Virus record (IMG/VR): IMGVR_UViG_2877285697_000003
Span: 1 to 36,641 of that record
Origin: a virus
Taxonomy: Duplodnaviria; Heunggongvirae; Uroviricota; Caudoviricetes
Direction: 5' to 3' (one strand)
DNA length: 36,641 nucleotides
Below are positions 1 through 36,641 of this stretch, piece by piece; positions within the stretch are counted from its first letter, which is position 1, and every line of letters begins with the position of its first letter. The position numbers and the translations under genes were made by a program. The notes under the pieces are model-generated. The model was not told where the DNA came from. It searched no databases and saw nothing but the letters and a program-made list of their open reading frames with translations.

Positions 1-74
1 TCCGTAACGCCTCTGCCACGCGCGTAACGTGACAGGGATTAAAGGTAAACCAATTGATTTTGCAAGTTTTTATT

Positions 75-1361
75 TTACCCCGCTTTCTTATGGGGCATGC
101 ATGGGACACTTTCAGATAGTCTTCTGTTAAGAAGTTCTATCTGTTCGTGATTGTTGTCTTTCATCCATGCTCCGTAAACATTGAATACCATTTGTGCGTT
201 TGTGTGGCCCATCTGGCTTGCGATAAAACTAGGATTAGCTCCTGCGGCAAGTGACCAGCATGCATAGGTATGCCTGGATTGATACGATTTTCTGTGTCTC
301 AGACCTGCGCGTTTTAAGATACTTGTCCATGACTCCCTGATGGAGTCAACCTTATAGTGCGGTCCGGAAAACTGCCGCTGTTTTATTACCTGAGGACTAA
401 AAACAAAAGTGCATTTATGCACAGCAGTTCTCCCATATTCCCTCTGCTTTACCTCTACAGAATGTTGCTTTCCAAGCATAGTCATTTCTGCCTGGCTTTT
501 AAGAGCATCAATAGCTGGTTGAACCAGATGAATTGTCCTTCCGGTGCCAGCATCGGTTTTTGGTGGAGTGAATTCGCCAAGTTTTGTATAATTCCTACGG
601 ATGGTTATAGTCCTTGCTTTAAGGTCGATATCTTCCCATGCCAGCGATACCAACTCCCCGTGACGAATACCCGTGTATACAGCGAGAATCCACAGGTTTT
701 TTGTTTGTTGATGACGGCAAGCCTCAATAAAACGAATAAATTCGTCACGGGTGAGTGGATCTGGTTTTACCTTGGACTTTTTTAAGGGGGCCAGACCGTT
801 AAATGGGTTTCCTGAGGTATAACCATTATCTGTTGCAAATTGAAACATTCCAGCTATGGTTGTCATATAGTAGTTTACCGTGACCACTGAGCGCCCTTTT
901 ATGGAAGAAGTCTTTCCATTAGAAAGCTTTTGGTAACCGGTCAACAAATCTCTCCTTACGAAAAGTAAATCCTCTTTTGTTATGGATGAAACCAGTTTTT
1001 TTTCACCTAACATTGGTAACATGTTTTTAATTACTGACTGGTAACGGTTAAGTGCATTCGCACAAATCTCAATTTTCTTAAGGTCCAACCATTTTTCCGA
1101 AAGTGCCTTAACGGTTATCTCTCTTTTTCCCAGACCAAAGTGTTTCAGGTTAGGGGAATTAGGGAACTGCGCGGCGTAGTCGAAACTCCCCATTCTGATT
1201 GCAAAACAAACGGAAGTGCGAAGTTCACCAGCGATCTTCCGGTTTTTGGCTGTGTCAGGAACACCGAGGTTTTCTCTGACACGTTTGCCGTTATAGTGAA
1301 ACCATATGCGTAGTGATCCGCCATGGTTTTCAACGCCTGTCGGGTATGATGCGTTACTCAT
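75..1361 (-). CDS. Phage-type tyrosine recombinase / integrase (428 aa)
   Basis: Complete ORF; C-terminal catalytic region typical of tyrosine recombinases (..RHTYACWSLAAG..VYGAWM..); lies at the left edge of a phage-derived block with its 3' end pointing out of the window. Confidence 0.85.
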   Translation of the reverse strand: MSNASYPTGVENHGGSLRIWFHYNGKRVRENLGVPDTAKNRKIAGELRTSVCFAIRMGSFDYAAQFPNSPNLKHFGLGKREITVKALSEKWLDLKKIEICANALNRYQSVIKNMLPMLGEKKLVSSITKEDLLFVRRDLLTGYQKLSNGKTSSIKGRSVVTVNYYMTTIAGMFQFATDNGYTSGNPFNGLAPLKKSKVKPDPLTRDEFIRFIEACRHQQTKNLWILAVYTGIRHGELVSLAWEDIDLKARTITIRRNYTKLGEFTPPKTDAGTGRTIHLVQPAIDALKSQAEMTMLGKQHSVEVKQREYGRTAVHKCTFVFSPQVIKQRQFSGPHYKVDSIRESWTSILKRAGLRHRKSYQSRHTYACWSLAAGANPSFIASQMGHTNAQMVFNVYGAWMKDNNHEQIELLNRRLSESVPCMPHKKAG

Positions 1362-1427
1362 TAAACCTCCCAGACGTCCAGGAGCATTAACAGGTTAACC
1401 GGAACTTGCATTTTTGGCACCTGGTTG

Positions 1428-2123
1428 TGAGGTGTACTGGCAATAGCGGACACTACCATTTGTTCTTTTTTTTAAGCAGCCATCTGATGATATTTTTCCC
1501 TGAAGGCTGCCGGGGAGATATTCCCCAGACGAGAGTGACGACGCTGACGATTGTAGAAAATCTCAATGTATTCCCGTATTACTGAGATGGCTTCATCCCG
1601 GTTATTAAAACGATAGTGGCTCAGGCTCTCATTTTTCAGCGTTCCCCAGAAGCTTTCCATCGGAGCGTTGTCGTAACAGTTACCTTTACGCGACATTGAT
1701 GTTTTCAGACCAAACTGCTCCTGTATGACCCGGTAATCGTATGCGCAGTACTGTGAACCTCGATCAGAGTGGTGGATTAGCCCGGCAGGTGGGCGCTGGC
1801 TCCTGAGCGCCATAAACAGGGCTTTACCTGTCAGCTCTTTTGTCATGCGCTCTCCCATGGCGTAGCCGACAATTTCGCACGTATAAACATCTTTGATGCC
1901 AGCGAGGTACAACCATCCCTCCTGTGTGGCAACATACGTCAGGTCCGCCACCCAGACCTGATTTGGTGCTGTAGGAGCGAACGTCTGGTTCAGCAGATTT
2001 GGCGCAACTGGCAGATTGTGGTTCGGGTTCGTAGTCGCTCTGAACTTGCGTTTCTGCTTACAGCGTAGCCTTAGCTCCTTACGAAGACGTGCCAGTCGGT
2101 CACGACCAACGATGATGCCATTC
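1428..2123 (-). mobile_element. IS600 (IS3 family) 3' fragment, about 696 bp, cut by IS911
   Basis: Terminal sequence TGAGGTGTACTGGCAATAGCGGACACTACC identical to the ends of the other IS600 copies at 6335 and 17550; orfB coding identical to 6378-7196; homology stops exactly at the IS911 left end. Confidence 0.85.
1472..2123 (-). pseudogene. IS600 orfB transposase, N-terminally truncated (ORF continues artifactually into IS911 to 2149)
   Basis: 225-aa ORF identical to the C-terminal 217 residues of the 272-aa orfB at 6378-7196; lacks orfA and the first 55 codons of orfB. Confidence 0.85.
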
Positions 2124-2195
2124 TGAAGTGGCACACTGAATTTGGCCACCTGAACAGAGGTGATATGCTCACCTCAGAACAACACAGGTGCTCCA

Positions 2196-3364
<1,169 letters not shown>

Positions 3365-3566
3365 CCACTTCACAGTCCTCAATCGCTGGTTCCGTGACGG
3401 AAGGGGGCGTCGTGTTCACGTTATACGCTGGGAGCCTGAAACACAGCGGGTTATTTATCTGCGTGATGGTTATCCATATGAATGTTTCAGCCCGTTGTGG
3501 TTGTTCAGGCGTGATTTTGTGGAGTGTGAAGCGCCGCCGGAATGACGGCACGGTATATACGAAAAA

Positions 3567-3926
3567 TTACGTCGCCTTGCCCAGCGTAAAATCAAAGTGG
3601 ATGTCGTCATACGGGAATGACGTTCCGCGCTCGCTTTTTTCCAGTAAACCGTTGCTGATGAGTGCGGTCACGTCAGTATGCACGCTTTTTACATCACGTC
3701 CAACCAGGGCTGCAATTTTTCGGATGGACATTTCTCCGGCACCAGTCATTGCCATCAGAATGTCCATGCGTTTTGGTGTCAGTACCTTATGCATCATTTG
3801 CCAGTCAGGAAATGAAATAACGTTTTCTCTGGTTGCTTTTGCTCCGGTAGCTGCTTCCTGGAACGCAGACAGCACATCAGCCGTGAAATTATCCATTGAC
3901 TCGATTCGGATTGTTACGGTTCTCAT
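3567..3926 (-). CDS. Winged-helix HTH DNA-binding protein (about 119 aa from internal ATG; ORF track gives 151 aa)
   Basis: Helix-turn-helix-like segment ..EMSIRKIAALVGRDVKSVHTDVTALISNGLLEKSERG..; ATG at 3926 is 1 nt after the stop of the upstream 95-aa ORF (TGAcATG on the minus strand), suggesting a two-gene operon. Confidence 0.55.
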   Translation of the reverse strand: MRTVTIRIESMDNFTADVLSAFQEAATGAKATRENVISFPDWQMMHKVLTPKRMDILMAMTGAGEMSIRKIAALVGRDVKSVHTDVTALISNGLLEKSERGTSFPYDDIHFDFTLGKAT

Positions 3927-3927
3927 G

Positions 3928-4215
3928 TCAGATACCTCTGCGGATGGATTTAACGTCAGCCAGAAAATCAGCGAGCAGTTGTTCAATGGTGACAAAGCTG
4001 GTGCTGACTTCCTGACTACCAATGTGTTTGTGATCGCCTTTACCCCGTTCGTTGTCGTAACGCATCACACACATGCCATCAACGACATAAGCCATGCTGT
4101 ATTTGTAGTTGTGCTGGCTACCCAATACAGCAGGCTCCACTTCCCATATGCGGATTCGTATGTATTCAGATTCACCGAGATGACGGATGAACTGTTTATA
4201 CAGTCTGGATGGCAT
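3928..4215 (-). CDS. Hypothetical 95-aa protein, upstream partner of the HTH gene
   Basis: Complete ORF, stop codon 1 nt before the downstream HTH gene start; no family recognised by eye. Confidence 0.5.
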   Translation of the reverse strand: MPSRLYKQFIRHLGESEYIRIRIWEVEPAVLGSQHNYKYSMAYVVDGMCVMRYDNERGKGDHKHIGSQEVSTSFVTIEQLLADFLADVKSIRRGI

Positions 4216-4383
4216 TTAAAGCTTCCTCTGGTTCTTGTTGTAAACAATAACAACAAGGCTTCGCGTTGTCCACAGCTACAACATTTTGATATTGATTCTG
4301 CAAGTCCGGGACGTTACACTGTTCCGGCACCTTATAAAACGGGTGCCGGGATTTGCACCCCGGAATTGATCAAGGCGATATAC

Positions 4384-4405
4384 GACGCGCCAGCGTCTTT
4401 TTTAT
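4384..4405 (+). terminator. Hairpin plus T-run (GACGCGCCAGCGTC TTTTTTAT) inside the divergent intergenic region
   Basis: GC-rich inverted repeat followed by a 6-T run on the + strand, about 165 bp upstream of the Rha-like gene start; could be an attenuator or small-RNA terminator. Confidence 0.35.
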
Positions 4406-4569
4406 CGTCCACGCTCACGCACGCCAGAATTATGGTGGGCTGGGCAGGGGAGCCGAAAGGCTCGCCGGTTTCCTTGATCGCCGGTAGTGCAAACCCTGTT
4501 CAGTCCGCCACCAGCGAGATTTGCACCTCCGGTGGTGGAAGTATTTCACCGATCAAGGAGGCTGCCATT

Positions 4570-5301
4570 ATGGCTACGATCCCAGTTTCCCCATTCCTCA
4601 AAATCGAAGTCGTCAACGGTAAGGCCGTTACTACATCTCTTTTCGGATATCTCAAACTGTTGCGCCTTGCTGGTGTTCCGGGTTATATTTCTCGCGTTGC
4701 TGTAAATCCAGCAACCGGGCTTCGCATCCCGAAACATCACACAGGGCTGACACGCCATAAGCGTGTTTTTTTGTCTACGTACGTCTATTCAATGGCGGCT
4801 CAGATGGGAGCTTCTTCGGAAGCGCCGGTTTTCCCTTGTGTGTCCGGTAATGCGAATCCTGTCTGGGCTGCCACCAATCATGGTTTCGCATCCGTGGGTG
4901 GTAGCTGTAAAGCACACACACAAGGGGCTGTCACCATGACTACCACCACTACTCACCCATTCCTCAAAATCGAAGTCGTCAACGGCAAGGCCGTTATTTT
5001 CTCTTTGCATGTGGCCTGCTACTTTAAGCGCATGCACCAGAACATCGTCGACAAAATCGAGTATCTGAACTGCTCGCGCGAATTTTTTACCCGCAATTTC
5101 ATACCGGGTACTTACCACATCTATGACGACTCTCTGCGTGGTTATTACATCACCCTTGATGGTCTGATGATGCTTCAGCTTGGGTTAAGTCTGCGCACAA
5201 TGCGGTACTACGAGAGTTGCATTGAAGCGTTCCATGAGGCTGAAACCAGCCTGAATCATACCGCTTTCCGTCGTAATCAATGGGAGGCGCGTCATGTGTA
5301 A
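4570..5301 (+). CDS. Rha-family-like phage regulatory protein (C-terminal half Rha-like; alternative start at 4936)
   Basis: ATG at 4570 preceded by AAGGAGG; residues from 4936 (MTTTTTHPFLKIEVVNGKAVIFSL..YYITLDGLMMLQLGLS..IEAFHEAE) resemble Rha/antirepressor-type N-terminal domains; the motif PFLKIEVVNGKAV is encoded twice by a 39-bp direct repeat. Confidence 0.45.
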   Translation: MATIPVSPFLKIEVVNGKAVTTSLFGYLKLLRLAGVPGYISRVAVNPATGLRIPKHHTGLTRHKRVFLSTYVYSMAAQMGASSEAPVFPCVSGNANPVWAATNHGFASVGGSCKAHTQGAVTMTTTTTHPFLKIEVVNGKAVIFSLHVACYFKRMHQNIVDKIEYLNCSREFFTRNFIPGTYHIYDDSLRGYYITLDGLMMLQLGLSLRTMRYYESCIEAFHEAETSLNHTAFRRNQWEARHV

Positions 5302-5527
5302 TAACCATTATTCAGATACCACTGTCACGGTAATTAAAAACCTGATGGATGCGCTTATTGACATCTCTGTTATTGCAGACAGGGTGCATAAGCACGCCGC
5401 CACTGAAACAGAATATACCGGGGCTCTCGTTCCTCATTCACTGACTGTCATGCAAATTAGCGCCGACCAGGCGCTGGAAACAGCCAGCAAAATGCTCATG
5501 GCTGATGTGCAGGAGGTACGTCCATGA
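5294..5527 (+). CDS. Hypothetical protein (77 aa)
   Basis: ORF whose start overlaps the stop of the upstream gene and whose stop overlaps the next start (ATGA), i.e. translational coupling. Confidence 0.4.
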   Translation: MCNNHYSDTTVTVIKNLMDALIDISVIADRVHKHAATETEYTGALVPHSLTVMQISADQALETASKMLMADVQEVRP

Positions 5528-5748
5528 TTCGCCGCATCGTTAATTCTCTGTATCACCGATACAACCGTTGCCCCCGTGTGGGGCAGTGGTTTGCCACCAG
5601 CAACGGTCACGTTCTGCGGGTTTGCCTGGTCAGCACCGAAAACCAGAAAGTTGTGTGTGAATTACTGGGGCGTAGCTACACCATCAGTTACCCACTGGTG
5701 GTGTTTCAGTCCGGAAAAATGTTTAAACGCCTGGGAGGTGCTGTGTGA
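5524..5748 (+). CDS. Hypothetical protein (74 aa)
   Basis: ATGA overlap with the upstream ORF and GTGA overlap with the downstream ORF. Confidence 0.4.
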   Translation: MIRRIVNSLYHRYNRCPRVGQWFATSNGHVLRVCLVSTENQKVVCELLGRSYTISYPLVVFQSGKMFKRLGGAV

Positions 5749-6044
5749 ACTGTTTTCAGTTTGTGTGCGGAAGTGTTTTCGATAATCCGATTCAGCGCCT
5801 GATTATGTTGCGTGTTTGGATGTCGGGGTCTTCAGACGGGGAAGGTGAGAGAGTTATTGAGCACCAAGTGCTTGCCGATTTTTGTTGCTGTTCAAAACAA
5901 GCGATGTTCAGAGAAACCCTGGCCCTGGAAAGGGCGGGACATCTGCATATCCGAAAAATTGCAACGCTTACCATTGATGCAAAAGCCCGACTCCAGCCTG
6001 CCCGTGGTTACACAATTGTCATGCCGCGTAAGGAGGCTGTATGA
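5745..6044 (+). CDS. Hypothetical protein (99 aa, GTG start)
   Basis: GTG start overlapping the upstream stop; ATGA overlap with the next ORF. Confidence 0.4.
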   Translation: MNCFQFVCGSVFDNPIQRLIMLRVWMSGSSDGEGERVIEHQVLADFCCCSKQAMFRETLALERAGHLHIRKIATLTIDAKARLQPARGYTIVMPRKEAV

Positions 6045-6334
6045 GTCGTTATGCCCCCACACCGGAAGTTATGGCTATTGGTCAAATTAATATTTCCGGC
6101 AATGTCACACCGACAACCTGGTGGAAACATATCCAGCTACCCAGTGGGCGTCCGGATGCGACAGCCATTGCGCTGCTTTCAGAGATTGTTTACTGGTATC
6201 GCCCGACAGAAGTCAGGGATGAGCATACAGGGGCTTTACTGGGATATCGCAAGCGTTTTCAGGGTGACAAGCTGCAAAGAAGCTATCAGGCGTTTGCTGA
6301 GCAGTTTGGCTTTGGGAAAAGGGAAACCGCAGAT
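6041..6334 (+). pseudogene. Hypothetical gene, 3'-truncated by IS600 (stop codon supplied by the IS terminus)
   Basis: ORF runs straight into the IS600 end at 6335 (..GKRETAD then TGA from TGAGGTGTACTGG). Confidence 0.45.
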
Positions 6335-7365
6335 TGAGGTGTACTGGCAATAGCGGACACTACCATTTGTTCTTTTTTTAAGCAGCCATCTGATGGTATT
6401 TTTCCCTGAAGGCTGCCGGGGAGATATTCCCCAGACGAGAGTGACGACGCTGACGATTGTAGAAAATCTCAATGTATTCCCGTATTACTGAGATGGCTTC
6501 ATCCCGGTTATTAAAACGATAGTGGCTCAGGCTCTCATTTTTCAGCGTTCCCCAGAAGCTTTCCATCGGAGCGTTGTCGTAACAGTTACCTTTACGCGAC
6601 ATTGATGTTTTCAGACCAAACTGCTCCTGTATGACCCGGTAATCGTATGCGCAGTACTGTGAACCTCGATCAGAGTGGTGGATTAGCCCGGCAGGTGGGC
6701 GCTGGCTCCTGAGCGCCATAAACAGGGCTTTACCTGTCAGCTCTTTTGTCATGCGCTCTCCCATGGCGTAGCCGACAATTTCGCACGTATAAACATCTTT
6801 GATGCCAGCGAGGTACAACCATCCCTCCTGTGTGGCAACATACGTCAGGTCCGCCACCCAGACCTGATTTGGTGCTGTAGGAGCGAACGTCTGGTTCAGC
6901 AGATTTGGCGCAACTGGCAGATTGTGGTTCGGGTTCGTAGTCGCTCTGAACTTGCGTTTCTGCTTACAGCGTAGCCTTAGCTCCTTACGAAGACGTGCCA
7001 GTCGGTCACGACCAACGATGATGCCATTCTCTGCCAGCTCCGTCTGGAGCCGCCGGGTTCCATATGTTTCGCGAGTGCGGATATGTGCCACCTTAATCTC
7101 CAGTTTTAGCCGCTCATCACTTTGTTTTCTGTCTGAGGGTTCATGCTGTACCCAGTTGTAATAACCGCTCCTGGATACACCAAATACCTGACACATCGCT
7201 TCAATGGGAAATTGTTGTCGCCATTGTTCGATTAACGCGTATTTTTCAGCGACTCCTGTGCAAAATACGCTGTTGCTTTTTTTAATATATCTCGCTCAAG
7301 GCGAGCTTCATTTAACGCCTTACGCAGTTGCAGAATTTCAGATTCCAGTTCAGCCACCGTGCGGG
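6335..7365 (-). mobile_element. IS600 copy, 5'-truncated (about 1031 of 1264 bp; lacks IRL and first ~57 codons of orfA)
   Basis: Right terminus TGAGGTGTACTGGCAATAGCGG at 6335; identity to the complete copy (16287-17550) ends near 7365 inside orfA, where molR-like sequence begins. Confidence 0.85.
6378..7196 (-). CDS. IS600 orfB transposase (272 aa)
   Basis: Nearly identical to orfB of the complete IS600 at 16689-17507 (two substitutions); IS3-family catalytic core. Confidence 0.9.
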   Translation of the reverse strand: MCQVFGVSRSGYYNWVQHEPSDRKQSDERLKLEIKVAHIRTRETYGTRRLQTELAENGIIVGRDRLARLRKELRLRCKQKRKFRATTNPNHNLPVAPNLLNQTFAPTAPNQVWVADLTYVATQEGWLYLAGIKDVYTCEIVGYAMGERMTKELTGKALFMALRSQRPPAGLIHHSDRGSQYCAYDYRVIQEQFGLKTSMSRKGNCYDNAPMESFWGTLKNESLSHYRFNNRDEAISVIREYIEIFYNRQRRHSRLGNISPAAFREKYHQMAA

Positions 7366-8893
7366 AACGTGATCTGGCTCGCCAGTGGATTTTACAATGG
7401 CCGGAACATACGGCTAGTGCACTTATCCCTCTTGTCTTTACCAAACCCAGCGATAATAGCGAAGCCGCATTACTTGCCCTGCGTTTACTGTACGAACAGG
7501 GACATGGCGAATTGCTACAAACCGTGGCAAACCGCTGGCAGCGTACAGATGTATGGTCTGCCCTGGAGCAGTTGCTTAAACAGGGTCCAATGGACATTTA
7601 CCCGGCACGCATTCCAAAAGCCCCTGATTTCTGGCATCCGGCAATGTGGTCCAGGCCTTGACTTATCACTAATAATCAGCCTGTTACCGGTGACGCTCTG
7701 GAAATTATCGGCGAAATGCTGCGCTTTACCCAGGGGGGACGTTTTTATAGCGGGCTGGAACAACTGAAAACGTTCTGCCAGCCACAAACGCTGGCAGCTT
7801 TTGCCTGGGATCTCTTCACTGCGTGGCAACAAGCTGGTGCCCCCGCAAAAGACAACTGGGCATTTCTGGCGTTAAGTCTCTTTGGTGACGAAAGCACGGC
7901 ACGGGATCTGACGACACAGATCCTCGCCTGGCCACAAGAAGGCAAATCTGCCCGTGCTGTCAGCGGCCTGAACATCCTTACCCTGATGAATAATGATATG
8001 GCGCTGATACAGCTGCATCATATATCGCAACGGGCTAAATCCCGCCCCTTACGTGATAACGCGGCGGAATTTCTTCAGGTGGTCGCAGAAAATCGCGGGC
8101 TAAGCCAGGAAGAGCTAGCGGACAGATTAGTCCCAACCCTGGGCCTTGATGATCCGCAGGCGTTGAGTTTTGATTTTGGTCCCCGGCAGTTTACCGTTCG
8201 CTTCGATGAAAACCTCAACCCGGTTATCTTTGATCAGCAAAACGTTCGCCAGAAAAGCGTTCCCCGGTTGCGCGCCGATGACGATCAACTGAAAGCGCCC
8301 GAGGCACTGGCCCGACTAAAAGGGCTAAAAAAAGATGCTACTCAGGTGAGCAAAAACCTGCTCCCGCGTCTTGAAGCTGCCCTAGGTACCACCCGACGCT
8401 GGTCGCTGGCAGATTTTCATTCTCTGTTTGTTAATCATCCCTTTACCCGTCTGGTTACCCAGCGATTAATATGGGGGGGTTATCCGGCAAATGAACCGCG
8501 TTGTTTACTCAAAGCCTTTCGTGTGGCCGCAGAGGGGGAGTTCTGCAATGCGCAAGATGAGCCAATTGACCTGCCTGCGGACGCTCTGATTGGCATTGCC
8601 TACCCGTTAGAAATGACAGTAGAAATGCGCAGTGAATTTGCACAGCTTTTTGCCGATTACGAAATTATGCCGCCTTTTCGCCAGTTGTCGCGCCGCACGG
8701 TGCTGCTCACACCTGACGAGTCAACCAGTAACAGCCTGACTCGCTGGGAAGGTAAATCCGCTACCGTTGGGCAGCTTATGGGAATGCGATACAAAGGCTG
8801 GGAGTCAGGTTATGAGGACGCATTTGTCTATGACCTGGGTGAGTACCGGCTGGTCCTTAAGTTTTCACCCGGTTTTAACCACTACAATGTTGA
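7366..8893 (+). pseudogene. molR: molR/yehI-family (DUF4132-type) gene fragment: 5' part deleted at IS600, in-frame stop at 7659-7661, 3' end interrupted by IS1
   Basis: Two same-frame ORFs (7359-7661 and 7716-8915) separated by one stop codon; translation recalled as the large WGR/DUF4132 protein encoded next to metG in E. coli; the final codons MLPTY-stop come from the IS1 terminus. Confidence 0.6.
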
Positions 8894-9659
8894 GGTAATG
8901 CTGCCAACTTACTGATTTAGTGTATGATGGTGATTTTAAGGTGCTTGCGTGGCTTCCATTTCCATCAGATGTCCTTCCTGCTCCGCTACTGAAGGCGTGG
9001 TGCGTAACGGCAAAAGCACTGCCGGACATCAGCGCTATCTCTGCTCTCATTGCCAAAACATGGCAACTACAGTTCACTTACACCGCCTCTCAGCCCGGTA
9101 CGCACCAGAAAATCATTGATATGGCCATGAATGGCGTCGGATGTCGCGCCAGTGCACGCATTATGGGCGTTGGCCTCAACACGGTTTTACGTCACTTAAA
9201 AAACTCAGGCCGCAGTCGGTAACCTCGCGCATACAACCGGGCAGTGATGTGATTGTCTGCGCTGAAATGGACGAACAGTGGGGCTACGTCGGTGCTAAAT
9301 CACGTCAGCGCTGGCTGTTTTACGCGTATGACAGGATACGGAGGACGGTTGTGGCGCACGTCTTCGGTGAACGCACTCTGGCCACACTGGAGCGTCTTCT
9401 GAGCCTGCTGTCGGCCTTTGAGGTCGTGGTATGGATGACGGATGGCTGGCCGCTGTATGAATCACGCCTGAAGGGAAAGCTGCACGTTATCAGCAAGCGT
9501 TACACTCAGCGCATTGAGCGACATAATCTGAATCTGAGACAACATCTGGCAAGGCTGGGACGGAAGTCACTGTCGTTCTCAAAATCGGTGGAGCTGCATG
9601 ACAAGGTCATCGGGCATTATCTGAACATAAAACACTATCAGTAAGTTGGAGTCATTACC
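8894..9659 (+). mobile_element. IS1, full length but with a 2-bp deletion that frameshifts insA
   Basis: Ends GGTAATGCTGCCAACTTACTGAT.. and ..ATCAGTAAGTTGGAGTCATTACC; insA region TCTCATTGCC--AAAACATGG differs from canonical TCTCACTGCCGTAAAACATGG, so the InsA frame is broken; insB is intact. Confidence 0.9.
9141..9644 (+). CDS. insB: IS1 InsB
   Basis: 167-aa translation recognised as IS1 InsB (..[54 protein letters not shown]..). Confidence 0.9.
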
Positions 9660-9818
9660 TGAATAATCAACAGGTGCTTCTGGGTTACAGCTGGCTTGAC
9701 GATAAACTTGAGCTCTACCTCCTTAGCATCGGTCCACATGAAAATTTTTATACCGATCAGAAAAAACACCGAAAAGCTGATTTAAAACTCATCGGTTAGT
9801 CCTGACGTCATGCATACC

Positions 9819-9846
9819 AGCCCACGTAAACGCGTGGGCTTTTTCA
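9819..9846 (+). terminator. Rho-independent terminator-like hairpin (AGCCCACG taaa CGTGGGCT TTTT)
   Basis: Perfect 8-bp stem, 4-nt loop, followed by a T-run, about 150 bp upstream of the KilA-N gene. Confidence 0.5.
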
Positions 9847-9997
9847 TATCTGAATTTCACCGCGCACCGCAGCGCATGATAACCACCGAACCTGCCCCTT
9901 TGGAATGAGCCTTTGAGGATACCAGTTAGTGCTGGCGAGCCTCGGTGGGCTGGTTTCCTGTGCGGCAAAGGTTCATTTCAAAGAACAGGTATACGAC

Positions 9998-10495
9998 ATG
10001 AAATCATTAACCCTCTTCAATCAGCCAATCCGTATCGGTGAAGATGGCATGATCTGCCTCACTGATATGTGGAAAGCCAGTGGTAAAAGTGAATCTGAAT
10101 CTCCGTACCACTACCTGCGAAACAAGCAGACCAAAGAGTTCTTAGCCGAGCTGGAGAAAAACCACGAATCTGTGGTTTTTACTGAGCGCGGTGTACACGG
10201 TGAAACATATGGCGGGAAGTTTGTTGCTTATGATTATGCAGCATGGCTAAACCCCGGATTTAAATATGCAGCCTATAAAGTCCTGGATGACTACTTCACC
10301 GGAGAACTTCAGCATCGCAACAGCTTAAGTGCGCAGCTCAATATGAAGTGTCATGAGTTTGATCAGAAAAAAGATATGGCGAGCTTCTGTGGACAAGGGC
10401 TGGCGGCATGGCGCTATACGAAGCCAGTGTTGGTCGCTGAGATTAACTCCCTGGCTAACCAGCTGCAGATAACGATCCCCGGGCTTCCGGGATGA
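9998..10495 (+). CDS. KilA-N domain protein (phage antirepressor-like DNA-binding protein)
   Basis: Start chosen at ATG 9998 with upstream AGG; translation (..ICLTDMWKASGK.. GGKFVAYDYAAWLNPGFKYAAYKVLDDYF..) matches the KilA-N domain pattern. Confidence 0.7.
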   Translation: MKSLTLFNQPIRIGEDGMICLTDMWKASGKSESESPYHYLRNKQTKEFLAELEKNHESVVFTERGVHGETYGGKFVAYDYAAWLNPGFKYAAYKVLDDYFTGELQHRNSLSAQLNMKCHEFDQKKDMASFCGQGLAAWRYTKPVLVAEINSLANQLQITIPGLPG

Positions 10496-10749
10496 GTGAT
10501 CGTGTCATTGAATGCGCCTCCAGAGCGGGGCGCGACTTCTCAGAGTTCATGAAAGGCGAGAAGGGCATGATGGAAGCATTGGCCTCGGTGGATGAGTTTG
10601 GCGAGCAGCTGCGCCTCAACGGCTGTGTCAATCATCACTTTGTTAGCTACATGATGCGGAACTCGATCATGCAGGCATTCATGGACATGGCAAAAGCCGA
10701 GAGGAAAGAAGAGCGCCGGCGTAAGCGAGCGGAAGCAAAAGCGAAGTAG
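10492..10749 (+). CDS. Hypothetical 85-aa protein with basic C-terminal tail, translationally coupled to the KilA-N gene
   Basis: ATGA start/stop overlap with the upstream gene; C-terminus KAERKEERRRKRAEAKAK. Confidence 0.45.
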   Translation: MSDRVIECASRAGRDFSEFMKGEKGMMEALASVDEFGEQLRLNGCVNHHFVSYMMRNSIMQAFMDMAKAERKEERRRKRAEAKAK

Positions 10750-11164
10750 CCATTACAAAGCCCATCTACTGGTGGGCTTGATAATGGCTTATACCCTACA
10801 CGGGATAACTTAACTGATATCCCTTTTAACGGATAAAGGTATTCAAGCCTGACACATCATGCGCTGTATCGTCGCTGTATTCCCGCATTAACCATGACCG
10901 TAGCCCGACGGGGAACTCCTTCTGCGCGAGTGTGCGGGAATAATCAAAAACGATGCACACCGGGTTTTTACCGCGTTTATGGTTCGCGGGTTTGTCCCTC
11001 ATGCTCGCCAGTCCTGTGCGGGGGTGGAAGAAACAGGACACTTACACTGATTCTTGTGGGTACGATGCTATTCCTTTCTGGATTATCCCGATGTCATTCA
11101 TGCAGGGCGCTGTATCAGACGTTCGTCATGGCTGTCAGGCTGACGGGTCCTCCCGGTGGGGTGG

Positions 11165-11192
11165 CCTGCCACGGGGCGGGAGCGGCGCGGAA
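11165..11192. other. Candidate cos site (cosN-like GC-rich element) upstream of terS
   Basis: ACGGGGCGGGAGCGGCGCGG resembles the phage lambda cosN neighbourhood as recalled (ACGGGGCGGCGACCTCGCGGG), lies about 170-190 bp upstream of the terS start as in lambda, and is followed by a TTCGTCAT motif and a palindrome ACTGTAAT-N8-ATTACAGT (11234-11257). Confidence 0.4.
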
Positions 11193-11360
11193 AAAGGCTA
11201 GTTTTTGAAATTTCATTCGTCATCACCACTACTGTAATGTGTTGATATTACAGTGGTTTTATTTTTGTGGTGTCGATTTTGATTGTTTTTTTGTTCATCA
11301 CTAACACCGTTTGCCTAAAGTTGTTCGCAAGATGCATGTTTAAAACATTCTGGAGCGGGT

Positions 11361-11854
11361 ATGGATCGAGAGTTAAAAAATCTGACGCTGAATATCAGTC
11401 AACTGGCGGCACTGTCAGGTGTACATCGCCAGACTGCTGCGGCAAGGCTGCAAAATCTACCCGTTGCAGGGGGCATGAAAGCAACCTCAAGCTTTATCGG
11501 GTGGTTGATATTGTGTCGGCATTTCTGGCATTACCACCGCCGGTTGCAGAAGGCGAAATGGACGCGCATGAGCGCAAAGCCTGGTATCAGTCTGAACGTG
11601 AGCGTCTTAAGTTCGAACAGGAAACGGCACAACTCATTCCGGCCAGTGATGTCAGACGGGAGTTTGCCATCTGGGCAAAAGCGGTCGTGCAGGTGCTGGA
11701 GACATTACCGGATATTCTTGAACGTGACTGCGGTCTGCAGCCTGCCGCTGTGAGCCGTATTCAGTCCATTATTGATGATCTGCGCGATCAGATAGCCCTG
11801 CGGGTGACTGAAGCAGGTGCGGATGATGAGGAGGAATTACAGCAGGAGGAGTAA
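11361..11854 (+). pseudogene. Terminase small subunit (Nu1-like), frameshifted within a G-run near 11469-11477
   Basis: N-terminal HTH part (MDRELKNLTLNISQLAALSGVHRQTAAARLQNLPVAGG) is in one frame (ORF 11361-11753) and the remainder (HESNLKLYRVVDIV.. to stop at 11854) in another (ORF 11267-11854); junction at GCAGGGGGCATG. Confidence 0.7.
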
Positions 11855-13956
11855 TGCTGAATCAGGAAACCGCAAAGGCAGCACGAACCGATTCAGGTTA
11901 TATCCTTCGCGCACCAAGACGAATGCGGGTTGCTGATGCCGTTGCTCAGTATATGCGGGTGCCCATGGGGGCAGGGAACTCAGTCCCGTGGGATCCGCTG
12001 GTGGCACCGTATGTTATTGAGCCGATGAACTGCCTGGCCTCGCGTGAATACGACGCAGTGATATTTGTTGGCCCGGCACGAACCGGCAAGACTATCGGCC
12101 TGATTGACGGCTGGGTGATTTACAACGTGATTTGCGATCCTGCTGATATGCTGATCATTCAGATGACGGAGGAAAAAGCCCGCGAACACTCCAAAAAACG
12201 ACTCGCCAGAACGTTTCGCGTCAGCCCGGAAGTGGTCAGTCGCCTGAGTCCGAACAAAAATGACAACAACGTTTATGACAGAACATTCCTTGCTGGCAAC
12301 TACCTGAAAATCGGCTGGCCGTCAGTCAATATCATGTCCTCATCAGATTATAAATGCGTCGCGCTGACGGATTATGACCGTTTTCCGGAAGATATTGATG
12401 GTGAGGGGGATGCTTTCTCTCTTGCCTCAAAACGTACCACAACATTTATGTCCAGTGGTATGACGCTGGTGGAGAGTTCCCCCGGCAGGGATGTGAAGGA
12501 TGTGAAATGGCGACGGACTTCACCGCATGAGGCTCCACCAACCACGGGGATACTGTCGCTCTATAACCGTGGCGATCGCCGTCGCTGGTACTGGCCCTGT
12601 CCACACTGTGGTGAGTATTTTCAGCCCTGCGGCGATGTGGTTGCTGGTTTCCGTGATATTGCCGATCCCGTGCTGGCAAGTGAGGCGGCTTATATTCAGT
12701 GTCCTTCCTGTTCAGGACGGATTATGCCTGAACAAAAACGTGAGCTGAACGGACGTGGGGTCTGGTTGCGGGATGGTGAATCCATCAATGCGGATGGCAG
12801 TCGTTATGGTGATCCCAGGCGTTCACGTATTGCGTCATTCTGGATGGAGGGTCCGGCAGCTGCTTACCAGACACTCTCGCAACTCGTTTACAAACTGCTT
12901 ACTGCAGAACAGGAATACGAGACAACCGGAAGTGAAGAAACACTCAGGGCGGTTATCAACACCGACTGGGGATTACCTTATCTTCCCCGCGCCAGCATGG
13001 AGCAACGAAAAAGTGAACTGCTTGAGCAGCGGGCAGAGCCTGTTCCTCCCCGCTGCGTGCCGGATGGTGTTAATTTCCTGGCGGCGACAGTGGATGTGCA
13101 GGCGGGACGTCATCGCCGTTTTGTGGTTCAGGTAACGGGTTATGGTTGCCGTGGCGAACGCTGGATTATTGATCGTTACAACATCACGCAGTCATTGCGT
13201 TGTGACAACAACGGAGAAAGCCTGCGAATTGATCCTGCTGGTTATCCTGAGGACTGGGATGTCCTGCTGACGGATGTTTTTCATAAAAGCTGGCCGTTGG
13301 CCTCCGATCCTTCTCAACAAATGCGACTGATGGCAATGGCGGTGGACTCCGGCGGTGAAGACGGGGTCACTGATAATGCCTATAAATTCTGGCGTCGTTG
13401 CCGTCGTGATGGCCTTGGTAAACGTATTTACCTGTTTAAGGGCGACAGCATCCGACGCGCAAAACTGATCACCCGTACATTCCCTGATAACACCGGACGA
13501 ACGGGCCGACGGGCGCAGGCCGCAGGTGATGTGCCGCTCTGGCTTCTTCAGACGGATGCCCTGAAAGACCGGGTGAATAACGCGTTATGGCGTGACTCGC
13601 CAGGTCCCGGCTATGTGCATTTCCCTGACTGGCTGGGGAGCTGGTTTTACGACGAACTGACGTATGAAGAGCGGAGCAGTGACGGGAAATGGAGTAAGCC
13701 GGGTCGAGGTGCCAACGAAGCTTTTGACCTGATGGTGTATGCCGAGGCTCTGGTCATTCTGCATGGTTACGAGAAAATTCAGTGGCCGGATGCGCCGGAA
13801 TGGGCATGCAGGGAAACCTGGCTGGAGCGTGTCAGGGACGATGCCGGACTGTCAGCCTCGCCGGAGCCGATATCCGTGTCCGTTAAAAAAAAGAAACGAA
13901 AAAAAGTGGTGCCTGATGAAGAAAACCCATGGGTGACTTCCGGAGGATGGTTGTGA
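11854..13956 (+). CDS. Terminase large subunit (lambda gpA family), 700 aa
   Basis: ATG overlaps the terS stop (TAATG); translation has the gpA-family ATPase region (..VIFVGPARTGKT..) and length typical of lambda-type TerL. Confidence 0.9.
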   Translation: MLNQETAKAARTDSGYILRAPRRMRVADAVAQYMRVPMGAGNSVPWDPLVAPYVIEPMNCLASREYDAVIFVGPARTGKTIGLIDGWVIYNVICDPADMLIIQMTEEKAREHSKKRLARTFRVSPEVVSRLSPNKNDNNVYDRTFLAGNYLKIGWPSVNIMSSSDYKCVALTDYDRFPEDIDGEGDAFSLASKRTTTFMSSGMTLVESSPGRDVKDVKWRRTSPHEAPPTTGILSLYNRGDRRRWYWPCPHCGEYFQPCGDVVAGFRDIADPVLASEAAYIQCPSCSGRIMPEQKRELNGRGVWLRDGESINADGSRYGDPRRSRIASFWMEGPAAAYQTLSQLVYKLLTAEQEYETTGSEETLRAVINTDWGLPYLPRASMEQRKSELLEQRAEPVPPRCVPDGVNFLAATVDVQAGRHRRFVVQVTGYGCRGERWIIDRYNITQSLRCDNNGESLRIDPAGYPEDWDVLLTDVFHKSWPLASDPSQQMRLMAMAVDSGGEDGVTDNAYKFWRRCRRDGLGKRIYLFKGDSIRRAKLITRTFPDNTGRTGRRAQAAGDVPLWLLQTDALKDRVNNALWRDSPGPGYVHFPDWLGSWFYDELTYEERSSDGKWSKPGRGANEAFDLMVYAEALVILHGYEKIQWPDAPEWACRETWLERVRDDAGLSASPEPISVSVKKKKRKKVVPDEENPWVTSGGWL

Positions 13957-14165
13957 ACCAGAATGATATTGAAGCCATGATCCATCGTTATATCAATGCG
14001 GAAATGGCAGTGCTGGACGGAAAGTCCATTACTTTTAATGGTCAGCAGATGACCATGGAAAACTTATCCGAGATCCGACAGGGGCGGCAGGAGTGGGAAC
14101 GTCGCCTTGCGACTCTGGCTGCGCGGCGACGGGGGAAGCCGGGCTATAAACTGGCGAGGTTCTGA
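13953..14165 (+). CDS. Head-tail joining protein, gpW-like
   Basis: Small ORF between terL and portal, position as in lambda; GTG at 13953 preceded by GGAGG; stop overlaps the portal ATG (TGATG). Confidence 0.6.
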   Translation: MNQNDIEAMIHRYINAEMAVLDGKSITFNGQQMTMENLSEIRQGRQEWERRLATLAARRRGKPGYKLARF

Positions 14166-15670
14166 TGGCAATTCTTGATGATGTTATTGGTGTTTTTTCA
14201 CCTGGCTGGAAAGCTGCGAGATTGCGCTCAAGGGCATTAATTCGTGCCTATGAGGCAGTGAAGCCTACTCGTACACATAAAGCCCGGCGGGAAAATCGTT
14301 CTGCCGACCAGCTCAGTAAGTACGGTGCAGTTTCCCTGCGGGAGCAGGCTCGTTTTCTGGACATCAATCATGATCTGGTAATCGGTGTTTTCGACAAACT
14401 TGAGGAACGGGTGATTGGTGCAAAAGGGATCGTTGTCGAACCCCAGCCATTACTGAAGAACGGTGATATAGCCACAGAGCTGGCAATGATTCTCCGTCGC
14501 TTGTGGGTGGAATGGTCTGTCAGTCCGGATGTGACCGGGCAGTATACGCGCCCCATGCTCGAGCGTCTGCTGCTGCGTACCTGGTTACGTGATGGTGAAG
14601 TGTTTGCCCAGCTGGTTCGTGGTGCCGGCGGCGGGCTGGTGCGGACTGCTGGCGTGCCTTTCTGGATCGAGGCAATGGAGCCGGATTTTGTGCCCATGCT
14701 CAGTGATGAATCTGTGGGGTTGAATCAGGGTGTTTTTCTGGATGACTGGGGCAGACCGAAAAAATACCTGGTTTATAAAAATCATCCGACTACCGGGCGG
14801 CTGAGTGATACCAAAGAGATCGTTGCCGAAAATATGGTGCATCTGAAATTTACCCGTCGTCTGCATCAGACGCGTGGTACATCCATGTTGTCAGGTGTGC
14901 TGATGCGGATCAGTGCGCTTAAGGAATATGAAGATGCTGAGCTGACAGCGGCGCGTGTTGCTGCGGCTCTGGGGCTGTATATCCGTAAAGGAGATGGGCA
15001 GGATTATGAAGACGCCACGATAAATAAAGATAATGACCGGGAACTGCATATCACCCCTGGCATTATTTATGACGATTTGCGCAAGGGGGAAGATATTGGC
15101 ATGGTCAAATCTGATCGGCCCAATCCTAACCTTGAAACTTTTCGTAACGGGCAGCTGCGTGCGGTGGCCGCAGGCAGTCGTATGAGTTTTTCCAGTGCGG
15201 CGCGCAATTACAACGGTACCTACAGCGCTCAGCGACAGGAGCTGGTCGAGTCCACTGACGGCTATCTGATCCTGCAGGACTGCTTTATTGGCGCTGTAAC
15301 CCGTCCCGTGTACCGGACGTGGCTGAACATGGTGGTAGCAGCAGGTCTGCTGAAAATCCCGTCGGATGTGGATATGAAAACGTTGTGTAACGCAACATAT
15401 TCCGGTCCGGTCATGCCGTGGATTGATCCGGTTAAGGAGGCTGAGGCCTGGAAAATCCAGATTCGCGGTGGAGCGGCGACAGAATCAGACTGGGTGCGAG
15501 CAGGTGGGCGTAATCCGGATGATGTCAAACGTCGGCGCAAGGCTGAAATTGATGAAAACCGCAAGCTGGGTCTGATATTTGATACCGATCCGGCCAGTAA
15601 TAAAGGAGGCAGCAGTGTCGCAACGAAACGACTGGAGCCGCAGCACACCGACGGCCAGTCCGAAGAATAA
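14165..15670 (+). CDS. Portal protein (lambda gpB family), 501 aa
   Basis: Position after terL and gpW, size and sequence consistent with lambda-family portal proteins. Confidence 0.85.
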   Translation: MAILDDVIGVFSPGWKAARLRSRALIRAYEAVKPTRTHKARRENRSADQLSKYGAVSLREQARFLDINHDLVIGVFDKLEERVIGAKGIVVEPQPLLKNGDIATELAMILRRLWVEWSVSPDVTGQYTRPMLERLLLRTWLRDGEVFAQLVRGAGGGLVRTAGVPFWIEAMEPDFVPMLSDESVGLNQGVFLDDWGRPKKYLVYKNHPTTGRLSDTKEIVAENMVHLKFTRRLHQTRGTSMLSGVLMRISALKEYEDAELTAARVAAALGLYIRKGDGQDYEDATINKDNDRELHITPGIIYDDLRKGEDIGMVKSDRPNPNLETFRNGQLRAVAAGSRMSFSSAARNYNGTYSAQRQELVESTDGYLILQDCFIGAVTRPVYRTWLNMVVAAGLLKIPSDVDMKTLCNATYSGPVMPWIDPVKEAEAWKIQIRGGAATESDWVRAGGRNPDDVKRRRKAEIDENRKLGLIFDTDPASNKGGSSVATKRLEPQHTDGQSEE

Positions 15671-15683
15671 TTCCTGGTTCAGG

Positions 15684-16289
15684 ATGCAGGCAGGTCACCA
15701 GAGTGACGCGGATATTTATATTTATGACGAGATTGGTTTCTGGGGTGTTACGGCGAAGCAGTTTATCAGTGATCTGAATGCACTGGGCGATATCACCCAC
15801 ATTAATCTCCATATCAATTCACCGGGTGGCGATGTCTTTGAAGGCATCGCCATTTTTAATGCACTGAAAACACATGGTGCGTCCATTACCGTTTATGTCG
15901 ACGGTGTGGCGGCATCAATGGCGTCGGTCATTGCGATGGTGGGAAACCCGGTCATTATGCCGGAAAACACCTTCATGATGATTCATAAACCATTTGGCTT
16001 TACGGGCGGTGATGCGGAGGACATGCGCACCTATGCCGACCTGCTCGATAAAGTTGAGGCGGTTCTGTTACCCGCTTATGCACAGAAAACCGGGAAAACC
16101 ATCGATGAAGTTGCTGCCATGCTGGCGGATGAGACCTGGATGTCCGGTGCCGAATGTCTGGCACATGGATTTGCTGATCAGGTGACGCCAGCCGTTAAGG
16201 CAATGGCATGTATTCAGTCAAAACGTACAGAGGAATTTAAAAAGATGCCGGAATCCATTCGAAACATGATTACTCCGCCACGCAACTGA
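15684..16289 (+). CDS. ClpP/S14-family prohead protease; stop codon provided by the IS600 terminus
   Basis: Translation (..HINSPGGDVFEGIAIFNALK.. SMASVIAMVG.. MIHKP..) has ClpP-like Ser/His motifs; start set at ATG 15684 just after the portal stop (ORF track start 15579 overlaps portal); TGA at 16287-16289 is the first 3 nt of the IS600 IRL. Confidence 0.8.
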   Translation: MQAGHQSDADIYIYDEIGFWGVTAKQFISDLNALGDITHINLHINSPGGDVFEGIAIFNALKTHGASITVYVDGVAASMASVIAMVGNPVIMPENTFMMIHKPFGFTGGDAEDMRTYADLLDKVEAVLLPAYAQKTGKTIDEVAAMLADETWMSGAECLAHGFADQVTPAVKAMACIQSKRTEEFKKMPESIRNMITPPRN

Positions 16290-16350
16290 GGTAGCCTGAG
16301 TTTAACGGACACTCCTTCCTGAAATAGAATGGCATCAGAAGGAGCTAATA

Positions 16351-16653
16351 ATGAGCAGAAAAACCCAACGTTACTCTAAAGAGTTCAAAGCCGAAGCTGT
16401 CAGAACGGTTCTTGAAAATCAACTTTCGATCAGTGAAGGCGCTTCCCGATTATCCCTTCCTGAAGGCACTTTAGGACAATGGGTTACCGCCGCCAGAAAA
16501 GGGCTCGGTACTCCTGGCTCCCGCACGGTGGCTGAACTGGAATCTGAAATTCTGCAACTGCGTAAGGCGTTAAATGAAGCTCGCCTTGAGCGAGATATAT
16601 TAAAAAAAGCAACAGCGTATTTTGCACAGGAGTCGCTGAAAAATACGCGTTAA
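16351..16653 (+). CDS. IS600 OrfA
   Basis: 100-aa ORF MSRKTQRYSKEFKAEAVRTV.. with HTH and leucine-zipper-like C-terminus, as in IS3-family OrfA proteins. Confidence 0.9.
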   Translation: MSRKTQRYSKEFKAEAVRTVLENQLSISEGASRLSLPEGTLGQWVTAARKGLGTPGSRTVAELESEILQLRKALNEARLERDILKKATAYFAQESLKNTR

Positions 16654-16688
16654 TCGAACAATGGCGACAACAATTTCCCATTGAAGCG

Positions 16689-17507
16689 ATGTGTCAGGTA
16701 TTTGGTGTATCCAGGAGCGGTTATTACAACTGGGTACAGCATGAACCCTCAGACAGAAAACAAAGTGATGAGCGGCTAAAACTGGAGATTAAGGTGGCAC
16801 ATATCCGCACTCGCGAAACATATGGAACCCGGCGGCTCCAGACGGAGCTGGCAGAGAATGGCATCATCGTTGGTCGTGACCGACTGGCACGTCTTCGTAA
16901 GGAGCTAAGGCTACGCTGTAAGCAGAAACGCAAGTTCAGAGCGACTACGAACCCGAACCACAATCTGCCAGTTGCGCCAAATCTGCTGAACCAGACGTTC
17001 GCTCCTACAGCACCAAATCAGGTCTGGGTGGCGGACCTGACGTATGTTGCCACACAGGAGGGATGGTTGTACCTCGCTGGCATCAAAGATGTTTATACGT
17101 GCGAAATTGTCGGCTACGCCATGGGAGAGCGCATGACAAAAGAGCTGACAGGTAAAGCCCTGTTTATGGCGCTCAGGAGCCAGCGCCCACCTGCCGGGCT
17201 AATCCACCACTCTGATCGAGGTTCACAGTACTGCGCATACGATTACCGGGTCATACAGGAGCAGTCTGGTCTGAAAACATCAATGTCGCGTAAAGGTAAC
17301 TGTTACGGCAACGCTCCGATGGAAAGCTTCTGGGGAACGCTGAAAAATGAGAGCCTGAGCCACTATCGTTTTAATAACCGGGATGAAGCCATCTCAGTAA
17401 TACGGGAATACATTGAGATTTTCTACAATCGTCAGCGTCGTCACTCTCGTCTGGGGAATATCTCCCCGGCAGCCTTCAGGGAAAAATATCATCAGATGGC
17501 TGCTTAA
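16689..17507 (+). CDS. IS600 OrfB transposase
   Basis: 272-aa ORF; differs from the copy at 6378-7196 by two substitutions (F->S and D->G in ..VIQEQSGLKTSMSRKGNCYGNAPME..). Confidence 0.9.
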   Translation: MCQVFGVSRSGYYNWVQHEPSDRKQSDERLKLEIKVAHIRTRETYGTRRLQTELAENGIIVGRDRLARLRKELRLRCKQKRKFRATTNPNHNLPVAPNLLNQTFAPTAPNQVWVADLTYVATQEGWLYLAGIKDVYTCEIVGYAMGERMTKELTGKALFMALRSQRPPAGLIHHSDRGSQYCAYDYRVIQEQSGLKTSMSRKGNCYGNAPMESFWGTLKNESLSHYRFNNRDEAISVIREYIEIFYNRQRRHSRLGNISPAAFREKYHQMAA

Positions 17508-17550
17508 AAAAAGAACAAATGGTAGTGTCCGCTATTGCCAGTACACCTCA

Positions 17551-17765
17551 GAATTATCCTTCGCTTGCTCCACATACCCCTTCTTCACCTTCTCCGCAAT
17601 CAGCTTAAGCTCCGCTTTTGCCGCTGCCGCAGCATCTGAAAAACTTTTTATCTGGCTTTGCCCTTTGGTGCCAACTTTTCCCCAACTGATATGCAACTCG
17701 TTTCCCTGTTGCTCAACTGCCCAGAATTTATGTGATTTTTCGTCCTGATAGATAAAGTGTCTCAT
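17551..17765 (-). pseudogene. molR: molR-family gene, N-terminal WGR-domain fragment, truncated by IS600
   Basis: Translation MRHFIYQDEKSHKFWAVEQQGNELHISWGKVGTKGQSQIKSF.. has the WGR motif; the last residues (EVYWQ-stop) are read from the IS600 terminus; lies directly downstream of metG as molR does in E. coli. Confidence 0.6.
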
Positions 17766-17864
17766 TCTGCATCCCTGTAATTTTATCCAGTTGAATGCAG
17801 ATGCTACCAGTATTTATGCGGGTTAGAGAGAGACAAAATCGCAAGAAAACAACTTTAGGAATTT

Positions 17865-17896
17865 ATAAAGAAAAGGCGCTGTCGATGCAGCGCCTT
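17865..17896 (-). terminator. Rho-independent terminator downstream of metG
   Basis: On the minus strand AAGGCGCTG catcgac CAGCGCCTT followed by a T-rich run, about 10 bp after the metG stop. Confidence 0.6.
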
Positions 17897-17905
17897 GAAG
17901 GGGGA

Positions 17906-19939
17906 TTATTTCACCTGATGGCCTGGTTTAGCACCAGCATCCGGGCTTAACAGGAAGATATCTTTCCCGCCAGGACCAGCAGCCATTACCATGCCTTCGG
18001 AGATACCAAAGCGCATTTTACGCGGTGCCAGGTTGGCCACCATAATGGTGTGACGCCCGATCAGTGCCTGCGGATCCGGGTAGGCAGAACGAATACCGGA
18101 GAAGACATTGCGTTTTTCACCGCCGAGATCCAGTGTCAGGCGCAGCAGTTTGTCAGAACCTTCAACAAACTCTGCGTTTTCGATCAGCGCCACGCGCAGG
18201 TCAACTTTTGCGAAGTCGTCAAAGGTGATGGTTTCCTGAATCGGATCATCTGCCAGTGGGCCAGTAACTGGCGCGGCAGCTGCTTTCACTTCTTCTTTAG
18301 ACGCTTCCACCAGTGCTTCAACCTGCTTCATATCGATGCGGTTATACAGCGCTTTGAACGGATTCACTTTGTGGCCCAGCAGCGGTTGCTGGATACCATC
18401 CCAGGTCAGTTCTGTATTGAGGAATGCTTCTGCGCGCTCGGTCAGTTTCGGCAGTACCGGCTTCAGGTAAGTCATCAGCACGCGGAACAGGTTTATGCCC
18501 ATTGAGCAAATTGCCTGCAGGTCGGCATCGCGGCCTTCCTGTTTTGCCACCACCCACGGAGCCTGCTCGTCGACATAGCGGTTAGCCAGATCAGCCAGCG
18601 CCATGATTTCGCGCACTGCTTTACCAAATTCGCGGCTTTCCCACGCTTCACCAATCACTTCAGCGGCATCAGTGAAGGTTTTGTACAACTGCGGGTCAGC
18701 CAGTTCGCTTGCCAGCACGCCGTCAAAACGCTTGTTGATAAAGCCCGCATTACGAGAGGCCAGGTTAACCACTTTGTTCACGATATCGGCATTCACACGC
18801 TGAACGAAATCCTCCAGGTTGAGATCGATATCATCAATGCGCGAAGAGAGTTTCGTAGTGTAGTAGTAACGCAGGCTGTCAGCGTCAAAATGATTCAGCC
18901 AGGTGCTGGCTTTAATAAAGGTGCCGCGAGACTTGGACATCTTTGCGCCGTTCACCGTCACATAGCCATGAACAAACAGGTTGGTCGGCTTGCGGAAGTT
19001 GCTGCCTTCCAGCATGGCAGGCCAGAACAGGCTGTGGAAGTAAACAATATCTTTACCGATGAAGTGGTACAGCTCGGCGGTGGAGTCTTTCTTCCAGTAT
19101 TCATCGAAGCTTACGCTGTCGCCGCGCTTGTCGCACAGATTCTTGAAAGAACCCATGTAGCCAATCGGTGCGTCCAGCCAGACGTAGAAATATTTGCCCG
19201 GCGCGTTCGGAATTTCAAAACCAAAGTATGGCGCGTCGCGGGAGATATCCCACTGTTGCAGGCCGGATTCAAACCACTCCTGCATTTTATTTGCCACCTG
19301 CTCCTGCAACGCACCGCTGCGGGTCCATGCCTGCAACATTTCGCTGAAAGAGGGCAGATCAAAGAAGAAGTGTTCAGAATCACGCATTACCGGCGTAGCG
19401 CCAGAAACCACCGATTTCGGCTCGATCAATTCAGTCGGGCTGTAGGTCGCGCCGCAGACTTCGCAGTTATCGCCGTATTGATCCGGGGATTTACATTTCG
19501 GGCAGGTGCCTTTCACAAAACGGTCCGGCAGGAACATGCCTTTTTCCGGATCGTACAGCTGAGAGATGGTGCGGTTTTTAATAAAACCGTTCTCTTTCAG
19601 GCGAGAGTAGATAAGTTCTGACAACTGGCGGTTCTCTTCGCTGTGCGTCGAGTGATAGTTGTCATAGCTGATGTTAAAGCCTGCGAAATCAGTCTGATGC
19701 TCCTGACTCATTTCGCCAATCATCTGCTCCGGGGTGATACCAAGCTGCTGAGCTTTCAGCATGATCGGTGTACCGTGGGCATCGTCGGCGCAGATGAAGT
19801 TGACCTCGTGGCCGCGCATTCGCTGGTAACGGACCCAGACATCAGCCTGGATGTGCTCCAGCATATGGCCGAGGTGGATTGAGCCGTTAGCGTACGGCAG
19901 TGCGCACGTCACCAGAATTTTCTTCGCGACTTGAGTCAT
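17906..19939 (-). CDS. metG: Methionine--tRNA ligase
   Basis: Translation matches MetG over its full length (HIGH-type ..[14 protein letters not shown].. and KMSKS motifs, C-terminal tRNA-binding domain); start placed at [10 protein letters not shown]. Confidence 0.97.
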
Positions 19940-20070
19940 AGTAGGCATTACTTCTTAATAGTGAAAAGGGGTTAGATAGTACCAAATGGGAAAATGTTAA
20001 GTAAGTACTTCTCTATATTCTTCAGGTAAACTATCAGCTGATGGTTTATCTATACAAAAAAGGAGTCGGG

Positions 20071-21180
20071 ATGAACGAACAATCCCAGGCCAAATCACCA
20101 GAAGCCTTGCGCGCAATGGTCGCCGGGACACTGGCCAATTTTCAGCACCCAACCCTGAAGCATAACCTCACCACGCTGAAAGCGTTGCACCATGTCGCCT
20201 GGATGGACGACACGTTGCATGTGGAACTGGTTATGCCATTCGTCTGGCATAGCGCGTTTGAAGAGTTAAAAGAGCAATGTAGCGCCGAACTGCTGCGTAT
20301 CACCGGGGCGAAAGCTATCGACTGGAAACTGTCGCACAATATCGCCACCTTAAAACGCGTGAAGAATCAGCCGGGTATTAATGGTGTGAAGAACATCATT
20401 GCGGTCAGTTCCGGTAAAGGCGGCGTGGGTAAATCCTCCACGGCGGTAAACCTGGCGCTGGCACTGGCGGCGGAAGGGGCGAAAGTCGGCATTCTGGACG
20501 CCGATATCTACGGCCCATCAATTCCCACCATGCTGGGCGCAGAAAATCAGCGTCCAACTTCGCCGGACGGTACCCATATGGCACCGATTATGTCTCATGG
20601 CCTGGCAACCAATTCAATTGGTTATCTGGTCACTGACGACAATGCGATGGTGTGGCGTGGACCGATGGCGAGCAAGGCGTTAATGCAGATGTTGCAGGAA
20701 ACCTTGTGGCCGGATCTCGACTATCTGGTGCTTGATATGCCGCCAGGCACCGGTGACATTCAATTGACGCTGGCGCAAAACATTCCAGTAACTGGTGCAG
20801 TCGTGGTCACCACCCCGCAGGACATCGCGTTGATCGATGCGAAAAAAGGCATTGTGATGTTCGAGAAAGTCGAGGTTCCGGTGCTTGGTATTGTCGAGAA
20901 CATGAGTGTGCATATTTGCAGTAACTGTGGTCACCATGAACCGATTTTCGGTACCGGTGGTGCAGAGAAACTGGCTGAAAAATACCACACACAGCTGCTG
21001 GGGCAGATGCCGTTACACATCTCCTTACGTGAGGATCTCGATAAAGGCACGCCAACGGTTATCAGCCGTCCGGAGAGCGAATTTACCGCTATCTACCGCC
21101 AGCTGGCTGACCGCGTTGCAGCTCAGCTCTACTGGCAGGGTGAAGTCATTCCAGGCGAGATTTCCTTCCGCGCGGTCTAA
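20071..21180 (+). CDS. apbC: Iron-sulfur cluster carrier ATPase ApbC (Mrp)
   Basis: Translation from MNEQSQAK.. with Walker A (SGKGGVGKSS) and CxxC (CSNCGH); divergent from metG as in E. coli. Confidence 0.95.
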   Translation: MNEQSQAKSPEALRAMVAGTLANFQHPTLKHNLTTLKALHHVAWMDDTLHVELVMPFVWHSAFEELKEQCSAELLRITGAKAIDWKLSHNIATLKRVKNQPGINGVKNIIAVSSGKGGVGKSSTAVNLALALAAEGAKVGILDADIYGPSIPTMLGAENQRPTSPDGTHMAPIMSHGLATNSIGYLVTDDNAMVWRGPMASKALMQMLQETLWPDLDYLVLDMPPGTGDIQLTLAQNIPVTGAVVVTTPQDIALIDAKKGIVMFEKVEVPVLGIVENMSVHICSNCGHHEPIFGTGGAEKLAEKYHTQLLGQMPLHISLREDLDKGTPTVISRPESEFTAIYRQLADRVAAQLYWQGEVIPGEISFRAV

Positions 21181-21210
21181 CGCCTATTAACCATTCTGGT
21201 TATTCTTCAT

Positions 21211-21250
21211 ACACCGCAGAGATGTTACATTGATGCGGTGTATTAGTTTT
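21211..21250 (+). terminator. Terminator-like hairpin downstream of apbC
   Basis: ACACCGCA ..15 nt.. TGCGGTGT followed by ATTAGTTTTT, 30 bp after the apbC stop. Confidence 0.5.
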
Positions 21251-21440
21251 TGCCGCATTAATGAACACTTATTTAATACTGCGAATATTCTGCGGACCTT
21301 CGTCCGAAACTCTACAAAGTCGATTGATCATACAGGCAATGCTTCATTATCATCCTTCGTGGCTGTGTAGTGGATGTACAGCTATAGTTTGTTATGCACT
21401 CATTCTATCCAGGCATAACCTTTACTACAGGGATAACGTT

Positions 21441-21748
21441 CAATGGGTAATGACTCCAACTTACTGATAGTGTTTTATGTTCAGATAATGCCCGATGACC
21501 TTGTCATGCAGCTCCACCGATTTTGAGAACGACAGTGACTTCCGTCCCAGCCTTGCCAGATGTTGTCTCAGATTCAGATTATGTCGCTCAATGCGCTGAG
21601 TGTAACGCTTGCTGATAACGTGCAGCTTTCCCTTCAGGCGTGATTCATACAGCGGCCAGCCATCCGTCATCCATACCACGACCTCAAAGGCCGACAGCAG
21701 GCTCAGAAGACGCTCCAGTGTGGCCAGAGTGCGTTCACCGAAGACGTG
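21441..21748 (-). mobile_element. IS1 fragment (right-end ~308 bp with the 3' part of insB), cut by IS911
   Basis: Begins with IS1 terminus GGTAATGACTCCAACTTACTGATAGTG; ORF 21461-21763 encodes the C-terminal 95 residues of InsB; homology ends exactly where IS911 starts. Confidence 0.85.
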
Positions 21749-21756
21749 TGAAGTGG

Positions 21757-22925
<1,169 letters not shown>

Positions 22926-23282
22926 TGGAGCACCTGTGTTGTTCTGAGGTGAGCATATCACCTCTGTTCAGGTGGCCAAATTCAGTGTGCCACTTCACCT
23001 CCGCAAATAACGGATGGCGTAGTTTTACACTGAGAAATGAAAGGGATTTGAAAAGAAAAAAACGCAAAAGCGGGCGAAACGATATATACAGTAAGGAAAG
23101 CACTCTATCCAACAAACCACCCACAGTTAATCGGAATAAAAGCAGAGTGCTTATGAATGATCGCACGCCCGAAGGTTAGTATTTCTGCACAGCAATTTTG
23201 CAAAAAAAGGCGATCATTCATAACTTAAACGTCTTTCAGTCACTCCGGGATTTCCCATCATCGCAGACTGAAAGACTCTGAC

Positions 23283-23357
<75 letters not shown>

Positions 23358-23360
23358 ATA

Positions 23361-23436
<76 letters not shown>

Positions 23437-23438
23437 GC

Positions 23439-23515
23439 TGGCCCACCACCGAGGACTCGAACCTCGCACCGTCAACTTAGAAGGTTGATGCTCTATCCGG
23501 ATGAGCTAGTGGTGG
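23439..23515 (-). tRNA. tRNA-Arg (anticodon UCU), atypical C1:G72 acceptor end
   Basis: 77 nt: acceptor CCACCAC/GTGGTGG, D-arm GCTC..GAGC, anticodon stem TCAAC/GTTGA with loop CTTCTAA, T-arm CGAGG TTCGAGT CCTCG, discriminator G plus CCA. Confidence 0.65.
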
Positions 23516-23516
23516 T

Positions 23517-23593
23517 TGGTGGCCCTTGCTGGACTTGAACCAGCGACCTGGCGATTATGAGTCGCTCGCTCTGACCAACTGAGCTAAAGGGCC
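23517..23593 (-). tRNA. tRNA with CAU anticodon (Ile2/Met type, ileZ-like of lambdoid phages)
   Basis: 77 nt: acceptor GGCCCTT/AAGGGCC, D-arm GCTCAGTTGGTCAGAGC, anticodon loop CTCATAA, T-loop GGTTCAAGTCC, 3' ACCA. Confidence 0.75.
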
Positions 23594-23679
23594 GGAGGCA
23601 GAATAATAACCATATGTCATCACATCTGCAAACTCATCTGACCACCAGCGTGTTTAACGTCCTGTACCGTTTTTCAGGC

Positions 23680-23706
23680 ATAAAAAACCCGCCCGGAGGC
23701 GGGTTT
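23680..23706 (-). terminator. Rho-independent terminator downstream of Q (tR'-like)
   Basis: On the minus strand AAACCCGCC tccg GGCGGGTTT followed by TTTATG, about 90 bp downstream of the Q stop and upstream of the tRNA cluster. Confidence 0.5.
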
Positions 23707-23792
23707 AAGCTGTGTGGCGAAGCAACCACTCTTAACAGAATATCCCGTTTTTTACGTACGTAAAATATTTTCTAGAAAGTCGCCCCTTACCA

Positions 23793-24173
23793 TCAGGGAT
23801 GTTCAATATATTTGTCCATTTCTAACCGGACACCCAACATCATCAACATTCCTTCCACCACCCCCTCGGCTTTTTGTAGCTTCTTTCCTATATAACCATC
23901 TGAGCATCCATGCTTCCGCGCCAGCGTCATGAATGTCATCCCAAACACGTAGTAGTCAACCAGCAAGTCATGTAGATCGTTGTTGTTCCGGTTAAGGCGG
24001 GCCATACACCCACATATAACCATCGCGTCATCGTCACAGCATTGCGGGCGGGATTTTACTTTTGAAGGGATTAATCCCTTAAAACCGGCAGCAATGGACG
24101 ACCAGGTCACATCCTCATGATTATTAGCCACCCACGCGCCCCAGCGCTCAAGAACCTGCTGAATATCACGCAT
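23793..24173 (-). CDS. Q: Late-gene antitermination protein Q-like
   Basis: Position after ninH and before terminator plus tRNAs; cysteine-rich segment (..[20 protein letters not shown]..) consistent with Q-family zinc-binding antiterminators; start set at the internal ATG 4 bp after the ninH stop. Confidence 0.65.
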
Positions 24174-24369
24174 CACTGTCTTTACCCCTGTCCCATCCAC
24201 GATGAACAATCAGAACACCATCAACAATGGCGTGCCCTTTGCCCTCTTTATCTTCAGCATATTTTCTTACCGTGGCGCGATTACAGTTCAGCATTCGTGA
24301 AACTTCGGTCATATTACCTCGTGTCTGGATAAGCAGTTCCGGTATCGTTTGAATTTTGACGCTCATCAA
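24166..24369 (-). CDS. ninH: NinH-like protein
   Basis: 67-aa translation (..[56 protein letters not shown]..) resembles lambda NinH as recalled. Confidence 0.7.
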
Positions 24370-24460
24370 ATACTCTCCGGTTCGGTGATTTTTATCCCGG
24401 GCTTTCCACCAGGGACATAATGATCGCGCACAAGCCAGGGCAAAACAAACTCATGGCGCA

Positions 24461-24718
24461 TCAGCGCAGCGCCTCCTGCACCAGTTTTTCAAACTTTCCG
24501 ACTCTGGTTTCCAGCTCTGCCACACAGTCCACCAGCTCATCTACTGCTTTCTGTGCGCGATGCTTCGCCTGCATCAGTTCCCGAAGCGCGGGTACCATAT
24601 CTTTACGGATAGCGTCTTTTGTTATGCCCGTTTTTTCGAGTTGTTCAGCATGACGCAGCATTTCCTGCGCGTGTTTACGCAATTGTTCAGGGGTAAAAGT
24701 CATTGTCTGGTTGTTCAA
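24461..24718 (-). CDS. Hypothetical 85-aa coiled-coil protein
   Basis: ORF whose start overlaps the stop of the upstream helicase gene by 4 nt; helical heptad-like composition. Confidence 0.45.
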   Translation of the reverse strand: MNNQTMTFTPEQLRKHAQEMLRHAEQLEKTGITKDAIRKDMVPALRELMQAKHRAQKAVDELVDCVAELETRVGKFEKLVQEALR

Positions 24719-26106
24719 AAGAAACGCTCCATCTTACTGCTGTCAGTTCGTTTATTACTGTATCTGCGCGGATTGCCGGGCTTCATGGGAGTGGAAAGCA
24801 CCCGTGCACTTTCCTGGTCCACAGGCAGAAAATGTCCGTTATAAAAACGCCGGTAAATCGTTCCCAGAGAACCGTTACGTTGTTTCGTGATATTGATTTC
24901 TGCGATGCCCCTGGCCTGCGTATCCGGGTTGTACACTTCATCCCTGTAAAGCATCAGAATGATGTCTGCATCCGCCTCTATTTCTCCGGAATTTTTCAGG
25001 TCTGAGTTCATGGGACGTTTATTGGGTCTGGACTCCACACCGCGGGAGAGCTGGCTCAGCGCAATCAACGGAAAACCACCGGATTTTGCCAGGCCTTTAA
25101 GCCCCTTTGAGATTTCACCCACGGCAAGGTCATGACGCCCCGTGGTTCGGGTTTTTATCAGCCCGAGATAATCAACCACCACCAGCGCCGTTTCCGGATA
25201 TTTAATCAGGTGGTGTTTCGTTGTTGCGCATATCTCATCAATGGCCAGGTTCGCCTGGTCCACCATCCAGATATTGCGCCCGGTCATCCGCCCCACCCCT
25301 TGTGAGAAACGCGCCCAGTCTTCATCTTCAAAGTGAGCCACAGATTTCAGGCGTGATACTGGCATCCCTCCAGCCGCAGACACCATACGTTCACCAATCT
25401 GGATGTTCGCCATCTCCATGGTGAACAGAAGCACACCATGCCCCTGCTCAGTCACCTTGTCGATGATGTCCAGCGCAAGTTCGGTTTTCCCCATCGAAGG
25501 ACGGGCGGCAATGAATACCAGGTCTCCGGGCTCCATACCGCCTGTTTTTGCGTCCAGTTCATCAATACCGGTCATCAACGTCCTGGATTTCTCCAGCCCC
25601 TGATTCCGGCATTCAACACGCTCAACCACTTCCGGAAGCACATCATCAATATGTACCGGCTGAATGACGCCCTTTCCTGTCGACAGTGTGACCATCATGT
25701 TCTGCGCATCCTTCAGGGCATCTTCAGCTGCTTCACAGGTATGCGCATCACGTAATTTCTGCAGCGCCTCATTCAGTGTTTTTTCTGCATCGCGCAGTGC
25801 GGCATTGCGCCGCAACGCTGCAACATAGTGCTCCAGTGAAGACTTCACCCAGGTTTTACGCCCGGTATCAGTAATCACCGGGGCAAGTTCCGGCATCTCA
25901 TTACACAACAGCACGGGGTCAATCACTCCTGAAACACGGGCCTGTCTGCAGATGCCTGTATAGATATCCTGATACGCTCGTACAGAAAAAACGTCCGCTG
26001 GCAGTGTGGCCAGAATATCCATCACTTCAGGATCTGCTCCGCGCAGAAAGAACGCGCCGATGACAGCGCCTTCAAGGTCATCGTTACGCCATACTGGAGT
26101 TGTCAT
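24715..26106 (-). CDS. DnaB-family replicative DNA helicase (phage-encoded)
   Basis: 463-aa translation with Walker A (..ARPSMGKTELALD..) and RecA-like C-terminal domain; ATGA overlap with the upstream DnaC-like gene. Confidence 0.85.
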   Translation of the reverse strand: MTTPVWRNDDLEGAVIGAFFLRGADPEVMDILATLPADVFSVRAYQDIYTGICRQARVSGVIDPVLLCNEMPELAPVITDTGRKTWVKSSLEHYVAALRRNAALRDAEKTLNEALQKLRDAHTCEAAEDALKDAQNMMVTLSTGKGVIQPVHIDDVLPEVVERVECRNQGLEKSRTLMTGIDELDAKTGGMEPGDLVFIAARPSMGKTELALDIIDKVTEQGHGVLLFTMEMANIQIGERMVSAAGGMPVSRLKSVAHFEDEDWARFSQGVGRMTGRNIWMVDQANLAIDEICATTKHHLIKYPETALVVVDYLGLIKTRTTGRHDLAVGEISKGLKGLAKSGGFPLIALSQLSRGVESRPNKRPMNSDLKNSGEIEADADIILMLYRDEVYNPDTQARGIAEINITKQRNGSLGTIYRRFYNGHFLPVDQESARVLSTPMKPGNPRRYSNKRTDSSKMERFF

Positions 26107-26564
26107 GCAGCCACACCTCTGATACGAGAACGGTAACTGGGCCAGTTAAACGACAACCAGTTGCGTCCCCCGTCTGTGATCCTGTCGGCAATTCGGGGAC
26201 TGATGAACGCCCACAACTCTTCCGGTGAGAGGTTACTGATCAGAATGGTGGGCAAGATACTTTCGTACCTGGCGTTGATAATTTCCTGCAAAATAGCCAT
26301 TTCAGCCGCGCTGCCAAACTGAACGCCAACTTCGTCGATGATCAGCAAATCCATTGACGCATAACGCTCAATAACTTCATCCGCTGTTTTTTCGCTGTCA
26401 TTCCGCCAGCAATTTTTCACAGCACGGGTAAGGCGCATCACGTCGGTGATCTCCACACTGGCCAGATAGTTACGGATGATGTGTTTTGCCATAGCCACAG
26501 CCAGATGATTTTTTCCGGTACCACAACTGCCGGTCATAACAAGACTGGTACCGTTCTCCAGCAT
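26103..26564 (-). pseudogene. DnaC/IstB-like AAA+ helicase loader, 5'-truncated
   Basis: ORF starts directly at the Walker A region (..LVMTGSCGTGKNHLAVAMA.. DLLIIDEVG..) with no N-terminal domain; truncation abuts the IS10-like element. Confidence 0.6.
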
Positions 26565-26675
26565 ATCTGGCCAGTTCTCCGCATAGCGGCGACAGGCCGC
26601 AAGATTTCTGGCTGCGTCAGGATTAACCTCCAGATAATTATCAAACTCGCAGTCCCGAAAACGCAGGGCAATTCC

Positions 26676-27969
26676 CTGAGGAATCCCCAGAAAACAAGAC
26701 AGGCATAGTGAGATGTGATCTAATTGATTGTGCTAACAATTTCAAGGAGATCACCACTATGCCTGCACGTTCATTATGCCAAAATTTCCTTAACAACATA
26801 CTGGCCCCTTTGCATCTTTACCGTCAAAAATCACTGATTGACGCAACTAATGCTGTAATAAATGGCGCTTCCCTCACACTTACCAGTATCGGGCGTCATT
26901 TAACCGGTACGGCATCAGTTAAAAACAAAATAAAACGGGTGGATCGACTGTTGGGGAATCGACATTTGCAAAATGAGGTTTCCACCATTTTTCAGCGAAT
27001 TACCCAAAAGATTACGCGGGGAATGTCTCGTGTTGTGATACTCATTGACTGGAGTGCTTATCATGCCTCTCGTTTTCAGCTTTTGCGGGCAAGCCTGGCA
27101 TGTGACGGGCGTTCTTTACCGTTGATGAGTTGTGTCGTTCCATCATCACAGACAGCGAATGCAGATGTACATGAGCGTTTTCTGGAATCGCTTGCTGAGT
27201 GCTTTTCCCCCGGGACTGATGTCATTGTTATTACAGATGCCGGTTTTCAGGGGCGATGGTTCCAACAGCTCCGCTCCCGTGGCTGGACCTATATTTGCCG
27301 GGTACTGGGCAATCATTATTACAATGTTGGTAATGGCTGGGAAAAGGTGTCGGACTCAGGCACAAAAGCATCAACGACAGCAATTTATTTAGGTGAAGGC
27401 CTGCTGGGTCGAGATAAAAATGCACAACATGAAGGGCATTTTTATCTTTATAAAAGTAAGCCTAAAGGTCGTAGATTTAAACGCTCGAAGGAAAGAGCAA
27501 CCAGACCATCGGTGACGGCTAAAGCTCGTACTGCCGGGAAATCACCATGGTTTATTTTCACAAACAGTACTGAGTTCTCGCCAAAACAGGTAATGAAATT
27601 ATACAGACGTAGAATGCAAATTGAGCAAAATTTCAGGGATGAAAAAAATCCTCGCTGGGGATTTGGACTACGGTTTGGTGCCAGTCATTCATCCGGGCGG
27701 GTCACGGTATTGAGTCTGAGCGCAACATTAGCCAGTATCATTATGTGGTTAAGCGGTTTCAGCCTGGAAAACAAAGGGATACATCATAAATATCAGGCAA
27801 ATACAGTGAAGCACAGGCGAGTCATCTCGTTATTAAAACTGGCGGAGAATGTGATTCGACATTCTCCACTCATACTAAACACACTGTCACTTGACGCAGG
27901 GCTGAACGTTCTACAGCAACGGTATACCAATATGATAATGGTTTACTAAATTTTCTGGGGATCCCTCAG
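26676..27969 (+). mobile_element. IS4-family insertion sequence, IS10-like, about 1294 bp
   Basis: Terminal inverted repeats CTGAGGAATCCCCAGAAAA (26676-26694) and TTTTCTGGGGATCCCTCAG (27951-27969), similar to IS10 ends; flanking 9-mers are not a direct repeat. Confidence 0.8.
26759..27949 (+). CDS. IS4-family (IS10-like) DDE transposase
   Basis: Translation shares recalled IS10 transposase segments (..[18 protein letters not shown]..) and the IS4-family YREK signature ([15 protein letters not shown]); ORF track start 26708 is an alternative. Confidence 0.85.
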
Positions 27970-30588
27970 GGGAAACGTCTTGGTGCGGCAGATGTGGACA
28001 AATGGGCGCTGTATGTCATCGGCCAGTACTGCGACCAGTCAGTGCCGGACGGATTTGGCGGCACGGAGCCGCGCATCACCTGTAACGCTTACCTGACCAC
28101 ACAGCGTAAGGCGTGGGATGTGCTCAGTGATTTCTGCTCGGCGATGCGCTGTATGCCGGTATGGAACGGGCAGACGCTGACGTTCGTGCAGGAGCGACCG
28201 TCGGATAAGGTGTGGACCTATAACCGCAGTAATGTGGTGATGCCGGATGATGGCGCGCCGTTCCGTTACAGCTTCAGCGCCCTGAAGGACCGCCATAATG
28301 CCGTTGAGGTGAACTGGATTGATCCGGACAACGGTCATGAGACGGCGACAGAGCTTGTGGAGGACACGCAGGCCATTCTCCGTTACGGTCGTAACGTCAC
28401 GAAGATGGATGCCTTTGGCTGTACCAGCCGGGGACAGGCGCACCGCGCCGGGCTGTGGCTGATTAAAACAGAACTGCTGGAAACGCAGACCGTGGACTTC
28501 AGCGTGGGTGCTGAAGGGCTTCGCCATGTACCGGGCGATGTCATTGAAATCTGCGATGATGACTATGCCGGTATCAGCACCGGCGGGCGCGTGCTGGCGG
28601 TGAACAGCCAGACCCGGACGCTGACGCTCGACCGTGAAATCACGCTGCCATCCTCCGGTACCACGCTGATAAGCCTGGTTGACGGAAGTGGCAATCCGGT
28701 CAGCGTGGAGGTCCAGTCCGTCACCGACGGCGTGAAGGTGAAAGTGAGCCGTATTCCTGACGGCGTTGCCGGATACAGCGTGTGGGGGCTGAAGCTGCCG
28801 ACGCTGCACCAGCGCCTGTTCCGCTGTGTGAGTATCCGTGAGAACGACGACGGCACGTATGCCATCACCGCCGTGCAGCATGTGCCGGAAAAAGAGGCCA
28901 TTGTGGATAACGGGGCACACTTTGACAGTGACCGGCGCGGCACGGTGAATGGTGTCTCGCCGCCAGCAGTGCAGCACCTGACCGCCGAAGTCATCGCAGG
29001 CAGCGGGGAATATCAGGTGCTGGCGCGCTGGGACACGCCGAAGGTGGTGAAGGGGGGGAGCTTCCTGCTTCGCCTGACCGTGGCAGCGGATGACGGCAGT
29101 GAGCGGCTGGTCAGCACAGCCCGGACGACGGAAACCACATATCGTTTCACGCAGCTTGCGTTGGGGCGTTATACGCTGACAGTCCGGGCGGTAAATGCCC
29201 GGGGGCAGCAGGGCGATCCGGTGTCGGTATCGTTCCGGATTGCGGCACCGGCAGCGCCTGTCACTATTGAACTGATACCGGGGTATTTTCAGATAACGGC
29301 GGTCCCGAAACTGGCTGTATATGACCCGACGGTGCAGTTTGAGTTCTGGTTTTCGGAAAAGCGGATTGCGGATATCAGGCAGGTTGAAACCAGCGCCCGC
29401 TATCTTGGCACGGCGCTGTACTGGATAGCCACCAGTATCAATATCAGGCCGGGCCATGATTATTATTTTTACGTTCGCAGTGTGAACACCGTTGGCAAAT
29501 CGGCATTTGTGGAGGCCGTCGGTCGGGCGAGCGATGATGCGGAAGGTTATCTGAGTTTTTATAAAGGGTTGATCAATAAAACGCATCTCGGCAAGGAGTT
29601 GTGGACGCAGATTGATAACGGTCAGCTTGCGCCGGACCTGACTGAAATCAGGACGTCCATTACGAATGTCAGCAATGAAATCACGCAAACCGTCAATAAA
29701 AAACTGGAAAATCAGAGTGCTGCAATCCAGCAGATACAGAAAGTTCAGGTTGATACAAATAATAACCTGAACAGCATGTGGGCTGTGAAGCTGCAACAGA
29801 TGAAGGACGGACGCCTTTATATTGCGGGTATCGGTGCCGGTATTGAGAATACGCCAGCAGGAATGCAGAGTCAGGTGCTGCTGGCGGCAGACAGGATTGC
29901 GATGATTAATCCTGCGAATGGCAACACAAAGCCGATGTTTGTTGGTCAGGGCGATCAGATATTCATGAACGACGTGTTCCTGAAACGCCTGACGGCTCCG
30001 ACCATTACCAGCGGCGGTAATCCTCCGGCATTTTCCCTGACACCTGGCGGACGGCTGACGGCGAAAAATGCCGATATCAGCGGTAACGTGAACGCGAACT
30101 CCGGGACGCTCAACAACGTCACGATTAATAAGAACTGTCGGGTTCTGGGAAAATTGTCCGCGAACCAGATTGAAGGCGATCTCGTTAAAACAGTGGGCAA
30201 ACCTTTCCCACGGGACTCCCGGGCACCGGAGAGGTGGCCATCAGGGACCATTACCGTCAGGGTTTATGACGATCAGCCGTTTGATCGGCAAATTGTTATT
30301 CCCGCGGTGGCGTTTCGCGGTGCTAAACATGAGCGGAAGAATAACAATATTTATTCGTCATGCCGCCTGATAGTGAAGAAAAACGGTGCTGAAATTTATA
30401 ACCGAACGACCCTGGATAATACGCTGATATATACGGGTGTTATTGATATGCCTGCCGGTCACGGTCACATGACGCTGGAGTTTTCTGTATCGGCATGGCT
30501 GGTAAATGGCTGGTATCCCACAGCAAGTATCAGCGATTTGCTGGTTGTTGTGATGAAGAAAGCCACTGCAGGCATCACGATTAGCTGA
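27970..30588 (+). pseudogene. J: Host specificity / tail-tip protein J (lambda gpJ), 5'-truncated at the IS10-like element; C-terminal ~870 aa present
   Basis: Translation is near-identical to the C-terminal three quarters of phage lambda J as recalled (..[65 protein letters not shown]..); reading frame is open back to the IS end. Confidence 0.9.
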
Positions 30589-30607
30589 ATTTTATAACCC
30601 AGATACG

Positions 30608-30633
30608 GGCACCAGAAATGGTGCCTTTTTTAT
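30608..30633 (+). terminator. Rho-independent terminator after J
   Basis: GGCACC agaaat GGTGCC followed by TTTTTTATT, 20 bp after the J stop. Confidence 0.55.
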
Positions 30634-30655
30634 TGCAGAAAAGCGAGAGGTAATT

Positions 30656-31255
30656 ATGCGTAAAGTTTGTGCAGCCATTTTGTCCGCAGCCATCTGTCTG
30701 GCTGTATCCGGTGCGCCTGCATGGGCGTCTGAACATCAGTCCACGCTGAGCGCCGGGTATCTTCAGCCCCATACTGATATGCCAGGCAGCGATGACCTGA
30801 AGGGCATTAACGTGAAATACCGTTATGAGTTTACGGACACGCTGGGGCTGGTGACGTCATTCAGCTATGCCAACGCTGAAGATGAGCAAAAAACGCATTA
30901 CAGCGATACCCGCTGGCATGAGGATTCCGTGCGTAACCGCTGGTTCAGCGTGATGGCGGGGCCGTCTGTGCGCGTGAATGAATGGTTCAGCGCGTATGCG
31001 ATGGCGGGCGTGGCTTACAGCCGTGTGTCGACCTTCTCCGGGGATTATCTCCGCGTAACTGACAACAAGGGGAAAACGCACGATGTGCTGACCGGGAGTG
31101 ATGACGGTCGCCACAGCAACACGTCTCTGGCGTGGGGAGCTGGCGTGCAGTTTAACCCGACCGAATCCGTGGCCGTTGACGTCGCTTATGAAGGCTCCGG
31201 CAGCGGTGACTGGCGTACCAACAGTTTCATCGTGGGTGTCGGTTATAAATTCTGA
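30656..31255 (+). CDS. lom: Lom-like outer membrane protein (Ail/Lom/OmpX family)
   Basis: 199-aa ORF with signal peptide (MRKVCAAILSAAICLAVSGAPAWA), beta-barrel-like alternating pattern and C-terminal ..GVGYKF; located after J as in lambda. Confidence 0.85.
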   Translation: MRKVCAAILSAAICLAVSGAPAWASEHQSTLSAGYLQPHTDMPGSDDLKGINVKYRYEFTDTLGLVTSFSYANAEDEQKTHYSDTRWHEDSVRNRWFSVMAGPSVRVNEWFSAYAMAGVAYSRVSTFSGDYLRVTDNKGKTHDVLTGSDDGRHSNTSLAWGAGVQFNPTESVAVDVAYEGSGSGDWRTNSFIVGVGYKF

Positions 31256-31280
31256 TTAGCCAGGTAACACAGTGTTATGA

Positions 31281-31306
31281 CAGCCCGCCGTTTCAGGCGG
31301 GCTTTT
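31281..31306 (+). terminator. Rho-independent terminator after lom
   Basis: AGCCCGCC gtttca GGCGGGCT followed by TTTTTGTG. Confidence 0.55.
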
Positions 31307-31318
31307 TGTGGGGTGAAT

Positions 31319-32230
31319 ATGGCAGTAAAGATTTCAGGTGTACTGAAAGATGGGGCGGGTAAACCTGTCGTAAATTGTGCGATTGAACTGCGGGCCAGAA
31401 GAACCAGTCCGACCGTTGTGGCACACGTTGTTGCCACTTGCGTGACGGACAATAACGGTGCTTATGTGATTGAGGCTGAGCCGGGGTATTACGAGGTTGC
31501 GCTTCACTGTAACGGCTGGCAGCCAACCCGTGTCGGGGATATTGATGTGGCACCGACTGATGCACCGGGGACACTGAACGCGTTTCTGAATGCACCAAAG
31601 GATGGTGATTTACGTCCGGAGGTGATGAAGCGCTTTGAGGAAATGGTGGCGCAGGCGCAGCAGAGTGCCGGGGCTGCAGCCGGAAACGCACAGCAGACGG
31701 CGCAGGATGTGGCGGCAGCCGCAGGTTATGCCCGCGCAGCAGAACAGGCCAAAAATGACATTGATGCTGCGCTGACCGGCACTCTGAAAACGGCTAACCA
31801 TCTGTCTGAAATCGCAGCAGCAGGCGAAAAGGCACAACAGAAGTCCCGGGATAATCTGGGGCTGAAAAGTGCAGCCACGATGGAAGCACAGAGCGACATT
31901 TACGACCGGACAAAAGGCCGTCTGGCGATACCCGGCGCATTCGGCTTTGGGCGTGCTTTTCTGCCTGAAGATGTTATCCGTTTTGACACTAAGAGTGATT
32001 TCCTGGCCTGGGTAAGGAATGCGCTGCCAGGTGAGTATTCCGTTGCTGGCCGCCTGGGCATCATACCCGACACACGGTTTGAAGGGGTGCTCAGCATCCG
32101 GTGGACTGATGCACGCCCTGAGACAACAGAACCGCGGTACAGAGCCAAATCCCTTACTTTTTACGGCATTAACGGCCCCATTTATCACACCCGCTACTGC
32201 TACTGGCCCATATCCAGACTGACTGGGTGA
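31319..32230 (+). CDS. stf: Side tail fiber protein, Stf N-terminal-domain homologue (303 aa)
   Basis: N-terminus MAVKISGVLKDGAGKPV.. matches the lambda Stf N-terminus as recalled; start at 31319 follows the lom terminator (ORF track start 31277 lies inside that hairpin). Confidence 0.7.
   Translation: MAVKISGVLKDGAGKPVVNCAIELRARRTSPTVVAHVVATCVTDNNGAYVIEAEPGYYEVALHCNGWQPTRVGDIDVAPTDAPGTLNAFLNAPKDGDLRPEVMKRFEEMVAQAQQSAGAAAGNAQQTAQDVAAAAGYARAAEQAKNDIDAALTGTLKTANHLSEIAAAGEKAQQKSRDNLGLKSAATMEAQSDIYDRTKGRLAIPGAFGFGRAFLPEDVIRFDTKSDFLAWVRNALPGEYSVAGRLGIIPDTRFEGVLSIRWTDARPETTEPRYRAKSLTFYGINGPIYHTRYCYWPISRLTG

Positions 32231-36641: not shown

Follow-up and report, generated by a model that had tools for sequence, protein, structure and literature searches.

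Layout of the gene pair and its setting in the prophage remnant

The DNA analyzed here, referred to as the window, is a stretch of 36,641 nucleotides from a virus (IMGVR_UViG_2877285697_000003), in which two small genes lie in tandem on the minus strand. The upstream gene, tumE (3928-4215, minus strand), encodes a 95-aa putative toxin of the TumE/DUF6516 family, and the downstream gene, a tumA-like partner (3567-3926, minus strand), encodes a 119-aa winged-helix protein of the HVO_A0114 family that is a putative antitoxin and autorepressor. Reading of the window sequence placed the TGA stop codon of tumE at 3930-3928, a single spacer base c at 3927 and the ATG of the partner at 3926-3924, giving the minus-strand junction TGAcATG (3924-3930). 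The one-nucleotide spacing between two minus-strand genes, which had been noted in a preliminary description of this DNA, was thus confirmed by the open reading frames (ORFs) 3928-4215 and 3567-3926.

A mechanical ORF list also offered a 151-aa version of the partner with a TTG start at 4022 (3567-4022). RefSeq starts the gene at the ATG at 3926 (a 360-nt CDS), and this start also fits the homologue alignment. A Shine-Dalgarno-like GAGGA (4228-4224) precedes tumE, while the corresponding AGAGG of the partner (3939-3935) lies within the 3' end of tumE, a placement that suggests translational coupling from tumE to tumA across the junction. In relatives, the two genes most often overlap by 4 or 20 nt or lie 1-3 nt apart.

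The module resides in a prophage fragment of 2,961 bp (3374-6334) that is 99.9% identical by blastn to the corresponding part of an intact E. coli prophage (L001), and that is flanked by IS911 (2124-3380) and IS600 (6335-7366). It is the sole piece contiguous with that prophage around the module; further pieces resembling it are found at 10861-11192, 23282-23594 (inverted) and 24457-26675 (inverted). A second, inverted IS911 copy (21740-22997) and more IS600 copies are also present in the window. A phage-type tRNA cluster, Gly-Thr-Arg-Met/CAT (23283-23593, minus strand), corresponds to the one in the intact prophage, and toward the right end of the window lie CssrB, an sRNA specific to Shigella, and an IS009 RNA element (35105-35284 and 36041-36244, both plus strand). 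CssrB, the number of IS600 and IS911 copies and the occurrence of the exact 119-aa partner sequence in Shigella dysenteriae suggest that the window derives from Shigella.

The cassette had been described as integrase-proximal, and its position was read as one where mobile elements carry cargo. The position itself stands, as the integrase gene (75-1361) does lie to the left of the module. The blastn comparison found no counterpart of this integrase in the intact prophage, and the integrase is assigned to a different element, so that the pair was rejected as integrase-linked cargo. The argument from integrase proximity fails because the adjacency was made by IS elements, which bracket the fragment.

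On the other side, tumE is divergent from a series of RNA genes that scored above the Rfam gathering scores. An isrK sRNA (4327-4403, plus strand) is followed by a C4 antisense RNA (4428-4515, plus strand), and second copies of both follow at 4696-4771 and 4788-4878 (plus strand). The C4 antisense RNA is a P1/P4-type immunity RNA, and each C4 gene comes after an isrK gene. Further along the same strand, about 440 bp from the module, lies an Ash/Rha-like ORF (4657-5301), whose Phage_pRha match of 28.0 bits is slightly below the cut-off of 29.9. The earlier statement that the cassette is divergent from a Rha-like gene needs to be corrected to include the intervening isrK and C4 RNA genes. The same adjacency of tumE and C4 was found in the intact E. 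coli prophage and in two other loci (L082 and L083), representing three element types, and was not found in non-mobile contexts.

The annotation of this region holds several overlapping calls. The RefSeq CDSs named 'ash family protein' (about 4180-4530, a pseudogene, and 4657-5301) overlap the isrK/C4 RNA genes, and the Pfam Phage_ASH match covers residues 36-98 of the ORF 4657-5301 (nt 4762-4950), across the second C4 gene. Some of the 'Ash' reading frame may hence represent an RNA gene in translation. Additionally, a 647-codon frame (3358-5301, plus strand) is open antisense to tumA and tumE, through the isrK/C4 genes and into the Ash/Rha-like ORF. This frame was rejected as a gene, since it is antisense to a conserved gene pair and crosses four Rfam-supported RNA genes; its 3' end alone resembles a genuine gene.

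Family assignment and predicted structure of the two proteins

The upstream protein had been considered impossible to assign to a family by eye, a view that did not survive database comparison. Searches with profile hidden Markov models (HMMs), which the preliminary description had proposed as a check, placed both proteins above the Pfam gathering scores. The 95-aa protein scored 56.5 bits with TumE (PF20126, DUF6516; gathering score 23.4; E 2.8e-15), over profile positions 6-80 of 81, and PF20126 was present in all 107 homologue clusters. It also belongs to phrog_16135 in PHROGs (E 2.6e-58), a family of unknown function there, and near-identical E. coli copies carry the RefSeq label "toxin-antitoxin system TumE family protein". 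No model in NCBIfam release 20 matched the protein, though RefSeq applies the TumE name. A sequence search of the PDB with TumE returned nothing significant, the top match being a cupin with an E-value of 0.65.

In the AlphaFold2 (AF2) model (pLDDT 94.3), the 95-aa protein has six beta-strands and, after them, a single long helix at the C-terminus. Members of the subfamily are 93-98 aa long and share an almost invariant hairpin, represented here by the motif YDNERGKGDHKH at residues 53-64. The residues that are invariant across the subfamily are K38, Y39, G60, D61, H62, H64, F74, L80 and F84, and all of them are kept in the window. The hairpin D61-H62-x-H64, together with K38 and Y39, is likely to form an active or binding site, and this conservation pattern would be compatible with a catalytic role.

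For the partner, the full-length match to HVO_A0114 (PF25212) scored 87.2 bits against a cut-off of 27.6 (E 6.5e-25). PHROGs places it in phrog_11214, again a family of unknown function, and its RefSeq name is "HVO_A0114 family putative DNA-binding protein". In its AF2 model, the partner has a three-helix winged helix-turn-helix (wHTH) and a wing, with the wHTH at residues of about 42-105 and the recognition helix at 79-91, preceded by an N-terminal beta-alpha-beta segment (residues 1-40). A PDB sequence search gave marginal matches to ArsR and response-regulator wHTH domains alone. The Pfam match and the structural model agree with the previous identification of the partner as a DNA-binding winged helix.

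A relationship of the partner to the Csa3/CasR regulators was examined and rejected. The wHTH domains are alike (E about 1e-5 to 1e-7), but the match to TIGR01884 reached 24.8 bits against a cut-off of 60.2 and was confined to profile positions 126-194, which correspond to the wHTH part, and the partner has no CARF domain. The examined parts of the window contained no recognisable CRISPR-cas genes.

The TumE-TumA superfamily (DUF6516) was defined by Durairaj et al. (Nature 2023, PMC10584680), who reported that six gammaproteobacterial TumE toxins arrested the growth of E. coli and that their upstream neighbours fully neutralised them. The Allochromatium TumE lowered 35S-methionine incorporation, and RNase activity was proposed for TumE in that study, without demonstration. 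The toxin was described there as "predominantly downstream" of its partner, and the family fold as a seven-strand antiparallel sheet with two helices and no confident PDB match. The phrase "diverse unrelated antitoxins" in the same paper anticipates the toxin-first, winged-helix architecture seen here. In the literature searched, TumE is described in the 2023 Nature paper and its preprint alone; besides these, DUF6516 receives a passing mention in a Halococcus genome paper, and nothing was found for HVO_A0114. Both proteins are already named in RefSeq, and the toxin family is published and in Pfam.

The window pair shares with TumE-TumA a toxin family defined by the Pfam HMM, a mobile and patchy distribution, and a tightly coupled bicistron whose second component is predicted to bind DNA. 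In both cases, the toxin is a small protein of putative alpha+beta fold with no solved-structure relative. The differences lie in architecture. In the validated subcluster 1a the antitoxin gene is upstream, whereas the toxin gene comes first in the window and in every one of the 78 paired loci; the antitoxin-first order is a feature of the tested subcluster and of most clusters, not of the whole superfamily. As antitoxins, subcluster 1a has RelB-like or small hypothetical proteins (about 70-105 aa) in place of the 119-aa HVO_A0114 winged helix, and its toxins are an estimated 110-135 aa (from synthetic-gene lengths) compared with 95 aa here. The six strands and one helix predicted for the window protein also differ from the seven strands and two helices of the family, a comparison made with the published description.

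Predicted promoter and operators, and the recognition helix

The divergent region between tumE and isrK is 111 bp long and contains two putative operators, which were located by repeat, promoter and palindrome scans. Operator O1 (4234-4257, minus strand) is a perfect palindrome, CTTGTTGT-tattgttt-ACAACAAG, with the core GTTGT-N8-ACAAC at 4237-4254. Operator O2 (4265-4282, minus strand), GTTGT-agctgtgg-ACAAC, lies upstream of O1, and the centres of the two sites are 28 bp apart (27-29). The predicted -10 hexamer TATTGT (4249-4244, with an upstream TG) falls within the spacer of O1, and the predicted -35 hexamer TGGACA (4272-4267) overlaps the right half of O2; these hexamers constitute the sole promoter-like site on the minus strand in the region upstream of tumE. 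A start site predicted from them, near 4237, would yield a 5' leader of about 22 nt (4216-4236, minus strand) that holds the Shine-Dalgarno-like GAGGA of tumE.

The same type of site as O1 occurs at the same position in relatives. With strict criteria, the two-site layout was found in 37 of 81 loci compared to 0.06% of shuffles, and with relaxed criteria in 51 of 81 compared to 0.5%. The half-sites fall into three classes, GTTGT/ACAAC, GATGT/ACATC and ATGGC/GCCAT, and residue 79 of the partner tracks them (V with GTTGT, F with GATGT and Y with ATGGC), a correspondence whose statistics are weakened by shared ancestry within the classes. Residue 79 is the first residue of the recognition helix in the AF2 model, and the rule held in three of three loci outside those from which it was derived. 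Altogether, these sequence patterns indicate that the winged-helix protein very probably binds sites of the O1/O2 type and represses its own operon. The overlap of operators and promoter, a feature of type II toxin-antitoxin (TA) autoregulation, is present in silico.

A tumE leader with a Shine-Dalgarno motif is also found in enterobacterial relatives, while most others appear leaderless. In 49 of the 81 loci there is no Shine-Dalgarno-like motif at tumE, and between 5 and 9 nt separate the end of a -10-like hexamer from the start codon. Loci lacking the motif carry a consensus TTGACA in the upstream operator (range L008-L081, e.g., L035 and L037). These arrangements suggest that tumE mRNAs outside the Enterobacteriaceae are leaderless, and gene callers appear to mis-start tumE genes of this type: in locus L087 (about 5925-6003), the 85-aa call skips an in-frame ATG abutting the operator.

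The operators also bear on whether the pair is toxic at all. It could instead consist of a transcription factor and a small cofactor that control mobile-element genes, for example the isrK/C4-antirepressor genes, and the predicted operators in the divergent tumE-isrK region and the adjacency of tumE to C4 in three element types would both fit such a regulator. Most members of the group, though, are far from phage genes or C4 RNA and sit beside unrelated chromosomal genes, and in these chromosomal loci the operators lie on the module's own promoter and start codon, which means that the conserved target is the module itself. Toxicity of TumE-family proteins in six of six tests (PMC10584680) likewise counts against a non-toxic pair, and the near-invariant motif of charged and histidine residues looks more like an active site than like the surface of a passive cofactor. 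We therefore regard a purely regulatory pair as highly improbable.

The regulatory region is also relevant to the condition of the cassette in the window. With just 2,961 bp of contiguous prophage around the module, the other pieces scattered and inverted, and a TumE that is two residues off each of its two nearest database clusters, the pair might be an inert leftover, its ORFs intact but carried as silent or inactive passengers of a prophage shattered by IS elements. The ORFs, Shine-Dalgarno motifs, promoter hexamers and operators are nevertheless unchanged relative to the intact E. coli prophage. The two-residue differences in TumE are substitutions at variable positions that leave every invariant residue in place, and the exact sequence of the 119-aa protein (100% identity) is found in a cluster from Shigella dysenteriae and E. 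coli. Addiction, moreover, predicts that a TA pair will stay intact while the element around it decays. With these observations taken together, we consider it quite improbable that the cassette is inert here.

Distribution of the module and the toxin-antitoxin interpretation

A scan of one genome per species yielded at least 590 loci with relatives, and a profile built from 32 homologues retrieved 1,975 representative clusters at E <=0.001. In 78 of the 80 loci fetched, the gene directly 3' of tumE, in the same orientation, encodes an HVO_A0114 homologue, and the two loci without a paired partner are contig ends. The hosts span Alpha-, Beta- and Gammaproteobacteria, Planctomycetes, Vicinamibacterales, Methylomirabilota and Desulfobulbia. 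No recurrent partner was apparent in the flanks, whose 126 ORFs represent 112 different Pfam families. Among mobile elements, the module was found in a lambdoid prophage, in the nin region of an Stx1c phage and in a P4-like Salmonella island; relatives are also present on 74 plasmids, the weak plasmid matches belonging to the same TumE subfamily. Chromosomal contexts of relatives include a position between dnaB and alr and another near ftsZ.

Within E. coli, the region is present at >=97% identity in nine of 5,426 complete genomes, in seven of them at >=99%. Comparison of the window with the Stx1c-phage copy gave dN/dS values of 0.074 for tumE and 0.071 for the partner, with dS of about 1.4-1.6, and both genes are under purifying selection. 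The pair is an autonomous, horizontally mobile two-gene unit with a patchy distribution.

The Stx1c prophage of E. coli FHI_NMBU_11 carries its copy of the module (locus L082, 6035-6683; 77.5% DNA identity) in the nin region, in antisense orientation to the phage genes and some 4.4 kb upstream of stxA1c. Elsewhere, some copies of the toxin gene are damaged. In locus L007 (3968-4288), the stop codon of TumE is lost and the protein carries the changes D61N and H64P, with the winged-helix gene intact; in L039 (4067-4231), where the winged-helix gene is again intact, a truncated TumE of 54 aa is left; and the TumE of P0107 is without the DNERGK segment. A damaged toxin beside an intact partner fits the decay of a toxin in a TA system, with assembly errors in metagenome-assembled genomes a possible source of the L007, L039 and P0107 variants.

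The genomic contexts were also weighed with respect to phage defence. The main role of the pair could be anti-phage defence or superinfection exclusion (abortive infection, Abi) as a prophage moron, a role compatible with a TA mechanism: infection would free TumE, and translation would stop before the invader's cycle is completed. Abi activity is common among type II TA systems. In elements of Enterobacteriaceae the module occupies accessory sites, such as that between the immunity and replication regions of the lambdoid prophage, the antisense position in the nin region of the Stx1c phage and the P4-like island, and the C4 antisense-RNA immunity region adjoins it in all three enterobacterial contexts.

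Several results speak against such a role. PADLOC-DB v2 held no match for the 95-aa protein, and for the partner it gave weak, generic matches to the wHTH region of CasR, Csa3 and CARF models (E 1e-7 and weaker). Immediate neighbours in 63 diverse loci were overwhelmingly housekeeping or metabolic genes, and no recurring defence family appeared among the 25 most frequent neighbour families listed. Moreover, the module was present in just one of 50,697 phage genome records (phiSTEC1589-Stx1c), and no link of TumE or DUF6516 to phage defence was found in the literature searched. Defence as the main function is, in our assessment, unlikely. The characterization of the cassette as a defence or repressor module accordingly holds in one half, since the partner is very probably a repressor of its own operon; the PADLOC search that had been recommended as a check lent the defence half no support.

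The reading that we favor, with a probability of roughly 0.8 as a whole and less for each inferred step, is that the pair is an autoregulated, toxin-first type II TA operon of the TumE superfamily. The suggestion of a type II TA pair in the preliminary description gained from the Pfam TumE match, from the strict conservation of the pair as a mobile unit and from operators of the type used in autoregulation. Toxicity, neutralisation and a translation target are properties that the window pair would be expected to have by analogy with its family. MqsR-MqsA, HigB-HigA and HicA-HicB offer a parallel in which the toxin gene comes first and the antitoxin gene second. The antitoxins MqsA, HigA and HicB have a domain of the helix-turn-helix type and act in autorepression via palindromes over the -35 and -10 elements, and the toxins MqsR, HigB and HicA target translation. 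The window pair resembles these systems in gene order and operator placement.

In the mechanism that we propose for the TA operon, a single sigma-70 promoter, with the -35 and -10 hexamers given above, would drive tumE and then the winged-helix gene, the latter being translated by coupling across TGAcATG. A dimer of the 119-aa protein would bind both GTTGT-N8-ACAAC palindromes over the -35 and -10 elements and switch the operon off, while the part of the protein outside the wHTH, probably the N-terminal beta-alpha-beta segment, may keep TumE inactive. Upon depletion of the antitoxin, free TumE would block protein synthesis and cause growth arrest.

A more far-reaching proposal is that the enterobacterial cassette is wired to the C4/isrK immunity system via the shared divergent control region, so that arrest is coupled to antirepressor control and serves superinfection exclusion or Abi, and that TumE is an enzyme of a new fold whose DHKH hairpin carries out an undescribed, translation-targeting chemistry. 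We regard this as a long shot. If it were true, occupancy by the antitoxin or release of TumE would couple translation arrest to antirepressor control.

The assignment of the module to the known TumE family gives an identity to an "unknown" pair in a Shigella/E. coli prophage remnant. A TA specialist would find no surprise in this, and its practical value is modest. The toxin-first order with an HVO_A0114 partner is the arrangement in the largest recognisable TumE subgroup around the window sequence. For the HVO_A0114 family, the operators and the V/F/Y rule at residue 79 amount to a falsifiable model of DNA recognition, and for TumE, the YDNERGKGDHKH hairpin suggests residues that would be worth mutating in the search for its activity.

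Follow-up and report, generated by a model that had tools for sequence, protein, structure and literature searches.

In Gifsy-1, a single promoter gives rise both to a terminated small RNA, IsrK, and to a read-through mRNA that is translationally silent (PMC4825925). IsrK ends there at a terminator equivalent to the one described below, and in trans it activates the mRNA 139-fold (PMC4825925); in lysogens, IsrK and the C4-like STnc1160 are highly transcribed (PMC7067206). For Hfq binding and for a transcript that stops at this terminator, Gifsy-1 is the sole precedent (PMC4825925). IsrK has already been equated with SeqA, and C4 with CI (PMC4825925, PMC3632133, PMC10111431), and according to the P4 work in the form summarised in PMC4825925, CI RNA is the termination factor of P4. 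Pairs of isrK and c4 ahead of Bro/Rha-type genes have been reported from lambdoid and Stx phages, APSE and PICI elements (PMC7313666, PMC10111431, PMC3632133), and a paper on Stx 'Eru' phages takes the region to encode an Ash/Rha protein domain and makes no mention of the RNAs (PMC8951638).

Here we analysed the interval 4216-4569 of a viral DNA stretch of 36,641 nucleotides (the whole of which we call the window), for which the original prediction had described hairpins and a terminator between divergent genes. We conclude that the interval is very probably the head of an RNA switch of the P1-immI/P4-immunity type, followed by a second module. Family membership, architecture, the complementarities and the covariation of these complementarities are direct observations. 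The hairpins and the terminator had been seen correctly in the original prediction; a C4 RNA inside the same interval and the second module at 4660-4935 had been overlooked. The features of the two modules are as follows.

4292-4320, plus strand: promoter-like site of module 1 (-35 TTGATT at 4292-4297, 17-nt spacer, -10 TACACT at 4315-4320)
4327-4403, plus strand: isrK-1, IsrK/SeqA-type small RNA (RF01394, 63.4 bits; folds, complementarity, covariation)
4324/4327-4349, plus strand: hairpin 1 of isrK-1, from the fold
4349-4358, plus strand: a1 of isrK-1, GGATTTGCAC, carried by hairpin 2, from its complementarity to a'
4368-4375, plus strand: b1 of isrK-1, GATCAAGG, from complementarity
4384-4397 with T6 at 4398-4403, plus strand: terminator of isrK-1, intrinsic type
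4428-4515, plus strand: C4-1, C4/CI-type antisense RNA (Rfam RF01695, 83.5 bits; gathering score 45)
4469-4480, plus strand: b' loop of C4-1, TTTCCTTGATCG
4486-4496, plus strand: a' of C4-1, AGTGCAAACCC
4518-4572, plus strand: target region of module 1, ending at ATG 4570
4518-4526, plus strand: a2, target of C4-1, GATTTGCAC, inverted repeat
4550-4559, plus strand: b2, target of C4-1, CGATCAAGGA, overlapping the Shine-Dalgarno AAGGAGG (4555-4561) of ATG 4570
4660-4689, plus strand: promoter-like site of module 2 (-35 TTGCGC at 4660-4665, 18-nt spacer, -10 TATATT at 4684-4689)
4696-4771, plus strand: isrK-2 (RF01394, 62.2 bits; gathering score 50), hairpin 1 GTTGCTG/CAGCAAC
4718-4727, plus strand: a1 of isrK-2, GGCTTCGCAT
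4738-4746, plus strand: b1 of isrK-2, CACACAGGG
4749-4767 with T7, plus strand: terminator of isrK-2, from the terminator scan
4788-4878, plus strand: C4-2 (RF01695, 74.2 bits; gathering score 45), fold z -5.45, AUGG at 4792
4833-4843, plus strand: within the b' loop of C4-2, CCCTTGTGTGT
4850-4859, plus strand: a' of C4-2, ATGCGAATCC
4882-4938, plus strand: target region of module 2, ending at ATG 4936
4882-4891, plus strand: a2, target of C4-2, GGTTTCGCAT, inverted repeat
4916-4926, plus strand: b2, target of C4-2, ACACACAAGGG, overlapping the Shine-Dalgarno AAGGGG of ATG 4936

Both elements flagged at the outset are present, with coordinates that agree to within 1 nt: the hairpin placed at 4325-4349 is formed by CCGGCACC (4324-4331) pairing with GGTGCCGG (4342-4349), and the GC hairpin with T6 placed at 4384-4405 consists of GACGC (4384-4388), loop GCCA, GCGTC (4393-4397) and T6 (4398-4403). 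RNAfold extended hairpin 1 to 11 pairs (-19.6 kcal/mol, z = -5.2; none of 200 shuffles as stable), the terminator hairpin at 4384-4397 (-8.5 kcal/mol, z = -3.4) was also picked up by the terminator scan, and a third hairpin (CGGG 4347-4350 with CCCG 4359-4362) lies between the two. Terminator-like sites in 3500-5400 numbered 4, compared with 1.9 ± 1.2 in shuffles (i.e., not above chance), and this count was therefore not used as evidence. The feature is nevertheless more than chance, because a full-length Rfam isrK match covers 4327-4403 (RF01394, 63.4 bits with the gathering score at 50; E = 1.9e-11 for the entire window). The matches of isrK-1 and isrK-2 both span model positions 1-77 and display the family architecture, i.e., two 5' hairpins and a 3' intrinsic terminator, kept with compensatory changes. 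The original prediction had staked itself on conservation of the hairpins in related elements, and there too they are kept, again with compensatory changes. Folding of both strands had been proposed as a check; over 4320-4410 it favoured the plus strand (-36.6 versus -33.1 kcal/mol; z -4.0 versus -2.8), and a T-run follows the hairpin 3' on the plus strand only. A conserved outer helix (GGCGAUA 4374-4380 with UAUCGUC 4403-4409) surrounds the isrK-1 terminator.

C4-1 begins after a spacing of 24 nt from isrK-1, folds at -49 kcal/mol (z -5.65) and carries the conserved AUGG at 4432. Both C4-1 and C4-2 match RF01695 at full length and above the gathering score, and both end 3' in ...GCCACCA, a hint of tRNA-like sequence. 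Their pairing layout is that of the family, in that a' and b' are exposed and complementary to a2/b2 downstream and to a1/b1 upstream, with b2 lying over the ribosome binding site. Module 2 is complete, has different pairing sequences and its own promoter, and lies 366 nt downstream of module 1. More specifically, b'1 and b2-1 form 10 perfect base pairs (duplex energy -23.2 kcal/mol), and b'2 and b2-2 form 11 (-21.7 kcal/mol, versus -10.9 for b'2 with b2-1). Each a' matches its own a1 and its own a2 over a 7-nt core, but the a' segments separate the two modules poorly in duplex energies; therefore, separate module specificity rests mainly on b'. In the minimum free energy structure of the full module 1 leader, the 12 nt of b2/SD are all paired with b' (an OFF state), whereas in that of the module 2 leader a'b' is bound to a1/b1 and most of the SD stays unpaired (an ON state). 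The threshold of Rfam RF03163 c4-a1b1 (46.7 bits) was not reached by module 2 (4683-4735, 46.5 bits) or module 1 (19.8 bits), and that region is covered instead by the overlapping isrK model.

To place these modules in their family, we surveyed 95 loci, in which isrK lies 15-65 nt upstream of C4 in 110 of the 114 C4 copies; multi-module arrays occur at 17 of them. Among 31 distinct b' loops, 21 have a complement of at least 7 nt in their own downstream 82 nt, compared with 24 of 930 non-cognate combinations (p ~1e-13), and against the upstream region the same loops scored 18/31 for their own and 35/930 for non-cognate sequences (p ~1e-13). These matches to own targets fall at fixed positions. 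For C4, pairing holds in 99.3% of pair cells over 57 distinct relatives, with changes on both sides in 20 of 27 pairs, whereas slid alignments, which served as control, reach only 33-52% paired. Likewise, hairpins 1 and 2 of isrK are 89.4% paired in 60 distinct relatives, with two-sided changes in 9 of 12 pairs (e.g., GCACC/GGTGC versus GTTGC/GCAAC). MAFFT misaligned two terminator classes of isrK relative to each other, and the terminator was therefore left out of the covariance-model structure and checked by separate folding: of 77 distinct isrK copies, 71 carry a 3' T-run of at least 5, and in 76 the 3' hairpin reaches at least -6 kcal/mol in stability. None of 21 within-locus array pairs has identical a'/b', a figure that is descriptive and not a test, since chance expectation is ~1. 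At one locus (L073), three pattern matches ~1.27 kb apart were set aside as unrelated; they are without a/b complements, and neither covariance model matches this locus.

A generic promoter scan of the plus strand over 4216-4330 called no promoter. The two proposed module promoters are weak (8/12), below the cut-off of that scan, and are proposed from positional conservation: a promoter-like site scoring at least 8/12 sits at a fixed offset in 74 of 77 distinct modules, with hexamers that differ, and the -10 ends 6 nt upstream of isrK in every example printed. In module 1, too, the -10 of the 8/12 site ends 6 nt before isrK position 1, and fixed-position promoter analysis puts the site of module 2 inside the remnant of an upstream ORF (ORF1).

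From these features we infer where transcripts end, how they are processed, a polarity due to Rho and an activating role of the short RNA, along the following lines. The weak sigma-70-like promoter (-10 at 4315-4320) would start transcription at ~4327, and most transcripts would end at the hairpin and T6 (4384-4403), releasing an IsrK/SeqA-type RNA of ~77 nt that carries a1 and b1. The terminator would thus yield a short trans-acting RNA, and read-through would yield the C4 antisense RNA (4428-4515) together with the gated mRNA. The exposed b' loop and a' of C4 could then pair with b2 and a2 and cover the SD of ATG 4570, either in cis within the unprocessed leader or in trans after excision of C4, for which RNase P is suggested by analogy and by the 3' end reading CCA. 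Such pairing would block ribosome entry, and the untranslated, translationally coupled operon might then be open to Rho-dependent termination, as judged from P1 and P4. The a1/b1 sequences of the short RNA are copies of the targets (i.e., decoys) that would compete for a'b', and therefore more IsrK-type RNA would titrate C4 and switch translation on, by analogy with the mechanism of Gifsy-1 IsrK. Module 2 would serve as the gate directly before the Rha-like gene and the replication-initiation genes. The P1 model (C4 represses) and the Gifsy-1 model (IsrK activates, acting on an ORF whose start lies within C4) differ in detail, and on sequence alone either may apply to this locus. Of the "attenuation or small regulatory RNA" originally suggested, the small RNA is upheld by the full-length IsrK-family match, and classical attenuation describes the locus less well.

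The surroundings of the switch comprise the following features.

3567-3926, minus strand: HVO_A0114-family DNA-binding protein (Pfam, E = 6.5e-25)
3928-4215, minus strand: TumE-family toxin (Pfam TumE, E = 2.8e-15)
4234-4272, minus strand: predicted promoter of the TumE cassette (-35 TGGACA at 4272-4267, extended -10 TATTGT at 4249-4244), from the promoter scan
4234-4241 and 4250-4257: 8-bp perfect inverted repeat, CTTGTTGT and ACAACAAG, bracketing the TumE -10, read from the sequence
4570-4695, plus strand: ORF1 remnant, Rha-like N-terminus beginning MATIPVSPFLKIEVVNGKAVTTSL, in frame into module 2
4936-6337, plus strand: gated operon with a Rha-like regulator first and then four ORFs whose stop and start codons overlap
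4936-5301, plus strand: Rha-like regulator (Pfam Phage_pRha, 29.7 bits, just under the cut-off of 29.9)
5294-5527, 5524-5748, 5745-6044 and 6041-6337, plus strand: the four ORFs after the Rha-like gene

The genes read leftward had been called a repressor-like cassette; by Pfam they are instead a TumE/HVO_A0114 toxin-antitoxin-like insert and not a phage repressor. The two genes are adjacent, 1 nt apart, with TumE as the putative toxin, and the RefSeq names in a 99.8% identical E. coli locus agree with this assignment. The 8-bp repeat around the TumE -10 is a candidate operator for autoregulation. To the right, a 41-bp repeat at 4590-4630 recurs at 4956-4996, and E. coli O121 is without the 366 bp between the repeats. 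PHROG searches of the gated operon returned PHROG 995 (E = 1.3e-56) and PHROGs 4617 and 270 ('replication initiation protein'), the last two ORFs (5745-6044 and 6041-6337) matching the replication-initiation PHROGs. A 700-aa ORF at 11854-13956 reads, from its sequence, as a probable large terminase.

Whether the switch still serves a purpose is a separate matter from its identity. The modules may be intact in sequence yet functionally dead cargo of a decayed prophage: intact relatives carry cI and cro further upstream, whereas here the integrase is directly followed by insertion sequence (IS) copies in their place, and another IS at ~6378 cuts the gated operon ~1.4 kb in, with further copies beyond, so there may be nothing useful left for the switch to control. 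At least 80% of the 2.1-kb region is present in only 8 of 5,426 complete E. coli genomes. Against such decay, each module still matches the Rfam models at full length and keeps every pairing, and seven complete E. coli genomes share the region at 99.7-99.8% identity; the carrier strain E. coli CFSAN029787 is 99.8% identical. Acting in trans, C4 and IsrK could also target phages that enter the cell or already reside in it and that bear cognate modules, related sequence being found in 543 of the 5,426 genomes. We consider dead cargo unlikely, though the strongest of the alternatives, and it bears on present usefulness, not on what the element is.

A second alternative is that the region does no more than code for protein, namely the N-terminal 'Ash' domain that PGAP annotates in an Ash-Rha protein, with the hairpins incidental. 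RefSeq indeed places 'ash family protein' ORFs over the whole interval, and Pfam PF10554 Phage_ASH (cut-off 26 bits) matches 4180-4569 (46.7 bits, E = 4.8e-12), 4432-4569 (39.1 bits, E = 1.1e-9) and the stretch over C4-2 (37.1 bits). However, the founding member of Phage_ASH, the P4 'cI gene product' ORF, itself overlaps CI RNA, so a profile match by itself does not establish translation. The annotated start at 4180 lies upstream of the module promoter, inside the opposite-strand TumE gene and without a Shine-Dalgarno; the equivalent ATG in Stx2_EH2201 is also without one. We found no credible start codon upstream of isrK, given ATG 4180 antisense to TumE and an ATG at 7821 of locus L095 without a Shine-Dalgarno. 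The compensatory changes in the stems and the covariation of loops with their targets are signals at the level of RNA, a test of coding selection by variability at codon positions gave no clear periodicity, and in P1 the C4 frame is interrupted by a stop codon within the b' loop, where the window has none. On these grounds (RNA-level signals, start-codon problems, no periodicity and the P1 stop), we therefore regard coding as sole explanation as improbable.

The frame itself still calls for attention. Read in phase with the gated gene, it meets no stop codon in isrK, C4 or the target sites of either module, nor anywhere across the tandem, which a simple switch model does not explain. Of 82 distinct modules, 66 carry an uninterrupted frame across isrK and C4 when read in register with the downstream ATG, and stop codons are avoided far more than in column-permuted controls (C4: 1/33 sequences versus 12.1 expected; isrK: 3/27 versus 9.7). 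In Gifsy-1, the AUGG of the C4-like part is where orf45 starts, and translation of orf45 matters (PMC4825925). We tentatively propose, as a doubtful prospect, dual use as RNA and as translated frame, with the serial, different modules acting as a two-stage gate. If true, ribosomes entering at AUGG 4432, at ATG 4570 or upstream would read through module 2, melting its terminator and C4 fold and making a longer Ash-Rha isoform, and transcripts from the internal promoter would be gated by C4-2 only; arrays with non-identical a'/b' would then amount to prophage RNA immunity to several phage types at once.

The two remaining alternatives are both highly improbable. That the inverted repeats are DNA operators of divergent promoters, bound by the HVO_A0114 regulator or the Rha-like protein, would suit an interval between divergent genes with perfect palindromes typical of operators, and the repeat at 4234-4257 does bracket the predicted TumE -10, but both flagged hairpins lie downstream of the plus-strand promoter and inside the full-length isrK match, the T-run after the second exists on a single strand, compensatory substitutions in their stems preserve the pairing, and the same element sits beside unrelated neighbours in P4, P1 and many phages without the TumE cassette. 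No more credible is a classical cis-acting attenuator or riboswitch, with the terminator switched by a leader peptide, ligand or protein and no trans RNA: an intrinsic terminator does lie in a 5' leader, and its conserved outer helix could compete with other structures, but isrK, C4 and c4-a1b1 are the only Rfam matches at or near gathering score in 4150-5350 (no riboswitch or leader family), the sequences beside the terminator covary with downstream C4 loops rather than with an anti-terminator, and the homologous Gifsy-1 RNA acts in trans (PMC4825925).

Taken as an RNA switch, the element itself is ordinary and catalogued, a known type that occurs twice in tandem. The consequence for annotation is that the stretch named 'ash family protein' in RefSeq corresponds to four RNA genes, two of IsrK type and two of C4 type, together with their targets. 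The Ash profile of Pfam is a conceptual translation of exactly this isrK/C4 module, which papers on Stx-phage regulatory regions still call a protein domain of unknown function. The switch lies in the early operon of phiP27-like and Stx-converting prophages, before their replication genes, and is therefore a candidate second layer of immunity and induction control for Shiga toxin-carrying phages. Two features would be notable if confirmed: (i) serial modules with different pairing sequences; and (ii) the avoidance of stop codons in one particular frame, which suggests that constraints on RNA and on coding overlap.

Compared with P1 immI, the window has the same order of promoter, a1, b1, C4, a2, b2 and start codon, b2 lies 11 nt before the ATG in both (that of icd in P1), and the promoter geometry of module 1 matches the annotated P1c4-a1-b1 layout of P1. 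Scored with the same Rfam models, P1 gave 68.8 bits for c4, 51.0 for a1b1 and 35.1 for isrK (below threshold). P1 differs in gating icd-ant, whereas the ORFs downstream in the window are of Rha-like, unknown and replication-initiation types and not icd/ant, the gated genes being the Rha-like regulator and the replication genes; no C1 operator is annotated or evident on inspection in the window; and the window has two serial modules, compared with one in the ~650 bp scanned around P1 immI. Specificity in the window would lie in short loop sequences, as it reportedly does in P1/P7 heteroimmunity (Citron and Schuster, 1990).

The comparison with the P4 control region bears out the likeness to satellite-type RNA immunity that had been suspected: the same isrK and C4 models match the P4 seqA (60.8 bits) and CI (74.9 bits) regions, in the same order and orientation. 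In both elements the switch precedes replication functions and an open 'Ash' frame overlaps the RNA, but isrK and C4 are ~107 nt apart in P4 and 24 nt apart in the window. Nor is the window a P4-like satellite; with its probable terminase and lambda-like late genes it is a full-size prophage, and its relatives are Stx-type phages of 42-90 kb. These relatives keep protein cI/cro upstream, so the RNA would be a second layer and not the sole immunity factor.

The Gifsy-1 arrangement isrK - orf45 (STnc1160) - anrP shares the Rfam isrK family and a Rha/antirepressor-like gene downstream, and its orf45 start codon is the conserved AUGG at the C4-like start (PMC4825925). In Gifsy-1, orf45 ends and anrP is reached by translational coupling, whereas the AUGG frame of the window runs in phase into the Rha-like ORF; the window also has a strong Shine-Dalgarno and ATG after b2, and replication genes as cargo in place of the isrJ and antQ circuit. 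Serial modules with different pairing sequences are absent from the reports of isrK and c4 pairs (PMC7313666, PMC10111431, PMC3632133), and we found no description of them in open-access literature text. The nearest sequences are regions of Stx-converting phages and phiP27, to which the module of the window is 88-95% identical.

Both hairpins that the original prediction placed between the divergent units are present in the sequence, offset by at most one base. More specifically, CCGGCACC at 4324-4331 base-pairs with GGTGCCGG at 4342-4349, and GACGC/GCGTC at 4384-4397, followed by T6 at 4398-4403, was called by the terminator scan. Their folds are far more stable than those of shuffled sequences (z = -5.2 for the 4324-4349 hairpin, z = -3.4 for the 4384-4397 hairpin). 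In that scan, terminator-like sites were by count alone no commoner around this position than chance would give; the case for a real feature rests on family models and comparison. A search of the window with the Rfam models, using their curated thresholds, returned four relevant matches, all on the plus strand:

4327-4403, isrK-1 (RF01394, 63.4 bits versus a gathering score of 50)
4428-4515, C4-1 antisense RNA (RF01695, 83.5 bits versus a gathering score of 45)
4696-4771, isrK-2 (RF01394, 62.2 bits)
4788-4878, C4-2 (RF01695, 74.2 bits)

Of the two hairpins, the first corresponds to stem 1 of isrK-1 and the second to its terminator. Hairpins and terminator had thus been seen in 4216-4569, but the C4 RNA inside the same interval had been overlooked and was found by Rfam. 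A further helix, GGCGAUA/UAUCGUC (4374-4380 with 4403-4409), spans the isrK-1 terminator and is possible in read-through transcripts only; analogous outer helices occur in other modules (e.g., GCACA/UGUGC).

Each isrK-C4 pair forms a module with a target before a start codon (ATG 4570 for module 1, ATG 4936 for module 2). In module 1, 10 nt of the C4 b' loop (4469-4480) can pair without mismatch with b2 (4550-4559), which overlaps the Shine-Dalgarno sequence AAGGAGG of ATG 4570, and a' (4486-4496) matches a2 (4518-4526); isrK-1 carries second copies of the target, a1 (4349-4358) and b1 (4368-4375). The arrangement recurs in module 2, but in different sequences: b' (4833-4843) pairs over 11 nt with b2 (4916-4926), covering the Shine-Dalgarno sequence of ATG 4936, and a' (4850-4859) matches both a2 (4882-4891) and a1 (4718-4727). 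Cognate b'/b2 duplexes (-23.2 and -21.7 kcal/mol) are favoured by ~10 kcal/mol over non-cognate ones (-13.2 and -10.9 kcal/mol), whereas duplex energies of the a' segments discriminate poorly between modules. Both modules also carry a promoter-like site with a -10 that stops 6 nt short of isrK position 1:

Module 1, TTGATT-17-TACACT, weak match
Module 2, TTGCGC-18-TATATT, weak match

A site matching at least 8 of 12 positions lies at the same place in 74 of 77 distinct relatives, with differing hexamers.

To compare related loci, two covariance models were built from window-like copies; across 95 sources, obtained by a pattern scan of viral contigs and from annotated records, they identified 114 C4 and 112 isrK elements, with isrK lying 15-65 nt upstream in 110 of the 114 C4 copies. 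For C4, 99.3% of pair cells were paired (slid controls, 33-52%) and 20 of 27 pairs had changes on both sides; the corresponding values for the isrK hairpins were 89.4% and 9 of 12. The b' address covaries with its targets, and the matches sit at fixed positions. A complement of at least 7 nt was found in the locus's own downstream 82 nt for 21 of 31 distinct b' loops, as against 24 of 930 non-cognate combinations (p ~1e-13), and in its own upstream region for 18 of 31, as against 35 of 930 (p ~1e-13). Rather than lacking conservation in related elements, the hairpins are therefore kept, with compensatory changes and address-target covariation. In one locus, L073, the C4 core pattern occurs exactly at three places ~1.27 kb apart (3855-6411); these have no a/b complements, neither covariance model matched the locus, and the three-fold match is possibly an unrelated repeat.

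Two or three modules occur in 17 of the 95 loci. In E. coli O121 strains, module 1 leads straight into the Rha-like body. An additional 366 bp, flanked by copies of a 41-bp repeat (4590-4630 = 4956-4996), is present in the window and in seven other loci. Wherever module 2 was encountered, it stood second in such a close tandem (360-366 nt spacing), and at least four different modules were found ahead of it. Many multi-module loci show a 656-nt spacing, corresponding to a full module plus Rha-like ORF. Arrays of complete isrK-C4-Rha-like units are found in L007 (three modules, 656-nt spacing) and L072 (three modules), and further ones in L004, L005, L024, L032, L069, and L079; every unit comes with a promoter-like site of its own, and the a'/b' address differs from unit to unit. 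Across loci, a' and b' sequences appear shuffled into different combinations. None of 21 within-locus module pairs shared an a'/b' combination, a descriptive count given a chance expectation of ~1.

RefSeq/PGAP labels the whole stretch 'ash family protein' (window 4180-5301; 2181-3302 and 2181-2936 in the related loci L001 and L002). These ORFs begin within the TumE gene, which runs the other way, and cross two isrK and two C4 genes. Pfam Phage_ASH matches the translated isrK, C4, and target, and also the P4 'cI' ORF overlapping the CI RNA; the profile thus mirrors the RNA module, and Phage_ASH is a conceptual translation of it. Against real coding, we saw no codon periodicity of variability and found no credible start codon upstream of the modules, and P1 has a stop codon in this frame. 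Nevertheless, 66 of the 82 distinct modules compared (from L002-L095) have no stop codon between isrK and the downstream ATG in the frame that is in phase with that ATG, as against 1 and 23 modules for the two remaining frames, and module length is divisible by three in 54 of 67. Relative to column-permuted controls that preserve composition and pairs, stops in that frame were depleted in C4 (1 of 33 sequences versus 12.1 ± 2.0 expected) and isrK (3 of 27 versus 9.7 ± 1.9), stop counts in the other frames being as simulated. In Gifsy-1, the AUGG conserved at the start of the C4-like part is where orf45 begins, and orf45 has to be translated (PMC4825925). Together with the stop-free frame, this makes it likely that some ribosomes pass through the RNA module.

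The divergent unit, originally taken for a repressor-like cassette, is instead a TumE toxin and HVO_A0114 DNA-binding pair. It has its own promoter-like site on the minus strand (TGGACA-17-TATTGT, 4234-4272), and the perfect 8-bp inverted repeat CTTGTTGT/ACAACAAG bracketing the -10 looks like a candidate autoregulation operator. Intact relatives (Stx2_EH2201, phiP27) carry cI, cro, Rha, the module with Ash/Rha ORF, and replication genes; with cI/cro upstream, this order places the RNA switch within the early operon as a second layer. In Stx2_EH2201 (L095), a GC hairpin with a preceding A-run follows the upstream Rha gene (7712-7745) and would act as an opposite-strand intrinsic terminator. The prophage in the window is decayed: insertion sequences stand in place of the cI/cro side and interrupt the gated operon at ~6378. 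The copies are as follows:

1472-3364, 6378-7196, and 8949-9644, insertion-sequence copies (IS3-family OrfA/OrfB, and IS1-like InsA/InsB at 8949-9644)

The transposase at 6378-7196 is nearly identical to a truncated copy at 1472-2149. Past the IS1 copy, 9992-10495 encodes a KilA-N + ORF11CD3 (Bro-network) protein, which also belongs to the domain-swapping antirepressor-like family. Four tRNA genes cluster at 23286-23593 on the minus strand, an arrangement like that of the tRNA clusters preceding stx in related phages, although here the strand is opposite to that of the early operon. Rfam matches at 35105-35284 and 36041-36244 to CssrB (230 bits; a chromosome-encoded Shigella sRNA) and IS009 (129 bits) suggest that the background is Shigella or enteroinvasive E. 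coli; among E. coli strains, CFSAN029787 matches best.

The best-supported reading combines the P1/P4 model with the Gifsy-1 model. C4 paired with a2/b2 would hide the ribosome binding site, and, by analogy with P1 and P4, the untranslated RNA of the gated operon would be exposed to Rho. That operon comprises ORFs with overlapping stop and start codons (Rha-like 4936-5301, 5294-5527, 5524-5748, 5745-6044, and 6041-6337); of these, the final two match replication-initiation PHROGs. Terminated IsrK-type RNAs would serve as target mimics competing for a'b'; in Gifsy-1, such competition by IsrK in trans raises translation 139-fold (PMC4825925), and lysogens contain abundant IsrK and C4-like STnc1160 (PMC7067206). 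The predicted minimum free energy folds of the two full leaders represent two competing states: in module 1, all of b2/SD is predicted to pair with b', and in module 2, a1/b1 with a'b', leaving the Shine-Dalgarno sequence mostly free.

The same Rfam models match the P4 CI RNA (74.9 bits) and the P4 seqA region including its terminator (60.8 bits), so the original interpretation, RNA-based immunity reminiscent of satellite-type elements, was essentially right. In P1, they match c4 (68.8), a1b1 (51.0), and isrK (35.1, below threshold). The curated P1 order is promoter, a1, b1, C4, a2, b2, and then icd 11 nt past b2; the window shares this order and also the 11-nt spacing after b2. IsrK and SeqA, and likewise C4 and CI, have already been equated, with lambdoid prophages, APSE phages, and PICIs noted as carriers (PMC4825925; PMC3632133; PMC10111431; PMC7313666). 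The element is a member of a well-described kind; only two features go beyond the catalogue, namely the serial arrangement of modules that differ in pairing sequence and the frame kept free of stops.

Follow-up and report, generated by a model that had tools for sequence, protein, structure and literature searches.

A tailed phage genome of the class Caudoviricetes (IMG/VR record IMGVR_UViG_2877285697_000003), analysed here as a window of 36,641 nucleotides covering positions 1 to 36,641 of that record, raises a simple question: why does a single open reading frame on the + strand (4570–5301) encode the same peptide twice, each time shortly after a candidate start codon? In the initial annotation, which was made from the sequence alone, either a partial tandem duplication of the gene start or a decayed first domain was proposed. 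We consider it highly probable that the repeat is the 5′ coding end (codons 8–20, where the Rha-type domain starts) of a Rha-like gene located behind a module of the P4-CI/P1-C4 type, and that module and gene start are present in tandem, 366 bp apart, the first gene being cut about 26 codons after ATG 4570 and continuing in frame into module 2. The 39-mer would thus occur twice because the small-RNA "lock" preceding the Rha-like gene exists as two tandem, differently keyed copies. The sequence itself shows two complete modules whose loop/target pairs are predicted to be orthogonal, a first gene that is truncated and fused in frame to module 2, and an open frame across the whole arrangement. 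The locus is hence a known type of phage immunity system in an unusual layout, and not a new system.

A Diverged Tandem Unit Behind the Repeat

The 39-mer, CCATTCCTCAAAATCGAAGTCGTCAACGG(T/C)AAGGCCGTT, is present in exactly two + strand copies in the window, at 4591–4629 (copy 1) and 4957–4995 (copy 2), which are identical at 38 of 39 positions, share the same frame and are spaced by 366 bp (122 codons). The direct repeat first reported is therefore real and in frame, the coordinates then assigned to it (4594–4632 and 4958–4996) being off by 3 and 1 nt, respectively. A search of the whole window allowing up to 3 mismatches returned these two copies and no others, and none of 100 dinucleotide shuffles contained a match. 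In the frame of ORF 4570–5301, each copy is translated as PFLKIEVVNGKAV and begins 21 nt after an ATG (4570 and 4936), confirming that one peptide is coded twice after two start codons; copy 1 represents codons 8–20 of a truncated first Rha-like gene and copy 2 the same codons of the complete one.

Homology reaches well beyond the 39-mer. Indeed, 4531–4630 and 4897–4996 share 74% identity, 4327–4632 is a diverged tandem copy of 4696–4996, and the alignment of 4380–4760 with 4746–5126 likewise reveals a diverged tandem unit of ~366 bp. This unit comprises a putative promoter, an IsrK RNA, a C4 RNA, an RBS target and the gene start itself (ATG plus about 26 codons). The proposed tandem duplication hence holds as a structure, but it takes in the whole regulatory unit and not the start alone. 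Within it, the first ~7 codons of each gene (MATIPVSP vs. MTTTTTHP) go with the RBS type, and downstream of copy 1 the homology to the gene fades within ~20 nt of the 39-mer (VTTSLF vs. VIFSLH), after which the next module begins.

With ~74% identity and different antisense specificities, the duplication is, judging from its divergence, old and heterologous and not recent. A near-perfect 39-bp direct repeat at fixed spacing might still suggest that this genome was misassembled or had recently undergone a tandem duplication; however, the low identity outside the 39-mer and the differing specificity loops speak against this, as does the finding of the same tandem, with variants, in independent viral contigs and 10 complete E. 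coli genomes. We give this explanation a practically negligible probability.

Two RNA Modules With Different Predicted Specificities

Scanning Rfam at gathering thresholds (50 bits for isrK, RF01394, and 45 bits for C4, RF01695; clan CL00128) identified isrK and C4 twice each, all four matches being on the + strand and above the gathering score. The stretch between the repeats, previously taken as coding, was thereby found to hold two structured RNA genes that the initial annotation had missed. In module 1, IsrK-1 (4327–4403, RF01394, 63.4 bits), a homologue of P4 seqA and P1 a1b1, contains a target of the C4 loop (TGATCAAGG, 4367–4375) and, according to a terminator scan, an intrinsic terminator hairpin (4384–4397) followed by a U-tract. 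Next come the C4-1 antisense RNA of the P4 CI/P1 C4 type (4428–4515, RF01695, 83.5 bits), whose specificity loop is UUUCCUUGAUCG (4469–4480), and a seqC-like target 1 (4550–4572), in which CGATCAAGGAGG (4550–4561) lies over the Shine-Dalgarno (SD) sequence of the first start codon (ATG1, 4570–4572). The truncated gene then ends in a tail, or remnant (4630–4695), reading TTSLFGYLKLLRLAGVPGYISR in frame. Module 2 repeats this order with IsrK-2 (4696–4771, RF01394, 62.2 bits), carrying the target of the C4-2 loop (CACACAGGG, 4738–4746) and a terminator hairpin (4749–4767) with its U-tract, again from the terminator scan, then the C4-2 antisense RNA (4788–4878, RF01695, 74.2 bits) with the specificity loop UUUUCCCUUGUGUGU (4829–4843), and a seqC-like target 2 (4916–4938), in which ACACACAAGGGG (4916–4927) lies over the SD sequence of the second start codon (ATG2, 4936–4938). 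All these elements are on the + strand.

Structural conservation supports the assignment of both C4 copies. The consensus fold of 16 C4 members, P4 CI included (RNAalifold), has 27 pairs with 13 compensatory changes and none broken, and between C4-1 and C4-2, as counted on the Rfam alignments, all stem pairs are retained with ~7 double-sided compensatory changes. Both copies fold as a long closing stem round two hairpins and score above the curated threshold, and in both modules an IsrK/seqA-like element with an intrinsic terminator is present upstream of C4.

Upstream of IsrK-1, a putative promoter (promoter 1, 4292–4320, + strand) was read by eye as TTGATT (4292–4297), a 17-nt spacer and TACACT (4315–4320). 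It would set the transcript start at ~4327, the first base of IsrK-1, and its sequence is also found upstream of IsrK in relatives. A second putative + strand promoter (promoter 2), recognized by eye only, lies within the remnant (TTGCGC at 4660–4665, an 18-nt spacer and TATATT at 4684–4689). Both are under the promoter-scan threshold. At the position equivalent to promoter 1, a promoter has been experimentally shown in Gifsy-1 (PMC4825925), and we infer one at 4292–4320 in the window.

RNAs of the P4 CI/P1 C4 type are expected to be processed from the leader transcript by RNase P and to repress downstream genes in trans, with heteroimmunity between specificities. In the window, the pairing partners were found by a contiguous-helix search; RNAduplex runs of whole modules against 150-nt targets returned long, loop-riddled duplexes and were uninformative. 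In module 1, the C4-1 loop (4469–4480) forms a 12-bp helix with 4550–4561 (CGAUCAAGGAGG, the SD of ATG 4570), and its 4472–4480 portion a 9-bp helix with 4367–4375 of IsrK-1 (UGAUCAAGG). In module 2, C4-2 positions 4832–4843 form a 12-bp helix with 4916–4927 (ACACACAAGGGG, the SD of ATG 4936), and positions 4834–4842 a 9-bp helix with 4738–4746 of IsrK-2 (CACACAGGG). This is the seqB–seqA/seqC scheme of P4, or the a′b′–a1b1/a2b2 scheme of P1, with another core in each module.

The specificity cores of the two modules differ (GATCAAGG vs. CACACAAGGG). Loop:RBS scores in the window are 11.0 and 11.5 for the cognate pairs vs. 6.0 and 5.0 for the cross-pairs, the latter being limited to the common SD core, and over 16 loop types the cognate mean is 10.2 vs. 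5.0 for non-cognate combinations. Moreover, among the 16 loop sequences, which represent ~14 distinct specificities, loop and RBS target co-vary in all 16. The two modules of the window are thus predicted to have orthogonal antisense specificities.

An Open Frame With a Single Rha-Like Gene

The gene that follows module 2 (4936–5301, + strand) encodes a short Rha-like regulator, or putative antirepressor, of 121 aa. Its product stays below the curated cut-offs of the Rha family, with 29.7 bits for Phage_pRha (PF09669, cut-off 29.9) over aa 23–103 and 40.6 bits for TIGR02681 (cut-off 45.95); it matches PHROG 995 (1.3e-56), and the assignment is supported by the "Rha-like" PHROG 518 (5.7e-15) and by tblastn matches, at 30–37% identity, to phi80 Rha (1e-7) and to antirepressors of Stx phages.

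The frame of this gene is open from 3358 to 5301. Its 243-codon part beginning at ATG1 (4570–5301, + strand) is a composite in which the remnant, IsrK-2 and C4-2 precede ATG2 and the Rha-like gene; it corresponds to the long eta-type ("Ash") frame of module 2. In the 243-aa translation, Pfam detects a single Rha stretch, at aa 145–225 and just under the cut-off, which confirms that a Rha-type domain follows the second copy only; aa 1–122 give no Rha match, and Phage_ASH is the only model to match there. Phage_ASH (PF10554, cut-off 26 bits) matches aa 65–127 with 34.8–37.1 bits, and the translation of 4216–4569, upstream of ATG1, with 47 bits. Two Phage_ASH stretches are found in a 350-aa "ash family protein" of E. 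coli N96, and in P4 Eta the model scores 82 bits over aa 37–161, overlying the P4 isrK and C4 matches. No NCBIfam model matches the "Ash" stretches. The "Ash" of Pfam and PGAP is a translated IsrK plus C4 RNA module and, since the residues recognized by Phage_ASH are the translation of the two RNA genes, the name is silent on protein function. In this locus, PGAP labels the first "ash" stretch a pseudogene.

This openness is a property of the family. Across 69 distinct modules, the frame of the downstream gene contains no stop between IsrK and the ATG in any of the 69, vs. 1–7 and 0–5 stops in the other two frames, and it remains open past the IsrK start in every one of them. Likewise, no stop codon occurs in the gene frame between 4432 and 4570 or between 4792 and 4936 of the window. 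Both starts fall in one 243-codon ORF because the family keeps the frame through the RNA module open, and it is for this reason that one peptide appeared to be encoded twice. The single ORF is therefore a design feature of the RNA immunity module and not a two-domain protein.

A true two-domain protein whose first Rha domain has decayed would account for the uninterrupted 243-codon frame, and in relatives PGAP annotates the frame as a single "ash family protein" CDS. We nonetheless judge it extremely unlikely: only one Rha stretch scores, and what would be the first domain amounts to ~26 codons, the other 96 codons up to ATG 4936 being the in-frame translation of IsrK-2 and C4-2, two RNA genes with clear structural covariation. 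Homologues with two Rha domains and both repeats conserved, which had been named as the finding that would speak against duplication or decay, did not turn up either; repeat-bearing homologues exist in 8–10 E. coli genomes and several viral contigs, none of them with two Rha domains. For annotation in general, "ash family protein" CDSs (here the 243-codon ORF and the flagged pseudogene) are thus largely translated RNA genes, and reading them as proteins or decayed domains is misleading.

Stacked Modules in Related Genomes

Among 5,426 complete E. coli genomes, 489 match part of 4300–5320 and 10 contain the whole tandem; E. coli CFSAN029787 (NZ_CP011416, 26.1–27.2 kb) is one carrier strain. The truncated form is rare (8–10 of 5,426), as is module 2 (4630–4935; 8–9 of 5,426). 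Deposited phage records lack module 2, the only match being the N15 cA "secondary immunity repressor" RNA (76% over 84 nt), and neither the C4-2 loop nor the remnant junction was found in species-representative genomes. In phiP27, many Stx2 phages and many prophages, a single module is followed by the same 120–121-aa gene. These relatives (phiP27 L16, Stx2-phage genes annotated as "hypothetical" or "antirepressor", and E. coli "ash family protein" CDSs) share with the window the gene (88–98% identity) and the type of module; unlike the window, they have one module, the 39-mer once and no remnant, which is the structure expected either before stacking or after deletion between the repeats. The same structure is seen in module 0 of viral-contig locus L009 (MATIPVSPFLKIEVVNGKAVIFSLHV, 120 aa). 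The repeat had also been put forward as a substrate for recombinational deletion; this is plausible, as single-module relatives have the structure expected of the product, yet they could equally be the parental form.

Via the 121-aa protein, 80 viral-contig loci were collected, and C4 was mapped with an nhmmer profile. At least two modules (two or three) are present in 35 of 92 sources. Most arrays repeat the complete unit (IsrK, C4 and a Rha gene of 120–187 aa) every 653–659 bp; a minority have the 363–369-bp form with a truncated first gene, namely the window, loci L001, L007/8/12, L053/58, L044 and L050, and E. coli N96 and A34. Different loops are mixed in 23 of 25 array architectures. That arrays always mix specificities is not strictly true: neighbouring modules of L005 share one loop, as do the first and third modules of L092. 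With ~14 types, mostly different combinations would be expected by chance anyway.

The truncated junction (…NGKAV-TTSLF(G/E)YLKLLRLAGVPGYISR-IsrK) has almost the same sequence in every locus that has it. It is found behind five first-module loop types and before three second modules, always with 366 bp from ATG to ATG and always with an open frame. We considered a simple internal deletion joining the 5′ part of a gene to its 3′ part as the origin of the remnant, and rejected it: in global alignments with six junctions between a complete gene and the next module, no convincing collinearity extended past ~60 nt. The first modules of truncated-type loci are near-identical to modules that precede full genes elsewhere.

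In complete-unit arrays, an in-frame ATGA with a preceding SD opens the long frame of the next module in 9 of 9 distinct junctions. In 7 of these, the ATGA is the first in-frame ATG and overlaps the stop of the upstream gene itself; the L046 junction has an extra in-frame ATG 15 nt upstream of the ATGA, and the L059 junction has its ATGA 190 nt downstream, past an extra stretch. Owing to this ATGA coupling, translational chaining looks like a family trait, and the in-frame fusion of the window suggests a second way to make the link from one gene to the next module.

By controlling antirepressor-type genes, IsrK-C4 modules also control prophage induction, and many lambdoid prophages of E. coli, Stx-converting and otherwise, carry them. 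Together with stacking, the at least ~14 co-varying loop/target specificities point to a diversifying inter-phage immunity.

The 39-bp Repeat as a By-Product of Stacking

In a column-wise profile of 93 distinct modules, identity to the window sequence is 0.81–0.86 over the 39-mer, 0.75–0.89 over the remainder of the gene and 0.3–0.7 over the RNA module. The 39-mer is thus the point where the conserved gene begins and is not conserved above the rest of the gene; it stands out because a hypervariable specificity module lies on its 5′ side and the truncation junction on its 3′ side. In other truncated-type loci (L053, L044, L050, L092 and L093), the combined mismatches of the two copies to the window 39-mer number 7–13. 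The 38/39 identity is hence peculiar to the lineage of the window, and fits mosaic recombination or local gene conversion and not selection on an exact repeat.

One could imagine, instead, that the 39-mer is a functional RNA element, either a translation-sensitive terminator (hairpin AACGGYAAGGCCGUU and U-tract, 4981–5005) or a further antisense target. The terminator scan does flag 4981–4995, and the hairpin (marginal in energy at −7.1 kcal/mol, z = −2.4) keeps its pair at the sole difference between the copies (C-G vs. U.G). However, copy 1 is devoid of the U-tract, in the contiguous-helix search neither C4 nor IsrK could form 9 bp or more with the 39-mer, and conservation does not exceed that of the rest of the gene. 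The hairpin moreover goes with the NGKAV codons conserved in this allele; the paralogous Rha genes of 183–187 aa, which follow modules of the same kind, do not have it. We regard it as incidental, and a functional RNA element as improbable. The 39-bp repeat is an ordinary by-product of module stacking and no feature in its own right.

Comparison With P4, Gifsy-1 and P1

All the components of the locus are known: C4/CI RNAs have been described in P1, P7, P4 and N15, IsrK is a homologue of seqA, and "IsrK-C4 immunity systems" have been reported in lambdoid prophages (PMC3632133, PMC4825925, PMC12197685). In a limited full-text check of the literature, we came across neither stacked modules that differ in specificity nor the truncated form fused in frame.

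The closest parallel is found in P4, where the CI RNA and seqA are located inside the long ORF eta, the nested in-frame gene kil begins behind CI, and translation through the module is functional (PMC10111431). In the P4 record, C4 (8507–8420) and isrK (8692–8615) lie on the minus strand inside a 214-aa ORF (8812–8168). As in the window, isrK and C4 are arranged in the same order in one long ORF, Pfam Ash lies over the translated RNA region, the loop has one pairing site upstream and another downstream, and a nested in-frame start with a homologous RBS and start region comes right after C4 ("QEAAIMATT" in P4, "KEAAIMATI" in the window), the P4 internal start "…QEAAIMATTLTP" being homologous to "…KEAAIMATIPVSP" of the window. 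The Rha-like gene (4936–5301) occupies the position of P4 kil and of Gifsy-1 anrP. P4 differs from the window in having one module and, as the nested kil, a gene devoid of a Rha domain, whereas the window has two in-frame serial modules of different specificities, located in the early operon of a lambdoid prophage, with the first nested gene truncated. Unlike in P4, no eta-type start is visible in the window upstream of module 1; a minus-strand TumE-type toxin-antitoxin pair (3567–4215) adjoins this module, which accounts for the lack of an obvious one. In P4, the vis-to-eta link is also made by coupling the long frame to the stop of the upstream gene, as in the complete-unit arrays (PMC10111431).

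The isrK-orf45/STnc1160-anrP locus of Gifsy-1 (Salmonella) resembles the window in being part of a lambdoid prophage and in combining IsrK, a C4-like processed RNA and an antirepressor-like gene (PMC4825925). There, IsrK has its own promoter and terminator, and translation of orf45 across the C4-like STnc1160 is needed for anrP expression (PMC4825925). In-frame ATGs at the C4 5′ ends in the window (4432 and 4792) match the position of the orf45 start. Gifsy-1 nevertheless has a single module, its IsrK acts as an activator, and the stop of orf45 forms an AUGA with the start of anrP, whereas the frame of the window runs stop-free into the gene.

The cA/antirepressor system of N15 follows an antisense-RNA scheme of the P1/P7 type, with a single module per genome. 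In the immI region of P1 and P7 (c4, icd, ant), the first ORF of the antirepressor operon has its RBS blocked by an antisense RNA that is processed from the same transcript, and small changes in the loop result in heteroimmunity (PMC12197685). Unlike the window, P1/P7 and N15 carry only one module each, with a small leader ORF (icd) that stands apart, and in-frame stacking is not known from these systems.

Possible Chained RNA Locks or a Neutral Relic

Transposed from P4, P1 and Gifsy-1 to the window, each C4 RNA, produced from its own leader transcript, would occlude its own RBS (C4-1 that of ATG1, C4-2 that of ATG2) and/or promote termination, leaving the Rha-like regulator silent. Once C4-1 is relieved, ribosomes starting at ATG 4570 would translate through IsrK-2, C4-2 and RBS2 and disrupt these structures, yielding an N-terminally extended product, as translation of Eta does in P4. 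By analogy with P4 Eta, translation from the first start would thus run through and override the second module. The two modules might hence work as two locks in series, the release of the first preventing C4-2-dependent silencing. Counting against this picture are the single origin and the rarity of the junction, the sub-threshold scores of both promoters, the missing eta-type start ahead of module 1 and the pseudogene label that PGAP gives to the first "ash" stretch.

Extended to the family, arrays of two or three modules would be translationally chained RNA locks, in which release spreads from one module to the next by ATGA re-initiation or by in-frame fusion and overrides the next repression, thereby integrating several immunity specificities (e.g., those of co-resident or superinfecting phages) into one Rha-type antirepressor decision. 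The gene start carrying the first 39-mer would then be a retained leader ORF and not debris. We put this forward tentatively, as a possible reading whose probability is clearly below one half.

A rival reading, which we place short of even, is that the first gene start (ATG 4570, 39-mer and remnant) is a neutral relic of stacking, module 1 mattering only as a source of C4-1 and thus of immunity of that specificity, and translation from ATG 4570 having no regulatory role. As all truncated-type loci share one ancestral junction, the in-frame state is a single event with a chance of about 1 in 3, which makes it compatible with a relic; the rarity of the truncated arrangement points the same way and, with first modules near-identical to those preceding full genes elsewhere, there has been little time for decay. 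However, the junction has survived while the first module was swapped among five loop types and the second among three modules, and its RBS, ATG and frame are intact in every case. Complete-unit arrays use ATGA coupling to connect each gene with the long frame of the module after it, and the functional translation through the P4 module (PMC10111431) also argues against a neutral role. If true, chaining would extend the principle known from P4, that translation overrides RNA immunity, to a multi-input cascade. The loop/target set of the IsrK-C4 modules also constitutes a natural collection of orthogonal antisense regulators.

Long open frame and toxin-antitoxin pair before the first module

A single plus-strand frame is uninterrupted over 647 codons (3358-5301), running antisense to a toxin-antitoxin pair and overlapping, in a different frame, the gene for the DUF4222 protein (3369-3545). 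Open stretches of similar length are found upstream of module 1, the first unit of IsrK RNA, C4 antisense RNA and their target before the Rha-like gene, in E. coli N96 (1,014 nt) and in the Stx1 phage of locus L003 (546 nt). The 647-codon frame may be open by chance or may offer an upstream start for an eta-type frame, i.e., a long ORF running through the RNA module as does P4 eta. In related loci, the start of this eta-type frame lies at the place held in the window by the toxin-antitoxin pair (3567-4215), which is encoded on the strand opposite to the modules, with the DUF4222 gene on one side and module 1 on the other. The pair is composed of a TumE-family toxin gene (3928-4215, minus strand) and of a transcriptional-regulator/antitoxin-like gene, also on the minus strand (3567-4022 as an ORF, 3567-3926 according to PGAP). 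At the same position, no gene is annotated in E. coli N96, and E. coli A34 carries a different minus-strand pair of genes, one for a DUF6516 protein and one for a hypothetical protein.

Translated modules and repeated specificities

When translated, the IsrK and C4 RNA genes coincide with the protein calls made by Pfam (PF10554, 'Phage_ASH') and by PGAP ('ash family protein'). These calls cover 4180-4569 and 4630-4935 in the window and 8330-8702 (minus strand) in P4, where the counterpart is Eta amino acids 37-161. The annotation of a near-identical E. coli genome treats the first of the window's two stretches as an 'ash' pseudogene and gives the second as a CDS of 214 aa, and the N-terminal ~100 profile positions of PHROG 995 and 821 correspond to the translated IsrK and C4 region as well.

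Some arrays of tandem modules carry one specificity more than once. In E. coli N96 (2299-3404 of its locus), the C4 specificity loop GTTCTATGTTGA is common to modules 1 and 3, the middle module being different, and in the related locus L005 (610-1350, reverse complement) two adjacent modules both have the loop TTTCCGTATGCG.

Start and downstream side of the Rha-like gene

At 4981-5005, the terminator scan flagged a short hairpin, AACGGCAAGGCCGTT, with ATTTTCTCTT directly after it, within and just past the second copy of the 39-mer formed by the repeated first codons of the Rha-like gene. The sole mismatch between the two copies falls in the hairpin stem with pairing kept (C-G vs U.G), and the hairpin probably arises incidentally from the NGKAV-VIFSL codons.

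The next gene (5294-5527, plus strand) encodes 77 amino acids and belongs to PHROG 5146, of unknown function. Its ATG, preceded by the Shine-Dalgarno motif GGGAGG, is located 5 nt ahead of the Rha-like gene stop, and this coupling signal is the one opening the long frame of the next module in array-bearing relatives.

Other elements

An IS3-family element at 6337-7620, with orfB (6378-7196) and a likely orfA (7232-7597) both on the minus strand, appears to split the ORF starting at 6041, whose equivalent in E. coli CFSAN029787 is an intact 331-aa hypothetical gene (7742-8734 of locus L001). Four tRNA genes (Gly-UCC, Thr-UGU, Arg-UCU and Met-CAU) are clustered at 23283-23593 on the minus strand, such a cluster being typical of the late regions of lambdoid/Stx-type prophages. 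Close to the 3' end of the window, Rfam identifies on the plus strand both CssrB, the chromosome-encoded Shigella sRNA B (35105-35284; 230 bits, full length), and IS009 (36041-36244; 129 bits vs a gathering score of 117).

What the first reader, a model, noticed from the sequence alone, without database searches (positions are those of the whole stretch)
5294..6337. Translationally coupled operon of four small unknown genes, the last truncated by IS600
Consecutive ORFs (5294-5527, 5524-5748, 5745-6044, 6041-6337) overlap by 4 nt (ATGA or GTGA), and the first overlaps the stop of the Rha-like gene. None is recognisable by eye. This is the early-operon architecture of an integrative element; IS600 has removed the 3' end of the last gene and everything downstream.
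Basis: seen in the sequence. Interest (0 to 1): 0.45.

Follow-up and report, generated by a model that had tools for sequence, protein, structure and literature searches.

The report
IS-truncated early operon of prophage remnant
These four overlapping small genes are real, but they are the ordinary tail of a lambda-like prophage's early operon, running from an antisense-RNA-controlled antirepressor gene into the phage's DNA-replication initiator, which an IS600 insertion has cut after codon 98.

Summary
ORFs 5294-5527, 5524-5748, 5745-6044 and 6041-6337 exist. They overlap by ATGA/GTGA, each has a GGAGG Shine-Dalgarno site, and intact relatives show purifying selection (dN/dS 0.03-0.31 for ORF2-4). 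They are separate genes, not pieces of one frameshifted gene.

Window 3374-6334 is 99.87% identical to a lambdoid prophage of E. coli CFSAN029787.
- ORF4 is the first 98 of 330 codons of the O-like replication initiator. IS600 starts at 6335 and supplies the stop codon, splitting the initiator's helix-turn-helix. The putative iteron origin lies downstream and is lost.
- ORF3 is a 99-aa winged-helix protein that sits immediately upstream of an initiator gene in every relative examined.
- ORF2 is a 74-aa SH3-like barrel, probably a distant DUF4222 (RgdR-type) relative.
- ORF1 is a 77-aa protein of unknown function.

Just upstream lie two IsrK + C4 antisense-RNA units. The C4 loop is complementary to the ribosome-binding site of the Rha-like gene that heads the chain, and loop and target co-vary across relatives.

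"Everything downstream removed" is wrong. The loader 3' part, DnaB helicase, Q region and tRNAs sit inverted at 23282-26675; only about 1 kb is missing.

This is an ordinary IS-scrambled prophage remnant of low interest.

The parts
4327..4403 (+). IsrK-type sRNA, unit 1, with its intrinsic terminator (hairpin 4384-4397 plus T-run). Putative promoter TTGATT-N17-TACACT at 4292-4320.
   Evidence: Rfam RF01394, 63.4 bits against a gathering score of 50. Terminator-like site. The promoter was read from the sequence and is conserved in relatives.
4428..4515 (+). C4-type antisense RNA, unit 1. Its hairpin-2 loop (4466-4480) is complementary to the SD region 4550-4564 of the truncated first Rha-like copy (ATG 4570).
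   Evidence: Rfam RF01695, 83.5 bits against 45. 15-nt complementarity.
4696..4771 (+). IsrK-type sRNA, unit 2, with terminator hairpin 4749-4767. Putative promoter TTGCGC-N17-TTATAT at 4660-4688.
   Evidence: Rfam RF01394, 62.2 bits. Terminator-like site. Sequence.
4788..4878 (+). C4-type antisense RNA, unit 2. Its loop (4832-4843) is complementary to 4916-4927, which overlaps the SD of the Rha-like gene.
   Evidence: Rfam RF01695, 74.2 bits. 12-nt complementarity. Loop and target co-vary across 9 units.
4936..5301 (+). Rha-like (antirepressor-type) gene, 121 aa, heading the overlapping chain. RefSeq annotates a longer 'ash family protein' from 4657 that runs across the RNA genes.
   Evidence: Pfam Phage_pRha E=1e-6; phrog_995/518. 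SD and ATG are conserved in five aligned units.
5294..5527 (+). ORF1, 77 aa, function unknown. Member of phrog_5146. Its N-terminal domain is shared with a 154-aa protein of an E. coli O157 integrative element.
   Evidence: There is no Pfam, NCBIfam, PADLOC or PDB match, and no tblastn match in 50,697 phage records.
5524..5748 (+). ORF2, 74 aa: an N-terminal helix plus a five-stranded SH3-like barrel. Member of phrog_1153. Probable remote DUF4222 relative.
   Evidence: AF2 pLDDT 81. hhalign against DUF4222 gives probability 64%, E 6.7e-5. 6 of 15 family members weakly hit Pfam DUF4222. A true DUF4222 gene occupies the same position in Serratia, Pantoea and Klebsiella. dN/dS 0.11-0.31.
5745..6044 (+). 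ORF3, 99 aa with a GTG start: a winged helix-turn-helix protein with the conserved motif FCCCSKQAMFKE. It always lies immediately upstream of a replication-initiator gene.
   Evidence: phrog_4617 positions 3-93, E 5e-27. 45 stand-alone homologues across Enterobacterales. AF2 pLDDT 77 with generic wHTH fold matches. Contexts. dN/dS 0.04-0.08.
6041..6337 (+). ORF4': codons 1-98 of a 330-aa O-like replication initiator. The stop codon TGA (6335-6337) comes from the IS600 end.
   Evidence: phrog_270. 100% identical to L002 8142-8435.
6335..7366 (-). IS600 fragment: 1032 of 1264 bp, lacking the orfA-proximal end. It abuts the 3' part of the core gene yehI at 7367.
   Evidence: Self-BLAST against the full copy at 16287-17550. 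Ends. yehI.
24457..26675 (-). Displaced, inverted continuation of the same replication module: the 3' part of the IstB/DnaC-like loader (26103-26564), the DnaB-like helicase (24715-26106) and an 85-aa gene. It is cut at 26675/26676 by an IS4-type DDE-transposase element.
   Evidence: 99.3% identical to L002 9451-11669. Pfam IstB_IS21, DnaB_C and DDE_Tnp_1.

Best explanation
The four ORFs are the distal cistrons of the early-right operon of a lambdoid prophage from the phiP27/Stx-phage mosaic family. They survive as a 2961-bp fragment (3374-6334) between an IS911-like element and IS600.

Shown:
- They are separate, conserved protein genes, packed stop-over-start, each with its own GGAGG site.
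- The chain starts at a Rha-like antirepressor-type gene. In intact relatives it continues without a gap into the replication module (O-like initiator, DnaC/IstB-like loader, DnaB-like helicase) and on to Q.
- ORF4 is the first 98 codons of that initiator. IS600 cut it inside its helix-turn-helix. The C-terminal domain is no longer attached, and neither are the direct repeats in the central linker of the initiator gene.
- Directly upstream of the Rha-like gene sit two IsrK + C4-family RNA units. Each C4 loop is complementary to the Shine-Dalgarno region of the next ORF, and loop and target co-vary among relatives.

Inferred:
- As in P1/P7 immI, N15 and P4, the C4 RNA blocks ribosome binding at the head of the chain.
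- Because every downstream gene starts on the previous stop codon, loss of translation there would silence the whole chain through loss of coupling and Rho polarity. That chain comprises Rha-like, ORF1, ORF2, ORF3 and, in intact phages, the replication genes.
- The linker repeats are the replication origin (ori), by analogy with lambda, so the initiator fragment is dead.
- ORF3 is a small DNA-binding partner or regulator made together with the initiator.
- ORF2 is a DUF4222-like small barrel protein and ORF1 is an accessory protein. Neither has a known biochemical role.
- In this window the module has no cI/cro/PR region, so it is probably silent or only self-regulated.
For: Identity and context:
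- 99.87% identity over 2961 bp to the E. coli CFSAN029787 prophage.
- The annotated order in intact relatives is cI, cro, Rha, ash, three small genes, replication protein, ATP-binding loader, replicative helicase, Q, tRNAs, lysis.

Real genes: conserved lengths, overlaps and SD sites, no stops or indels, and low dN/dS.

ORF4:
- It matches phrog_270.
- The alignment of initiators shows variable N-domains and a shared C-domain.
- Iteron-like repeats sit in the linker of every initiator and differ with N-domain type. The type found here lies at L002 8625-8721, beyond the cut at L002 8435.

ORF3: wHTH model and fold hits. It lies directly upstream of an initiator in all 15 further ORF3-containing loci inspected, from seven genera plus one metagenome contig.

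ORF2: SH3-like model, weak DUF4222 links and positional equivalence.

RNA head:
- Rfam hits at 62-84 bits against gathering scores of 45-50.
- The same RNAs lie upstream of the operon in all seven E. coli or phage relatives that carry ORF2.
- Loop-SD complementarity of 12-15 nt, co-varying over at least six specificities.
- The Gifsy-1 isrK-orf45-anrP system, with demonstrated AUGA coupling, is the experimental precedent (PMC4825925).
Against: - No expression data exist. Coupling, Rho polarity and C4 action are all inferred by analogy.
- Each gene has a strong SD of its own, so independent initiation is possible.
- In intact phages, PR transcription, possibly antiterminated, could override C4 control of the replication genes.
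- ORF3 homologues in Enterobacter and Salmonella occur without any IsrK/C4 unit. The replication part of the chain therefore does not depend on that control in general.
- The ORF2-DUF4222 link is weak. The window protein itself has no Pfam hit, and the hhalign probability is only 64%.
- ORF1 has no functional clue.
- RNA duplex energies for whole IsrK against the leader were not better than shuffles.
Confidence: 0.7

Rival explanations
1. ORF3 is the functional analogue of lambda CII / P22 C1 / YdaT: a lysis-lysogeny transcription activator that merely sits next to the replication genes, not a replication accessory.
For: In Enterobacter (L013-L015) and Salmonella (L012) prophages, the ORF3 homologue is the only gene between cro and the initiator. 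That is exactly the cII/c1 position. It is about 100 aa and has an HTH. It occurs with three unrelated initiator N-domain/iteron types, which argues against an iteron-specific partnership.
Against: It has no sequence similarity to Phage_CII or any Pfam regulator family. The fold is a winged helix, unlike the all-helical CII (the CII structure is from my own knowledge). In E. coli it lies more than 3 kb from cro, so a PRE-type promoter acting back on cI is implausible. It overlaps the initiator start by 4 nt in nearly all contexts.
Confidence: 0.3
2. One reading: an early operon of a generic integrative element, whose downstream part was deleted outright by IS600.
For: An integrase gene lies at 75-1361. 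The IS600 junction at 6334/6335 is real. The sequence beyond the IS fragment is the unrelated core gene yehI.
Against: The rest of the replication module, Q-region remnants and the tRNAs are present in the window, inverted, at 23282-26675. The element is a lambdoid prophage. Only about 1 kb is unaccounted for.
Confidence: 0.1
3. The four ORFs are fragments of one larger frameshifted gene, or ORF1 and ORF2 are non-coding spacer with chance ORFs.
For: ORF3 matches only the N-terminal 93 of 223 positions of a PHROG annotated 'replication initiation protein'. ORF1 and ORF2 show weaker third-position bias than ORF3 and ORF4.
Against: The same separate ORFs occur in all intact relatives. Homologues are stand-alone proteins of 74-105 aa down to 49-55% identity. 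dN/dS is below 0.35 for ORF2 in 21 pairs. The ORF3 profile shows no similarity to the initiator. ORF2 gives a confident folded model.
Confidence: 0.02

Closest known systems
P1/P7 immI (c4-icd-ant) and N15 immA (cA-icd-ant) antisense-RNA-controlled antirepressor operons
   Same: There is a C4-family RNA (Rfam RF01695) at the head of a rightward operon. Its loop is complementary to the ribosome-binding region of the next ORF, and an antirepressor-type gene follows. N15 cA DNA matches the window's C4 unit 2.
   Different: There is no separate icd gene; the targeted SD belongs to the Rha-like gene itself. Each C4 is preceded by an IsrK-type RNA with its own terminator. The operon does not end after the antirepressor. 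It runs through three small genes into a lambdoid replication module.
Gifsy-1 isrK-orf45-anrP-isrJ locus (Hershko-Shalev et al. 2016, PMC4825925)
   Same: IsrK RNA (RF01394), then a conserved-nucleotide leader equivalent to CI/C4 RNA, then an antirepressor. AUGA stop-start coupling is demonstrated there.
   Different: The Gifsy-1 transcript is about 910 nt, ends at isrJ and lies downstream of antQ. Here the unit is duplicated, lies in the early-right operon and continues into ORF1-ORF3 and the replication genes.
Lambda O / P22 gp18-type replication initiators with the origin inside the gene
   Same: A two-domain protein with a variable N-terminal DNA-binding domain, iteron-like repeats and an A/T-rich stretch in the central linker, and a conserved C-terminal domain, followed by loader and helicase genes.
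   Different: It belongs to phrog_270, not the lambda O family (phrog_391/678 score only weakly). Only codons 1-98 remain in the window.
DUF4222 / RgdR (EHEC OI-51 prophage regulator of LEE type III secretion)
   Same: ORF2 shares its small size, a predicted SH3-like barrel, the W..G..V.V...Q.V...Y..S/P..F pattern, and a position immediately upstream of replication genes. The RgdR-like gene in L008 overlaps a RepA helicase gene.
   Different: ORF2 does not reach the Pfam DUF4222 threshold, has an extra N-terminal helix and lacks the RGD motif. Its family is tiny, with 22 representatives in 1.84 billion proteins.
P4 CI-RNA immunity over the alpha (replication) operon
   Same: An RNA of the C4/CI clan sits upstream of replication genes, with upstream and downstream complementary target sequences (the P4 comparison is made in PMC4825925).
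   Different: P4 is a satellite with a primase-helicase. Here the host element is a lambdoid prophage with cI/cro immunity as well.

Membership tests
Lambdoid O-type replication initiator (ORF4) | Profile match to a phage replication-initiator family | tested here: met
   phrog_270: E 1.3e-12 for the 98-aa fragment and 1.2e-77 for the full-length relative.
Lambdoid O-type replication initiator (ORF4) | Iteron array / origin inside the gene, and a C-terminal domain followed by loader and helicase genes | tested here: not met
   These features are present in intact relatives. They lie downstream of the IS600 cut, so they are absent from ORF4' in the window. The gene is a truncated, non-functional member.
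Winged helix-turn-helix DNA-binding proteins (ORF3) | H1-(beta)-H2-turn-H3-wing topology | tested here: met
   AF2 model with pLDDT 77: helices 15-26, 40-44 and 51-63, strands 67-73 and 86-91. All top Foldseek hits are wHTH proteins, though the best E-value is only 0.017.
Winged helix-turn-helix DNA-binding proteins (ORF3) | Sequence-specific DNA binding | not testable with these tools
   No target site was identified. ORF3 occurs with three different iteron types.
Lambda CII / P22 C1 family (ORF3) | Homology to Phage_CII | tested here: not met
   No Pfam hit at E<=1 other than a weak HTH_Crp_2 match. Only the gene position matches, in L012-L015.
DUF4222 (ORF2) | Pfam PF13973 match above threshold | tested here: not met
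   The window protein has no hit. 6 of 15 relatives give weak hits, best E 0.028.
DUF4222 (ORF2) | Profile-profile similarity and equivalent genomic position | tested here: inconclusive
   hhalign gives probability 64%, E 6.7e-5 over 42 columns, against a four-sequence DUF4222 alignment. True DUF4222 genes occupy ORF2's slot upstream of ORF3 homologues.
C4 antisense RNA (Rfam RF01695) control module | Covariance-model match above the gathering score | tested here: met
   83.5 and 74.2 bits against 45.
C4 antisense RNA (Rfam RF01695) control module | Loop complementary to the RBS region of the downstream gene, with co-variation | tested here: met
   12-15 nt complementarity ending 6-9 nt before the ATG. 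Nine units with at least six loop/target specificities all match their own target.
C4 antisense RNA (Rfam RF01695) control module | Repression of downstream translation or transcription in vivo | not testable with these tools
   Needs reporter fusions or Northern blots.
Translationally coupled operon | Stop-start overlaps conserved across relatives | tested here: met
   ATGA/GTGA overlaps are conserved in L001, L002 and L004-L007 and in other genera.
Translationally coupled operon | Downstream translation depends on upstream translation | not testable with these tools
   Each gene also has its own strong SD. Dependence has been demonstrated only for orf45-anrP in Gifsy-1.
IS600 (IS3 family) | 1264-bp element with TG...CA imperfect terminal repeats and an orfA/orfB frameshift transposase | tested here: met
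   The full copy at 16287-17550 is 1264 bp with ends TGAGGT...ACCTCA. The homologous copy in L002 is annotated as an IS3-family transposase with a programmed frameshift. The name IS600 itself rests on my own knowledge of its length and protein sequences.

The most novel reading that the evidence does not exclude
In this E. coli/Shigella prophage lineage, a P1/P4-type RNA immunity unit (IsrK + C4) may govern the phage's replication genes as well as an antirepressor. It would do so through one unbroken chain of stop-start-coupled cistrons. Within that chain, ORF2 (DUF4222-like barrel) and ORF3 (triple-Cys winged helix) would be previously unrecognised accessory factors of the initiator. That would amount to a second, RNA-based layer of replication immunity grafted onto a lambdoid phage.
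Probability: 0.2. Interest if true: 0.45.

Novelty: new member of a known kind. Interest (0 to 1): 0.2.

Why it matters
This matters mainly as annotation.
- It turns four 'hypothetical' ORFs in an IS-scrambled Shigella/EIEC-type prophage remnant into a defined picture: a dead replication initiator and three conserved accessory genes, all behind a C4/IsrK riboregulator.
- It suggests that the RefSeq 'ash family protein' calls here are translations across two sRNA genes.
- It records that small DUF4222-like and winged-helix genes are recurrent, translationally overlapped neighbours of phage replication initiators across Enterobacterales. That gives a starting point for asking what RgdR-type proteins do for the phage itself.

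None of this would surprise a phage specialist.

Tried and rejected
- Pfam, NCBIfam and PADLOC gave nothing for ORF1-3 beyond noise.
- PDB sequence searches with profiles of ORF1 and ORF3 and with the full initiator gave nothing.
- An exhaustive HMM search with the ORF2 profile found only 22 proteins and no bridge to a known family.
- BFVD fold search for ORF2 gave only generic small barrels, DUF1653 or uncharacterised. The afdb50 library was unavailable.
- hhalign of the ORF3 profile against the initiator showed no paralogy.
- tblastn of ORF1 and of ORF3 against 50,697 phage records found no match.
- Literature searches for LvrA and for RefSeq accessions returned nothing relevant.
- An exact search for the IS600 junction in GTDB representative genomes found no match, so the source organism was not identified.
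- The idea that ORF3 co-varies with the initiator N-domain, and so binds its iterons, was rejected. ORF3 occurs with three N-domain/iteron types.
- Whole-IsrK duplex energies were not distinguishable from shuffles, so I rely on the short loop-SD complementarity instead.
- The simple promoter scan found no + strand site in 3300-6400. The IsrK promoters proposed here fall just below its threshold and remain inferred.
Full report
**Observation.**
The ORF list and the raw sequence confirm four consecutive + strand ORFs:
- ORF1, 5294-5527, 77 aa, ATG start.
- ORF2, 5524-5748, 74 aa, ATG start.
- ORF3, 5745-6044, 99 aa, GTG start.
- ORF4, 6041-6337, 98 aa, ATG start.

The junctions are ATGA, GTGA and ATGA. 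ORF1's ATG lies inside the last codons of the upstream Rha-like gene, as ATGTGTAA. Each start is preceded by GGGAGG, AGGAGG, GGGAGG or AAGGAGG at a distance of 4-7 nt.

**What the region is.**
- Window 3374-6334 is 99.87% identical to a prophage of E. coli CFSAN029787 (locus L002) and 91.6% identical to one in strain TUM1881 (L001).
- In those intact prophages the annotated order is: integrase, cI-like repressor, cro-like gene, Rha, 'ash family protein', three small hypotheticals, a 330-aa 'replication protein', an IstB/DnaC-like ATPase, a DnaB-like helicase, an 85-aa gene, antiterminator Q, a methyltransferase, tRNAs and lysis genes.
- This is therefore the early-right operon of a lambdoid prophage. 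Its relatives include phiP27 and several Stx-converting phages.
- The fragment is bounded on the left by an IS911-like element (2124-3374) and on the right by IS600.

**Are they real, separate genes?**
Yes. The same ORF lengths, 4-nt overlaps and SD sites recur in relatives that differ by 8-15% in DNA. There are no stops or indels.

| Gene | NG86 dN/dS |
|---|---|
| ORF1 | 0.10-0.86 (few substitutions) |
| ORF2 | 0.11-0.31 |
| ORF3 | 0.04-0.08 |
| ORF4 part | 0.03-0.05 |

Database homologues of ORF1-3 are stand-alone proteins of 74-105 aa. The 'one frameshifted gene' alternative is excluded.

Mosaic breakpoints among relatives fall at the gene junctions. Hits cover ORF1 alone, ORF2 alone, ORF1-2 or ORF2-4, and the short SD/stop-start boundary sequences are conserved even where the neighbouring gene is swapped.

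**ORF4.**
- It matches phrog_270, annotated 'replication initiation protein', and is codons 1-98 of the 330-aa initiator.
- Aligning seven initiators shows interchangeable N-terminal domains and a conserved C-terminal domain from about aa 205 to 330.
- Every initiator gene carries iteron-like direct repeats in its central linker, and the repeats differ with N-domain type.
- For the type found here, the repeats are ACGTYAWAACGGAACA x2 followed by TACAGAGATTAC x2-5 in a 35% GC stretch, at L002 8625-8721.
- By analogy with lambda, where the origin lies inside the O gene (my own knowledge), this is the probable origin.
- IS600 begins at 6335, equivalent to L002 8436, and provides the TGA stop. The cut falls within the predicted helix-turn-helix (weak HTH_36 match at aa 81-109) and upstream of the repeats.
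- ORF4' therefore lacks half its DNA-binding motif, the origin and the C-terminal domain.

**What happened downstream.**
The IS600 copy is itself truncated, with 1032 of 1264 bp left, and is fused to the core gene yehI. The rest of the module is not lost, however.
- L002 9451-11669 (loader 3' part, helicase, 85-aa gene) is present at 99.3% identity, inverted, at window 26675-24457.
- Q-region remnants follow, then four tRNAs at 23283-23593.
- That block ends at 26675/26676 against an IS4-type DDE transposase element.
- Only L002 8436-9450, about 1 kb, is missing from the window.

**ORF3.**
- There are 45 homologues, all about 100 aa, in Escherichia, Enterobacter, Klebsiella, Salmonella, Citrobacter, Serratia, Pantoea, Kluyvera and Yersinia. 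They share a near-invariant FCCCSKQAMFKE..LERAG motif.
- The AF2 model (pLDDT 77) is a winged helix. Foldseek returns only generic wHTH proteins such as TubR, CodY, Fur and ArsR types, with a best E-value of 0.017.
- In all 15 other ORF3-containing loci inspected, the gene lies immediately upstream of an initiator gene, usually with a 4-nt overlap. This holds whatever lies further upstream: cro, DUF4222, Bro-N or ORF2. It also holds whichever helicase system follows.
- It occurs with three different initiator N-domain/iteron types, so it is not an iteron-specific partner.
- In Enterobacter and Salmonella it occupies the cII/c1 slot directly after cro. This keeps a CII-like regulatory role open as a rival.

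**ORF2.**
- The AF2 model (pLDDT 81) shows an N-terminal helix and a five-stranded SH3-like barrel.
- The family is very small, with 22 hits among 1.84 billion representatives.
- A pattern shared with DUF4222 led to three tests. hhalign gave probability 64% and E 6.7e-5. Six of 15 members weakly hit Pfam DUF4222, which was the top family. In Serratia, Pantoea and Klebsiella a bona fide DUF4222 gene occupies exactly ORF2's slot upstream of the ORF3 homologue, with the same overlap.
- The only characterised DUF4222 protein is RgdR, a prophage-encoded activator of the LEE in EHEC (PMC10877973). An RgdR-like gene in an O157 integrative element overlaps a RepA helicase gene.
- ORF2's invariant C-terminal 'LGG' is encoded by the CTGGGAGGT that serves as the SD for the next gene. 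Part of its conservation may therefore be nucleotide-level.

**ORF1.**
It belongs to phrog_5146. Its 75-aa domain also forms the N-terminus of a 154-aa protein (phrog_2512) in the same O157 element. No other clue emerged.

**The head of the operon.**
- An Rfam scan found two tandem units directly upstream, each with an IsrK-type sRNA (4327-4403, 4696-4771) and a C4-family antisense RNA (4428-4515, 4788-4878).
- Unit 1 is followed by only about 25 codons of a Rha-like gene (ATG 4570). Unit 2 is followed by the complete one (ATG 4936).
- Sigma-70-like hexamers sit at the right distance from each IsrK 5' end. They were read from the sequence and fall below the scanner's threshold.
- The loop of C4 hairpin 2 is complementary to the SD region of the following ORF: 15 nt in unit 1 and 12 nt in unit 2.
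- In nine units from the window and six relatives, loop and target co-vary through at least six specificities, each matching its own partner.
- All seven E. coli or phage relatives that carry ORF2 have these RNAs upstream. The non-E. coli loci do not.
- This is the architecture of P1/P7 immI and N15 immA (my own knowledge). It also matches the Gifsy-1 isrK-orf45-anrP locus, where AUGA coupling and IsrK action were shown experimentally. The authors of that study equate IsrK with P4 seqA and the orf45 region with CI RNA (PMC4825925).
- The annotated 'ash family protein' ORF (4657-5301) and its Pfam Phage_ASH match (aa 36-98, nt 4762-4950) lie over IsrK unit 2's terminator and C4 unit 2.

**How it most likely works.**
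- Shown: the anatomy described above.
- Inferred: C4 RNA occludes the ribosome-binding site at the head of the chain. Because each following cistron starts on its predecessor's stop, untranslated RNA would be exposed to Rho. The antirepressor-like gene, ORF1-3 and, in intact phages, the replication genes would all then stay off in the lysogen. De-repression would open the whole chain at once.
- In this window the cI/cro/PR region is gone, the initiator is cut and the origin is lost. The segment is a replication-dead remnant whose remaining genes are at most self-regulated.

**Verdict.**
This is a correctly observed but ordinary feature: an IS-scrambled lambdoid prophage remnant of the Shigella/EIEC type. 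The additions here are:
- assigning ORF4 and ORF3;
- a tentative DUF4222 link for ORF2;
- the overlooked IsrK/C4 riboregulator;
- the correction that the downstream replication genes were displaced rather than deleted.

Noticed in passing
window 4657-5301 (also L001 8711-9376, L006 1815-2963): RefSeq 'ash family protein' and long 'Rha family' ORFs, and the Pfam Phage_ASH match (nt 4762-4950), run straight across IsrK and C4 RNA genes, including an intrinsic terminator. The Ash-type N-termini look like translations of conserved RNA genes rather than protein sequence.
   Followed up: partly
window 4289-4645 versus 4657-5030: The IsrK-C4-Rha start unit is partially duplicated in tandem. Unit 1 resembles the phiP27/L001 allele (80-92% identity). 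Unit 2 is a 71%-identical, heteroimmune allele with a different C4 loop and SD target. The same duplication is present in E. coli CFSAN029787, and L005 carries two complete units.
   Followed up: partly
window 3358-5301, + strand: A single frame stays open for 647 codons. It crosses the antisense of the TumE toxin-antitoxin genes, both RNA units and the Rha-like gene. That is unusually long for a chance ORF and is unexplained.
   Followed up: no
window 3567-4215, - strand: A TumE-family toxin (94 aa, Pfam TumE) and its HVO_A0114-type regulator are inserted on the opposite strand between the prophage's DUF4222 gene fragment and the IsrK/C4 units. This looks like a moron inside the early operon. 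It is absent from L001.
   Followed up: partly
window 1428-2124, 2124-3374, 6335-7366, 16287-17550, 21747-22997, 26676-27970: The area is dense with nested IS elements. An IS600 fragment (1428-2124, same end and orientation as the one at 6335) is interrupted by an IS911-like element. There is a second, inverted IS911-like copy, a full IS600, IS1 pieces at about 9357-9659 and 21446-21748, and an IS4-type DDE transposase cutting the loader gene. The prophage is split into at least three displaced blocks.
   Followed up: partly
window 5880-5893 (ORF3 residues 46-50): Three consecutive cysteines (FCCCS) sit in the turn before the predicted recognition helix of ORF3. They are invariant or nearly so across 37 homologues. 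This is unusual for a winged helix and hints at redox or metal sensitivity.
   Followed up: no
L008 2959-5351 (E. coli O157:H7 Z1766 integrative element): The order here is an ORF1-like domain protein (154 aa), a 77-aa gene, an RgdR-like DUF4222 protein with a TRGD motif, then a RepA-family helicase, all overlapping. This parallels the ORF1 / ORF2 / replication-gene order in the window, within an element that has an integrase and Icd-like annotations.
   Followed up: partly
L009/L010 4297-6584 (Serratia odorifera prophage): The initiator gene downstream of the ORF3 homologue is independently interrupted by a Mutator-family transposase. This is a second case of an IS hitting this gene.
   Followed up: no
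window 35105-35284 and 36041-36244: Rfam finds CssrB (chromosome-encoded Shigella sRNA B, 230 bits) and IS009. This supports a Shigella-lineage origin for the window.
   Followed up: no
window 5745-6041, residue 25 of ORF3: The window and CFSAN029787 carry Trp at a position that is Leu in at least 90% of homologues (RVWMSG versus RVLMSG). This is a lineage-specific substitution in helix 1.
   Followed up: no

Follow-up and report, generated by a model that had tools for sequence, protein, structure and literature searches.

Two pieces of molR-type genes lie on opposite strands of a Shigella chromosome, each against a copy of IS600 and both inside a prophage: how did they come to this position? 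The window, i.e. the whole stretch of 36,641 nucleotides analysed, is part of the chromosome CP026827.1, which is labelled Shigella dysenteriae and groups with S. boydii, and it is a mosaic of insertion sequences (IS). An earlier note, made from the sequence alone, had read the two pieces as one molR-family gene split by an IS600-mediated inversion and a deletion. We found that they belong to two genes, and they are probably the remnants of adjacent, same-strand molR and yehI, displaced by a deletion and multiple IS-driven inversions in a Shigella chromosome.

The smaller piece, located at 17551-17765 on the minus strand, is an N-terminal stub of molR (nt 1-215). The corresponding open reading frame (17532-17765, minus strand) encodes a WGR domain (Pfam WGR, E=1.9e-20), and its DNA is identical at 215/215 positions to the first 215 nt of DH5alpha molR, the gene adjacent to metG. 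The stub protein corresponds to molR codons 1-71, with 100% identity to MolR aa 1-71, and protein comparison showed no match of the stub in YehI. As in E. coli, the stub keeps its place on the same strand immediately downstream of metG, next to the complete IS600, as the earlier note had described.

The larger piece, at 7368-8893 on the plus strand and inverted relative to metG, corresponds to nt 1981-3506 (codons 661-1169) of yehI. It carries a DUF4132 domain (Pfam, E=1.2e-44), which the earlier note had correctly placed beside the truncated IS600, and aligns without gaps over these nucleotides with 98.1% identity to DH5alpha and 99.7% to other E. coli yehI alleles. The encoded protein exhibited 97.4% amino-acid identity to YehI compared to 43.9% for MolR (97% over YehI aa 661-1168), and no DNA-level match of 7368-8893 to molR was found. 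The two intact proteins, MolR and YehI, share about 38% identity along most of their length, and the WGR N-terminus is absent from YehI. Alignment to molR and yehI thus assigned the two fragments to different paralogues, the result that the earlier note had itself named as refuting a single split gene. The internal stop that it had seen at 7659-7661 is an in-frame TGA resulting from a CGA to TGA change (R758*), and the IS1 that it had seen in the 3' end cuts yehI at nt 3506, with its IRL toward the gene. Base 7367 (A) fits neither IS600 nor yehI. Compared with E. coli molR and yehI, the pieces in the window are non-functional remnants, 9.8 kb apart and on opposite strands. In a K-12-type layout the missing DNA amounts to at least 5,568 bp, consisting of molR nt 216/217-3795, a 9-bp spacer and yehI nt 1-1980, across both genes and not the 2 kb or so of molR coding sequence proposed before; with three paralogues in the ancestor, as in FDAARGOS_944, it could be larger.

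The complete IS600 (16287-17550, plus strand, 1264 bp) has its IRL toward the truncated capsid gene and its IRR toward molR'. Its length, its terminal inverted repeats (TGAGG...CCTCA), orfA with HTH_Tnp_1 and orfB with the DDE-type rve domain (Pfam) are those of IS600, a member of the IS3 family, and the matching copies are annotated as IS600 in RefSeq. The identity of the window IS600 is 99.3-99.8% with the annotated copies of FDAARGOS_943, of FDAARGOS_944 and of another locus in the genome that contains the window; with the copy of CFSAN029787 it is 98.3%. The inverted copy (6335-7366, minus strand) is 5'-truncated and comprises IS600 nt 233-1264, its IRR end at 6335 facing the prophage and its truncated end at 7366 facing yehI'. 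Both copies had been recognized in the earlier note, and they form a 1032-nt inverted repeat (6335-7366 and 16519-17550) which is 99.7% identical, with three mismatches at IS600 nt 980, 1022 and 1203 and none over nt 233-979. A partial third copy (1428-2124, minus strand, IS600 nt 569-1264) adjoins xis' by its IRR end and is cut by IS911. Two of the three copies are truncated (nt 233 and nt 569) and none has a 3-bp target duplication; the complete copy is flanked by AAC and GAA and the IRR-side flank of the 5'-truncated copy is GAT, as expected for recombinant copies. The available flanks do not pair as exchanged target duplications, one copy being truncated and the partner flanks deleted. The four ends of the two inverted copies (IRR against the early phage region, nt 233 against yehI, IRL against capsid', IRR against molR) have the distribution expected after a reciprocal crossover of inverted copies and fit such an event.

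FDAARGOS_944 and DH5alpha show the ancestral order mlrA-[prophage]-btsS...yehK-yehI-molR-metG-apbC-yehE, with the paralogues molR and yehI side by side on one strand. By BLAST against this reference, the signed block order of the window is +1 +2 -7 +4 +8 -3 +5, and block +6 (btsS, btsR, yehS, yehR) comes after the window. An IS is present at every block junction, and comparison of the IS-flanking sequences at each junction showed no matching target duplication. Block 1 holds the tyrosine integrase (75-1361, minus strand; Pfam Phage_integrase) of a lambdoid ipaH prophage inserted at mlrA (yehV), whose end is at 1-54, the mlrA-int region being 100% identical to FDAARGOS_944. It is followed by a first IS911 copy (2125-3374, plus strand), with the early-left region of the prophage deleted just after, and by early-right block 2 (3375-6334, plus strand), with DUF4222, TumE, ash and hypothetical genes, which stops inside a 993-nt hypothetical gene and is 99.9% identical to the CFSAN029787 prophage. 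After yehI' (block 7), the complete 766-bp IS1 (8894-9659, plus strand) has its IRR toward phage DNA and no target-site duplication. Packaging block 4 (9660-16286, plus strand; 99.7% to FDAARGOS_943) then contains ParE', KilA-N, DUF1441, the terminase large subunit, portal and a ClpP/capsid fusion cut by IS600. Block 8, with molR' at its left end, carries intact metG (17906-19939, minus strand), intact apbC (20071-21180, plus strand) and the yehE start codon; from 17906 to 21445 it has the ancestral orientation relative to mlrA. An IS1 remnant (21446-21748, minus strand, IS1 nt 464-766), inverted relative to the full IS1, has its IRR toward the yehE ATG, and a second IS911 (21749-22997, minus strand), inverted relative to the first, follows. 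Replication/Q block 3 (22998-26674, minus strand) is inverted and encodes four tRNAs, Q, NinH, a DnaB-like helicase and a truncated DnaC-like protein. A recombinant ISEc60 of the IS4 family (26675-27971, plus strand) separates it from distal block 5 (27972-36641, plus strand), with J', lom, tail fibre, DUF4376, ipaH (33334-34977, minus strand), methyltransferase and DinI.

Both yehI' and the molR'-metG-apbC block therefore lie within the decayed remains of the ipaH prophage that inserted at mlrA. FDAARGOS_944 and EIEC strains carry such a prophage at the same site. The window copy shares with it an integrase of 100% identity on the same attachment side, and an identity of 97-99.6% in the packaging and tail-ipaH modules; it is, however, fragmented, has lost early-left, lysis and head-tail genes, and has one inverted block and the embedded chromosomal yehI' and molR'-metG-apbC. 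The genome has a second prophage with which a stretch of 7.6 kb agrees at 100%; exchange between prophages therefore also took place, which could alter the history reconstructed below.

Copies of the same IS are inverted at the breakpoints for IS600 (6335-7366 and 16287-17550) and for IS1 (8894-9659 and 21446-21748), and the ISEc60 is a recombinant copy. The breakpoints form two independent 3-cycles, one of junctions with IS600, IS600 and ISEc60, the other of junctions with the complete IS1, the IS1 remnant and one beyond the window. By exhaustive search the minimum is four inversions, two in each cycle, a count which presumes that all rearrangements were inversions and that the flank is otherwise collinear. 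In 10/10 minimal paths yehI and molR cease to be neighbours through an exchange of their junction with a different one of the IS600 cycle, and an IS600 by IS600 exchange separating yehI' from molR' is thus required in every minimal scenario. The model of the earlier note in its literal form, a single inversion of 7367-16286 in one molR-family gene with a deletion of about 2 kb, is extremely unlikely. The two IS600 copies are indeed inverted and 99.7% identical, and flipping the segment brings the DUF4132 fragment to the strand of the WGR stub and beside it, restoring metG-molR'-[truncated IS600]-'yehI collinearity. But the fragments come from different genes with 5.57 kb missing, and on the other side the flip gives the early region followed by an inverted packaging block, which is not ancestral, so that collinearity is not regained at both breakpoints. 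At present the packaging block has the native orientation with respect to the prophage ends (int on the minus strand, J-ipaH on the plus strand), and undoing the flip would invert it relative to both, leave the metG block in the prophage and leave the replication/Q block inverted; a single IS600 inversion is therefore insufficient. The exchange that the earlier note had described is part of 4/10 minimal orders, in only two of which it comes last. As a complete explanation, the single inversion is refuted by the fragment identities, the block order and the inversion minimum.

The following history is the probable explanation of the present arrangement. IS600 inserted in molR at nt 215/216 would be the starting state, and an illegitimate deletion from inside this element (nt 232/233) to yehI nt 1980 would have taken out 5.57 kb or more, giving yehI'-[IS600 nt 233-1264]-molR'. 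Separately, inverted ISEc60 copies in the DnaC-like gene and in tail gene J would have recombined, inverting the replication-to-tail segment of the prophage, and recombination between direct IS600 copies, with loss of the DNA between them, would have produced early region-IS600-packaging (inverted). Homologous exchange between this fused copy and the truncated IS600 of yehI'/molR' would then give early region-truncated IS600-yehI' and capsid'-IS600-molR'. Two more inversions between IS1 copies (phage ParE region, yehI nt 3506 and yehE start) would lead to the present order. The IS600-type and IS1-type events may have taken place in either relative order, and their listing here is not meant as a chronology between types. 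The outcome would be the placement of yehI' and of the essential metG-apbC block inside the prophage remnant, with a sixth junction, yehK-yehI 3' end-IS1-yehE, predicted beyond the window.

The same scrambling could have used another IS600 partner than the fused copy, namely the one in the phage hypothetical gene (2R/3L) or the one in the capsid gene (4R/5L). These partners are used in 6/10 minimal inversion orders and are equally compatible with the distribution of IS600 ends, but they predict an IS600 at the junction of the replication block with J', where ISEc60 is found. The left junction of this ISEc60, with DnaC', is identical to that of FDAARGOS_943, in which the block is in native orientation, and its right junction, with J', is identical to a simple insertion, flanked by an 8-9 bp duplication, in tail gene J of the second prophage of the same genome. 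Both flanking junctions being independently documented as older ISEc60 insertions, the ISEc60 inversion route is favoured and another IS600 partner appears rather unlikely.

IS1 can cause intramolecular inversions and deletions which create a second inverted copy, and the inverted IS1 copies at 8894-9659 and 21446-21748 might suggest that the yehI fragment entered the prophage by transposition (a composite or one-ended IS event) and not by homologous IS recombination. This is very unlikely: the fragment has a different IS on each side, its IS600 lacks the left end and is not mobilisable, and target duplications are absent. Topologically, moreover, a replicative IS1 inversion would not differ from the IS1 steps of the history proposed above.

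Among complete assemblies the junctions were present in this one only, the related data being short-read contigs which end in ISs. Neither junction is present in any complete E. coli genome, no GTDB species representative has the truncated IS600-yehI junction, the sole one scanned there, and an intermediate arrangement was seen in no genome. The short-read contigs, which come from other runs, agree with 7339-8920 at 100% identity and with 17523-21471 at 99.975% (one mismatch); they confirm the junctions and not the long-range order, and a segment between IS copies could in principle have been mis-oriented in the assembly or be flipping in culture. However, in a finished assembly (4.56 Mb) long reads normally extend across ISs of 0.3-1.3 kb, the mis-orientation of any one IS pair would fail to give the ancestral order, and the IS600 copies differ at three sites, all of which makes an artefact or a mixed population highly improbable.

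The process is already known: IS-driven genome decay is ordinary for Shigella and documented genome-wide, and in a set of E. coli and Shigella genomes 103/114 reconstructed inversions map to Shigella branches (PMC8072062). As in the IS-mediated inversions, deletions and pseudogenes described there (PMC8072062; PMC7373316), the breakpoints are occupied by IS1, IS600, IS911 and an IS4-family element, the copies are paired and inverted, genes are truncated at IS ends and essential genes are kept. The locus does not differ in kind, but it is unusually dense, with six breakpoints in 27 kb, and its prophage is interleaved with the metG-yeh chromosomal region. It is a case of neutral IS-driven decay that left metG and apbC intact, and no function is implied. 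It is quite doubtful that the placement of metG-apbC in the remnant, between inverted IS600 and IS1 copies, is non-neutral, anchoring the remnant and its effector gene ipaH against large IS deletions, or that the inverted IS pairs still flip measurably; in the latter case, isolates of the lineage would occur in several orientations. For annotation, the pseudogene pieces are to be labelled molR' and yehI' and not halves of one gene, which has little importance beyond this. An inverted IS pair flanking gene fragments is by itself no proof of a single inversion, and the locus is a compact illustration, from Shigella, of how a prophage and essential chromosomal genes can become interleaved through the action of three IS families.

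The WGR-domain stub of 215 nt at 17551-17765 (minus strand), located downstream of metG and directly right of a complete IS600, was identical to the start of DH5alpha molR, the gene adjoining metG, over 215/215 nt and 71/71 amino acids. Nothing in YehI, which is devoid of a WGR N-terminus, corresponds to it. The DUF4132 fragment of 1526 nt at 7368-8893 (plus strand), directly right of a truncated IS600 and ended by an IS1 confirmed at 8894-9659, aligned without gaps to nt 1981-3506 of yehI (codons 661-1169), with a DNA identity of 98.1% to the DH5alpha allele and 99.7% to other E. coli alleles. Its protein identity was 97.4% with YehI compared to 43.9% with MolR, and no match to molR was found at the DNA level. 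The earlier note had read the two fragments as halves of a single molR-family gene; the alignment assigns the stub to molR and the larger fragment to yehI, an outcome that the note itself had named as counting against its reading. Since molR and yehI are direct neighbours with a common orientation, in the gene order metG-molR-yehI-yehK, a rearrangement model can still be put forward, with a gap between the fragments of 5,568 bp in the K-12-type layout in place of the proposed loss of about 2 kb. The in-frame stop at 7659-7661 is real, a TGA resulting from a CGA to TGA change at codon 758. Of the 13 amino acid positions at which the fragment departs from K-12 YehI, 12 are concentrated in codons 1000-1118 (8385-8720), a pattern that looks like allelic (recombinant) variation and not decay, because the other E. 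coli alleles are nearly identical to the fragment.

In FDAARGOS_944, the reference for the ancestral layout, three WGR/DUF4132 paralogues were present between metG and yehK (L018 20130-33359), of which an IS4 disrupts one and an ISEc60 another. As the N-terminus of the extra paralogue is 88.5% identical to 17564-17754, the deletion in the lineage of the window may exceed 5.57 kb.

The features of the earlier note were all present, within a base or two of its coordinates. The right IS600 is complete (1264 bp, 16287-17550), with TGAGG...CCTCA termini, an orfA with HTH_Tnp_1 and an orfB with rve, and the left one comprises only nt 233-1264, with its IRR end at 6335 and its cut end at 7366. Together they form an inverted repeat of 1032 nt (6335-7366 and 16519-17550) with three mismatches at IS600 nt 980, 1022 and 1203; no difference occurs within nt 233-979, and with the mismatches confined to the outer parts the SNPs were uninformative as to the crossover point. 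The single A at 7367, at the junction of truncated IS600 and yehI, belongs to neither partner, IS600 and yehI both having a G at the corresponding next position. Short-read contigs from other sequencing runs matched yehI' and its IS junctions at 100%, and the molR'-metG contig matched at 99.975% with one mismatch; runs with the same junctions include SRR1811698, ERR5984648, SRR23530431 and ERR212279. The IS junctions are therefore not assembly errors.

The window corresponds to CP026827.1, ~846.4-883.0 kb, from an assembly labelled Shigella dysenteriae but grouping with S. boydii (PMC10501659); the literature on this accession yielded nothing beyond the species-label note. By comparison with FDAARGOS_944, whose layout mlrA-[lambdoid ipaH prophage]-btsS-btsR-yehS...yehK-yehI-molR-metG-apbC-yehE is ancestral, the window was divided into blocks numbered by ancestral order, the sign giving the orientation: +1 (1-1427, int/xis'), +2 (3375-6334, the early-right region of the prophage), -7 (7368-8893, yehI'), +4 (9660-16286, packaging genes), +8 (17551-21445, molR'-metG-apbC), -3 (22998-26674, the inverted replication/Q/tRNA block) and +5 (27972-36641, J'-lom-tail fibre-ipaH), with +6 (btsS, btsR, yehS, yehR) just beyond the window. 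All the junctions are IS, in order IS600' with IS911, truncated IS600, IS1, IS600, IS1' with IS911, and ISEc60, and a matching target duplication was absent at every block junction of the window. Relative to one another, both ends of the prophage and the packaging block are still in native orientation. The metG block retains its ancestral orientation with respect to mlrA, yet its position is now within the prophage. The essential metG and apbC (17906-21180) are intact, with their common intergenic region preserved, and now lie amid prophage remnants between an IS600 and an IS1'/IS911. Block 3 carries a prophage tRNA cluster (23283-23593, minus strand) with Gly-TCC, Thr-TGT, Arg-TCT and a CAT-anticodon tRNA, called Met by ARAGORN, whose counterpart in related prophages has the RefSeq label tRNA-Ile. 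In the ash-family region of the early genes, a direct repeat of 100 nt with 74% identity (4531-4630 and 4897-4996) probably derives from tandem ash paralogues.

An exhaustive search of signed block orders, the flank beyond block 6 being taken as collinear, gave a minimum of four inversions, which ten different orders attain. With R and L denoting the right and left ends of a block, the breakpoints fall into two independent three-cycles. The first converts 2R/3L, 4R/5L and 7R/8L into 2R/7R, 4R/8L and 3L/5L, at present IS600, IS600 and ISEc60, respectively; the second converts 3R/4L, 6R/7L and 8R/9L into 4L/7L, 3R/8R and 6R/9L, at present IS1, IS1' and a third junction beyond the window. The adjacency of yehI and molR is broken by exchange with another first-cycle junction in 10/10 minimal orders. 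The exact exchange proposed in the earlier note occurs in 4/10, and as the final step, a flip of the present 9-kb segment, in 2/10 only. The inversion between IS600 copies holds as one necessary step and falls short as the full explanation, the history requiring at least four inversions.

An inversion between the two IS911 copies (2125-3374 and 21749-22997) was rejected as a simplifying step; reversing it joins blocks that are not neighbours in the ancestral layout. For each IS911, a better account is that it inserted into another IS and that DNA next to it was then deleted. A further IS600 fragment, the third (nt 569-1264), lies in xis within 1428-3374 and is cut by IS911; the xis of FDAARGOS_944 also harbours an IS911, 77 bp further along, which suggests an old insertion common to both strains with local deletions afterwards.

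Two junctions found separately elsewhere are joined in the ISEc60 at 26675-27971, a recombinant copy. Its left junction, between the truncated DnaC-like gene and the left end of ISEc60, is base-for-base that of FDAARGOS_943 (L002 1218-1306), where the replication block retains its native orientation and only ~88 nt of ISEc60 survive. Its right junction, with J', equals that of a simple insertion, flanked by an 8-9-bp duplication, GG(G)AAACGT, in gene J of a second ipaH prophage of the same genome (L021 8640-9990), near aspS/ruvC. As the parental insertions are mutually inverted and the replication block is inverted with respect to J', this arrangement has the clean signature expected if the two ISEc60 copies had recombined and inverted the replication-to-tail segment. 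The identity with the second prophage is 100% over 7,607 nt (26675-34281 and L021 8682-16288, CP026827.1 ~1.14 Mb), spans ISEc60, J', lom, the tail fibre, DUF4376 and the 3' part of ipaH, and stops inside ipaH. This stretch shows that exchange between the prophages also happened, and its end within ipaH suggests a recent gene conversion or crossover.

After the ISEc60 inversion, the capsid-gene IS600 and another IS600, inserted in a hypothetical gene of the phage, would be direct repeats, and their recombination would delete the DNA between them, leaving the early region, IS600 and the inverted packaging block. An exchange of the fused IS600 with yehI'-[IS600 nt 233-1264]-molR' would then yield the present junctions, the predicted distribution of ends being exactly the present one: IRR at the early region, nt 233 at yehI, IRL at capsid' and IRR at molR. 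This route favours the exchange of the earlier note over the alternatives, because these predict IS600 where ISEc60 is found. A sixth junction beyond the window (CP026827.1 ~887-900 kb), further out than yehR, up to which the flank was traced, would read yehQ-yehP-yehM-yehL-yehK-yehI nt 3633-3507, IS1, yehE from nt 4, yehD, with the IRR of IS1 predicted towards yehI and a duplicated ~9 bp ending at yehI nt 3506 (CAATGTTGA if 9 bp).

For Shigella there is ample documentation of IS expansion, of inversions flanked by IS and of pseudogene formation: 103 of 114 reconstructed inversions fall on Shigella branches (PMC8072062), and PMC7373316 deals with the influence of IS on how Shigella evolved. 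The locus is genuine yet ordinary Shigella genome decay, which the earlier note had observed largely correctly, its gene assignment and deletion size being wrong. Neither the IS600-molR nor the truncated IS600-yehI junction was found among complete E. coli genomes, the latter had no exact match among GTDB species representatives, and no genome with an intermediate arrangement was found among the complete E. coli genomes or the GTDB representatives scanned for truncated IS600-yehI. The enteroinvasive E. coli O121 201805972, considered as a relative sharing the junction, instead carries a complete IS600 that inserted independently in yehI, at nt 2000-2003 (L022 11069-12332), with a target duplication and in the same orientation, 20 bp from the IS600-yehI junction of the window; its molR is likewise split, by IS421.

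Follow-up and report, generated by a model that had tools for sequence, protein, structure and literature searches.

An intact KilA-N gene pair in an IS-truncated prophage remnant, very probably a stranded copy of a lambdoid accessory cassette

Introduction

The closest described counterparts of the locus analyzed here are the genes hkbK (HK620p38, KilA-N) and hkbL (HK620p39, hypothetical) of phage HK620, which were reportedly already annotated in the 2001 genome paper of that phage. HK620 is an intact P22-like podovirus with a headful terminase and with S, R and Rz upstream of the pair; its two genes overlap by an ATGA, are followed by a 3' hairpin, and occupy the place after Rz and before the terminase. 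In the case of HK97 (HK97p60 and HK97p61) and the equivalent genes of HK022, the same slot reads Rz, KilA-N gene, small gene and HNH/terminase. The KilA-N protein of these two phages is a KilA-N-P63C variant, encoded 3' of the lysis genes and 5' of the terminase, and the two genes lie 2 nt apart. A further occupant of the slot is the Rha-ORF11CD3 gene of the Ec-U11 prophage, which carries a Phage_pRha N-terminus instead of KilA-N and has no small gene after it.

The most distant characterized relative is KilA of phage P1, a protein of about 266 aa that differs in its C-terminal part and is encoded in the lytic replicon operon with repL, outside the late lysis-packaging slot. Expression of P1 KilA is reportedly lethal to the host, and the protein is not known to have a small partner gene. 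BstA, another protein with a KilA-N-like domain, is about 300 aa long; its gene adjoins the repressor locus and is accompanied by an anti-BstA DNA element. The KilA-N-like region of BstA (residues 32-147), which was found by remote-homology methods only, is followed by a conserved C-terminal domain of a distinct kind, and BstA demonstrates that domains of the KilA-N-like type can take part in abortive infection (Owen et al. 2021, PMC8585504). At the level of domain families, KilA-N and ORF11CD3 belong to a domain-swapping 'Bro network' together with ANT, AntA, P22_AR and Rha, whose members regulate in phages and satellites (PMC10111431).

The DNA analyzed here is the whole 36,641-nt stretch of IMG/VR record IMGVR_UViG_2877285697_000003 (the 36.6-kb window), in which a KilA-N gene and a small overlapping gene stand ahead of a packaging module. 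Very probably, this locus represents a dispensable accessory cassette of two genes that is widespread in lambdoid phages, the HK620 hkbK/hkbL type, which occupies a variable slot between the lysis and packaging genes and would act as a late-expressed, non-structural DNA-binding or regulatory accessory; here it is stranded in a prophage stump and is no substitute for lysis genes.

A prophage stump between two insertion sequences

The phage DNA in the 36.6-kb window is a 6.6-kb remnant (9660-16286) that lies between an IS1 element and an IS600-like element. The features of the remnant and its borders are as follows, with the supporting evidence in brackets.

8894..9659, + strand: IS1 element, left boundary, with insA at 8949-9119 and insB' at 9141-9644 (Pfam Zn_ribbon_InsA, DDE_Tnp_IS1)
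9660..9799, + strand: truncated toxin gene of the RelE/ParE family, of which the 3' end with residues 64-109 of 109 is left (tblastn, PHROG RelE-like toxin)
9819..9846, + strand: intrinsic terminator with a 9-bp G+C-rich stem, a 4-nt loop and TTTTT (terminator scan, fold)
9847..9997, + strand: conserved leader 5' of the KilA-N gene (spacer alignment)
9998..10495, + strand: KilA-N + ORF11CD3 gene, 165 aa (Pfam, PHROG, homology to HK620 hkbK)
10492..10749, + strand: gene of an 85-aa helical protein, HK620 hkbL homologue (phrog_875, E 3.2e-54; tblastn; AlphaFold)
10750..10787, no strand assigned: stable stem-loop directly 3' of the small-gene stop codon (fold, alignment)
10786..10840, + strand: conserved junction motif of ~55 bp, containing TACCCTACACGGGATAACTTAA (alignment)
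11361..11854, + strand: small terminase gene, DUF1441 family, pseudogene (alignment with FDAARGOS_943)
11854..13956, + strand: lambda gpA-type large terminase gene, 700 aa, intact (Pfam GpA_ATPase, GpA_nuclease)
16287..17507, + strand: IS3-family element (IS600-like), right boundary (Pfam HTH_Tnp_1, rve)

The IS1 element has the terminal inverted repeats GGTAATGCTGCC... and ...GGAGTCATTACC, read directly from the DNA, and interrupts a DUF4132 gene on its left and the parE toxin gene on its right; its end at 9659 lies 340 nt upstream of the KilA-N gene. The nearest relative of the stump is FDAARGOS_943, whose homology starts at 9659/9660, ends at 16286, and is contiguous at 99.7% identity over 9659-16286. 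The parE remnant is 100% identical to residues 64-109 of the ParE protein of this relative (tblastn), which upstream keeps a lysozyme gene, Rz and an intact parDE, giving the original order lysozyme-Rz-parDE-pair. Missing from the stump are the parD antitoxin gene and everything further upstream (Rz, lysozyme, Q). At the opposite border, the IS600-like element begins with TGAGGTAGCCTGAGTTTAACGG at 16287 and cuts a ClpP-protease/capsid fusion gene. IS1 took out Q and pR' together with the lysis genes and a portion of parE, and IS600 the remaining head and tail genes. Within the stump, the small terminase gene is frameshifted because a G-run near 11470 has lost 1 nt (G6 to G5); tblastn recovers its residues 1-38 and 38-164 in two frames, and the Pfam DUF1441 match begins at profile position 29.

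The initial annotation had noticed that lysis genes are lacking and had placed the KilA-N gene and its neighbor 'in place of lysis genes' ahead of the packaging module. The first half of this statement is borne out, as a tblastn search with three references each for holin, endolysin and Rz found no homologue anywhere in the 36.6-kb window. The second half fails: the window holds no lysis genes because IS1 (8894-9659) truncated the prophage upstream of the KilA-N gene, and elsewhere an Rz homologue stands upstream of the pair in 66 of 67 viral contigs with sufficient upstream sequence. The apparently missing lysis genes are thus an artefact of the IS1 deletion and do not represent a new late-operon design. 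The copy in the window sits in an IS-shredded, non-functional prophage stump of a kind typical of Shigella-like genomes.

The slot of the pair in intact phages

In intact HK620 and Stx2-1717, the gene order runs from holin, endolysin and Rz through the pair to the terminase. The locus survey was made in IMG/VR, since a collection with one genome per species gave 7 loci; in those IMG/VR viral contigs that have at least 2.2 kb upstream, the Rz homologue that precedes the pair is separated from it by a typical gap of about 205 nt. On the 3' side, at least four unrelated packaging modules follow the pair, namely gpA/DUF1441, P22-like, HNH+TerS (1717) and HNH (HK022). In the stump, the packaging genes terS/terL at 11361-13956 follow the pair and IS1 has destroyed the upstream side, so that the window differs from HK620 both in its deleted upstream part and in its lambda gpA-type module downstream. 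Distant KilA-N-ORF11CD3 genes (47-56% aa identity), found in Erwinia phage phiEt88 and a Cronobacter prophage, likewise have lysis genes on one side and Terminase_2/Terminase_6C genes on the other. The small ORFs 3' of these distant genes (phiEt88-like, Cronobacter) were considered as homologues of the 85-aa protein and were rejected after inspection of their translations.

The slot itself is variable among close relatives. Beside a terminase module that is ~97% identical, nothing occupies it in phage vB_EcoS-569R4 or in the VTB97448v strain's prophage, and it is filled by the Rha-ORF11CD3 gene in Ec-U11; the pair is therefore dispensable for packaging. Among complete E. coli genomes, about 10% carry the pair. 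Homologous intact phages with the pair in the same position and in a defined structural role had been named beforehand as evidence against an insertion; the position was found in such phages, and a defined structural role was not.

The KilA-N and ORF11CD3 protein

Profile searches confirm the KilA-N domain proposed for the ORF at 9998-10495. Pfam KilA-N (PF04383) matches the 165-aa protein with an E-value of 2.1e-14 and a score of 53.7 bits, well above the cut-off of 23.8, and the alignment spans positions 8-106 of the 107 in the profile. The C-terminal part is formed by ORF11CD3 (PF10549) at residues 109-161, with an E-value of 2.4e-13 and 50.5 bits against a cut-off of 25. This second domain was absent from the initial annotation. 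In PHROG, the protein matches phrog_129, a 'transcriptional regulator' family (E 1.7e-59), and gives weak matches to 'anti-repressor' families (E 5.5e-4 and 2.4e-3). At the level of individual phages, it shares 95.8% aa identity with HK620 hkbK, whereas the HK97/HK022 protein is only about 23% identical in its KilA-N domain and ends in P63C rather than ORF11CD3; P1 KilA has the KilA-N domain in common with it, at 28% identity over residues 11-127.

The AlphaFold model of the 165-aa protein (pLDDT 82.7) consists of an N-terminal β-hairpin with helices, followed by a long antiparallel helical hairpin at the C-terminus. The N-terminal part of the model is KilA-N-like, and the ORF11CD3 helical hairpin is probably an oligomerization module. 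Structure searches returned no informative match for either product of the pair, a PDB sequence search gave nothing meaningful for the 165-aa or the 85-aa protein, and none of the five local ORFs matches an NCBIfam family. With respect to other domains, Pfam reports KilA-N and ORF11CD3 alone in the 165-aa protein, and none of ANT, AntA or P22_AR. Neither protein of the pair has a Pfam or PHROG match to holin, endolysin or Rz families, and no membrane-spanning segment or muralytic domain is predicted in either.

PADLOC returned a partial match of the 165-aa protein to the candidate PDC-S22 (residues 15-56, E 1.6e-7) and a chance-level match to QatB, both of which were rejected as evidence of a defense system. 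Beyond the fragment in the KilA-N region, the protein matches neither the BstA model nor any other PADLOC system, and it is set apart from BstA by its length of 165 aa and its ORF11CD3 C-terminus.

The small basic-tailed protein and its linkage to KilA-N genes

The ATG of the 85-aa ORF overlaps the TGA of the KilA-N gene by 4 nt (ATGA, read directly), an overlap that 134 other loci share; this arrangement indicates that the small gene is translationally coupled to the KilA-N gene, as had been proposed. The Lys/Arg-rich tail described for the product is likewise present, with ~10 of the last 18 residues being K or R. Over residues 1-66 the protein is 100% identical in HK620 and Stx phages (tblastn, with the low-complexity tail masked by the filter). 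Identity to HK97p61 is 96% over residues 1-54, and identity to the HK022 gene product is about 85% over residues 1-66; the two genes overlap in the window, whereas those of HK97 and HK022 are spaced apart. C8, C45 and N47 are invariant, and H48 and H49 are nearly so.

The 85-aa protein is an ORFan limited to Enterobacterales, with 21 representatives at 50% identity among 1.84 billion proteins, and an exhaustive profile search recovered the same narrow family with no tie to a larger one. AlphaFold predicts three helices with confidence (pLDDT 92.5). Foldseek against the PDB returned generic or designed helical bundles for this protein, with no match at E<=0.001.

The small gene was found with an intact KilA-N gene immediately 5' of it in 226 of the 235 loci surveyed, and in the other nine the upstream KilA-N gene is truncated, frameshifted or represented by a P63C remnant. 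Across all 235 loci, it always lies 3' of a KilA-N gene or its remnant, whether the C-terminal domain of the latter is ORF11CD3 or P63C, which is a modest new point. Identical small proteins are found beside two KilA-N partners that share only about 23-25% identity in the KilA-N domain. A specific co-evolving complex of both products was considered, and is weakened by this pairing of identical small proteins with two very different partners.

Hairpins, leader and junction around the pair

Terminator-like hairpins had been described on both sides of the pair. The upstream one, at 9819-9840 with its T-run, is a canonical intrinsic terminator (dG -16.1 kcal/mol, z -4.6), and the aligned Rz-to-KilA-N spacers of Stx2-1717, HK620, HK022 and Ec-U11 place an equivalent terminator after Rz in phages without parDE. 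The downstream hairpin is real, but it starts and ends some 10 nt before the 10768-10790 first given for it, lacks a U-tract on the + strand, and is not called by the terminator scan on either strand. As a stem-loop at 10750-10787 it is nonetheless very stable (dG -22.1 kcal/mol, z -5.8); it is kept in the alignment of HK620, HK022 and Stx2-1717, and 124 of 223 loci have its core 8 nt past the small-gene stop.

Between the upstream terminator and the KilA-N start codon lies the conserved leader, which the Rha-ORF11CD3 variant shares up to about 9935; the Ec-U11 gene thus has the slot, the upstream terminator, the leader and the ORF11CD3 kind of C-terminus in common with the window. A crude consensus scan, which weak or non-sigma-70 sites could escape, found no sigma-70 consensus promoter on the + strand in 9600-11900, including 9847-9997. 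Lying behind a terminator and with no recognizable promoter, the pair in the stump is intact but would probably be silent. The hairpins and the leader match no known RNA element, an Rfam scan of 9600-11400 at E<=1 having returned no family.

Downstream of the stem-loop, the junction motif TACCCTACACGGGATAACTTAA has one exact match in the window, with 0 expected by chance, and occurs in 95 of 223 loci. It is found at a variable distance 3' of the small gene (most commonly 42, about 238 or 344 nt past its end) in phages with differing packaging modules, and is probably a module-boundary sequence.

Proposed function and alternatives

In an intact phage, the cassette would belong to the late operon, 3' of Rz and behind a terminator, and its position suggests late transcription by Q-antiterminated read-through from pR'. 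The products of the pair are most likely a non-structural DNA-binding or regulatory accessory, as judged from their domain content and 'Bro network' membership, and they could target the host, prophages or satellites in the same cell, or the late program of the phage itself. This 'regulatory/DNA-binding' assignment is one of domain annotation only, because no functional experiment or publication was found for hkbK/hkbL-type genes; the literature search covered hkbK/hkbL, HK97p60/p61 and ORF11CD3 proteins.

An antirepressor or derepressor module is possible but unlikely; in it, the late KilA-N protein, alone or together with the small one, would induce or block other prophages or PICI satellites of the same cell by binding to their repressors or operators. 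Such a role would be in keeping with the network that KilA-N and ORF11CD3 share with ANT, AntA, P22_AR and Rha (PMC10111431), with the weak PHROG 'anti-repressor' matches, and with the Rha-ORF11CD3 gene that the same slot and leader hold in other phages. Set against this are the absence of the ANT, AntA and P22_AR domains themselves and the fact that neither an experimental precedent for the subfamily nor a repressor or operator target was identified. Of the label 'antirepressor-like' in the initial annotation, there remains a loose family resemblance within the 'Bro network'.

Improbable, in our judgment, is a prophage-expressed 'moron', that is, an autonomous promoter-gene-terminator unit that would aid the lysogen by superinfection exclusion, by BstA-like abortive infection, or as a kill protein with a small antidote. 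The moron-type insertion suggested earlier is correct in so far as the pair is an accessory unit, present or absent between otherwise near-identical late regions, and stable hairpins do stand on both sides of it. The consensus scan, however, found no sigma-70-type promoter of its own in the stretch from the upstream terminator to the start codon, while the downstream hairpin has no U-tract and the place inside the late operon, right after Rz, fits late expression. The parDE toxin-antitoxin module that adjoins the pair in the nearest relatives and the weak, partial PDC-S22 match would agree with a role in the lysogen, but PADLOC finds no BstA or other system past the KilA-N-region fragment, and BstA differs from the 165-aa protein in size and position. 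The precedent of a KilA-N-like domain in abortive infection (PMC8585504) also speaks for this reading.

A packaging aid that would bind DNA at cos or pac as an accessory factor, comparable to the adjacent HNH endonuclease gp74 of HK97, is very improbable. The pair does lie directly 5' of the packaging genes and of a conserved non-coding region that should contain cos, and its products bring a nucleic-acid-binding domain in one case and a basic tail in the other; the role was rejected on the grounds that the terminase systems behind the pair are of at least four unrelated kinds, headful P22-like and cos-type ones among them, and that phages with a ~97% identical terminase module do without it. 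A functional replacement of the lysis cassette, or a novel lysis or kill module, as the lack of lysis genes in the window and the reported lethality of the distant relative P1 KilA might suggest, is to be dismissed almost entirely, given the complete holin-endolysin-Rz set beside the pair in essentially every intact relative, the IS1 truncation with a parE remnant at the junction that explains the missing genes, and the want of any predicted membrane-spanning segment or muralytic domain in either protein.

The late accessory cassette thus remains the preferred reading, and as a well-populated and already known element of HK620 and Stx phages it matters little as a finding in the window. As a tentative extension of it, the 85-aa protein may be an obligate functional partner of KilA-N proteins, either as antidote or modulator of a host-killing KilA-type protein or as the second subunit of a late inter-phage competition, anti-defense or satellite-control system; if true, this would open a first way into the function of the KilA-N/Bro network of lambdoid phages, which is poorly understood. 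The residual value of the locus resides in the strict linkage of an ORFan to KilA-N genes and in the slot exchange of KilA-N or Rha N-termini on a shared leader with the same kind of ORF11CD3 C-terminus, and both the linkage and the modular exchange could guide work on KilA-N/Bro-network proteins in the late phase. In the domain order of the two kinds of slot gene, ORF11CD3 stands C-terminal to the Rha domain in the Ec-U11 slot gene and C-terminal to KilA-N in the 165-aa protein.

Structure of the KilA-N gene pair

The locus consists of two overlapping genes on the plus strand, flanked by hairpins on both sides:

9819-9840 and T-run: canonical intrinsic terminator upstream of the pair (terminator scan; dG -16.1 kcal/mol, z -4.6)
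9998-10495, plus strand: KilA-N and ORF11CD3 gene, 165 aa, ATG start (Pfam)
10492-10749, plus strand: small gene, 85 aa (phrog_875)
10750-10787: stem-loop downstream of the pair, more stable than the upstream hairpin (dG -22.1 kcal/mol, z -5.8)

The 165-aa protein matches the Pfam KilA-N domain with an E-value of 2.1e-14 (53.7 bits against a cut-off of 23.8), and an ORF11CD3 match (E 2.4e-13) covers its C-terminal third. The ATG of the small gene overlaps the TGA of the KilA-N gene (ATGA), and its product, with a Lys/Arg-rich stretch of 18 residues at its C-terminus (KAERKEERRRKRAEAKAK), is spanned end to end by phrog_875, a PHROG family of unknown function (E 3.2e-54), with no family found in Pfam or NCBIfam. 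The initial annotation, which described a KilA-N protein, an 85-aa protein with a Lys/Arg-rich tail and flanking hairpins, was essentially correct in these respects. Both hairpins are real and stable, but the downstream one lies about 10 nt to the left of where it had been placed, lacks a U-tract and receives no call from the terminator scan. The leader contains a weakly folding inverted repeat at 9862-9876 (GCGC-ACCGCA-GCGC; z -1.4), whose equivalent in Stx2 phage 1717 reads GCGT-ACCGCA-ACGC, with both arms changed and pairing kept; this element may act as an operator or form a small RNA stem.

The family of the 85-aa protein is tiny and confined to Enterobacterales: a word-index search returned 138 clusters at 90% identity, with identities to the query of 64% or more for all 120 listed, and only 21 proteins emerged from a profile search run exhaustively over 1.84 billion representatives. 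Residues C8, C45, N47, H48 and H49, which lie in the motifs ECASRAGRDFSEF and GCVNHHFV, are among those that are invariant or nearly so; a metal site formed by them is speculative. AlphaFold confidently predicts three helices (residues 3-20, 26-42 and 48-84; pLDDT 92.5), and a structure search with this model yielded no informative neighbour.

Genomic context in related phages

The locus belongs to the hkbK/hkbL cassette type of phage HK620, as well as to the KilA-N and ORF11CD3 families, with 95.8% identity to hkbK and 100% to hkbL over residues 1-66, the low-complexity tail being masked by the filter. The gene order is S, R, Rz, hkbK, hkbL, hkbM, hkbN, terminase in HK620 and holin, endolysin, Rz, KilA-N, small gene, HNH, TerS in Stx2 phage 1717, while in HK97 and HK022 the small gene follows a KilA-N-P63C gene, likewise between Rz and the HNH/terminase region. 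Erwinia phage phiEt88 and a Cronobacter prophage carry KilA-N-ORF11CD3 genes of 47-56% protein identity in the same slot, before Terminase_2/Terminase_6C genes. The pair is present in 525 of 5426 complete E. coli genomes (about one in ten), and the HK620 arrangement was annotated in its genome paper (Clark et al. 2001, as cited in PMC2629481). The arrangement is common, and our literature search found no functional study of hkbK/hkbL-type genes.

Occupancy of the slot varies among related phages. With a terminase module about 97% identical, it is essentially empty in the isolated phage vB_EcoS-569R4 and in the prophage of strain VTB97448v, where Rz is followed only by a 47-50-aa ORF, and in Ec-U11 it holds a Rha-ORF11CD3 gene without the small gene; the pair is thus dispensable. 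By alignment, the Rha and KilA-N variants have the upstream terminator and leader in common until the coding sequence begins. Some homologues combine a near-identical ORF11CD3 domain with a very different KilA-N domain, or vice versa, an exchange that corresponds to the domain swapping of the 'Bro network', in which KilA-N, Bro-N, Rha, ANT, P63C-like and ORF11CD3 modules take part (PMC10111431).

Linkage of the small gene to KilA-N genes

Three IMG/VR scans and one genome scan provided 235 small-gene loci, at all of which, remnants included, the small gene travels with a KilA-N gene. An intact KilA-N gene lies immediately upstream at 226 of them (137 KilA-N-ORF11CD3 and 89 KilA-N-P63C, one N-terminally short), most commonly joined by the 4-nt ATGA overlap (134 loci) or a 2-nt gap (87 loci); in the nine exceptions the KilA-N gene is truncated or frameshifted, or just the final codons of a P63C gene remain. 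An identical small protein occurs behind either partner type, whose KilA-N domains are only about 23-25% identical to each other, which argues for a functional linkage and against a finely co-evolved protein interface. This strict linkage of a KilA-N gene to a small ORFan is the sole, mildly new point, and it supports the hypothesis of a two-component late accessory system.

In six Klebsiella-type IMG/VR loci (L155, L157, L158, L160, L161 and L164), only the last KilA-N-P63C codons precede the small gene, which does not follow Rz but has tail genes as neighbours (an Ig-like tail protein and ORFs resembling a tail assembly chaperone); here a fragment of the cassette has been relocated within the phage. 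Separately, a small, unrelated ORF whose product ends in a basic C-terminus (MTKTEYNRIDASLEYL...) comes after distant KilA-N-ORF11CD3 genes (about 50% identity) at locus L094 (4395-4511) and in phiEt88 (L093, about 1195-1370), once more overlapping them by ATGA; the phiEt88 version lacks a start codon. This suggests a recurring layout of a KilA-N gene plus a small coupled ORF with non-homologous partners.

Region between the pair and the small terminase gene

The roughly 600 bp from the cassette to terS (10750-11360) are conserved, look non-coding and accompany both gpA-type and 1717-type packaging modules. The region includes:

10786-10840: motif of about 55 bp, GGCTTATACCCTACACGGGATAACTTAA.TGATATCCCTTTTAACGGATAAA
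10826-11002, minus strand: 58-aa ORF, RefSeq hypothetical
11228-11265: A+T-rich 13-bp hairpin, then TTTATTTTT; about 100 nt before terS, terminator-like in the scan

As this region probably contains cos, the 58-aa ORF, which has no PHROG, Pfam or PADLOC match, may be spurious. The hairpin could be a terminator or part of the cos/terminase-binding region. The motif, also found in HK620 (L004, about 3540-3600) and HK022 (L003), recurs 3' of the small gene at varying distance (42, about 238 or 344 nt; 95 of 223 loci) in phages whose packaging modules differ. It has the look of a module-boundary sequence or recombination linker, or possibly of a regulatory site.

Candidate functions

In intact phages, the pair would be transcribed within the Q-dependent late transcript, reading through the terminator after Rz or parE, and its products would be non-structural, with nucleic acid or regulators as their targets. 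A role as an antirepressor-like factor that induces or blocks other elements overlaps with this regulatory-accessory reading and is unlikely; the locus, for which the initial annotation had suggested an antirepressor-like character, lies outside the ANT/AntA/P22_AR families. Somewhat less probable is a prophage-expressed defence or exclusion moron modelled on BstA (PMC8585504), a family to which the locus does not belong. The proposed moron character agrees with variable presence among related phages, but a promoter scan detected no sigma-70 promoter in the leader, and the terminator evidence is ambiguous. A packaging helper is very improbable; at least four unrelated packaging modules lie downstream of the pair (gpA/DUF1441, P22-like, 1717-type HNH plus TerS, and HK022-type HNH). 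A lysis substitute is scarcely credible: the locus belongs to no lysis family, and of 80 IMG/VR contigs encoding the identical small protein, 67 extend at least 2.2 kb upstream of the pair, and in 66 of these an Rz homologue precedes it, usually about 205 nt from the KilA-N gene (parDE intervenes in four).

The IS-bounded prophage remnant

The prophage fragment carrying the pair is truncated by insertion sequences at both ends:

8894-9659: IS1 element (insA and insB domains, terminal repeats read)
9660-9799: last 46 codons of a RelE/ParE toxin gene
11361-11854: small-terminase gene (DUF1441 family)
from 16287: IS600-like element, cutting the prohead-protease/capsid gene

IS1, into whose left end ORF 7716-8915 extends, separates a DUF4132 (molR/yehI-like) chromosomal gene fragment from the parE remnant, which is 100% identical to residues 64-109 of ParE in E. 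coli FDAARGOS_943 and has no parD beside it. The stretch 9659-16286 matches FDAARGOS_943 contiguously at 99.7%, and there the pair is preceded, in this order, by Q, tRNAs, IS600, lysozyme, Rz-type lysis protein, IS600, parD and parE. The ancestor of the fragment therefore carried lysis genes, which the IS1 event removed, and the earlier view that the pair stands in place of lysis genes is wrong; tblastn with nine references, three each of holin, endolysin and Rz, found no homologue in the 36.6-kb window. This copy is probably silent, having lost Q, pR' and all that lay upstream and standing behind a terminator. Compared with FDAARGOS_943, terS has lost 1 nt of a G-run (G6 to G5) near 11470 and is split between two frames; the packaging module is therefore not only truncated but also defective.

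On either side of the remnant (1-9000 and 16287-36641), IS copies are interspersed with chromosomal genes and with dispersed fragments of at least one lambdoid prophage, a pattern typical of Shigella-like genome decay:

75-1361: integrase, prophage piece
2160-3364 and 21757-22961: another IS3-family element, two copies
3358-5301: Ash/Rha protein, prophage piece
6378-7597 and 16287-17507: IS600-like elements
17906-19948: metG, chromosomal
20041-21180: Mrp/ApbC-type ATPase gene, chromosomal
23793-24209: Q, prophage piece
24715-26106: DnaB, prophage piece
26708-27949: IS4-family element
27994-30588: tail J protein, prophage piece

What the first reader, a model, noticed from the sequence alone, without database searches (positions are those of the whole stretch)
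11140..11260. Candidate cos site retained upstream of the terminase genes
A GC-rich element (ACGGGGCGGGAGCGGCGCGG) resembling the lambda cosN neighbourhood as I recall it lies about 170-190 bp upstream of terS, followed by a TTCGTCAT motif and an 8-bp-arm palindrome (ACTGTAAT gtgttgat ATTACAGT, 11234-11257) where cosB-type or IHF sites would be expected. If functional, the remnant could still be packaged or mobilised in trans by a helper phage despite lacking structural genes.
Basis: partly seen in the sequence, partly recalled or inferred. Interest (0 to 1): 0.45.

Follow-up and report, generated by a model that had tools for sequence, protein, structure and literature searches.

The report
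Lambda-type cos site in prophage remnant
The flagged sequence is a genuine, sequence-intact lambda-type DNA-packaging (cos) site of a common mEp460-like phage, stranded in a 6.6-kb phage fragment cut down by insertion sequences; it is an ordinary, already understood kind of feature.

Summary
Window 11145-11304 is a complete lambda-type cos. It has cosQ (GGGTCCT, 11145-11151) and cosN (11169-11190). The predicted nick lies between 11173 and 11174, giving a 12-nt end GGGCGGGAGCGG. terS starts at +188, against +191 in lambda. The deposited ends of phages cdtI and Tritos fall exactly at the predicted nick. The isolated phage mEp460 is identical to the window from -43 to +65. Across 115 viral loci the +37..+62 zone co-varies with the TerS helix-turn-helix type while cosQ and cosN stay constant.

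The host fragment (~9660-16289) lies between IS1 and an IS3-family element. It keeps terL, adaptor and portal but has lost capsid, tail, integrase and replication genes. terS carries a one-base G-run frameshift that is absent from four other assemblies of the same remnant.

Cutting in trans by a cognate helper terminase is plausible. Mobilisation of the remnant as a unit is not supported. Trans-packaging of defective lambdoid prophages is already documented. Interest is low.

The parts
11145..11151 (+). cosQ (GGGTCCT), the packaging-termination subsite
   Evidence: Matches lambda cosQ 7/7. It lies 22 bp before the predicted nick, against 23 bp in lambda. It is invariant in 30 unique family members. 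PMC4669245 states that the 7-bp cosQ is highly conserved in lambda-like phages.
11169..11190 (+). cosN, the 22-bp nicking site CCACGGGGCGGGAGCGGCGCGG, with partial two-fold symmetry
   Evidence: Aligns without gaps to lambda TTACGGGGCGGCGACCTCGCGG. 6 of 11 half-site positions are symmetric, against 5 of 11 in lambda. The exact core occurs in 8 viral contigs and the G12T variant in more than 30.
11174..11185 (+). Predicted 12-nt 5' cohesive end GGGCGGGAGCGG (top-strand nick between 11173 and 11174, bottom-strand nick between 11185 and 11186)
   Evidence: The cdtI record starts, and the Tritos record starts and ends, exactly here. It differs from lambda GGGCGGCGACCT only at positions 7, 8, 9, 11 and 12. 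It is identical in phage mEp460, JQ182728. The physical overhang was not measured.
11216..11229 (+). R3-like candidate TerS binding site TTCGTCATCACCAC (+43..+56)
   Evidence: Nearly invariant in the family. It occupies the position of R3 in lambda and N15 (bp 48-59, PMC4669245). A CATCAYCAY motif at this position accompanies every HRQTxxxRL-type TerS across otherwise divergent cosB groups.
11231..11254 (.).
   Evidence: The arms accumulate uncompensated substitutions. The palindrome is absent from sister cos groups that keep the IHF core and A/T tract.
11235..11247 (-). IHF core consensus TATCAACACATTA (WATCAANNNNTTR), the I1-like site
   Evidence: Perfect consensus match. The count alone is not significant (2 found, 1.65 expected). 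The same core sits at the same offset (+63/+64) in cdtI and Tritos despite unrelated flanks. The ATTGAT part is invariant in the family.
11257..11266 (+). A/T tract TTTTATTTTT, which lies 5' of the IHF core on the minus strand
   Evidence: Conserved within the family and in sister cos groups. A core-plus-A-tract layout like the lambda attP H' site is recalled from my own knowledge.
11267..11276 (-). R2-like inverted repeat TCGACACCAC
   Evidence: Matches the R3 core 8/10 in inverted orientation. It pairs with R3 in the fold. GTGTCGA is nearly invariant.
11295..11304 (+). R1-like direct repeat TCATCACTAA
   Evidence: Matches the R3 core 8/10 in direct orientation. Two extra matches within 170 bp give P of about 0.01-0.035. 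This is the weakest of the three sites; mEp460 has TCGCCAC here.
11361..11854 (+). terS (DUF1441 / phrog_141, a distant Nu1 homologue), frameshifted by G6->G5 at 11469-11473
   Evidence: 37 related loci have G6. CP119450.1 differs from the window by this single base over 14.1 kb.
11854..13956 (+). terL, gpA family, intact at 700 aa
   Evidence: Pfam GpA_ATPase 9e-72 and GpA_nuclease 7e-84. Same length as in mEp460_4F5.
13953..14165 (+). Head-tail adaptor (gpW-like)
   Evidence: phrog_118 6.6e-35; gene call.
14165..15670 (+). Portal protein, lambda family
   Evidence: Pfam Phage_portal_2 1.4e-79.
15615..16289 (+). Truncated ClpP-protease/major-head fusion gene (about 224 of 652 aa remain)
   Evidence: Pfam CLP_protease. 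The full-length homologue is 652 aa in mEp460_4F5. The IS inverted repeat begins at about 16290.
16290..17550 (+). IS3-family insertion sequence forming the right boundary of the phage fragment
9141..9659 (+). IS1 (transposase ORF through the terminal inverted repeat) forming the left boundary of the phage fragment
   Evidence: Pfam DDE_Tnp_IS1 1.3e-74. A repeat copy is listed. The terminal repeat ends at 9659.

Best explanation
This is the cohesive-end (cos) site of an mEp460-type lambdoid prophage, with all three subsites in the lambda order: cosQ, cosN and cosB.

Inferred mechanism, by homology with lambda: TerS dimers bind the R3-like and inverted R2-like repeats. An IHF-induced bend at the core and A/T tract that coincide with the palindrome brings those repeats together. 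This positions gpA-type TerL to nick between 11173 and 11174 on the top strand and between 11185 and 11186 on the bottom strand, producing a 12-nt 5' end GGGCGGGAGCGG. Packaging then runs rightward, towards terS and terL. cosQ serves termination when a translocating terminase arrives from the left.

In this genome the site is a fossil. It sits in a 6.6-kb phage fragment bounded by IS1 and an IS3-family element. The fragment has no late promoter region, integrase, replication, capsid or tail genes, and in this assembly terS is frameshifted. The site is probably still cleavable if a cognate terminase (mEp460, Ayreon or phi458 type) is supplied, but the remnant cannot be packaged as a discrete transmissible unit.

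Shown here: sequence anatomy, homology, family conservation, coincidence with deposited phage ends, and TerS/cosB co-variation. Inferred: nick positions, TerS and IHF binding, and cleavability.
For: - Anatomy: cosQ, spacing, cosN and the flanking CGCGG align with lambda. The architecture appears in 0 of 100 shuffles.
- Phage ends: the cdtI and Tritos records break exactly at the predicted nick. Tritos is a plaque-forming phage with virions seen by EM (PMC9928086).
- Identity to a real phage: isolated phage mEp460 is identical from -43 to +65, including G at end position 12.
- Conservation: the cosQ to +33 block is essentially invariant in 30 unique relatives.
- Specificity module: the +37..+62 zone tracks the TerS HTH type across 115 loci.
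- Terminase genes: gpA-family terL lies immediately downstream. TerS is a distant Nu1 homologue by reciprocal PHROG cross-hits. The terS ATG is at +188, against +191 in lambda.
- Fit to the published definition: the Feiss description of lambda-like cos (12-nt ends, variation in bp 7-12, conserved cosQ, R3-I1-R2-R1 cosB) matches (PMC4669245).
- Fragment boundaries.
Against: - No experiment was done here. Nick positions, the overhang, and TerS and IHF binding are all inferred.
- I could not verify how the cdtI and Tritos record ends were chosen; the primary cdtI paper is not held.
- The mEp460_4F5 record breaks 4 nt to the left and is 3 bp shorter in cosN.
- The IHF consensus count in the window is at chance level.
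- The R1-like site is weak and differs in mEp460.
- Family members are close relatives, so conservation within the family has limited power.
- The window has one extra T in the T-run between the R2-like and R1-like repeats.
Confidence: 0.85

Rival explanations
1. One reading: the remnant is a functional, helper-dependent mobilisable element whose retained cos lets it be packaged and transferred by a superinfecting lambdoid phage.
For: - The cos sequence is intact and identical to that of a viable phage.
- terS is intact in four other assemblies of the same remnant, and terL and portal are intact.
- There is precedent: defective O157 prophage Sp4, whose Nu1 is disrupted by an IS, is packaged. 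The authors attributed this most likely to the terminase of Sp14, whose putative cos is nearly identical (PMC2669165). PICIs also use helper terminase at their own cos (PMC9026076).
Against: - The fragment is 6.6 kb and bounded by IS1 and an IS3-family element. It has no integrase, att or replication genes of its own. Sp4, by contrast, is excised and amplified.
- There is only one cos in the window and none in the 25 kb downstream. Termination requires a downstream cosQ and cosN (PMC4669245).
- A generic 'lambdoid helper' would not do. cosB and TerS specificity differ between lambda, 21, N15, cdtI and this type.
Confidence: 0.07
2. The palindrome and T-run (11228-11266) is primarily an intrinsic transcription terminator or RNA hairpin, not an IHF or cosB element.
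For: The terminator scan flags it: 13 pairs, a 4-nt loop and the tail TTTATTTTTG. The RNA fold is -25.4 kcal/mol with z = -4.97, and 0 of 200 shuffles fold as well.
Against: - Only 3 G-C pairs in the stem, and the scan's chance expectation is 1.2 per region.
- Most of the fold energy comes from nested inverted repeats that are also the R3/R2 arrangement.
- Arm substitutions in relatives are mostly uncompensated, with one possible exception (pair 11232-11253: A-T in 2 of 30 sequences where the rest have C-G), and several pairs are often broken.
- Sister cos groups lack the palindrome but keep the TTGAT core and A/T tract at the same offset.
- No Rfam match.
- The two roles are not mutually exclusive.
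Confidence: 0.12
3. Chance resemblance: a GC-rich stretch and a short palindrome with no packaging role.
For: The IHF consensus count and the terminator-like count are each at chance level for the window.
Against: 0 of 100 shuffles contain the cosQ-cosN architecture, and 0 of 2000 reach the lambda alignment score. The site is conserved in dozens of phage contigs at a fixed distance upstream of terS and terL. Phage record ends fall on it.
Confidence: 0.01

Closest known systems
Bacteriophage lambda cos (cosQ-cosN-cosB with R3, I1, R2, R1)
   Same: The subsite order is the same. cosQ matches 7/7. ACG^GGGCGG is identical at the left nick, and CGCGG follows the 12-nt end in both. The layout is an inverted R3/R2 pair flanking an IHF-type site, plus a third direct repeat. 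terS starts at +188, against +191 in lambda. A gpA-family TerL lies downstream.
   Different: The cohesive end differs at positions 7, 8, 9, 11 and 12. The cosQ-nick spacer is 22 bp, not 23. The cosB sequence is unrelated (CATCACCAC-type repeats versus CGTTTCCGTT-type). The IHF core lies about 16 bp closer to cosN. TerS is DUF1441/phrog_141 and is only remotely related to Nu1; BLASTP finds nothing, and only profile-level cross-hits link them.
cos of phages mEp460, Ayreon, phi458 and vB_EcoS-569R4 (isolated lambdoid coliphages)
   Same: Same cosQ, cosN, R3-like site, IHF core and TerS. mEp460 is identical from -43 to +65.
   Different: Those phages are complete. The window copy sits in a 6.6-kb IS-bounded fragment with a frameshifted terS, has two loop substitutions, and has one extra T between the R2-like and R1-like repeats. 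In the mEp460 and Ayreon records the cos is not annotated; the Ayreon authors only predicted its approximate location (PMC5764929).
cos of phages cdtI and Tritos
   Same: Identical from cosQ through +33, except T instead of G at end position 12. The IHF core is at the same offset. TerS is in the same PHROG at 42% identity. The deposited genome ends fall at the predicted nick.
   Different: The R3 zone differs (CCATGGCGGCGGCA) and so does the TerS recognition helix (HRDTVKKRL versus HRQTAAARL). This implies a different packaging specificity, as with lambda versus 21.
Defective O157 Sakai prophage Sp4 packaged via Sp14 terminase (Asadulghani et al. 2009, PMC2669165)
   Same: A defective lambdoid prophage with a disrupted small-terminase gene that keeps a cos matching that of an active relative. 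This is the documented precedent for trans-packaging.
   Different: Sp4 is a near full-length prophage that is excised and amplified. The fragment here has no excision or replication functions and is far below packageable size.

Membership tests
lambda-like cos sites (definition in Feiss et al. 2015, PMC4669245) | [quoted passage not shown] | tested here: met
   GGGCGGGAGCGG versus GGGCGGCGACCT gives 7/12 identical, and all five differences fall at positions 7, 8, 9, 11 and 12. This is a sequence-level test only.
lambda-like cos sites (definition in Feiss et al. 2015, PMC4669245) | Physical 5'-protruding 12-nt single-stranded ends on virion DNA | not testable with these tools
   Only indirect support: the cdtI and Tritos records begin and end at the predicted nick. 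How those ends were determined could not be verified.
lambda-like cos sites (definition in Feiss et al. 2015, PMC4669245) | Conserved 7-bp cosQ upstream of cosN | tested here: met
   GGGTCCT at 11145-11151, 22 bp before the nick. It is invariant in the family.
lambda-like cos sites (definition in Feiss et al. 2015, PMC4669245) | cosB between cosN and terS with TerS-binding R sites (complex type: R3, inverted R2, R1, with an IHF site between R3 and R2) | tested here: inconclusive
   Candidate R3(+), IHF core, R2(-) and R1(+) sites occur in the lambda order. The R3 zone co-varies with the TerS HTH type across 115 loci. Binding was not tested, R1 is weak, and the IHF consensus count is at chance level.
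lambda-like cos sites (definition in Feiss et al. 2015, PMC4669245) | Adjacent terminase genes: Nu1-type TerS with an N-terminal HTH, and gpA-type TerL | tested here: met
   terL has GpA_ATPase and GpA_nuclease domains. TerS is DUF1441/phrog_141 with reciprocal weak profile hits to the Nu1 family phrog_57. BLASTP to Nu1 is negative and no solved structure was found.
Helper-dependent mobilisable elements (PICI-like or packageable defective prophage) | Own excision and replication functions (integrase/att, replication module) allowing formation of a packageable substrate | tested here: not met
   The fragment, about 9660-16289, contains only a KilA-N gene, small ORFs, cos, terS, terL, adaptor, portal and a truncated head gene, and it is bounded by IS1 and an IS3-family IS. 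An integrase at 75-1361 is separated from it by several IS copies; any link between the two was not tested.
Helper-dependent mobilisable elements (PICI-like or packageable defective prophage) | Two cos sites, or a circular or concatemeric form, giving a unit of packageable length | tested here: not met
   There is a single cos in 36.6 kb and none in the 25 kb downstream of the nick. The rest of the chromosome was not examined.
Rho-independent terminator | G+C-rich stem-loop followed by a U-run, with the stem maintained in relatives | tested here: not met
   A hairpin and T-run are present, but only 3 of 13 pairs are G-C. Arm substitutions are mostly uncompensated (one possible exception, pair 11232-11253) and the pairs are frequently broken in relatives. 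The hairpin is absent in sister cos groups.

The most novel reading that the evidence does not exclude
The chromosomal cos, together with the intact terL and portal (and the terS that is intact in most strains), could be retained because it does something when a cognate mEp460-type phage infects or is induced. One possibility is an entry point for in-situ, one-cos packaging of the adjacent chromosome (the metG side), a cos-driven analogue of lateral transduction or of lambda 'doc' particles. The other is a decoy or suicide target that diverts or is cut by the invader's terminase. Nothing here tests either idea. The fact that two complete genomes differ by only one base over 14.1 kb fits recent common descent as well as it fits selection.
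Probability: 0.04. Interest if true: 0.5.

Novelty: already known. Interest (0 to 1): 0.15.

Why it matters
It matters little beyond annotation. The result pins the cos site and predicted cohesive end (GGGCGGGAGCGG/T) of a very common coliphage packaging module. At least 80% of the 1-kb cos-terS query is present in 1182 of 5426 complete E. coli genomes. Several phage records leave this site unannotated or cover it with a 'hypothetical protein'. The comparison also suggests a TerS recognition motif (CATCAYCAY) for the DUF1441/HRQT-type small terminases, which could be tested easily. For the host genome it marks an IS-eroded prophage fossil, not a mobile element.

Tried and rejected
- The start of the mEp460_4F5 record (LR595868) first looked like an empirical end. 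It is 4 nt left of the nick and lacks 3 bp that 60+ relatives have, so I treated it as an assembly or trimming artefact, not as evidence that the window has a 3-bp insertion in cosN.
- I considered whether G at end position 12 makes this cosN defective. I rejected this because mEp460 has the same base.
- TTCGTCAT as a lambda-homologous cosB element: rejected on position, +43 here versus +67 in lambda. The upstream copy at 11122 is not conserved in relatives.
- terS frameshift as evidence of decay: weakened. Four other assemblies have G6, and CP119450.1 differs only at that base over 14.1 kb.
- A literature search for the end sequence returned only irrelevant hits. The source accession returned nothing. 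The primary cdtI paper is not held.
- BLASTP of TerS against Nu1, the PDB sequence search and Rfam all gave nothing.
- The genome-contig scan found the exact cosN type in only 4 species-representative genomes: E. coli, E. ruysiae and two MAGs.
- The organism name of CP026827.1 could not be read with these tools. Shigella is suspected from the IS1 and IS3-family load, the 4.56-Mb size and the record's absence from the E. coli set. That is inference only.

Full report
**1. Observation**

- ACGGGGCGGGAGCGGCGCGG lies at 11171-11190, which is 171-190 bp upstream of the terS ATG at 11361.
- TTCGTCAT lies at 11216-11223. There is also a copy at 11122.
With G-T pairs allowed the stem extends to 13 pairs, 11228-11257.

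**2. The site is a lambda-type cos**

I placed the window next to the two ends of lambda (NC_001416). Four features line up:
- The 7-bp cosQ GGGTCCT (11145-11151).
- A spacer of 22 bp, against 23 bp in lambda.
- ACG|GGGCGG at the left nick.
- CGCGG immediately after a 12-nt segment.

The predicted cohesive end is GGGCGGGAGCGG (11174-11185). It differs from lambda's GGGCGGCGACCT only at positions 7, 8, 9, 11 and 12. Feiss et al. describe this same pattern for lambda-like phages: 12-nt 5' ends, differences concentrated in bp 7-12, and a highly conserved cosQ. They note that gifsy-1 differs at positions 8, 9 and 11 (PMC4669245).

The resemblance is not chance. The cosQ-N18-26-ACGGGGCGG architecture occurs once in the window and in 0 of 100 shuffles. 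The 60-nt alignment to lambda gives 37 identities in 61 columns, and none of 2000 shuffles reaches its score.

**3. Evidence for the cut position**
- The phage cdtI record (AB285204) starts at the base matching window 11174.
- The phage Tritos record (OV696610) starts there and ends at the base matching 11173.
- Both read ...CCACG | GGGCGGGAGCGT CGCGG.... They match the window from cosQ to +33 except for T instead of G at end position 12.
- Tritos forms plaques and its virions have been imaged (PMC9928086).
- I could not verify how those record ends were chosen; the primary cdtI paper is not held.
- The mEp460_4F5 record breaks 4 nt to the left and is 3 bp shorter inside cosN. It is the outlier. 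A viral-contig scan found the window's exact core in 8 contigs and the T12 variant in more than 30, all with the 12-nt spacing.
- GenBank mEp460 (JQ182728), an isolated phage, is identical to the window from -43 to +65, including G12. So the window's cosQ, cosN and proximal cosB are those of a real phage.

**4. cosB**

About 33 viral contigs share the window's cosB type. In 30 unique sequences the block from cosQ to +33 is essentially invariant. TTCGTCATCACCAC (+43..+56) is nearly invariant. The variable columns cluster in the palindrome loop and at the outer ends of its arms.

The 10-mer TCATCACCAC recurs with no more than 2 mismatches in two more places:
- Inverted at 11267-11276.
- Direct at 11295-11304.

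This gives the same + / - / + order as lambda R3, R2 and R1. Two extra matches within 170 bp have P of about 0.01-0.035.

Between the first two repeats lies a perfect IHF core, TATCAACACATTA, on the minus strand at 11235-11247. A TTTTATTTTT tract sits on its 5' side. The consensus count in the whole window is at chance level, 2 found against 1.65 expected. What counts is position: the same core sits at +63/+64 in cdtI and Tritos, whose flanking sequences are unrelated.

The strongest comparative result comes from 115 viral loci. The left half of cosN is constant, while the +37..+62 zone tracks the TerS N-terminal helix type:

| TerS helix type | +37..+62 zone |
|---|---|
| lambda type (IRTIQNWQ) | GCGTTTCCGTT |
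| 21 type (DPRTIERWQ) | CATGTCGGTA |
| N15/Monarch type (SATAFDKW) | GGTGGTGGTGG |
| cdtI type (HRDTVKKRL) | GGCGGCGGCA |
| HRQT(A/V)(A/V)xRL types, including this one | CATCAYCAY |

This is the modular specificity pattern known for lambda versus 21 (PMC4669245).

The shared TTCGTCAT is not positionally homologous with lambda. It lies at +43 here and at +67 in lambda, outside lambda R3.

**5. The palindrome**

Folded as RNA, the region is unusually stable (-25.4 kcal/mol, z = -4.97). The terminator scan flags it. Several points argue against a terminator as its main role:
- The fold is made of nested inverted repeats: the R3/R2 pair outside and the palindrome inside.
- Only 3 of the 13 stem pairs are G-C.
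- Substitutions in relatives are mostly uncompensated, with one possible exception (pair 11232-11253), and several pairs are often broken.
- Sister cos groups lack the palindrome but keep the TTGAT core and the A/T tract.
- Rfam finds nothing.

I read the palindrome as largely coincident with an IHF site. A secondary terminator role is not excluded.

**6. Proteins**
- terL (11854-13956) is an intact gpA-family terminase.
- The small subunit is DUF1441/phrog_141. BLASTP to lambda Nu1 finds nothing. Nu1 (phrog_57) and this TerS (phrog_141) hit each other's profiles at about 1e-8 over nearly full length, so they are distant homologues.
- TerS is 42% identical to cdtI TerS. The divergence is in the N-terminal HTH region, which matches the cosB divergence.
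- No solved structure was found.

**7. State of the locus**
- The window is identical to GenBank CP026827.1.
- terS has lost one G from a G6 run at 11469-11473, shifting the frame after codon 38 of 164.
- Thirty-seven related loci have G6. Four other assemblies of the same remnant have G6 and identical cos from -60 to +200.
- CP119450.1 matches the window over 14.1 kb with zero mismatches and one gap, which is that G. The frameshift is therefore very recent or a homopolymer sequencing error.
- The phage fragment runs from about 9660, just after the IS1 terminal repeat, to about 16289, where an IS3-family inverted repeat begins.
- It contains a KilA-N gene, small ORFs, cos, terS, terL, adaptor, portal and the first ~224 aa of a head gene. 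That head gene is a 652-aa protease-head fusion in mEp460_4F5, followed there by the head-completion and tail genes.
- metG follows the IS. The window holds at least six IS copies or fragments.

**8. Can it be used in trans?**

A cognate terminase could plausibly bind and nick here, because the site is identical to mEp460's. Defective prophages packaged by a relative's terminase are already documented. O157 prophage Sp4, with an IS-disrupted Nu1, is packaged. The authors attribute this most likely to the terminase of Sp14, whose putative cos is nearly identical (PMC2669165). PICIs also exploit helper terminase (PMC9026076).

Sp4, however, is excised and amplified. This fragment has no excision or replication functions and is far below packageable length. 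It also has no second cos in the 25 kb downstream, and lambda-type termination needs a downstream cosQ and cosN. At most one would expect in-situ, one-cos packaging of the chromosome to the right, as in the lambda 'doc' particles I recall from the older literature (my own knowledge, not checked here). The helper would also have to be of the mEp460 specificity type, not any lambdoid phage.

**9. Novelty**

This is an ordinary feature of a known kind.
- The module is widespread: 1182 of 5426 complete E. coli genomes carry at least 80% of the 1-kb cos-terS query.
- The exact cosN type was found only in Escherichia representatives plus two MAGs that are probably mis-binned.
- In some phage records the site is unannotated or lies under a 'hypothetical protein'. 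The Ayreon authors only predicted its approximate location (PMC5764929).

The practical value is annotation, plus a testable TerS motif.

Noticed in passing
window 11469-11473: terS carries a G5 run where 37 related loci have G6. Four other assemblies of the same remnant have G6, including CP119450.1, which otherwise has zero mismatches over 14.1 kb. One unrelated viral contig (L063) also has G5. This is either a very recent slip or a homopolymer sequencing error.
   Followed up: yes
window 1467-3374, 6335-7366, 9357-9659, 16290-17550, 21446-22997: The window has an extreme IS load. A 1251-bp element is present twice in inverted orientation (2124-3374 and 21747-22997). There are three IS3-family copies or fragments that are 100% identical, plus IS1 fragments. 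Together with the 4.56-Mb chromosome this suggests a Shigella-type genome. The organism name was not verified.
   Followed up: partly
window 7716-8915 (+) and about 17532-17765 (-): A DUF4132 ORF to the left of the phage fragment and a WGR-domain fragment to its right, next to metG, look like two pieces of one disrupted host gene on opposite strands. This implies IS-mediated rearrangement around the remnant.
   Followed up: no
window 75-1361 (-) and 3358-5301 (+): A tyrosine integrase with an Arm-DNA-binding domain and an ORF with Ash and Rha domains lie upstream, separated from the cos fragment by several IS copies. They may belong to the same original prophage or to another element.
   Followed up: no
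window 10894-11208 (+): A 104-aa ORF runs across cosQ and cosN, and its equivalent is annotated 'hypothetical protein' in several phage records. It would be severed in virion DNA. Only its first 26 aa hit an Rz-like spanin profile (E 9e-8). It is probably not a real gene.
   Followed up: partly
L001/L002 (LR595868.1 ends): The mEp460_4F5 record starts 4 nt left of the predicted nick and lacks 3 bp of cosN (GAGCGCGG instead of GAGCGKCGCGG) that all other relatives have. This is probably an end-assembly artefact in that record.
   Followed up: yes
L139 (JAGZPX010000007.1) and L141 (JAEWTL010000010.1): Contigs binned as Veillonella parvula and Bacillota MAGs carry this Escherichia-phage cosN exactly. 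They are most likely mis-binned coliphage or prophage contigs.
   Followed up: no
window 11284-11290: The window has T7 where most relatives, including mEp460, have T6. This lengthens the spacing between the R2-like and R1-like repeats by 1 bp. The effect is unknown.
   Followed up: no

Follow-up and report, generated by a model that had tools for sequence, protein, structure and literature searches.

The closest described counterparts of the gene studied here are the small terminase subunits (TerS) of the DUF1441 family from mEp460/Gifsy-2-type phages. mEp460 gp01 and phi458 Orf25 belong to the same family and occupy the same position, and their genes overlap a gpA-type large terminase gene (terL) in the same manner, through the sequence TAATG. 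The mentions of DUF1441 found in the literature are incidental. For lambda Nu1, the N-terminal residues 1–98 are present in structure 6HN7, a complex with RppC (PMC6739421).

We analyzed a stretch of 36,641 nucleotides of viral DNA (IMG/VR record IMGVR_UViG_2877285697_000003), here called the window. It contains a lambdoid prophage remnant with a head module of the mEp460/Gifsy-2 type, located in Shigella dysenteriae CP026827.1. The terS gene of the window shares 99% nucleotide identity with terS of mEp460, phi458, and vB_EcoS-569R4. The difference from these phages is that the window reading frame is split by a missing G in a homopolymer, which has six G residues (G6) in all phage records checked, including those of the functional phages mEp460 and mEp460_4F5. 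Based on comparison with sister genomes we show that the missing G is private to CP026827.1, and we consider it probable (about 0.6) that it is an assembly artefact. The features of the region are summarized in Table 1.

Table 1. Features of the window around the split terS gene, with positions in the window and the basis of each assignment.
Feature	Position	Strand	Basis or remark
Integrase	75-1361
IS3-family copies	about 1430-2150, 2160-3364, 6041-7196, 21743-22997
Non-coding region upstream of terS	11170..11257	+	GC-rich block CACGGGGCGGGAGCGGCGCGG, then hairpin 11228-11257
terS pseudogene, DUF1441 family small terminase subunit	11361..11854	+	PF07278 6.6e-41, PHROG 141 1.3e-73 (repaired protein)
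Frame-1 ORF, 130 aa	11361..11753	+	38 authentic residues (beta1, two HTH helices), then 92 out-of-frame residues
G5 run, one-base deletion site (G6 in relatives)	11469..11473	+	Encodes Gly37-Gly38, conserved P-x-G-G wing motif
Frame-3 terS remainder, His39-Glu164 and stop	11474..11854	+	Second wing strand, helix 3, long helices, acidic tail
terL, lambda gpA-type, 700 aa, intact	11854..13956	+	PF05876, PF20454; length equals mEp460 terL
Small 70-aa head gene, position of lambda W	13953..14165	+	Gene calls in two relatives (L149, L007)
Portal, lambda gpB family, 501 aa, intact	14165..15670	+	PF05136 1.4e-79
5' stump (224 aa) of ClpP-like prohead protease/major capsid fusion	15615..16289	+	CLP_protease domain alone
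IS600 ending the prophage head module	16287..17550	+	99.8% identical to annotated IS600 in FDAARGOS_944 (L004); IS3-family transposase
Host metG	17906-19948	minus	MetG by NCBIfam
Host apbC	20041-21180		ApbC by NCBIfam

Structure of the terS locus

A first-pass annotation of the window had described a terminase small subunit gene whose reading frame switches in a G-run at about 11469–11477. The frame switch was confirmed at this place and results from a deletion of one nucleotide in a run that has five G residues (G5) in the window, where positions 11466–11477 read GCAGGGGGCATG. Frame 1 opens with an ATG preceded by GGAG and translates as MDRELKNLTLNISQLAALSGVHRQTAAARLQNLPVAGG, and the out-of-frame extension that follows these authentic residues ends at a stop codon at 11751–11753. 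The rest of TerS is carried in frame 3, starting with HESNLKLYRVVD and reading HESNLKLYRVVDIVSAF...DDEEELQQEE up to the TAA at 11852–11854, which overlaps the ATG of terL (TAATG). An alignment with intact terS genes, which the annotation had proposed, was made with two E. coli prophages and phage mEp460. All three have GCAGGGGGGCAT; the expected sequence is thus G6, and the window is one G short. With the G put back, terS becomes a single ORF of 164 codons, and a database entry with exactly this sequence is named 'DUF1441 family protein [Shigella dysenteriae]'.

In place of one uninterrupted ORF of ~160–170 aa, the window contains the 130-aa frame-1 ORF and the frame-3 remainder, and terS is a pseudogene as recorded. 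The gene call of the source record in frame 3 comprises a fragment of 98 aa only, starting at 11558. In the G5 allele, an ATG further upstream, at 11336, opens an ORF of 172 aa in frame with the C-terminal part of terS. The exact 130-aa and 172-aa products of the window gave no record in an exact-product look-up; PGAP assigns no protein to pseudogenes, and the caller of the source record took the 98-aa fragment.

The change from G6 to G5 is an ordinary one-base deletion in the terS gene of the record. Translation from the normal start would retain residues 1–38, with the first beta-strand and the two HTH helices, and would end 100 nt short of terL, so that the product would be without its wing, helix 3, its long helices, and its C-terminal part. 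A functional TerS is not expected without the wing, helix 3, and everything downstream; by analogy with lambda Nu1, from which the roles of the lost parts are taken, the frameshift would thus abolish TerS function. The lesion as such is of an ordinary and already understood kind, a one-base homopolymer deletion, whether real or artefactual.

Another homopolymer of terS, close to the start of the gene, also varies, in the viable phage mEp460 and together with a compensating change. In mEp460 (NC_019716.1, L003 1–120 aligned to window 11336–11385), the canonical start codon is changed from ATG to ACG and an A6 run is shortened to A5. The mEp460 TerS is annotated as a protein of 172 aa from the upstream ATG equivalent to window 11336; it reads MFKTFWSGYGSRVKN and then joins the normal frame.

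This annotation bears on the possibility that a TerS variant devoid of the HTH is translated from the ATG at 11336 in the window and keeps some function, for example TerL binding. The 172-aa ORF does exist in the G5 allele and includes the last 126 residues of TerS in frame, and the same 172-aa product has been predicted by gene callers elsewhere (the P0044 cluster). The annotated mEp460 protein also starts at this ATG, but there a different deletion, in the A-run, keeps the HTH in frame. However, no Shine-Dalgarno-like sequence precedes 11336, whereas GGAG precedes the normal start. Its first 38 residues, read out of frame, would put junk in place of the DNA-binding domain, and such a protein would have no capsid or tail to serve, as the prophage lacks these genes. 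We regard a functional variant of this kind as extremely improbable.

Upstream of terS, a hairpin with a 13-bp stem and a T-tail is located between the GC-rich block and the gene, in what would be the region equivalent to cosB. The linear record of mEp460_4F5 starts at CCACGGGGCGGGAGCG, equivalent to about position 11170 of the window. Measured from this record start, terS lies 189 nt from the left end, comparable to lambda nu1 at nt 191, and the GC-rich block near 11170 may represent the cos end. A non-coding T-run at 11286–11292 is T7 in the window and in its S. dysenteriae sisters, and T6 in most other relatives, including FDAARGOS_943, the FDAARGOS_944 copy L004, L142, and L148. As T7 is common to a lineage, this is a real length polymorphism.

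Identity of the small terminase subunit

The repaired TerS matched the Pfam family DUF1441 (PF07278) with 140.1 bits, against a cut-off of 35.1, and covered 146 of the 147 profile positions, so that the family HMM is matched end to end. It also matched PHROG 141, annotated as 'terminase small subunit'. The gene lies directly upstream of a gpA-type terL, to which it is coupled by the overlap of its stop codon with the terL start, and the adjoining TerL has GpA_ATPase and GpA_nuclease domains. The earlier assignment as a terminase small subunit gene therefore holds, and terS can be placed in the DUF1441 family. In a set of 29 diverse homologues all sequences are single ORFs, and the glycine corresponding to G38 is invariant.

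The annotation had further called the protein Nu1-like and had placed an HTH in its N-terminus. At the sequence level, the repaired TerS gave no Pfam match to Phage_Nu1 (PF07471) at E≤1, BLASTP against lambda Nu1 returned a nonsignificant E of 20, and a sequence search of the PDB gave no match. An hhalign comparison of the profile of the 29 homologues with Nu1 aligned residues 9–53 to Nu1 residues 2–48 over 45 columns (E 0.0022, probability 13%), and in this alignment the Gly-Gly encoded by the G-run falls on the wing GGG of Nu1. An AF2 model of the repaired TerS (mean pLDDT 80.9) predicts a beta-helix-helix-wing-beta-helix arrangement at residues 9–56 (E9–11, H12–19, and H23–30), followed by long helices. 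In a Foldseek search of the PDB with this model the top match was 6HN7_B, that is, lambda TerS 1–98 (probability 0.99, E 0.045), with no match reaching E≤0.001; the matches after 6HN7_B are MerR-family winged-HTH proteins. An N-terminal HTH, predicted to be of the winged type, is thus supported by the model and by its top structural match. The term Nu1-like is borne out as a distant resemblance in fold and architecture but not as membership of a sequence family. We therefore consider Nu1-like a reasonable functional analogy, with membership of the Nu1 family not established. The results lend modest additional support to the view that DUF1441 proteins are Nu1-like small terminases with a MerR-type winged HTH.

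Alleles of the G-run and origin of the missing base

The alleles of the G-run were counted by exact-word searches with queries of 40–42 nt, each with a 28-nt seed forced across the run. In complete E. coli genomes, G6 was found in 934 places (882 genomes) and G5 in six places (two genomes), while no G7 was found at the terS run; the length changes seen there in complete genomes are thus deletions only. The same type of search in IMG/VR viral contigs gave at least 120 matches for G6 and two for G5. A G5 30-mer had no matches in GTDB species representatives and none in JGI metagenome contigs. The normal state is clearly G6 with one ORF.

Frameshifted alleles nevertheless occur outside the window. 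G5 recurs in three phage backgrounds, represented by the window, the FDAARGOS_944/L016 type, and the CRE10/L017 type. Products of the G5 type are present in about 11 other database entries and products of the G7 type in two. The P0044 cluster, with its 172-aa product of the G5 type, has 11 members, and P0040 represents the G7 type. The homologue list also contains many other singleton TerS sequences that are frameshifted, fused, or truncated (P0119, P0027, P0016, P0072, P0077, P0060, and P0110). These breaks occur at various positions; broken TerS copies are a frequent kind of database noise or decay, with no particular tie to the G-run.

The recurrence of G5 in different phage backgrounds could point to a used state of the gene, in which ribosomes shifting by −1, or slippage during transcription, allow expression of the G5 allele, or in which the run acts as a phase-variable switch of TerS. 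A −1 shift after GGC would indeed restore the terS frame exactly. On the other hand, the two-frame arrangement is not conserved, as seen from the 934 G6 and six G5 places and the absence of G7 in complete E. coli genomes, and the functional phage records checked all have G6. The sequence A-GGG-GGC is not a slippery heptamer of the X-XXY-YYZ type, and the 86 nt downstream of the run fold no better than shuffled sequences (z = −0.15). A tract of 5–6 nt is, moreover, short for a contingency locus in a mismatch repair-proficient enterobacterium. Expression of the G5 allele by any of these routes is therefore highly unlikely. Programmed −1 frameshifting was rejected for want of a slippery heptamer, a downstream structure, and conservation, and phase variation was rejected on the allele counts. 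The wider proposal that the G6 run is a hot spot for switching packaging on and off in widespread lambdoid prophages, or is rescued by low-level −1 slippage, is equally doubtful; if true, G5 alleles would represent a recurrent and biologically used state and not noise. Even when recoding, a switch, and the upstream start are taken together, we find them very unlikely to account for the G5 allele.

The comparison with sister records locates the deletion in a single genome. Window positions 8854–16956 match CP026827.1 855230–863332 exactly (GCA_002949935.1, labelled Shigella dysenteriae), and a second stretch of CP026827.1 is 100% identical to window 14715–36106. An identical TerL is encoded by seven contigs, with G5 in CP026827.1 only. 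The records with identical TerL and G6 are CP119450.1, ERR5984648 (a contig present in six samples), GCA_053979215.1, and ERR2287282, and in total G6 is present in at least 10 sister samples with an otherwise identical background. ERR5984648 derives from the S. dysenteriae 8 strain UE9-86, France 1986 (PMC8795385 supplement). Over 20,495 bp, the window differs from CP119450.1 by the missing G and by two substitutions in an IS copy (2585 and 2906). Compared with three drafts of the Illumina era over 5.4–6.7 kb, the missing G is the sole difference. The deletion is thus private to CP026827.1.

The most probable explanation for the private G5 is an assembly artefact, in which a G homopolymer would have been undercalled in a long-read (PacBio) consensus while the DNA of the strain would have G6. 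In PMC10132075, CP026832, located five accessions away, is cited as a PacBio sequence from a CDC set of 59 historical Shigella strains. Judging from this accession block, CP026827.1 is probably a PacBio-only assembly. The pattern of differences from the sisters also favors an artefact. At the mutation rates of E. coli, an indel in one given G6 run is expected far less often than a base substitution anywhere within 19 kb. A single indel unaccompanied by substitutions across about 19 kb of unique sequence therefore does not show the ratio expected of real divergence.

Similar changes are found in the two other complete genomes with G5 at this run, both of which look like consensus errors. E. coli CRE10 (NZ_CP034404.1, L005) differs from its nearest relative, an IMG/VR contig (L043), by no substitutions and two G6 to G5 deletions in 6.5 kb, one in terS (about 12024) and one in the protease-capsid gene (about 17474). 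Both genes are annotated as frameshifted pseudogenes, and both changes are probably assembly errors. In FDAARGOS_944 (NZ_CP065613.1), G5 is present at five of the five places that match the 40-mer. The two copies examined (L004 11973 and L147 16494) differ by 38 substitutions in 7.4 kb and yet both have G5, and one of them has further deletions in terL and the portal gene (A5 to A4, A8 to A7, and C4 to C3). This pattern suggests systematic undercalling of homopolymers or an artefact of polishing across repeats. The FDAARGOS_944 genome looks Shigella-like, with IS600 and many phage pseudogenes. An IMG/VR contig of the CRE10 type (L017) combines G5 with two G5 to G4 deletions in terL.

Against an artefact, the sister genome has the same length at all 26 other homopolymers of at least six bases in 20.5 kb, among them a G7, a further G6, an A8, and a T8, and the CP026827.1 assembly is therefore not generally poor at homopolymers. 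No excess of indels was observed at other loci of CP026827.1, and a split gene elsewhere in the comparison was caused by a substitution and not by an indel.

This agreement is also in favor of the second explanation, that replication slippage in the strain removed one G from G6 as neutral decay of a prophage already killed by IS600. The prophage region is heavily degraded: it contains an IS4 and four copies of the IS3 family, of which two are IS600, its protease-capsid and J genes are truncated, and DnaC is reduced to a fragment. In a dead prophage the lesion meets no selection against it. Shigella genomes are known to accumulate real pseudogenes. Frameshifted alleles at the same run in unrelated backgrounds (the P0044 cluster and the G7-type P0040) make it a plausible site of real slippage, although the platforms behind these entries are not given. 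Slippage in the strain is, on the other hand, opposed by the restriction of G5 to a single record, as opposed to G6 in at least 10 sister samples whose background is otherwise the same, by the lack of an accompanying substitution in about 19 kb, and by the other G5 cases examined, which look like consensus errors. A genuine mutation is thus a serious but less probable explanation, somewhat short of an even chance. A homopolymer sequencing error, mentioned in the annotation as the alternative to a real frameshift, is on this evidence at least as likely as a real mutation.

The head module and comparison with known systems

The large terminase and portal genes downstream of terS are intact, and the 70-aa gene between them had no family match above threshold. 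The protease, which had also been regarded as intact, is not. In intact relatives the fusion gene encodes 675 aa with the domains CLP_protease and Phage_capsid_4, whereas similarity of the window to these relatives stops at 16286. The junction with IS600 is at 16286/16287, and the insertion sequence cuts the fusion to 224 aa. No capsid end and no tail genes follow IS600 in the prophage, and the host genes metG and apbC come next. A second prophage fragment is located beyond these two genes and consists of a DnaC stump, DnaB, IS4, a J gene lacking the first ~295 residues, lom, a tail fibre gene, and ipaH. The position of host metG and apbC between the prophage stump and the second fragment suggests an IS-mediated rearrangement or deletion. 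The IpaH gene at 33334–34977 confirms the Shigella background. With disrupted modules and IS elements at the breakpoints, the element is a defective (cryptic) prophage of the kind found in Shigella.

The module comprising IS4, the 5'-truncated J, lom, the tail fibre gene, and ipaH (window 26708–34977) occurs twice in CP026827.1. The two copies are located in 864370–886964 (L151) and 1132193–1154787 (L152) and encode an identical J-fragment protein of 864 aa, which corresponds to TipJ residues 296–1163 and is the product of a 5'-truncated gene. The second copy retains the upstream part of J and other tail genes, and its IpaH is shorter (374 aa). The exact J-fragment protein was found in CP026827.1 only, both times, and the sister comparison covers up to 21.8 kb.

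As the protease-capsid gene is cut by IS600, there is no otherwise functional packaging module for the frameshift to disable. The capsid and tail genes are already lost to IS600, and the terS lesion is therefore without consequence, whether real or not; its biological weight is very small, since neither capsids nor tails could be made by this prophage even with an intact terS. The description of the element as a decaying prophage is supported by IS600 and by the missing modules. The same dead remnant is present with G6 in sister S. dysenteriae records, however, and the terS lesion is therefore not a feature of the decay of the lineage.

Compared with lambda Nu1, the terS product of the window would share an N-terminal MerR-like winged HTH followed by long helices, as predicted by the model, and the gene likewise lies ~190 nt from what may be the left end and is followed directly by a gpA-type TerL gene, whereas the protein belongs to another sequence family. 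With respect to the lesion, the closest parallels are the genes annotated by PGAP as 'DUF1441 family protein, frameshifted' in FDAARGOS_944 and CRE10, which have the same G6 to G5 change at the same site. They differ from the window by further homopolymer deletions nearby, of which there are none in the 20.5 kb of the window compared. A one-base frameshift at a G/C homopolymer, if it occurs in a single long-read assembly only, calls for confirmation by reads before it is taken as pseudogenisation or prophage decay. The window differs from the residual homopolymer deletions of long-read-only assemblies in that its other long runs are correct and its platform is deduced from the accession block. 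It resembles them in the loss of a single base from a G/C run of six, in a change private to one record, and in sister short-read assemblies that have the longer run.

Follow-up and report, generated by a model that had tools for sequence, protein, structure and literature searches.

An ISEc60 copy at a rearrangement junction between truncated dnaC-like and J genes in a Shigella dysenteriae ipaH prophage

Background

Annotated copies of ISEc60, an insertion sequence of the IS4 family, are 1,294 bp long, end in 19-bp imperfect inverted repeats, encode a 396-aa DDE transposase and, as simple insertions, are flanked by 10-bp target repeats, whereas IS10/Tn10 has 1,329 bp and 9-bp repeats. The two elements nevertheless have much in common—membership of the IS4 family, a single DDE_Tnp_1 transposase, a symmetric target preference and the reuse of hot spots—and the termini of ISEc60 start with CTGA-GAATCCCC, as do those of IS10.

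In Shigella, inversions and deletions arise mainly from recombination between IS copies, inverted pairs producing the former and direct pairs the latter (Seferbekova et al. 2021, PMC8072062). In the same study, 103 of 114 reconstructed inversions fell on Shigella branches, and ipaH genes were found among prophage genes and ISs. That work catalogues large chromosomal inversions, whereas the event described here is local to a single prophage, on a scale of a few kb to about 25 kb.

A relative in which the affected genes are intact is the lambdoid ipaH prophage of the EIEC strain CFSAN029787 (NZ_CP011416.1, 362-405 kb; L010), where the dnaC homologue (292 aa) and the tail-tip gene J (1,159 aa, 3,480 nt) are co-directional and ISEc60 is absent. 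Here, we compare this arrangement with a locus in which an ISEc60 copy joins a truncated dnaC-like gene to a truncated J.

Results

The window, by which we mean the whole 36,641-nt stretch of DNA that was analysed (IMG/VR record IMGVR_UViG_2877285697_000003), belongs to a prophage at the mlrA/yehU site of the finished 4.56-Mb chromosome of Shigella dysenteriae ATCC 12021 (CP026827.1). The locus retains its two ends (mlrA-int to the left, DinI-yehU/T/S/R to the right), and 5.6 kb of molR-yehI has gone from between the pieces of chromosome.

The element at the junction is ISEc60. Across 100% of its length, it shares 99.7% DNA identity with many copies annotated as "IS4-like element ISEc60 family transposase", well within the near-identity that defines one and the same IS (DNA identity above about 90-95%), and it differs from the common sequence at 4 of 1,294 positions. 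Its left inverted repeat (IRL, 26676-26694) is CTGAGGAATCCCCAGAAAA and matches the right one (IRR, 27951-27969) at 18 of 19 positions; searching for these 19-bp termini returned two matches against none expected by chance. The transposase matched Pfam DDE_Tnp_1 (PF01609; 1.1e-20, 74.7 bits, cut-off 23) and the IS4-family profile NCBIfam NF033591 (354 bits, cut-off 152), and its reading frame is full length, with as many residues as the WP_001111632.1 of other copies. Exactly this protein, called as a gene of its own with 396 aa, was found in CP026827.1 only. A preliminary description had called the element IS10-like, which is accurate only at the level of family or subgroup; an IS10 isoform in the strict sense was rejected, given an amino acid identity to the IS10A transposase of 35.8% over 93% of the protein (34.6-35.5% to that of ISVsa5), the different length and the different repeat size. 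The span given there for the whole observation, 26103-27993, is wider than the element (Table 1), since it also includes the fragment of dnaC and the first 24 nt of the J piece.

Table 1. Features at and around the ISEc60 junction, in window coordinates
Feature	Position	Strand	Basis
Partial IS600	6335-7368		Inverted repeat with the 16287..17550 copy (1,032 nt, 100% complementary)
IS600 copy adjoining truncated S49 head-protease gene	16287..17550		99.3% identical to annotated IS600 (L001)
Inverted prophage block: four tRNA genes, Q, ninH, dnaB-like helicase, dnaC3'	22998..26675	-	100% identical to positions 30120-33800 of the CFSAN029787 prophage (L010)
dnaC-like helicase-loader 3' fragment, 190 codons (5' 102 codons missing)	26103..26675	-	Domain matches
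Left flank GGGCAATTCC, one copy of the dnaC-site 10-bp duplication	26666..26675		Same 10-mer at dnaC insertions elsewhere
Duplicated block: ISEc60, J3', lom, tail fibre, DUF4376, conserved 3' ipaH	26675..34281	+	BLAST 7,607/7,607
Complete ISEc60 (IS4 family), 1,294 bp	26676..27969	+	99.7% full-length identity to annotated copies
ISEc60 transposase gene, 396 aa, intact ORF	26759..27949	+	Pfam and NCBIfam profiles
Tail-tip gene J 3' fragment, 872 codons (5' 290 codons missing)	27970..30588	+	Pfam domains
Right flank GGGAAACGTC, one copy of the J-site 10-bp duplication	27970..27979		Same 10-mer at the second-locus J insertion

Both neighbours of the element were confirmed as 5'-truncated genes. 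On the left, the minus-strand fragment, which overlaps the dnaB-like gene by 4 nt, encodes 190 C-terminal residues of a DnaC/IstB-type ATPase (292 aa when intact) and covers positions 61-243 of 246 in NF005931; judged from its domain matches, the gene is probably a relative of DnaC, as the fragment scored above the cut-off for IstB_IS21 (59.4 bits) and below it for the NF005931 DnaC profile itself (129 bits, cut-off 357). Its DNA is 100% identical to that of CFSAN029787 up to base 26675. On the right, the J reading frame runs on from the base that directly follows the IS (27970), being open up to the IS end as first described. The fragment carries Phage-tail_3, Ig_J, Ig_J_second, Phage_Tail_Tip and Ig_GpJ_C, all five above their cut-offs, and lacks the N-terminal part of about 290 aa that includes FNIII-A_GpJ.

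These two genes face away from each other across the element, an order that departs from that of intact relatives. In the CFSAN029787 prophage, the positions of the dnaC and J breakpoints lie 24.6 kb apart in co-directional genes, and the two genes are likewise co-directional in a second relative at the same chromosomal site (L043), so that the comparison proposed in the preliminary description bears out a rearrangement. Identity between the window and CFSAN029787 amounts to 100% across tRNAs-Q-ninH-dnaB-dnaC3' and to 99% across J3'-lom-fibre-ipaH-methyltransferase-DinI; the head genes of the two differ, megablast giving no match. The block ending in dnaC3' is opposite in orientation to J3' and the other late genes of the window, and J3' and the KilA-N/terminase region match the CFSAN029787 prophage in the opposite sense to that block. 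The divergent order of dnaC3', IS and J3' therefore requires an inversion. Some DNA is gone as well: the junction is one end of an inverted prophage block whose flanking DNA is missing. Other IS families have left comparable marks, with copies of IS600, IS911 and IS1 in the window forming long perfect inverted repeats at other breakpoints; both IS600 copies mark further breakpoints of the same scrambled prophage.

The flanks of the element differ from each other, as was originally reported. On re-examination, GGGCAATTCC on the left and GGGAAACGTC on the right proved identical at 6 of 10 positions, reflecting a shared GGGnnnnCCC-like target preference; of the two 9-mers first given for these flanks, the left was exact and the right off by one base, the nine bases that follow the IS being GGGAAACGT. 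Perfect 10-bp direct repeats were present at seven of seven independent simple ISEc60 insertions, and the mismatch at the window copy is thus meaningful rather than noise. For the same reason, we rejected a simple insertion with a degenerate duplication. The missing repeat therefore points to a recombinant copy and leaves its membership of ISEc60 unaffected.

Each of the two flanks is found elsewhere at a simple insertion with its own duplication, in agreement with the original reading of the site as a breakpoint. For the dnaC site, two E. coli genomes carry ISEc60 between two copies of GGGCAATTCC: in FDAARGOS_943, the element lies in dnaC with this 10-mer at both ends and the same IRL-dnaC3' junction as in the window, and in GCA_901482675.2, the reverse complement of GGGCAATTCC stands at both ends. 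The dnaC site is a preferred ISEc60 target that was hit in both orientations in different strains. For the J site, the partner came to light in the same genome, where the preliminary description had advised searching for the reciprocal junction with matching 9-bp duplications, but it is a simple insertion rather than that junction: a second prophage remnant at about 1.14 Mb of CP026827.1, some 268 kb from the window and in direct orientation, carries a simple ISEc60 insertion in J with GGGAAACGTC on both sides. This second locus encodes a 714-aa fusion of J5' and transposase in which FNIII-A_GpJ is present, and its 871-nt J5' piece together with the J3' of the window is arithmetically an exact fit to the intact 3,480-nt gpJ. 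Intact J contains this target (...CATGGGGAAACGTCTTGG...) in uninterrupted form.

The window and the second locus are 100% identical over a 7,607-bp block by BLAST, including all 1,294 of 1,294 positions of ISEc60. Four substitutions (at 260, 932, 1045 and 1232) are common to these two ISEc60 copies and occur in none of the copies compared from other strains; the copy on the plasmid of the same strain (CP026826.1) is without the substitutions at 260, 932 and 1232 and has the same G at 1045 as these two. At these private positions, the dnaC-site copies of other strains have the consensus bases.

We found no reciprocal junction (J5'/IS/dnaC5') in the stretches read of the 4.56-Mb chromosome (about 57 kb surrounding the window, 23 kb at the second locus), or in protein searches. 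A homology search for the predicted 714-aa fusion of J5' and transposase came back empty and is weak evidence, because this protein does exist, at the second locus as part of the simple insertion. The read-through ORF predicted for dnaC5' (124 or 123 aa) did not appear in the protein collection, a negative that is likewise weak, as FDAARGOS_943, if included, should have shown one. Among species-representative genomes, a pattern for the right junction of the window and the dnaC-type right junction had no match, and none of ten inspected genomes carrying the same ipaH had ISEc60 in J of the mlrA/yehU prophage. The parts of the ATCC 12021 genome that were read (about 57 kb and 23 kb) likewise held no simple insertion at the dnaC site, and the parental dnaC copy is for that reason inferred from other strains.

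Discussion

Because the two flanks belong to two sites that are each known as a simple insertion, we consider the junction likely to be a homologous (RecA-type) recombinant of one ISEc60 copy in dnaC and another in J, both within a single lambdoid ipaH prophage, and recombination rather than transposition would thus be its origin. On this account, one ISEc60 would have inserted in the dnaC-like gene, duplicating GGGCAATTCC, and another in J, duplicating GGGAAACGTC; with the genes in their native order, the two copies would face each other. In the recombinant, dnaC3' would come from the IRL side of the dnaC copy and J3' from the IRR side of the J copy. The same state would result from either of two equally short series of events: an inversion between the ISEc60 copies followed by a deletion between the IS600 copies that would remove the piece with the reciprocal junction, or an inversion between the IS600 copies followed by a deletion between the ISEc60 copies. 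Depending on the order, the step taken by ISEc60 may have been an inversion or a deletion, and either order would produce the arrangement O5'/IS600/<-head 5' genes...<-Q<-dnaB<-dnaC3'/ISEc60/J3'-> of the window. Since the dnaC copies of other strains have the consensus bases, the crossover would have fallen in the first 259 bp of the element, or else the local variant would have inserted independently in dnaC. Recombination between two copies also requires one extra, unobserved step to account for the perfect 7.6-kb duplicate; the J copy of this prophage may have come from gene conversion with the copy in the second prophage or from an insertion parallel to it.

In a rival account, the junction itself would stem from templated repair, or gene conversion, with the second prophage as its source. 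In such a scheme, the prophage would have carried ISEc60 in dnaC only, and a break in it would have been repaired from the second locus (J5'/ISEc60/J3'...ipaH), homology being supplied by ISEc60 on the left and by J3'-ipaH on the right; the adjacency of IS and J3' would have been copied and the intervening DNA removed, in a non-reciprocal event that still runs through ISEc60 and for which this prophage need never have had an insertion in J. Consistent with this, the 7,607-bp identity begins at the IS and stops where the ipaH paralogues cease to be homologous, and the window IS has the private bases of the second locus over at least positions 260-1232. Against CFSAN029787, the region 27970-34281 shows a difference of about 1% and the left flank an identity of 100%, a contrast in mismatch density that is suggestive at most. 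Repair of this kind, however, needs the dnaC block to have been inverted already with respect to J3' (for example, by the IS600 pair) for the homologies to be co-oriented, and sites that tell two reference prophages apart form a mosaic pattern that identifies no donor. We regard a conversion origin as unlikely.

A step coupled to transposition appears quite improbable. Here, the J copy of ISEc60 would have attacked the dnaC hot spot in the same molecule by a replicative or one-ended reaction, inverting the intervening DNA and leaving a second identical IS, and a simple dnaC insertion would never have existed in this strain. Such a reaction predicts the flanks that we observe (the original one on the IRR side and the new target on the IRL side), it accounts for the IS being base for base the J-copy variant, and the dnaC site is a preferred target, used in both orientations in different strains. 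On the other hand, elements of the IS10/IS50 type within the IS4 family transpose by a cut-and-paste route with hairpin intermediates and rarely yield replicative products, the dnaC site does carry simple insertions elsewhere, and the products are indistinguishable from those of recombination between two copies. That ISEc60, as an element of the IS10 cut-and-paste type, occasionally carries out intramolecular replicative or one-ended transposition into GGGnnnnCCC hot spots is a very doubtful proposition; were it true, an inversion and a second identical copy would arise in one step, which would explain both the J-locus variant at the junction and the missing simple dnaC insertion in this strain.

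Least credible of all is an assembly artefact that wrongly joined dnaC3' to J3' across the repeated IS or the 7.6-kb block, for although the genome holds two perfect copies of this block and further ISEc60 copies on a plasmid, and the IMG/VR contig, 100% identical to the second locus over 12.4 kb, is probably the same assembly and so no independent check, the 4.56-Mb chromosome is finished, the mlrA-int and DinI-yehU flanks are in native order, and the remaining breakpoints of the window all coincide with an IS, which is what real Shigella rearrangements would give.

Conclusions

A junction of this sort is an ordinary product of recombination between two copies of an IS, and its importance beyond annotation is small. 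For annotation, the consequence is that the copy should be recorded as ISEc60 at a recombination junction, and the dnaC and J pieces as pseudogene fragments of a dead prophage. A by-product is a clean collection of ISEc60 target sites, each with its 10-bp duplication. The locus offers a compact case in which the dismantling of a Shigella ipaH prophage by several IS families can be traced while the ipaH effector gene stays intact.

An ISEc60 copy in a prophage at the mlrA/yehU site

The window matches CP026827.1, a 4,558,619-bp chromosome, at 100% identity (window position x is record position x+846,376), and the adjacent accession, CP026826.1, belongs to a plasmid of Shigella dysenteriae ATCC 12021; PMC10501659 lists the assembly under S. 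dysenteriae, placing it in a group with S. boydii. The window covers the whole interval from mlrA-integrase on the left to DinI-yehU-yehT-yehS-yehR on the right. This interval is the mlrA/yehU prophage, and in many Shigella and E. coli genomes that site is home to a lambdoid prophage carrying ipaH, or to what is left of one. Amid the wrecked prophage ipaH is intact, and S. sonnei and other Shigella encode an identical 547-aa IpaH at this locus, with only a stump of the prophage left there.

Other insertion sequences are numerous. Pieces of the chromosome lie inside the interval, bordered by IS600 and IS1: a yehI fragment, which is inverted, and molR'-metG-mrp, which keeps its native orientation. 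The window lacks the 5.6 kb of molR-yehI that would lie between them. Two IS911 copies (1,251 bp) form a perfect inverted repeat, one nested in a partial IS600 and the other in a partial IS1; a further perfect inverted repeat, of 1,032 nt, is made up of two IS600 copies, and a single complete IS1 is present. A four-tRNA cluster lies between Q and the lost lysis genes, its CAU-anticodon member being called Met by ARAGORN and Ile by PGAP in relatives.

Features of the window and of related loci (dnaC3' and J3', retained gene parts; dnaC5' and J5', 5' parts missing from the window; L013, second ISEc60/J locus)
Feature	Coordinates	Strand	Remarks
ISEc60 copy	26676-27969		1,294 bp
IS left end	26676-26694		CTGAGGAATCCCCAGAAAA
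IS right end	27951-27969		inverted partner, one mismatch
Open frame upstream of transposase ATG	26676-26758		
Transposase ORF	26759-27949		396 aa, single ORF
dnaC3'	26103-26675	minus	C-terminal 190 aa of DnaC/IstB-type ATPase
J3'	27970-30588		in frame from first base; carries an 864-aa ORF
ipaH	33334-34977	minus	T3SS effector E3 ligase, 547 aa
Prophage tRNAs	23283-23593	minus	Gly-UCC, Thr-UGU, Arg-UCU, CAU-anticodon tRNA
Head module	11267-16289		terminase, portal, S49 head genes
yehI fragment	7368-8893		
molR'-metG-mrp	17550-21445		
Nested and paired IS copies	1425-3374, 6335-7368, 8894-9660, 16287-17550, 21446-22997		
Duplicate, window copy	26675-34281		7,607 bp
Duplicate, second copy	L013 4682-12288		CP026827.1 ~1,140,874-1,148,480
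Second locus	CP026827.1 1.136-1.151 Mb		IS600, 'tape-measure-M-L-K-I-J5', ISEc60, J3'-lom-fibre-DUF4376-ipaH'
J5'::Tnp fusion ORF	L013 3812-5956		714 aa
dnaC5'::Tnp fusion ORF	L005 8280-9869		529 aa

Identity of the element

A pattern search of the window recovered the two IS ends, for which the chance expectation is none. The ORF between them carries a DDE_Tnp_1 domain and strongly matches an NCBIfam IS4-family model, and over its entire length the element shows 99.7% identity to copies that carry the annotation "IS4-like element ISEc60 family transposase". The transposases of IS10A and ISVsa5 share only ~35% identity with that of ISEc60, so the initial label "IS10-like" is correct at the family level and no further. 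In a set of 5,426 complete E. coli genomes, ISEc60 was present in 167, reaching up to ~39 places in some enteroinvasive strains. The transposase frame is open through the whole left end of the element, so that in-frame insertions yield host::transposase fusion ORFs; database fusions also involve aldA, ydbC, and others.

Flanks of the element and order in intact relatives

Both truncations in the preliminary description hold: a minus-strand dnaC-like gene lacking its 5' part abuts the element on the left, overlapping a dnaB-like helicase gene, and on the right J is open to the IS end and retains all domains bar the N-terminal part. The claimed lack of a target-site duplication was also borne out, as the ten bases outside the two ends differ (GGGCAATTCC on the left, GGGAAACGTC on the right), whereas all seven independent simple insertions that we read—five E. 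coli copies, the dnaC site, and the J site—have a perfect 10-bp direct repeat. These duplications have a loose GGGnnnnCCC shape (L001 6250-6262, 8815-8830; L005 8585-8600, 9885-9900; L027-L031, all retrieved loci).

An intact version of the prophage, in EIEC strain CFSAN029787, has the co-directional order O-like, dnaC-like (292 aa), dnaB-like, ninH, Q, four tRNAs, lysis, terminase, head, tail, J (1,159 aa), lom, and tail fibre, followed by ipaH on the other strand. Aligning both flanks to this lambdoid prophage, as initially proposed, showed 100% identity to window 22995-26675 and 99% to 27969-36641, in opposite relative orientation and with breakpoints 24.6 kb apart; another genome, L043, shares this co-directional arrangement at the same site in the chromosome. 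Though otherwise near-identical, CFSAN029787 gave no megablast match to the window's head module, which is thus a different mosaic piece. The window junction was found in no complete E. coli genome of the collection searched.

Each flank is known elsewhere from a simple insertion. In E. coli FDAARGOS_943, ISEc60 (itself interrupted by IS600) is inserted in this dnaC gene at the position and in the orientation seen in the window, with GGGCAATTCC on both sides; E. coli GCA_901482675.2 has a copy at this site too, facing the other way and likewise flanked by the 10-bp repeat, which marks the site as an insertion hot spot. For J, the uninterrupted target ...CATGGGGAAACGTCTTGG... is present in FDAARGOS_944, and an IMG/VR contig reads J5'-GGGAAACGTC, ISEc60, GGGAAACGTC-J3'. 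A look-up of the J3' ORF located the simple J insertion in the same chromosome (the second locus), to which this contig is 100% identical over 12.4 kb and so has no standing as an independent genome.

Origin of the junction

On its IRL side the window copy has the flank of the dnaC insertion and on its IRR side that of the J insertion, the expected product of one crossover between the two copies; the element is, as first suggested, a deletion or inversion breakpoint rather than a simple insertion. In the native order the two copies would be inverted relative to each other, and a crossover would invert dnaC3'...J5' to give leftward dnaB-dnaC3', ISEc60, and rightward J3'. This fits the inversion of the tRNAs-Q-ninH-dnaB-dnaC3' block in the window, the termination of both the KilA-N/terminase/portal/S49' and Rha...O5' blocks at IS600 copies, and the absence of O3'-dnaC5' and S49 3'...J5'. 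The arrangement O5', IS600, inverted block, ISEc60, J3' could be reached in two steps—ISEc60 inversion, then an IS600 deletion removing the reciprocal junction (J5', IS, dnaC5'), or IS600 inversion, then an ISEc60 deletion—and these orders are indistinguishable from the final structure. Protein-based searches did not find the reciprocal junction, using a method that is unreliable, having missed a 714-aa protein present in the searched collection and likewise the full-length, 292-aa DnaC-like cluster. The yehI fragment and molR'-metG-mrp entered the prophage afterwards, through further IS600, IS1, and IS911 events.

The second locus also bears on how J came to be interrupted here. Its 7,607-bp stretch, running from the IS through J3', lom, the fibre gene, and DUF4376 into the conserved 3' part of ipaH, matches the window copy at every base, the two lying in direct orientation ~268 kb apart in two prophage remnants; on sequence grounds this implies that gene conversion or copying took place recently between ipaH prophages. 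Four substitutions (positions 260, 932, 1045, and 1232) are common to the two chromosomal IS copies and absent from EIEC copies and from other strains' dnaC-site copies, three of the four being absent also from the ISEc60 copy on the strain's own plasmid. A J copy in the window prophage is inferred; it may stem from gene conversion involving the second prophage or from a parallel insertion into the same hot spot.

Alternatively, repair may have copied the junction from the second locus. A transposition-coupled inversion predicts the same flanks and accounts for the identical private bases, but it runs against the known behaviour of IS10-type elements. An assembly error at the junction is improbable, and nothing points to one.

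Recombination between IS copies is the accepted source of such Shigella rearrangements (PMC8072062). The feature described here is a known IS at an unremarkable recombination junction within a Shigella prophage riddled with insertion sequences.
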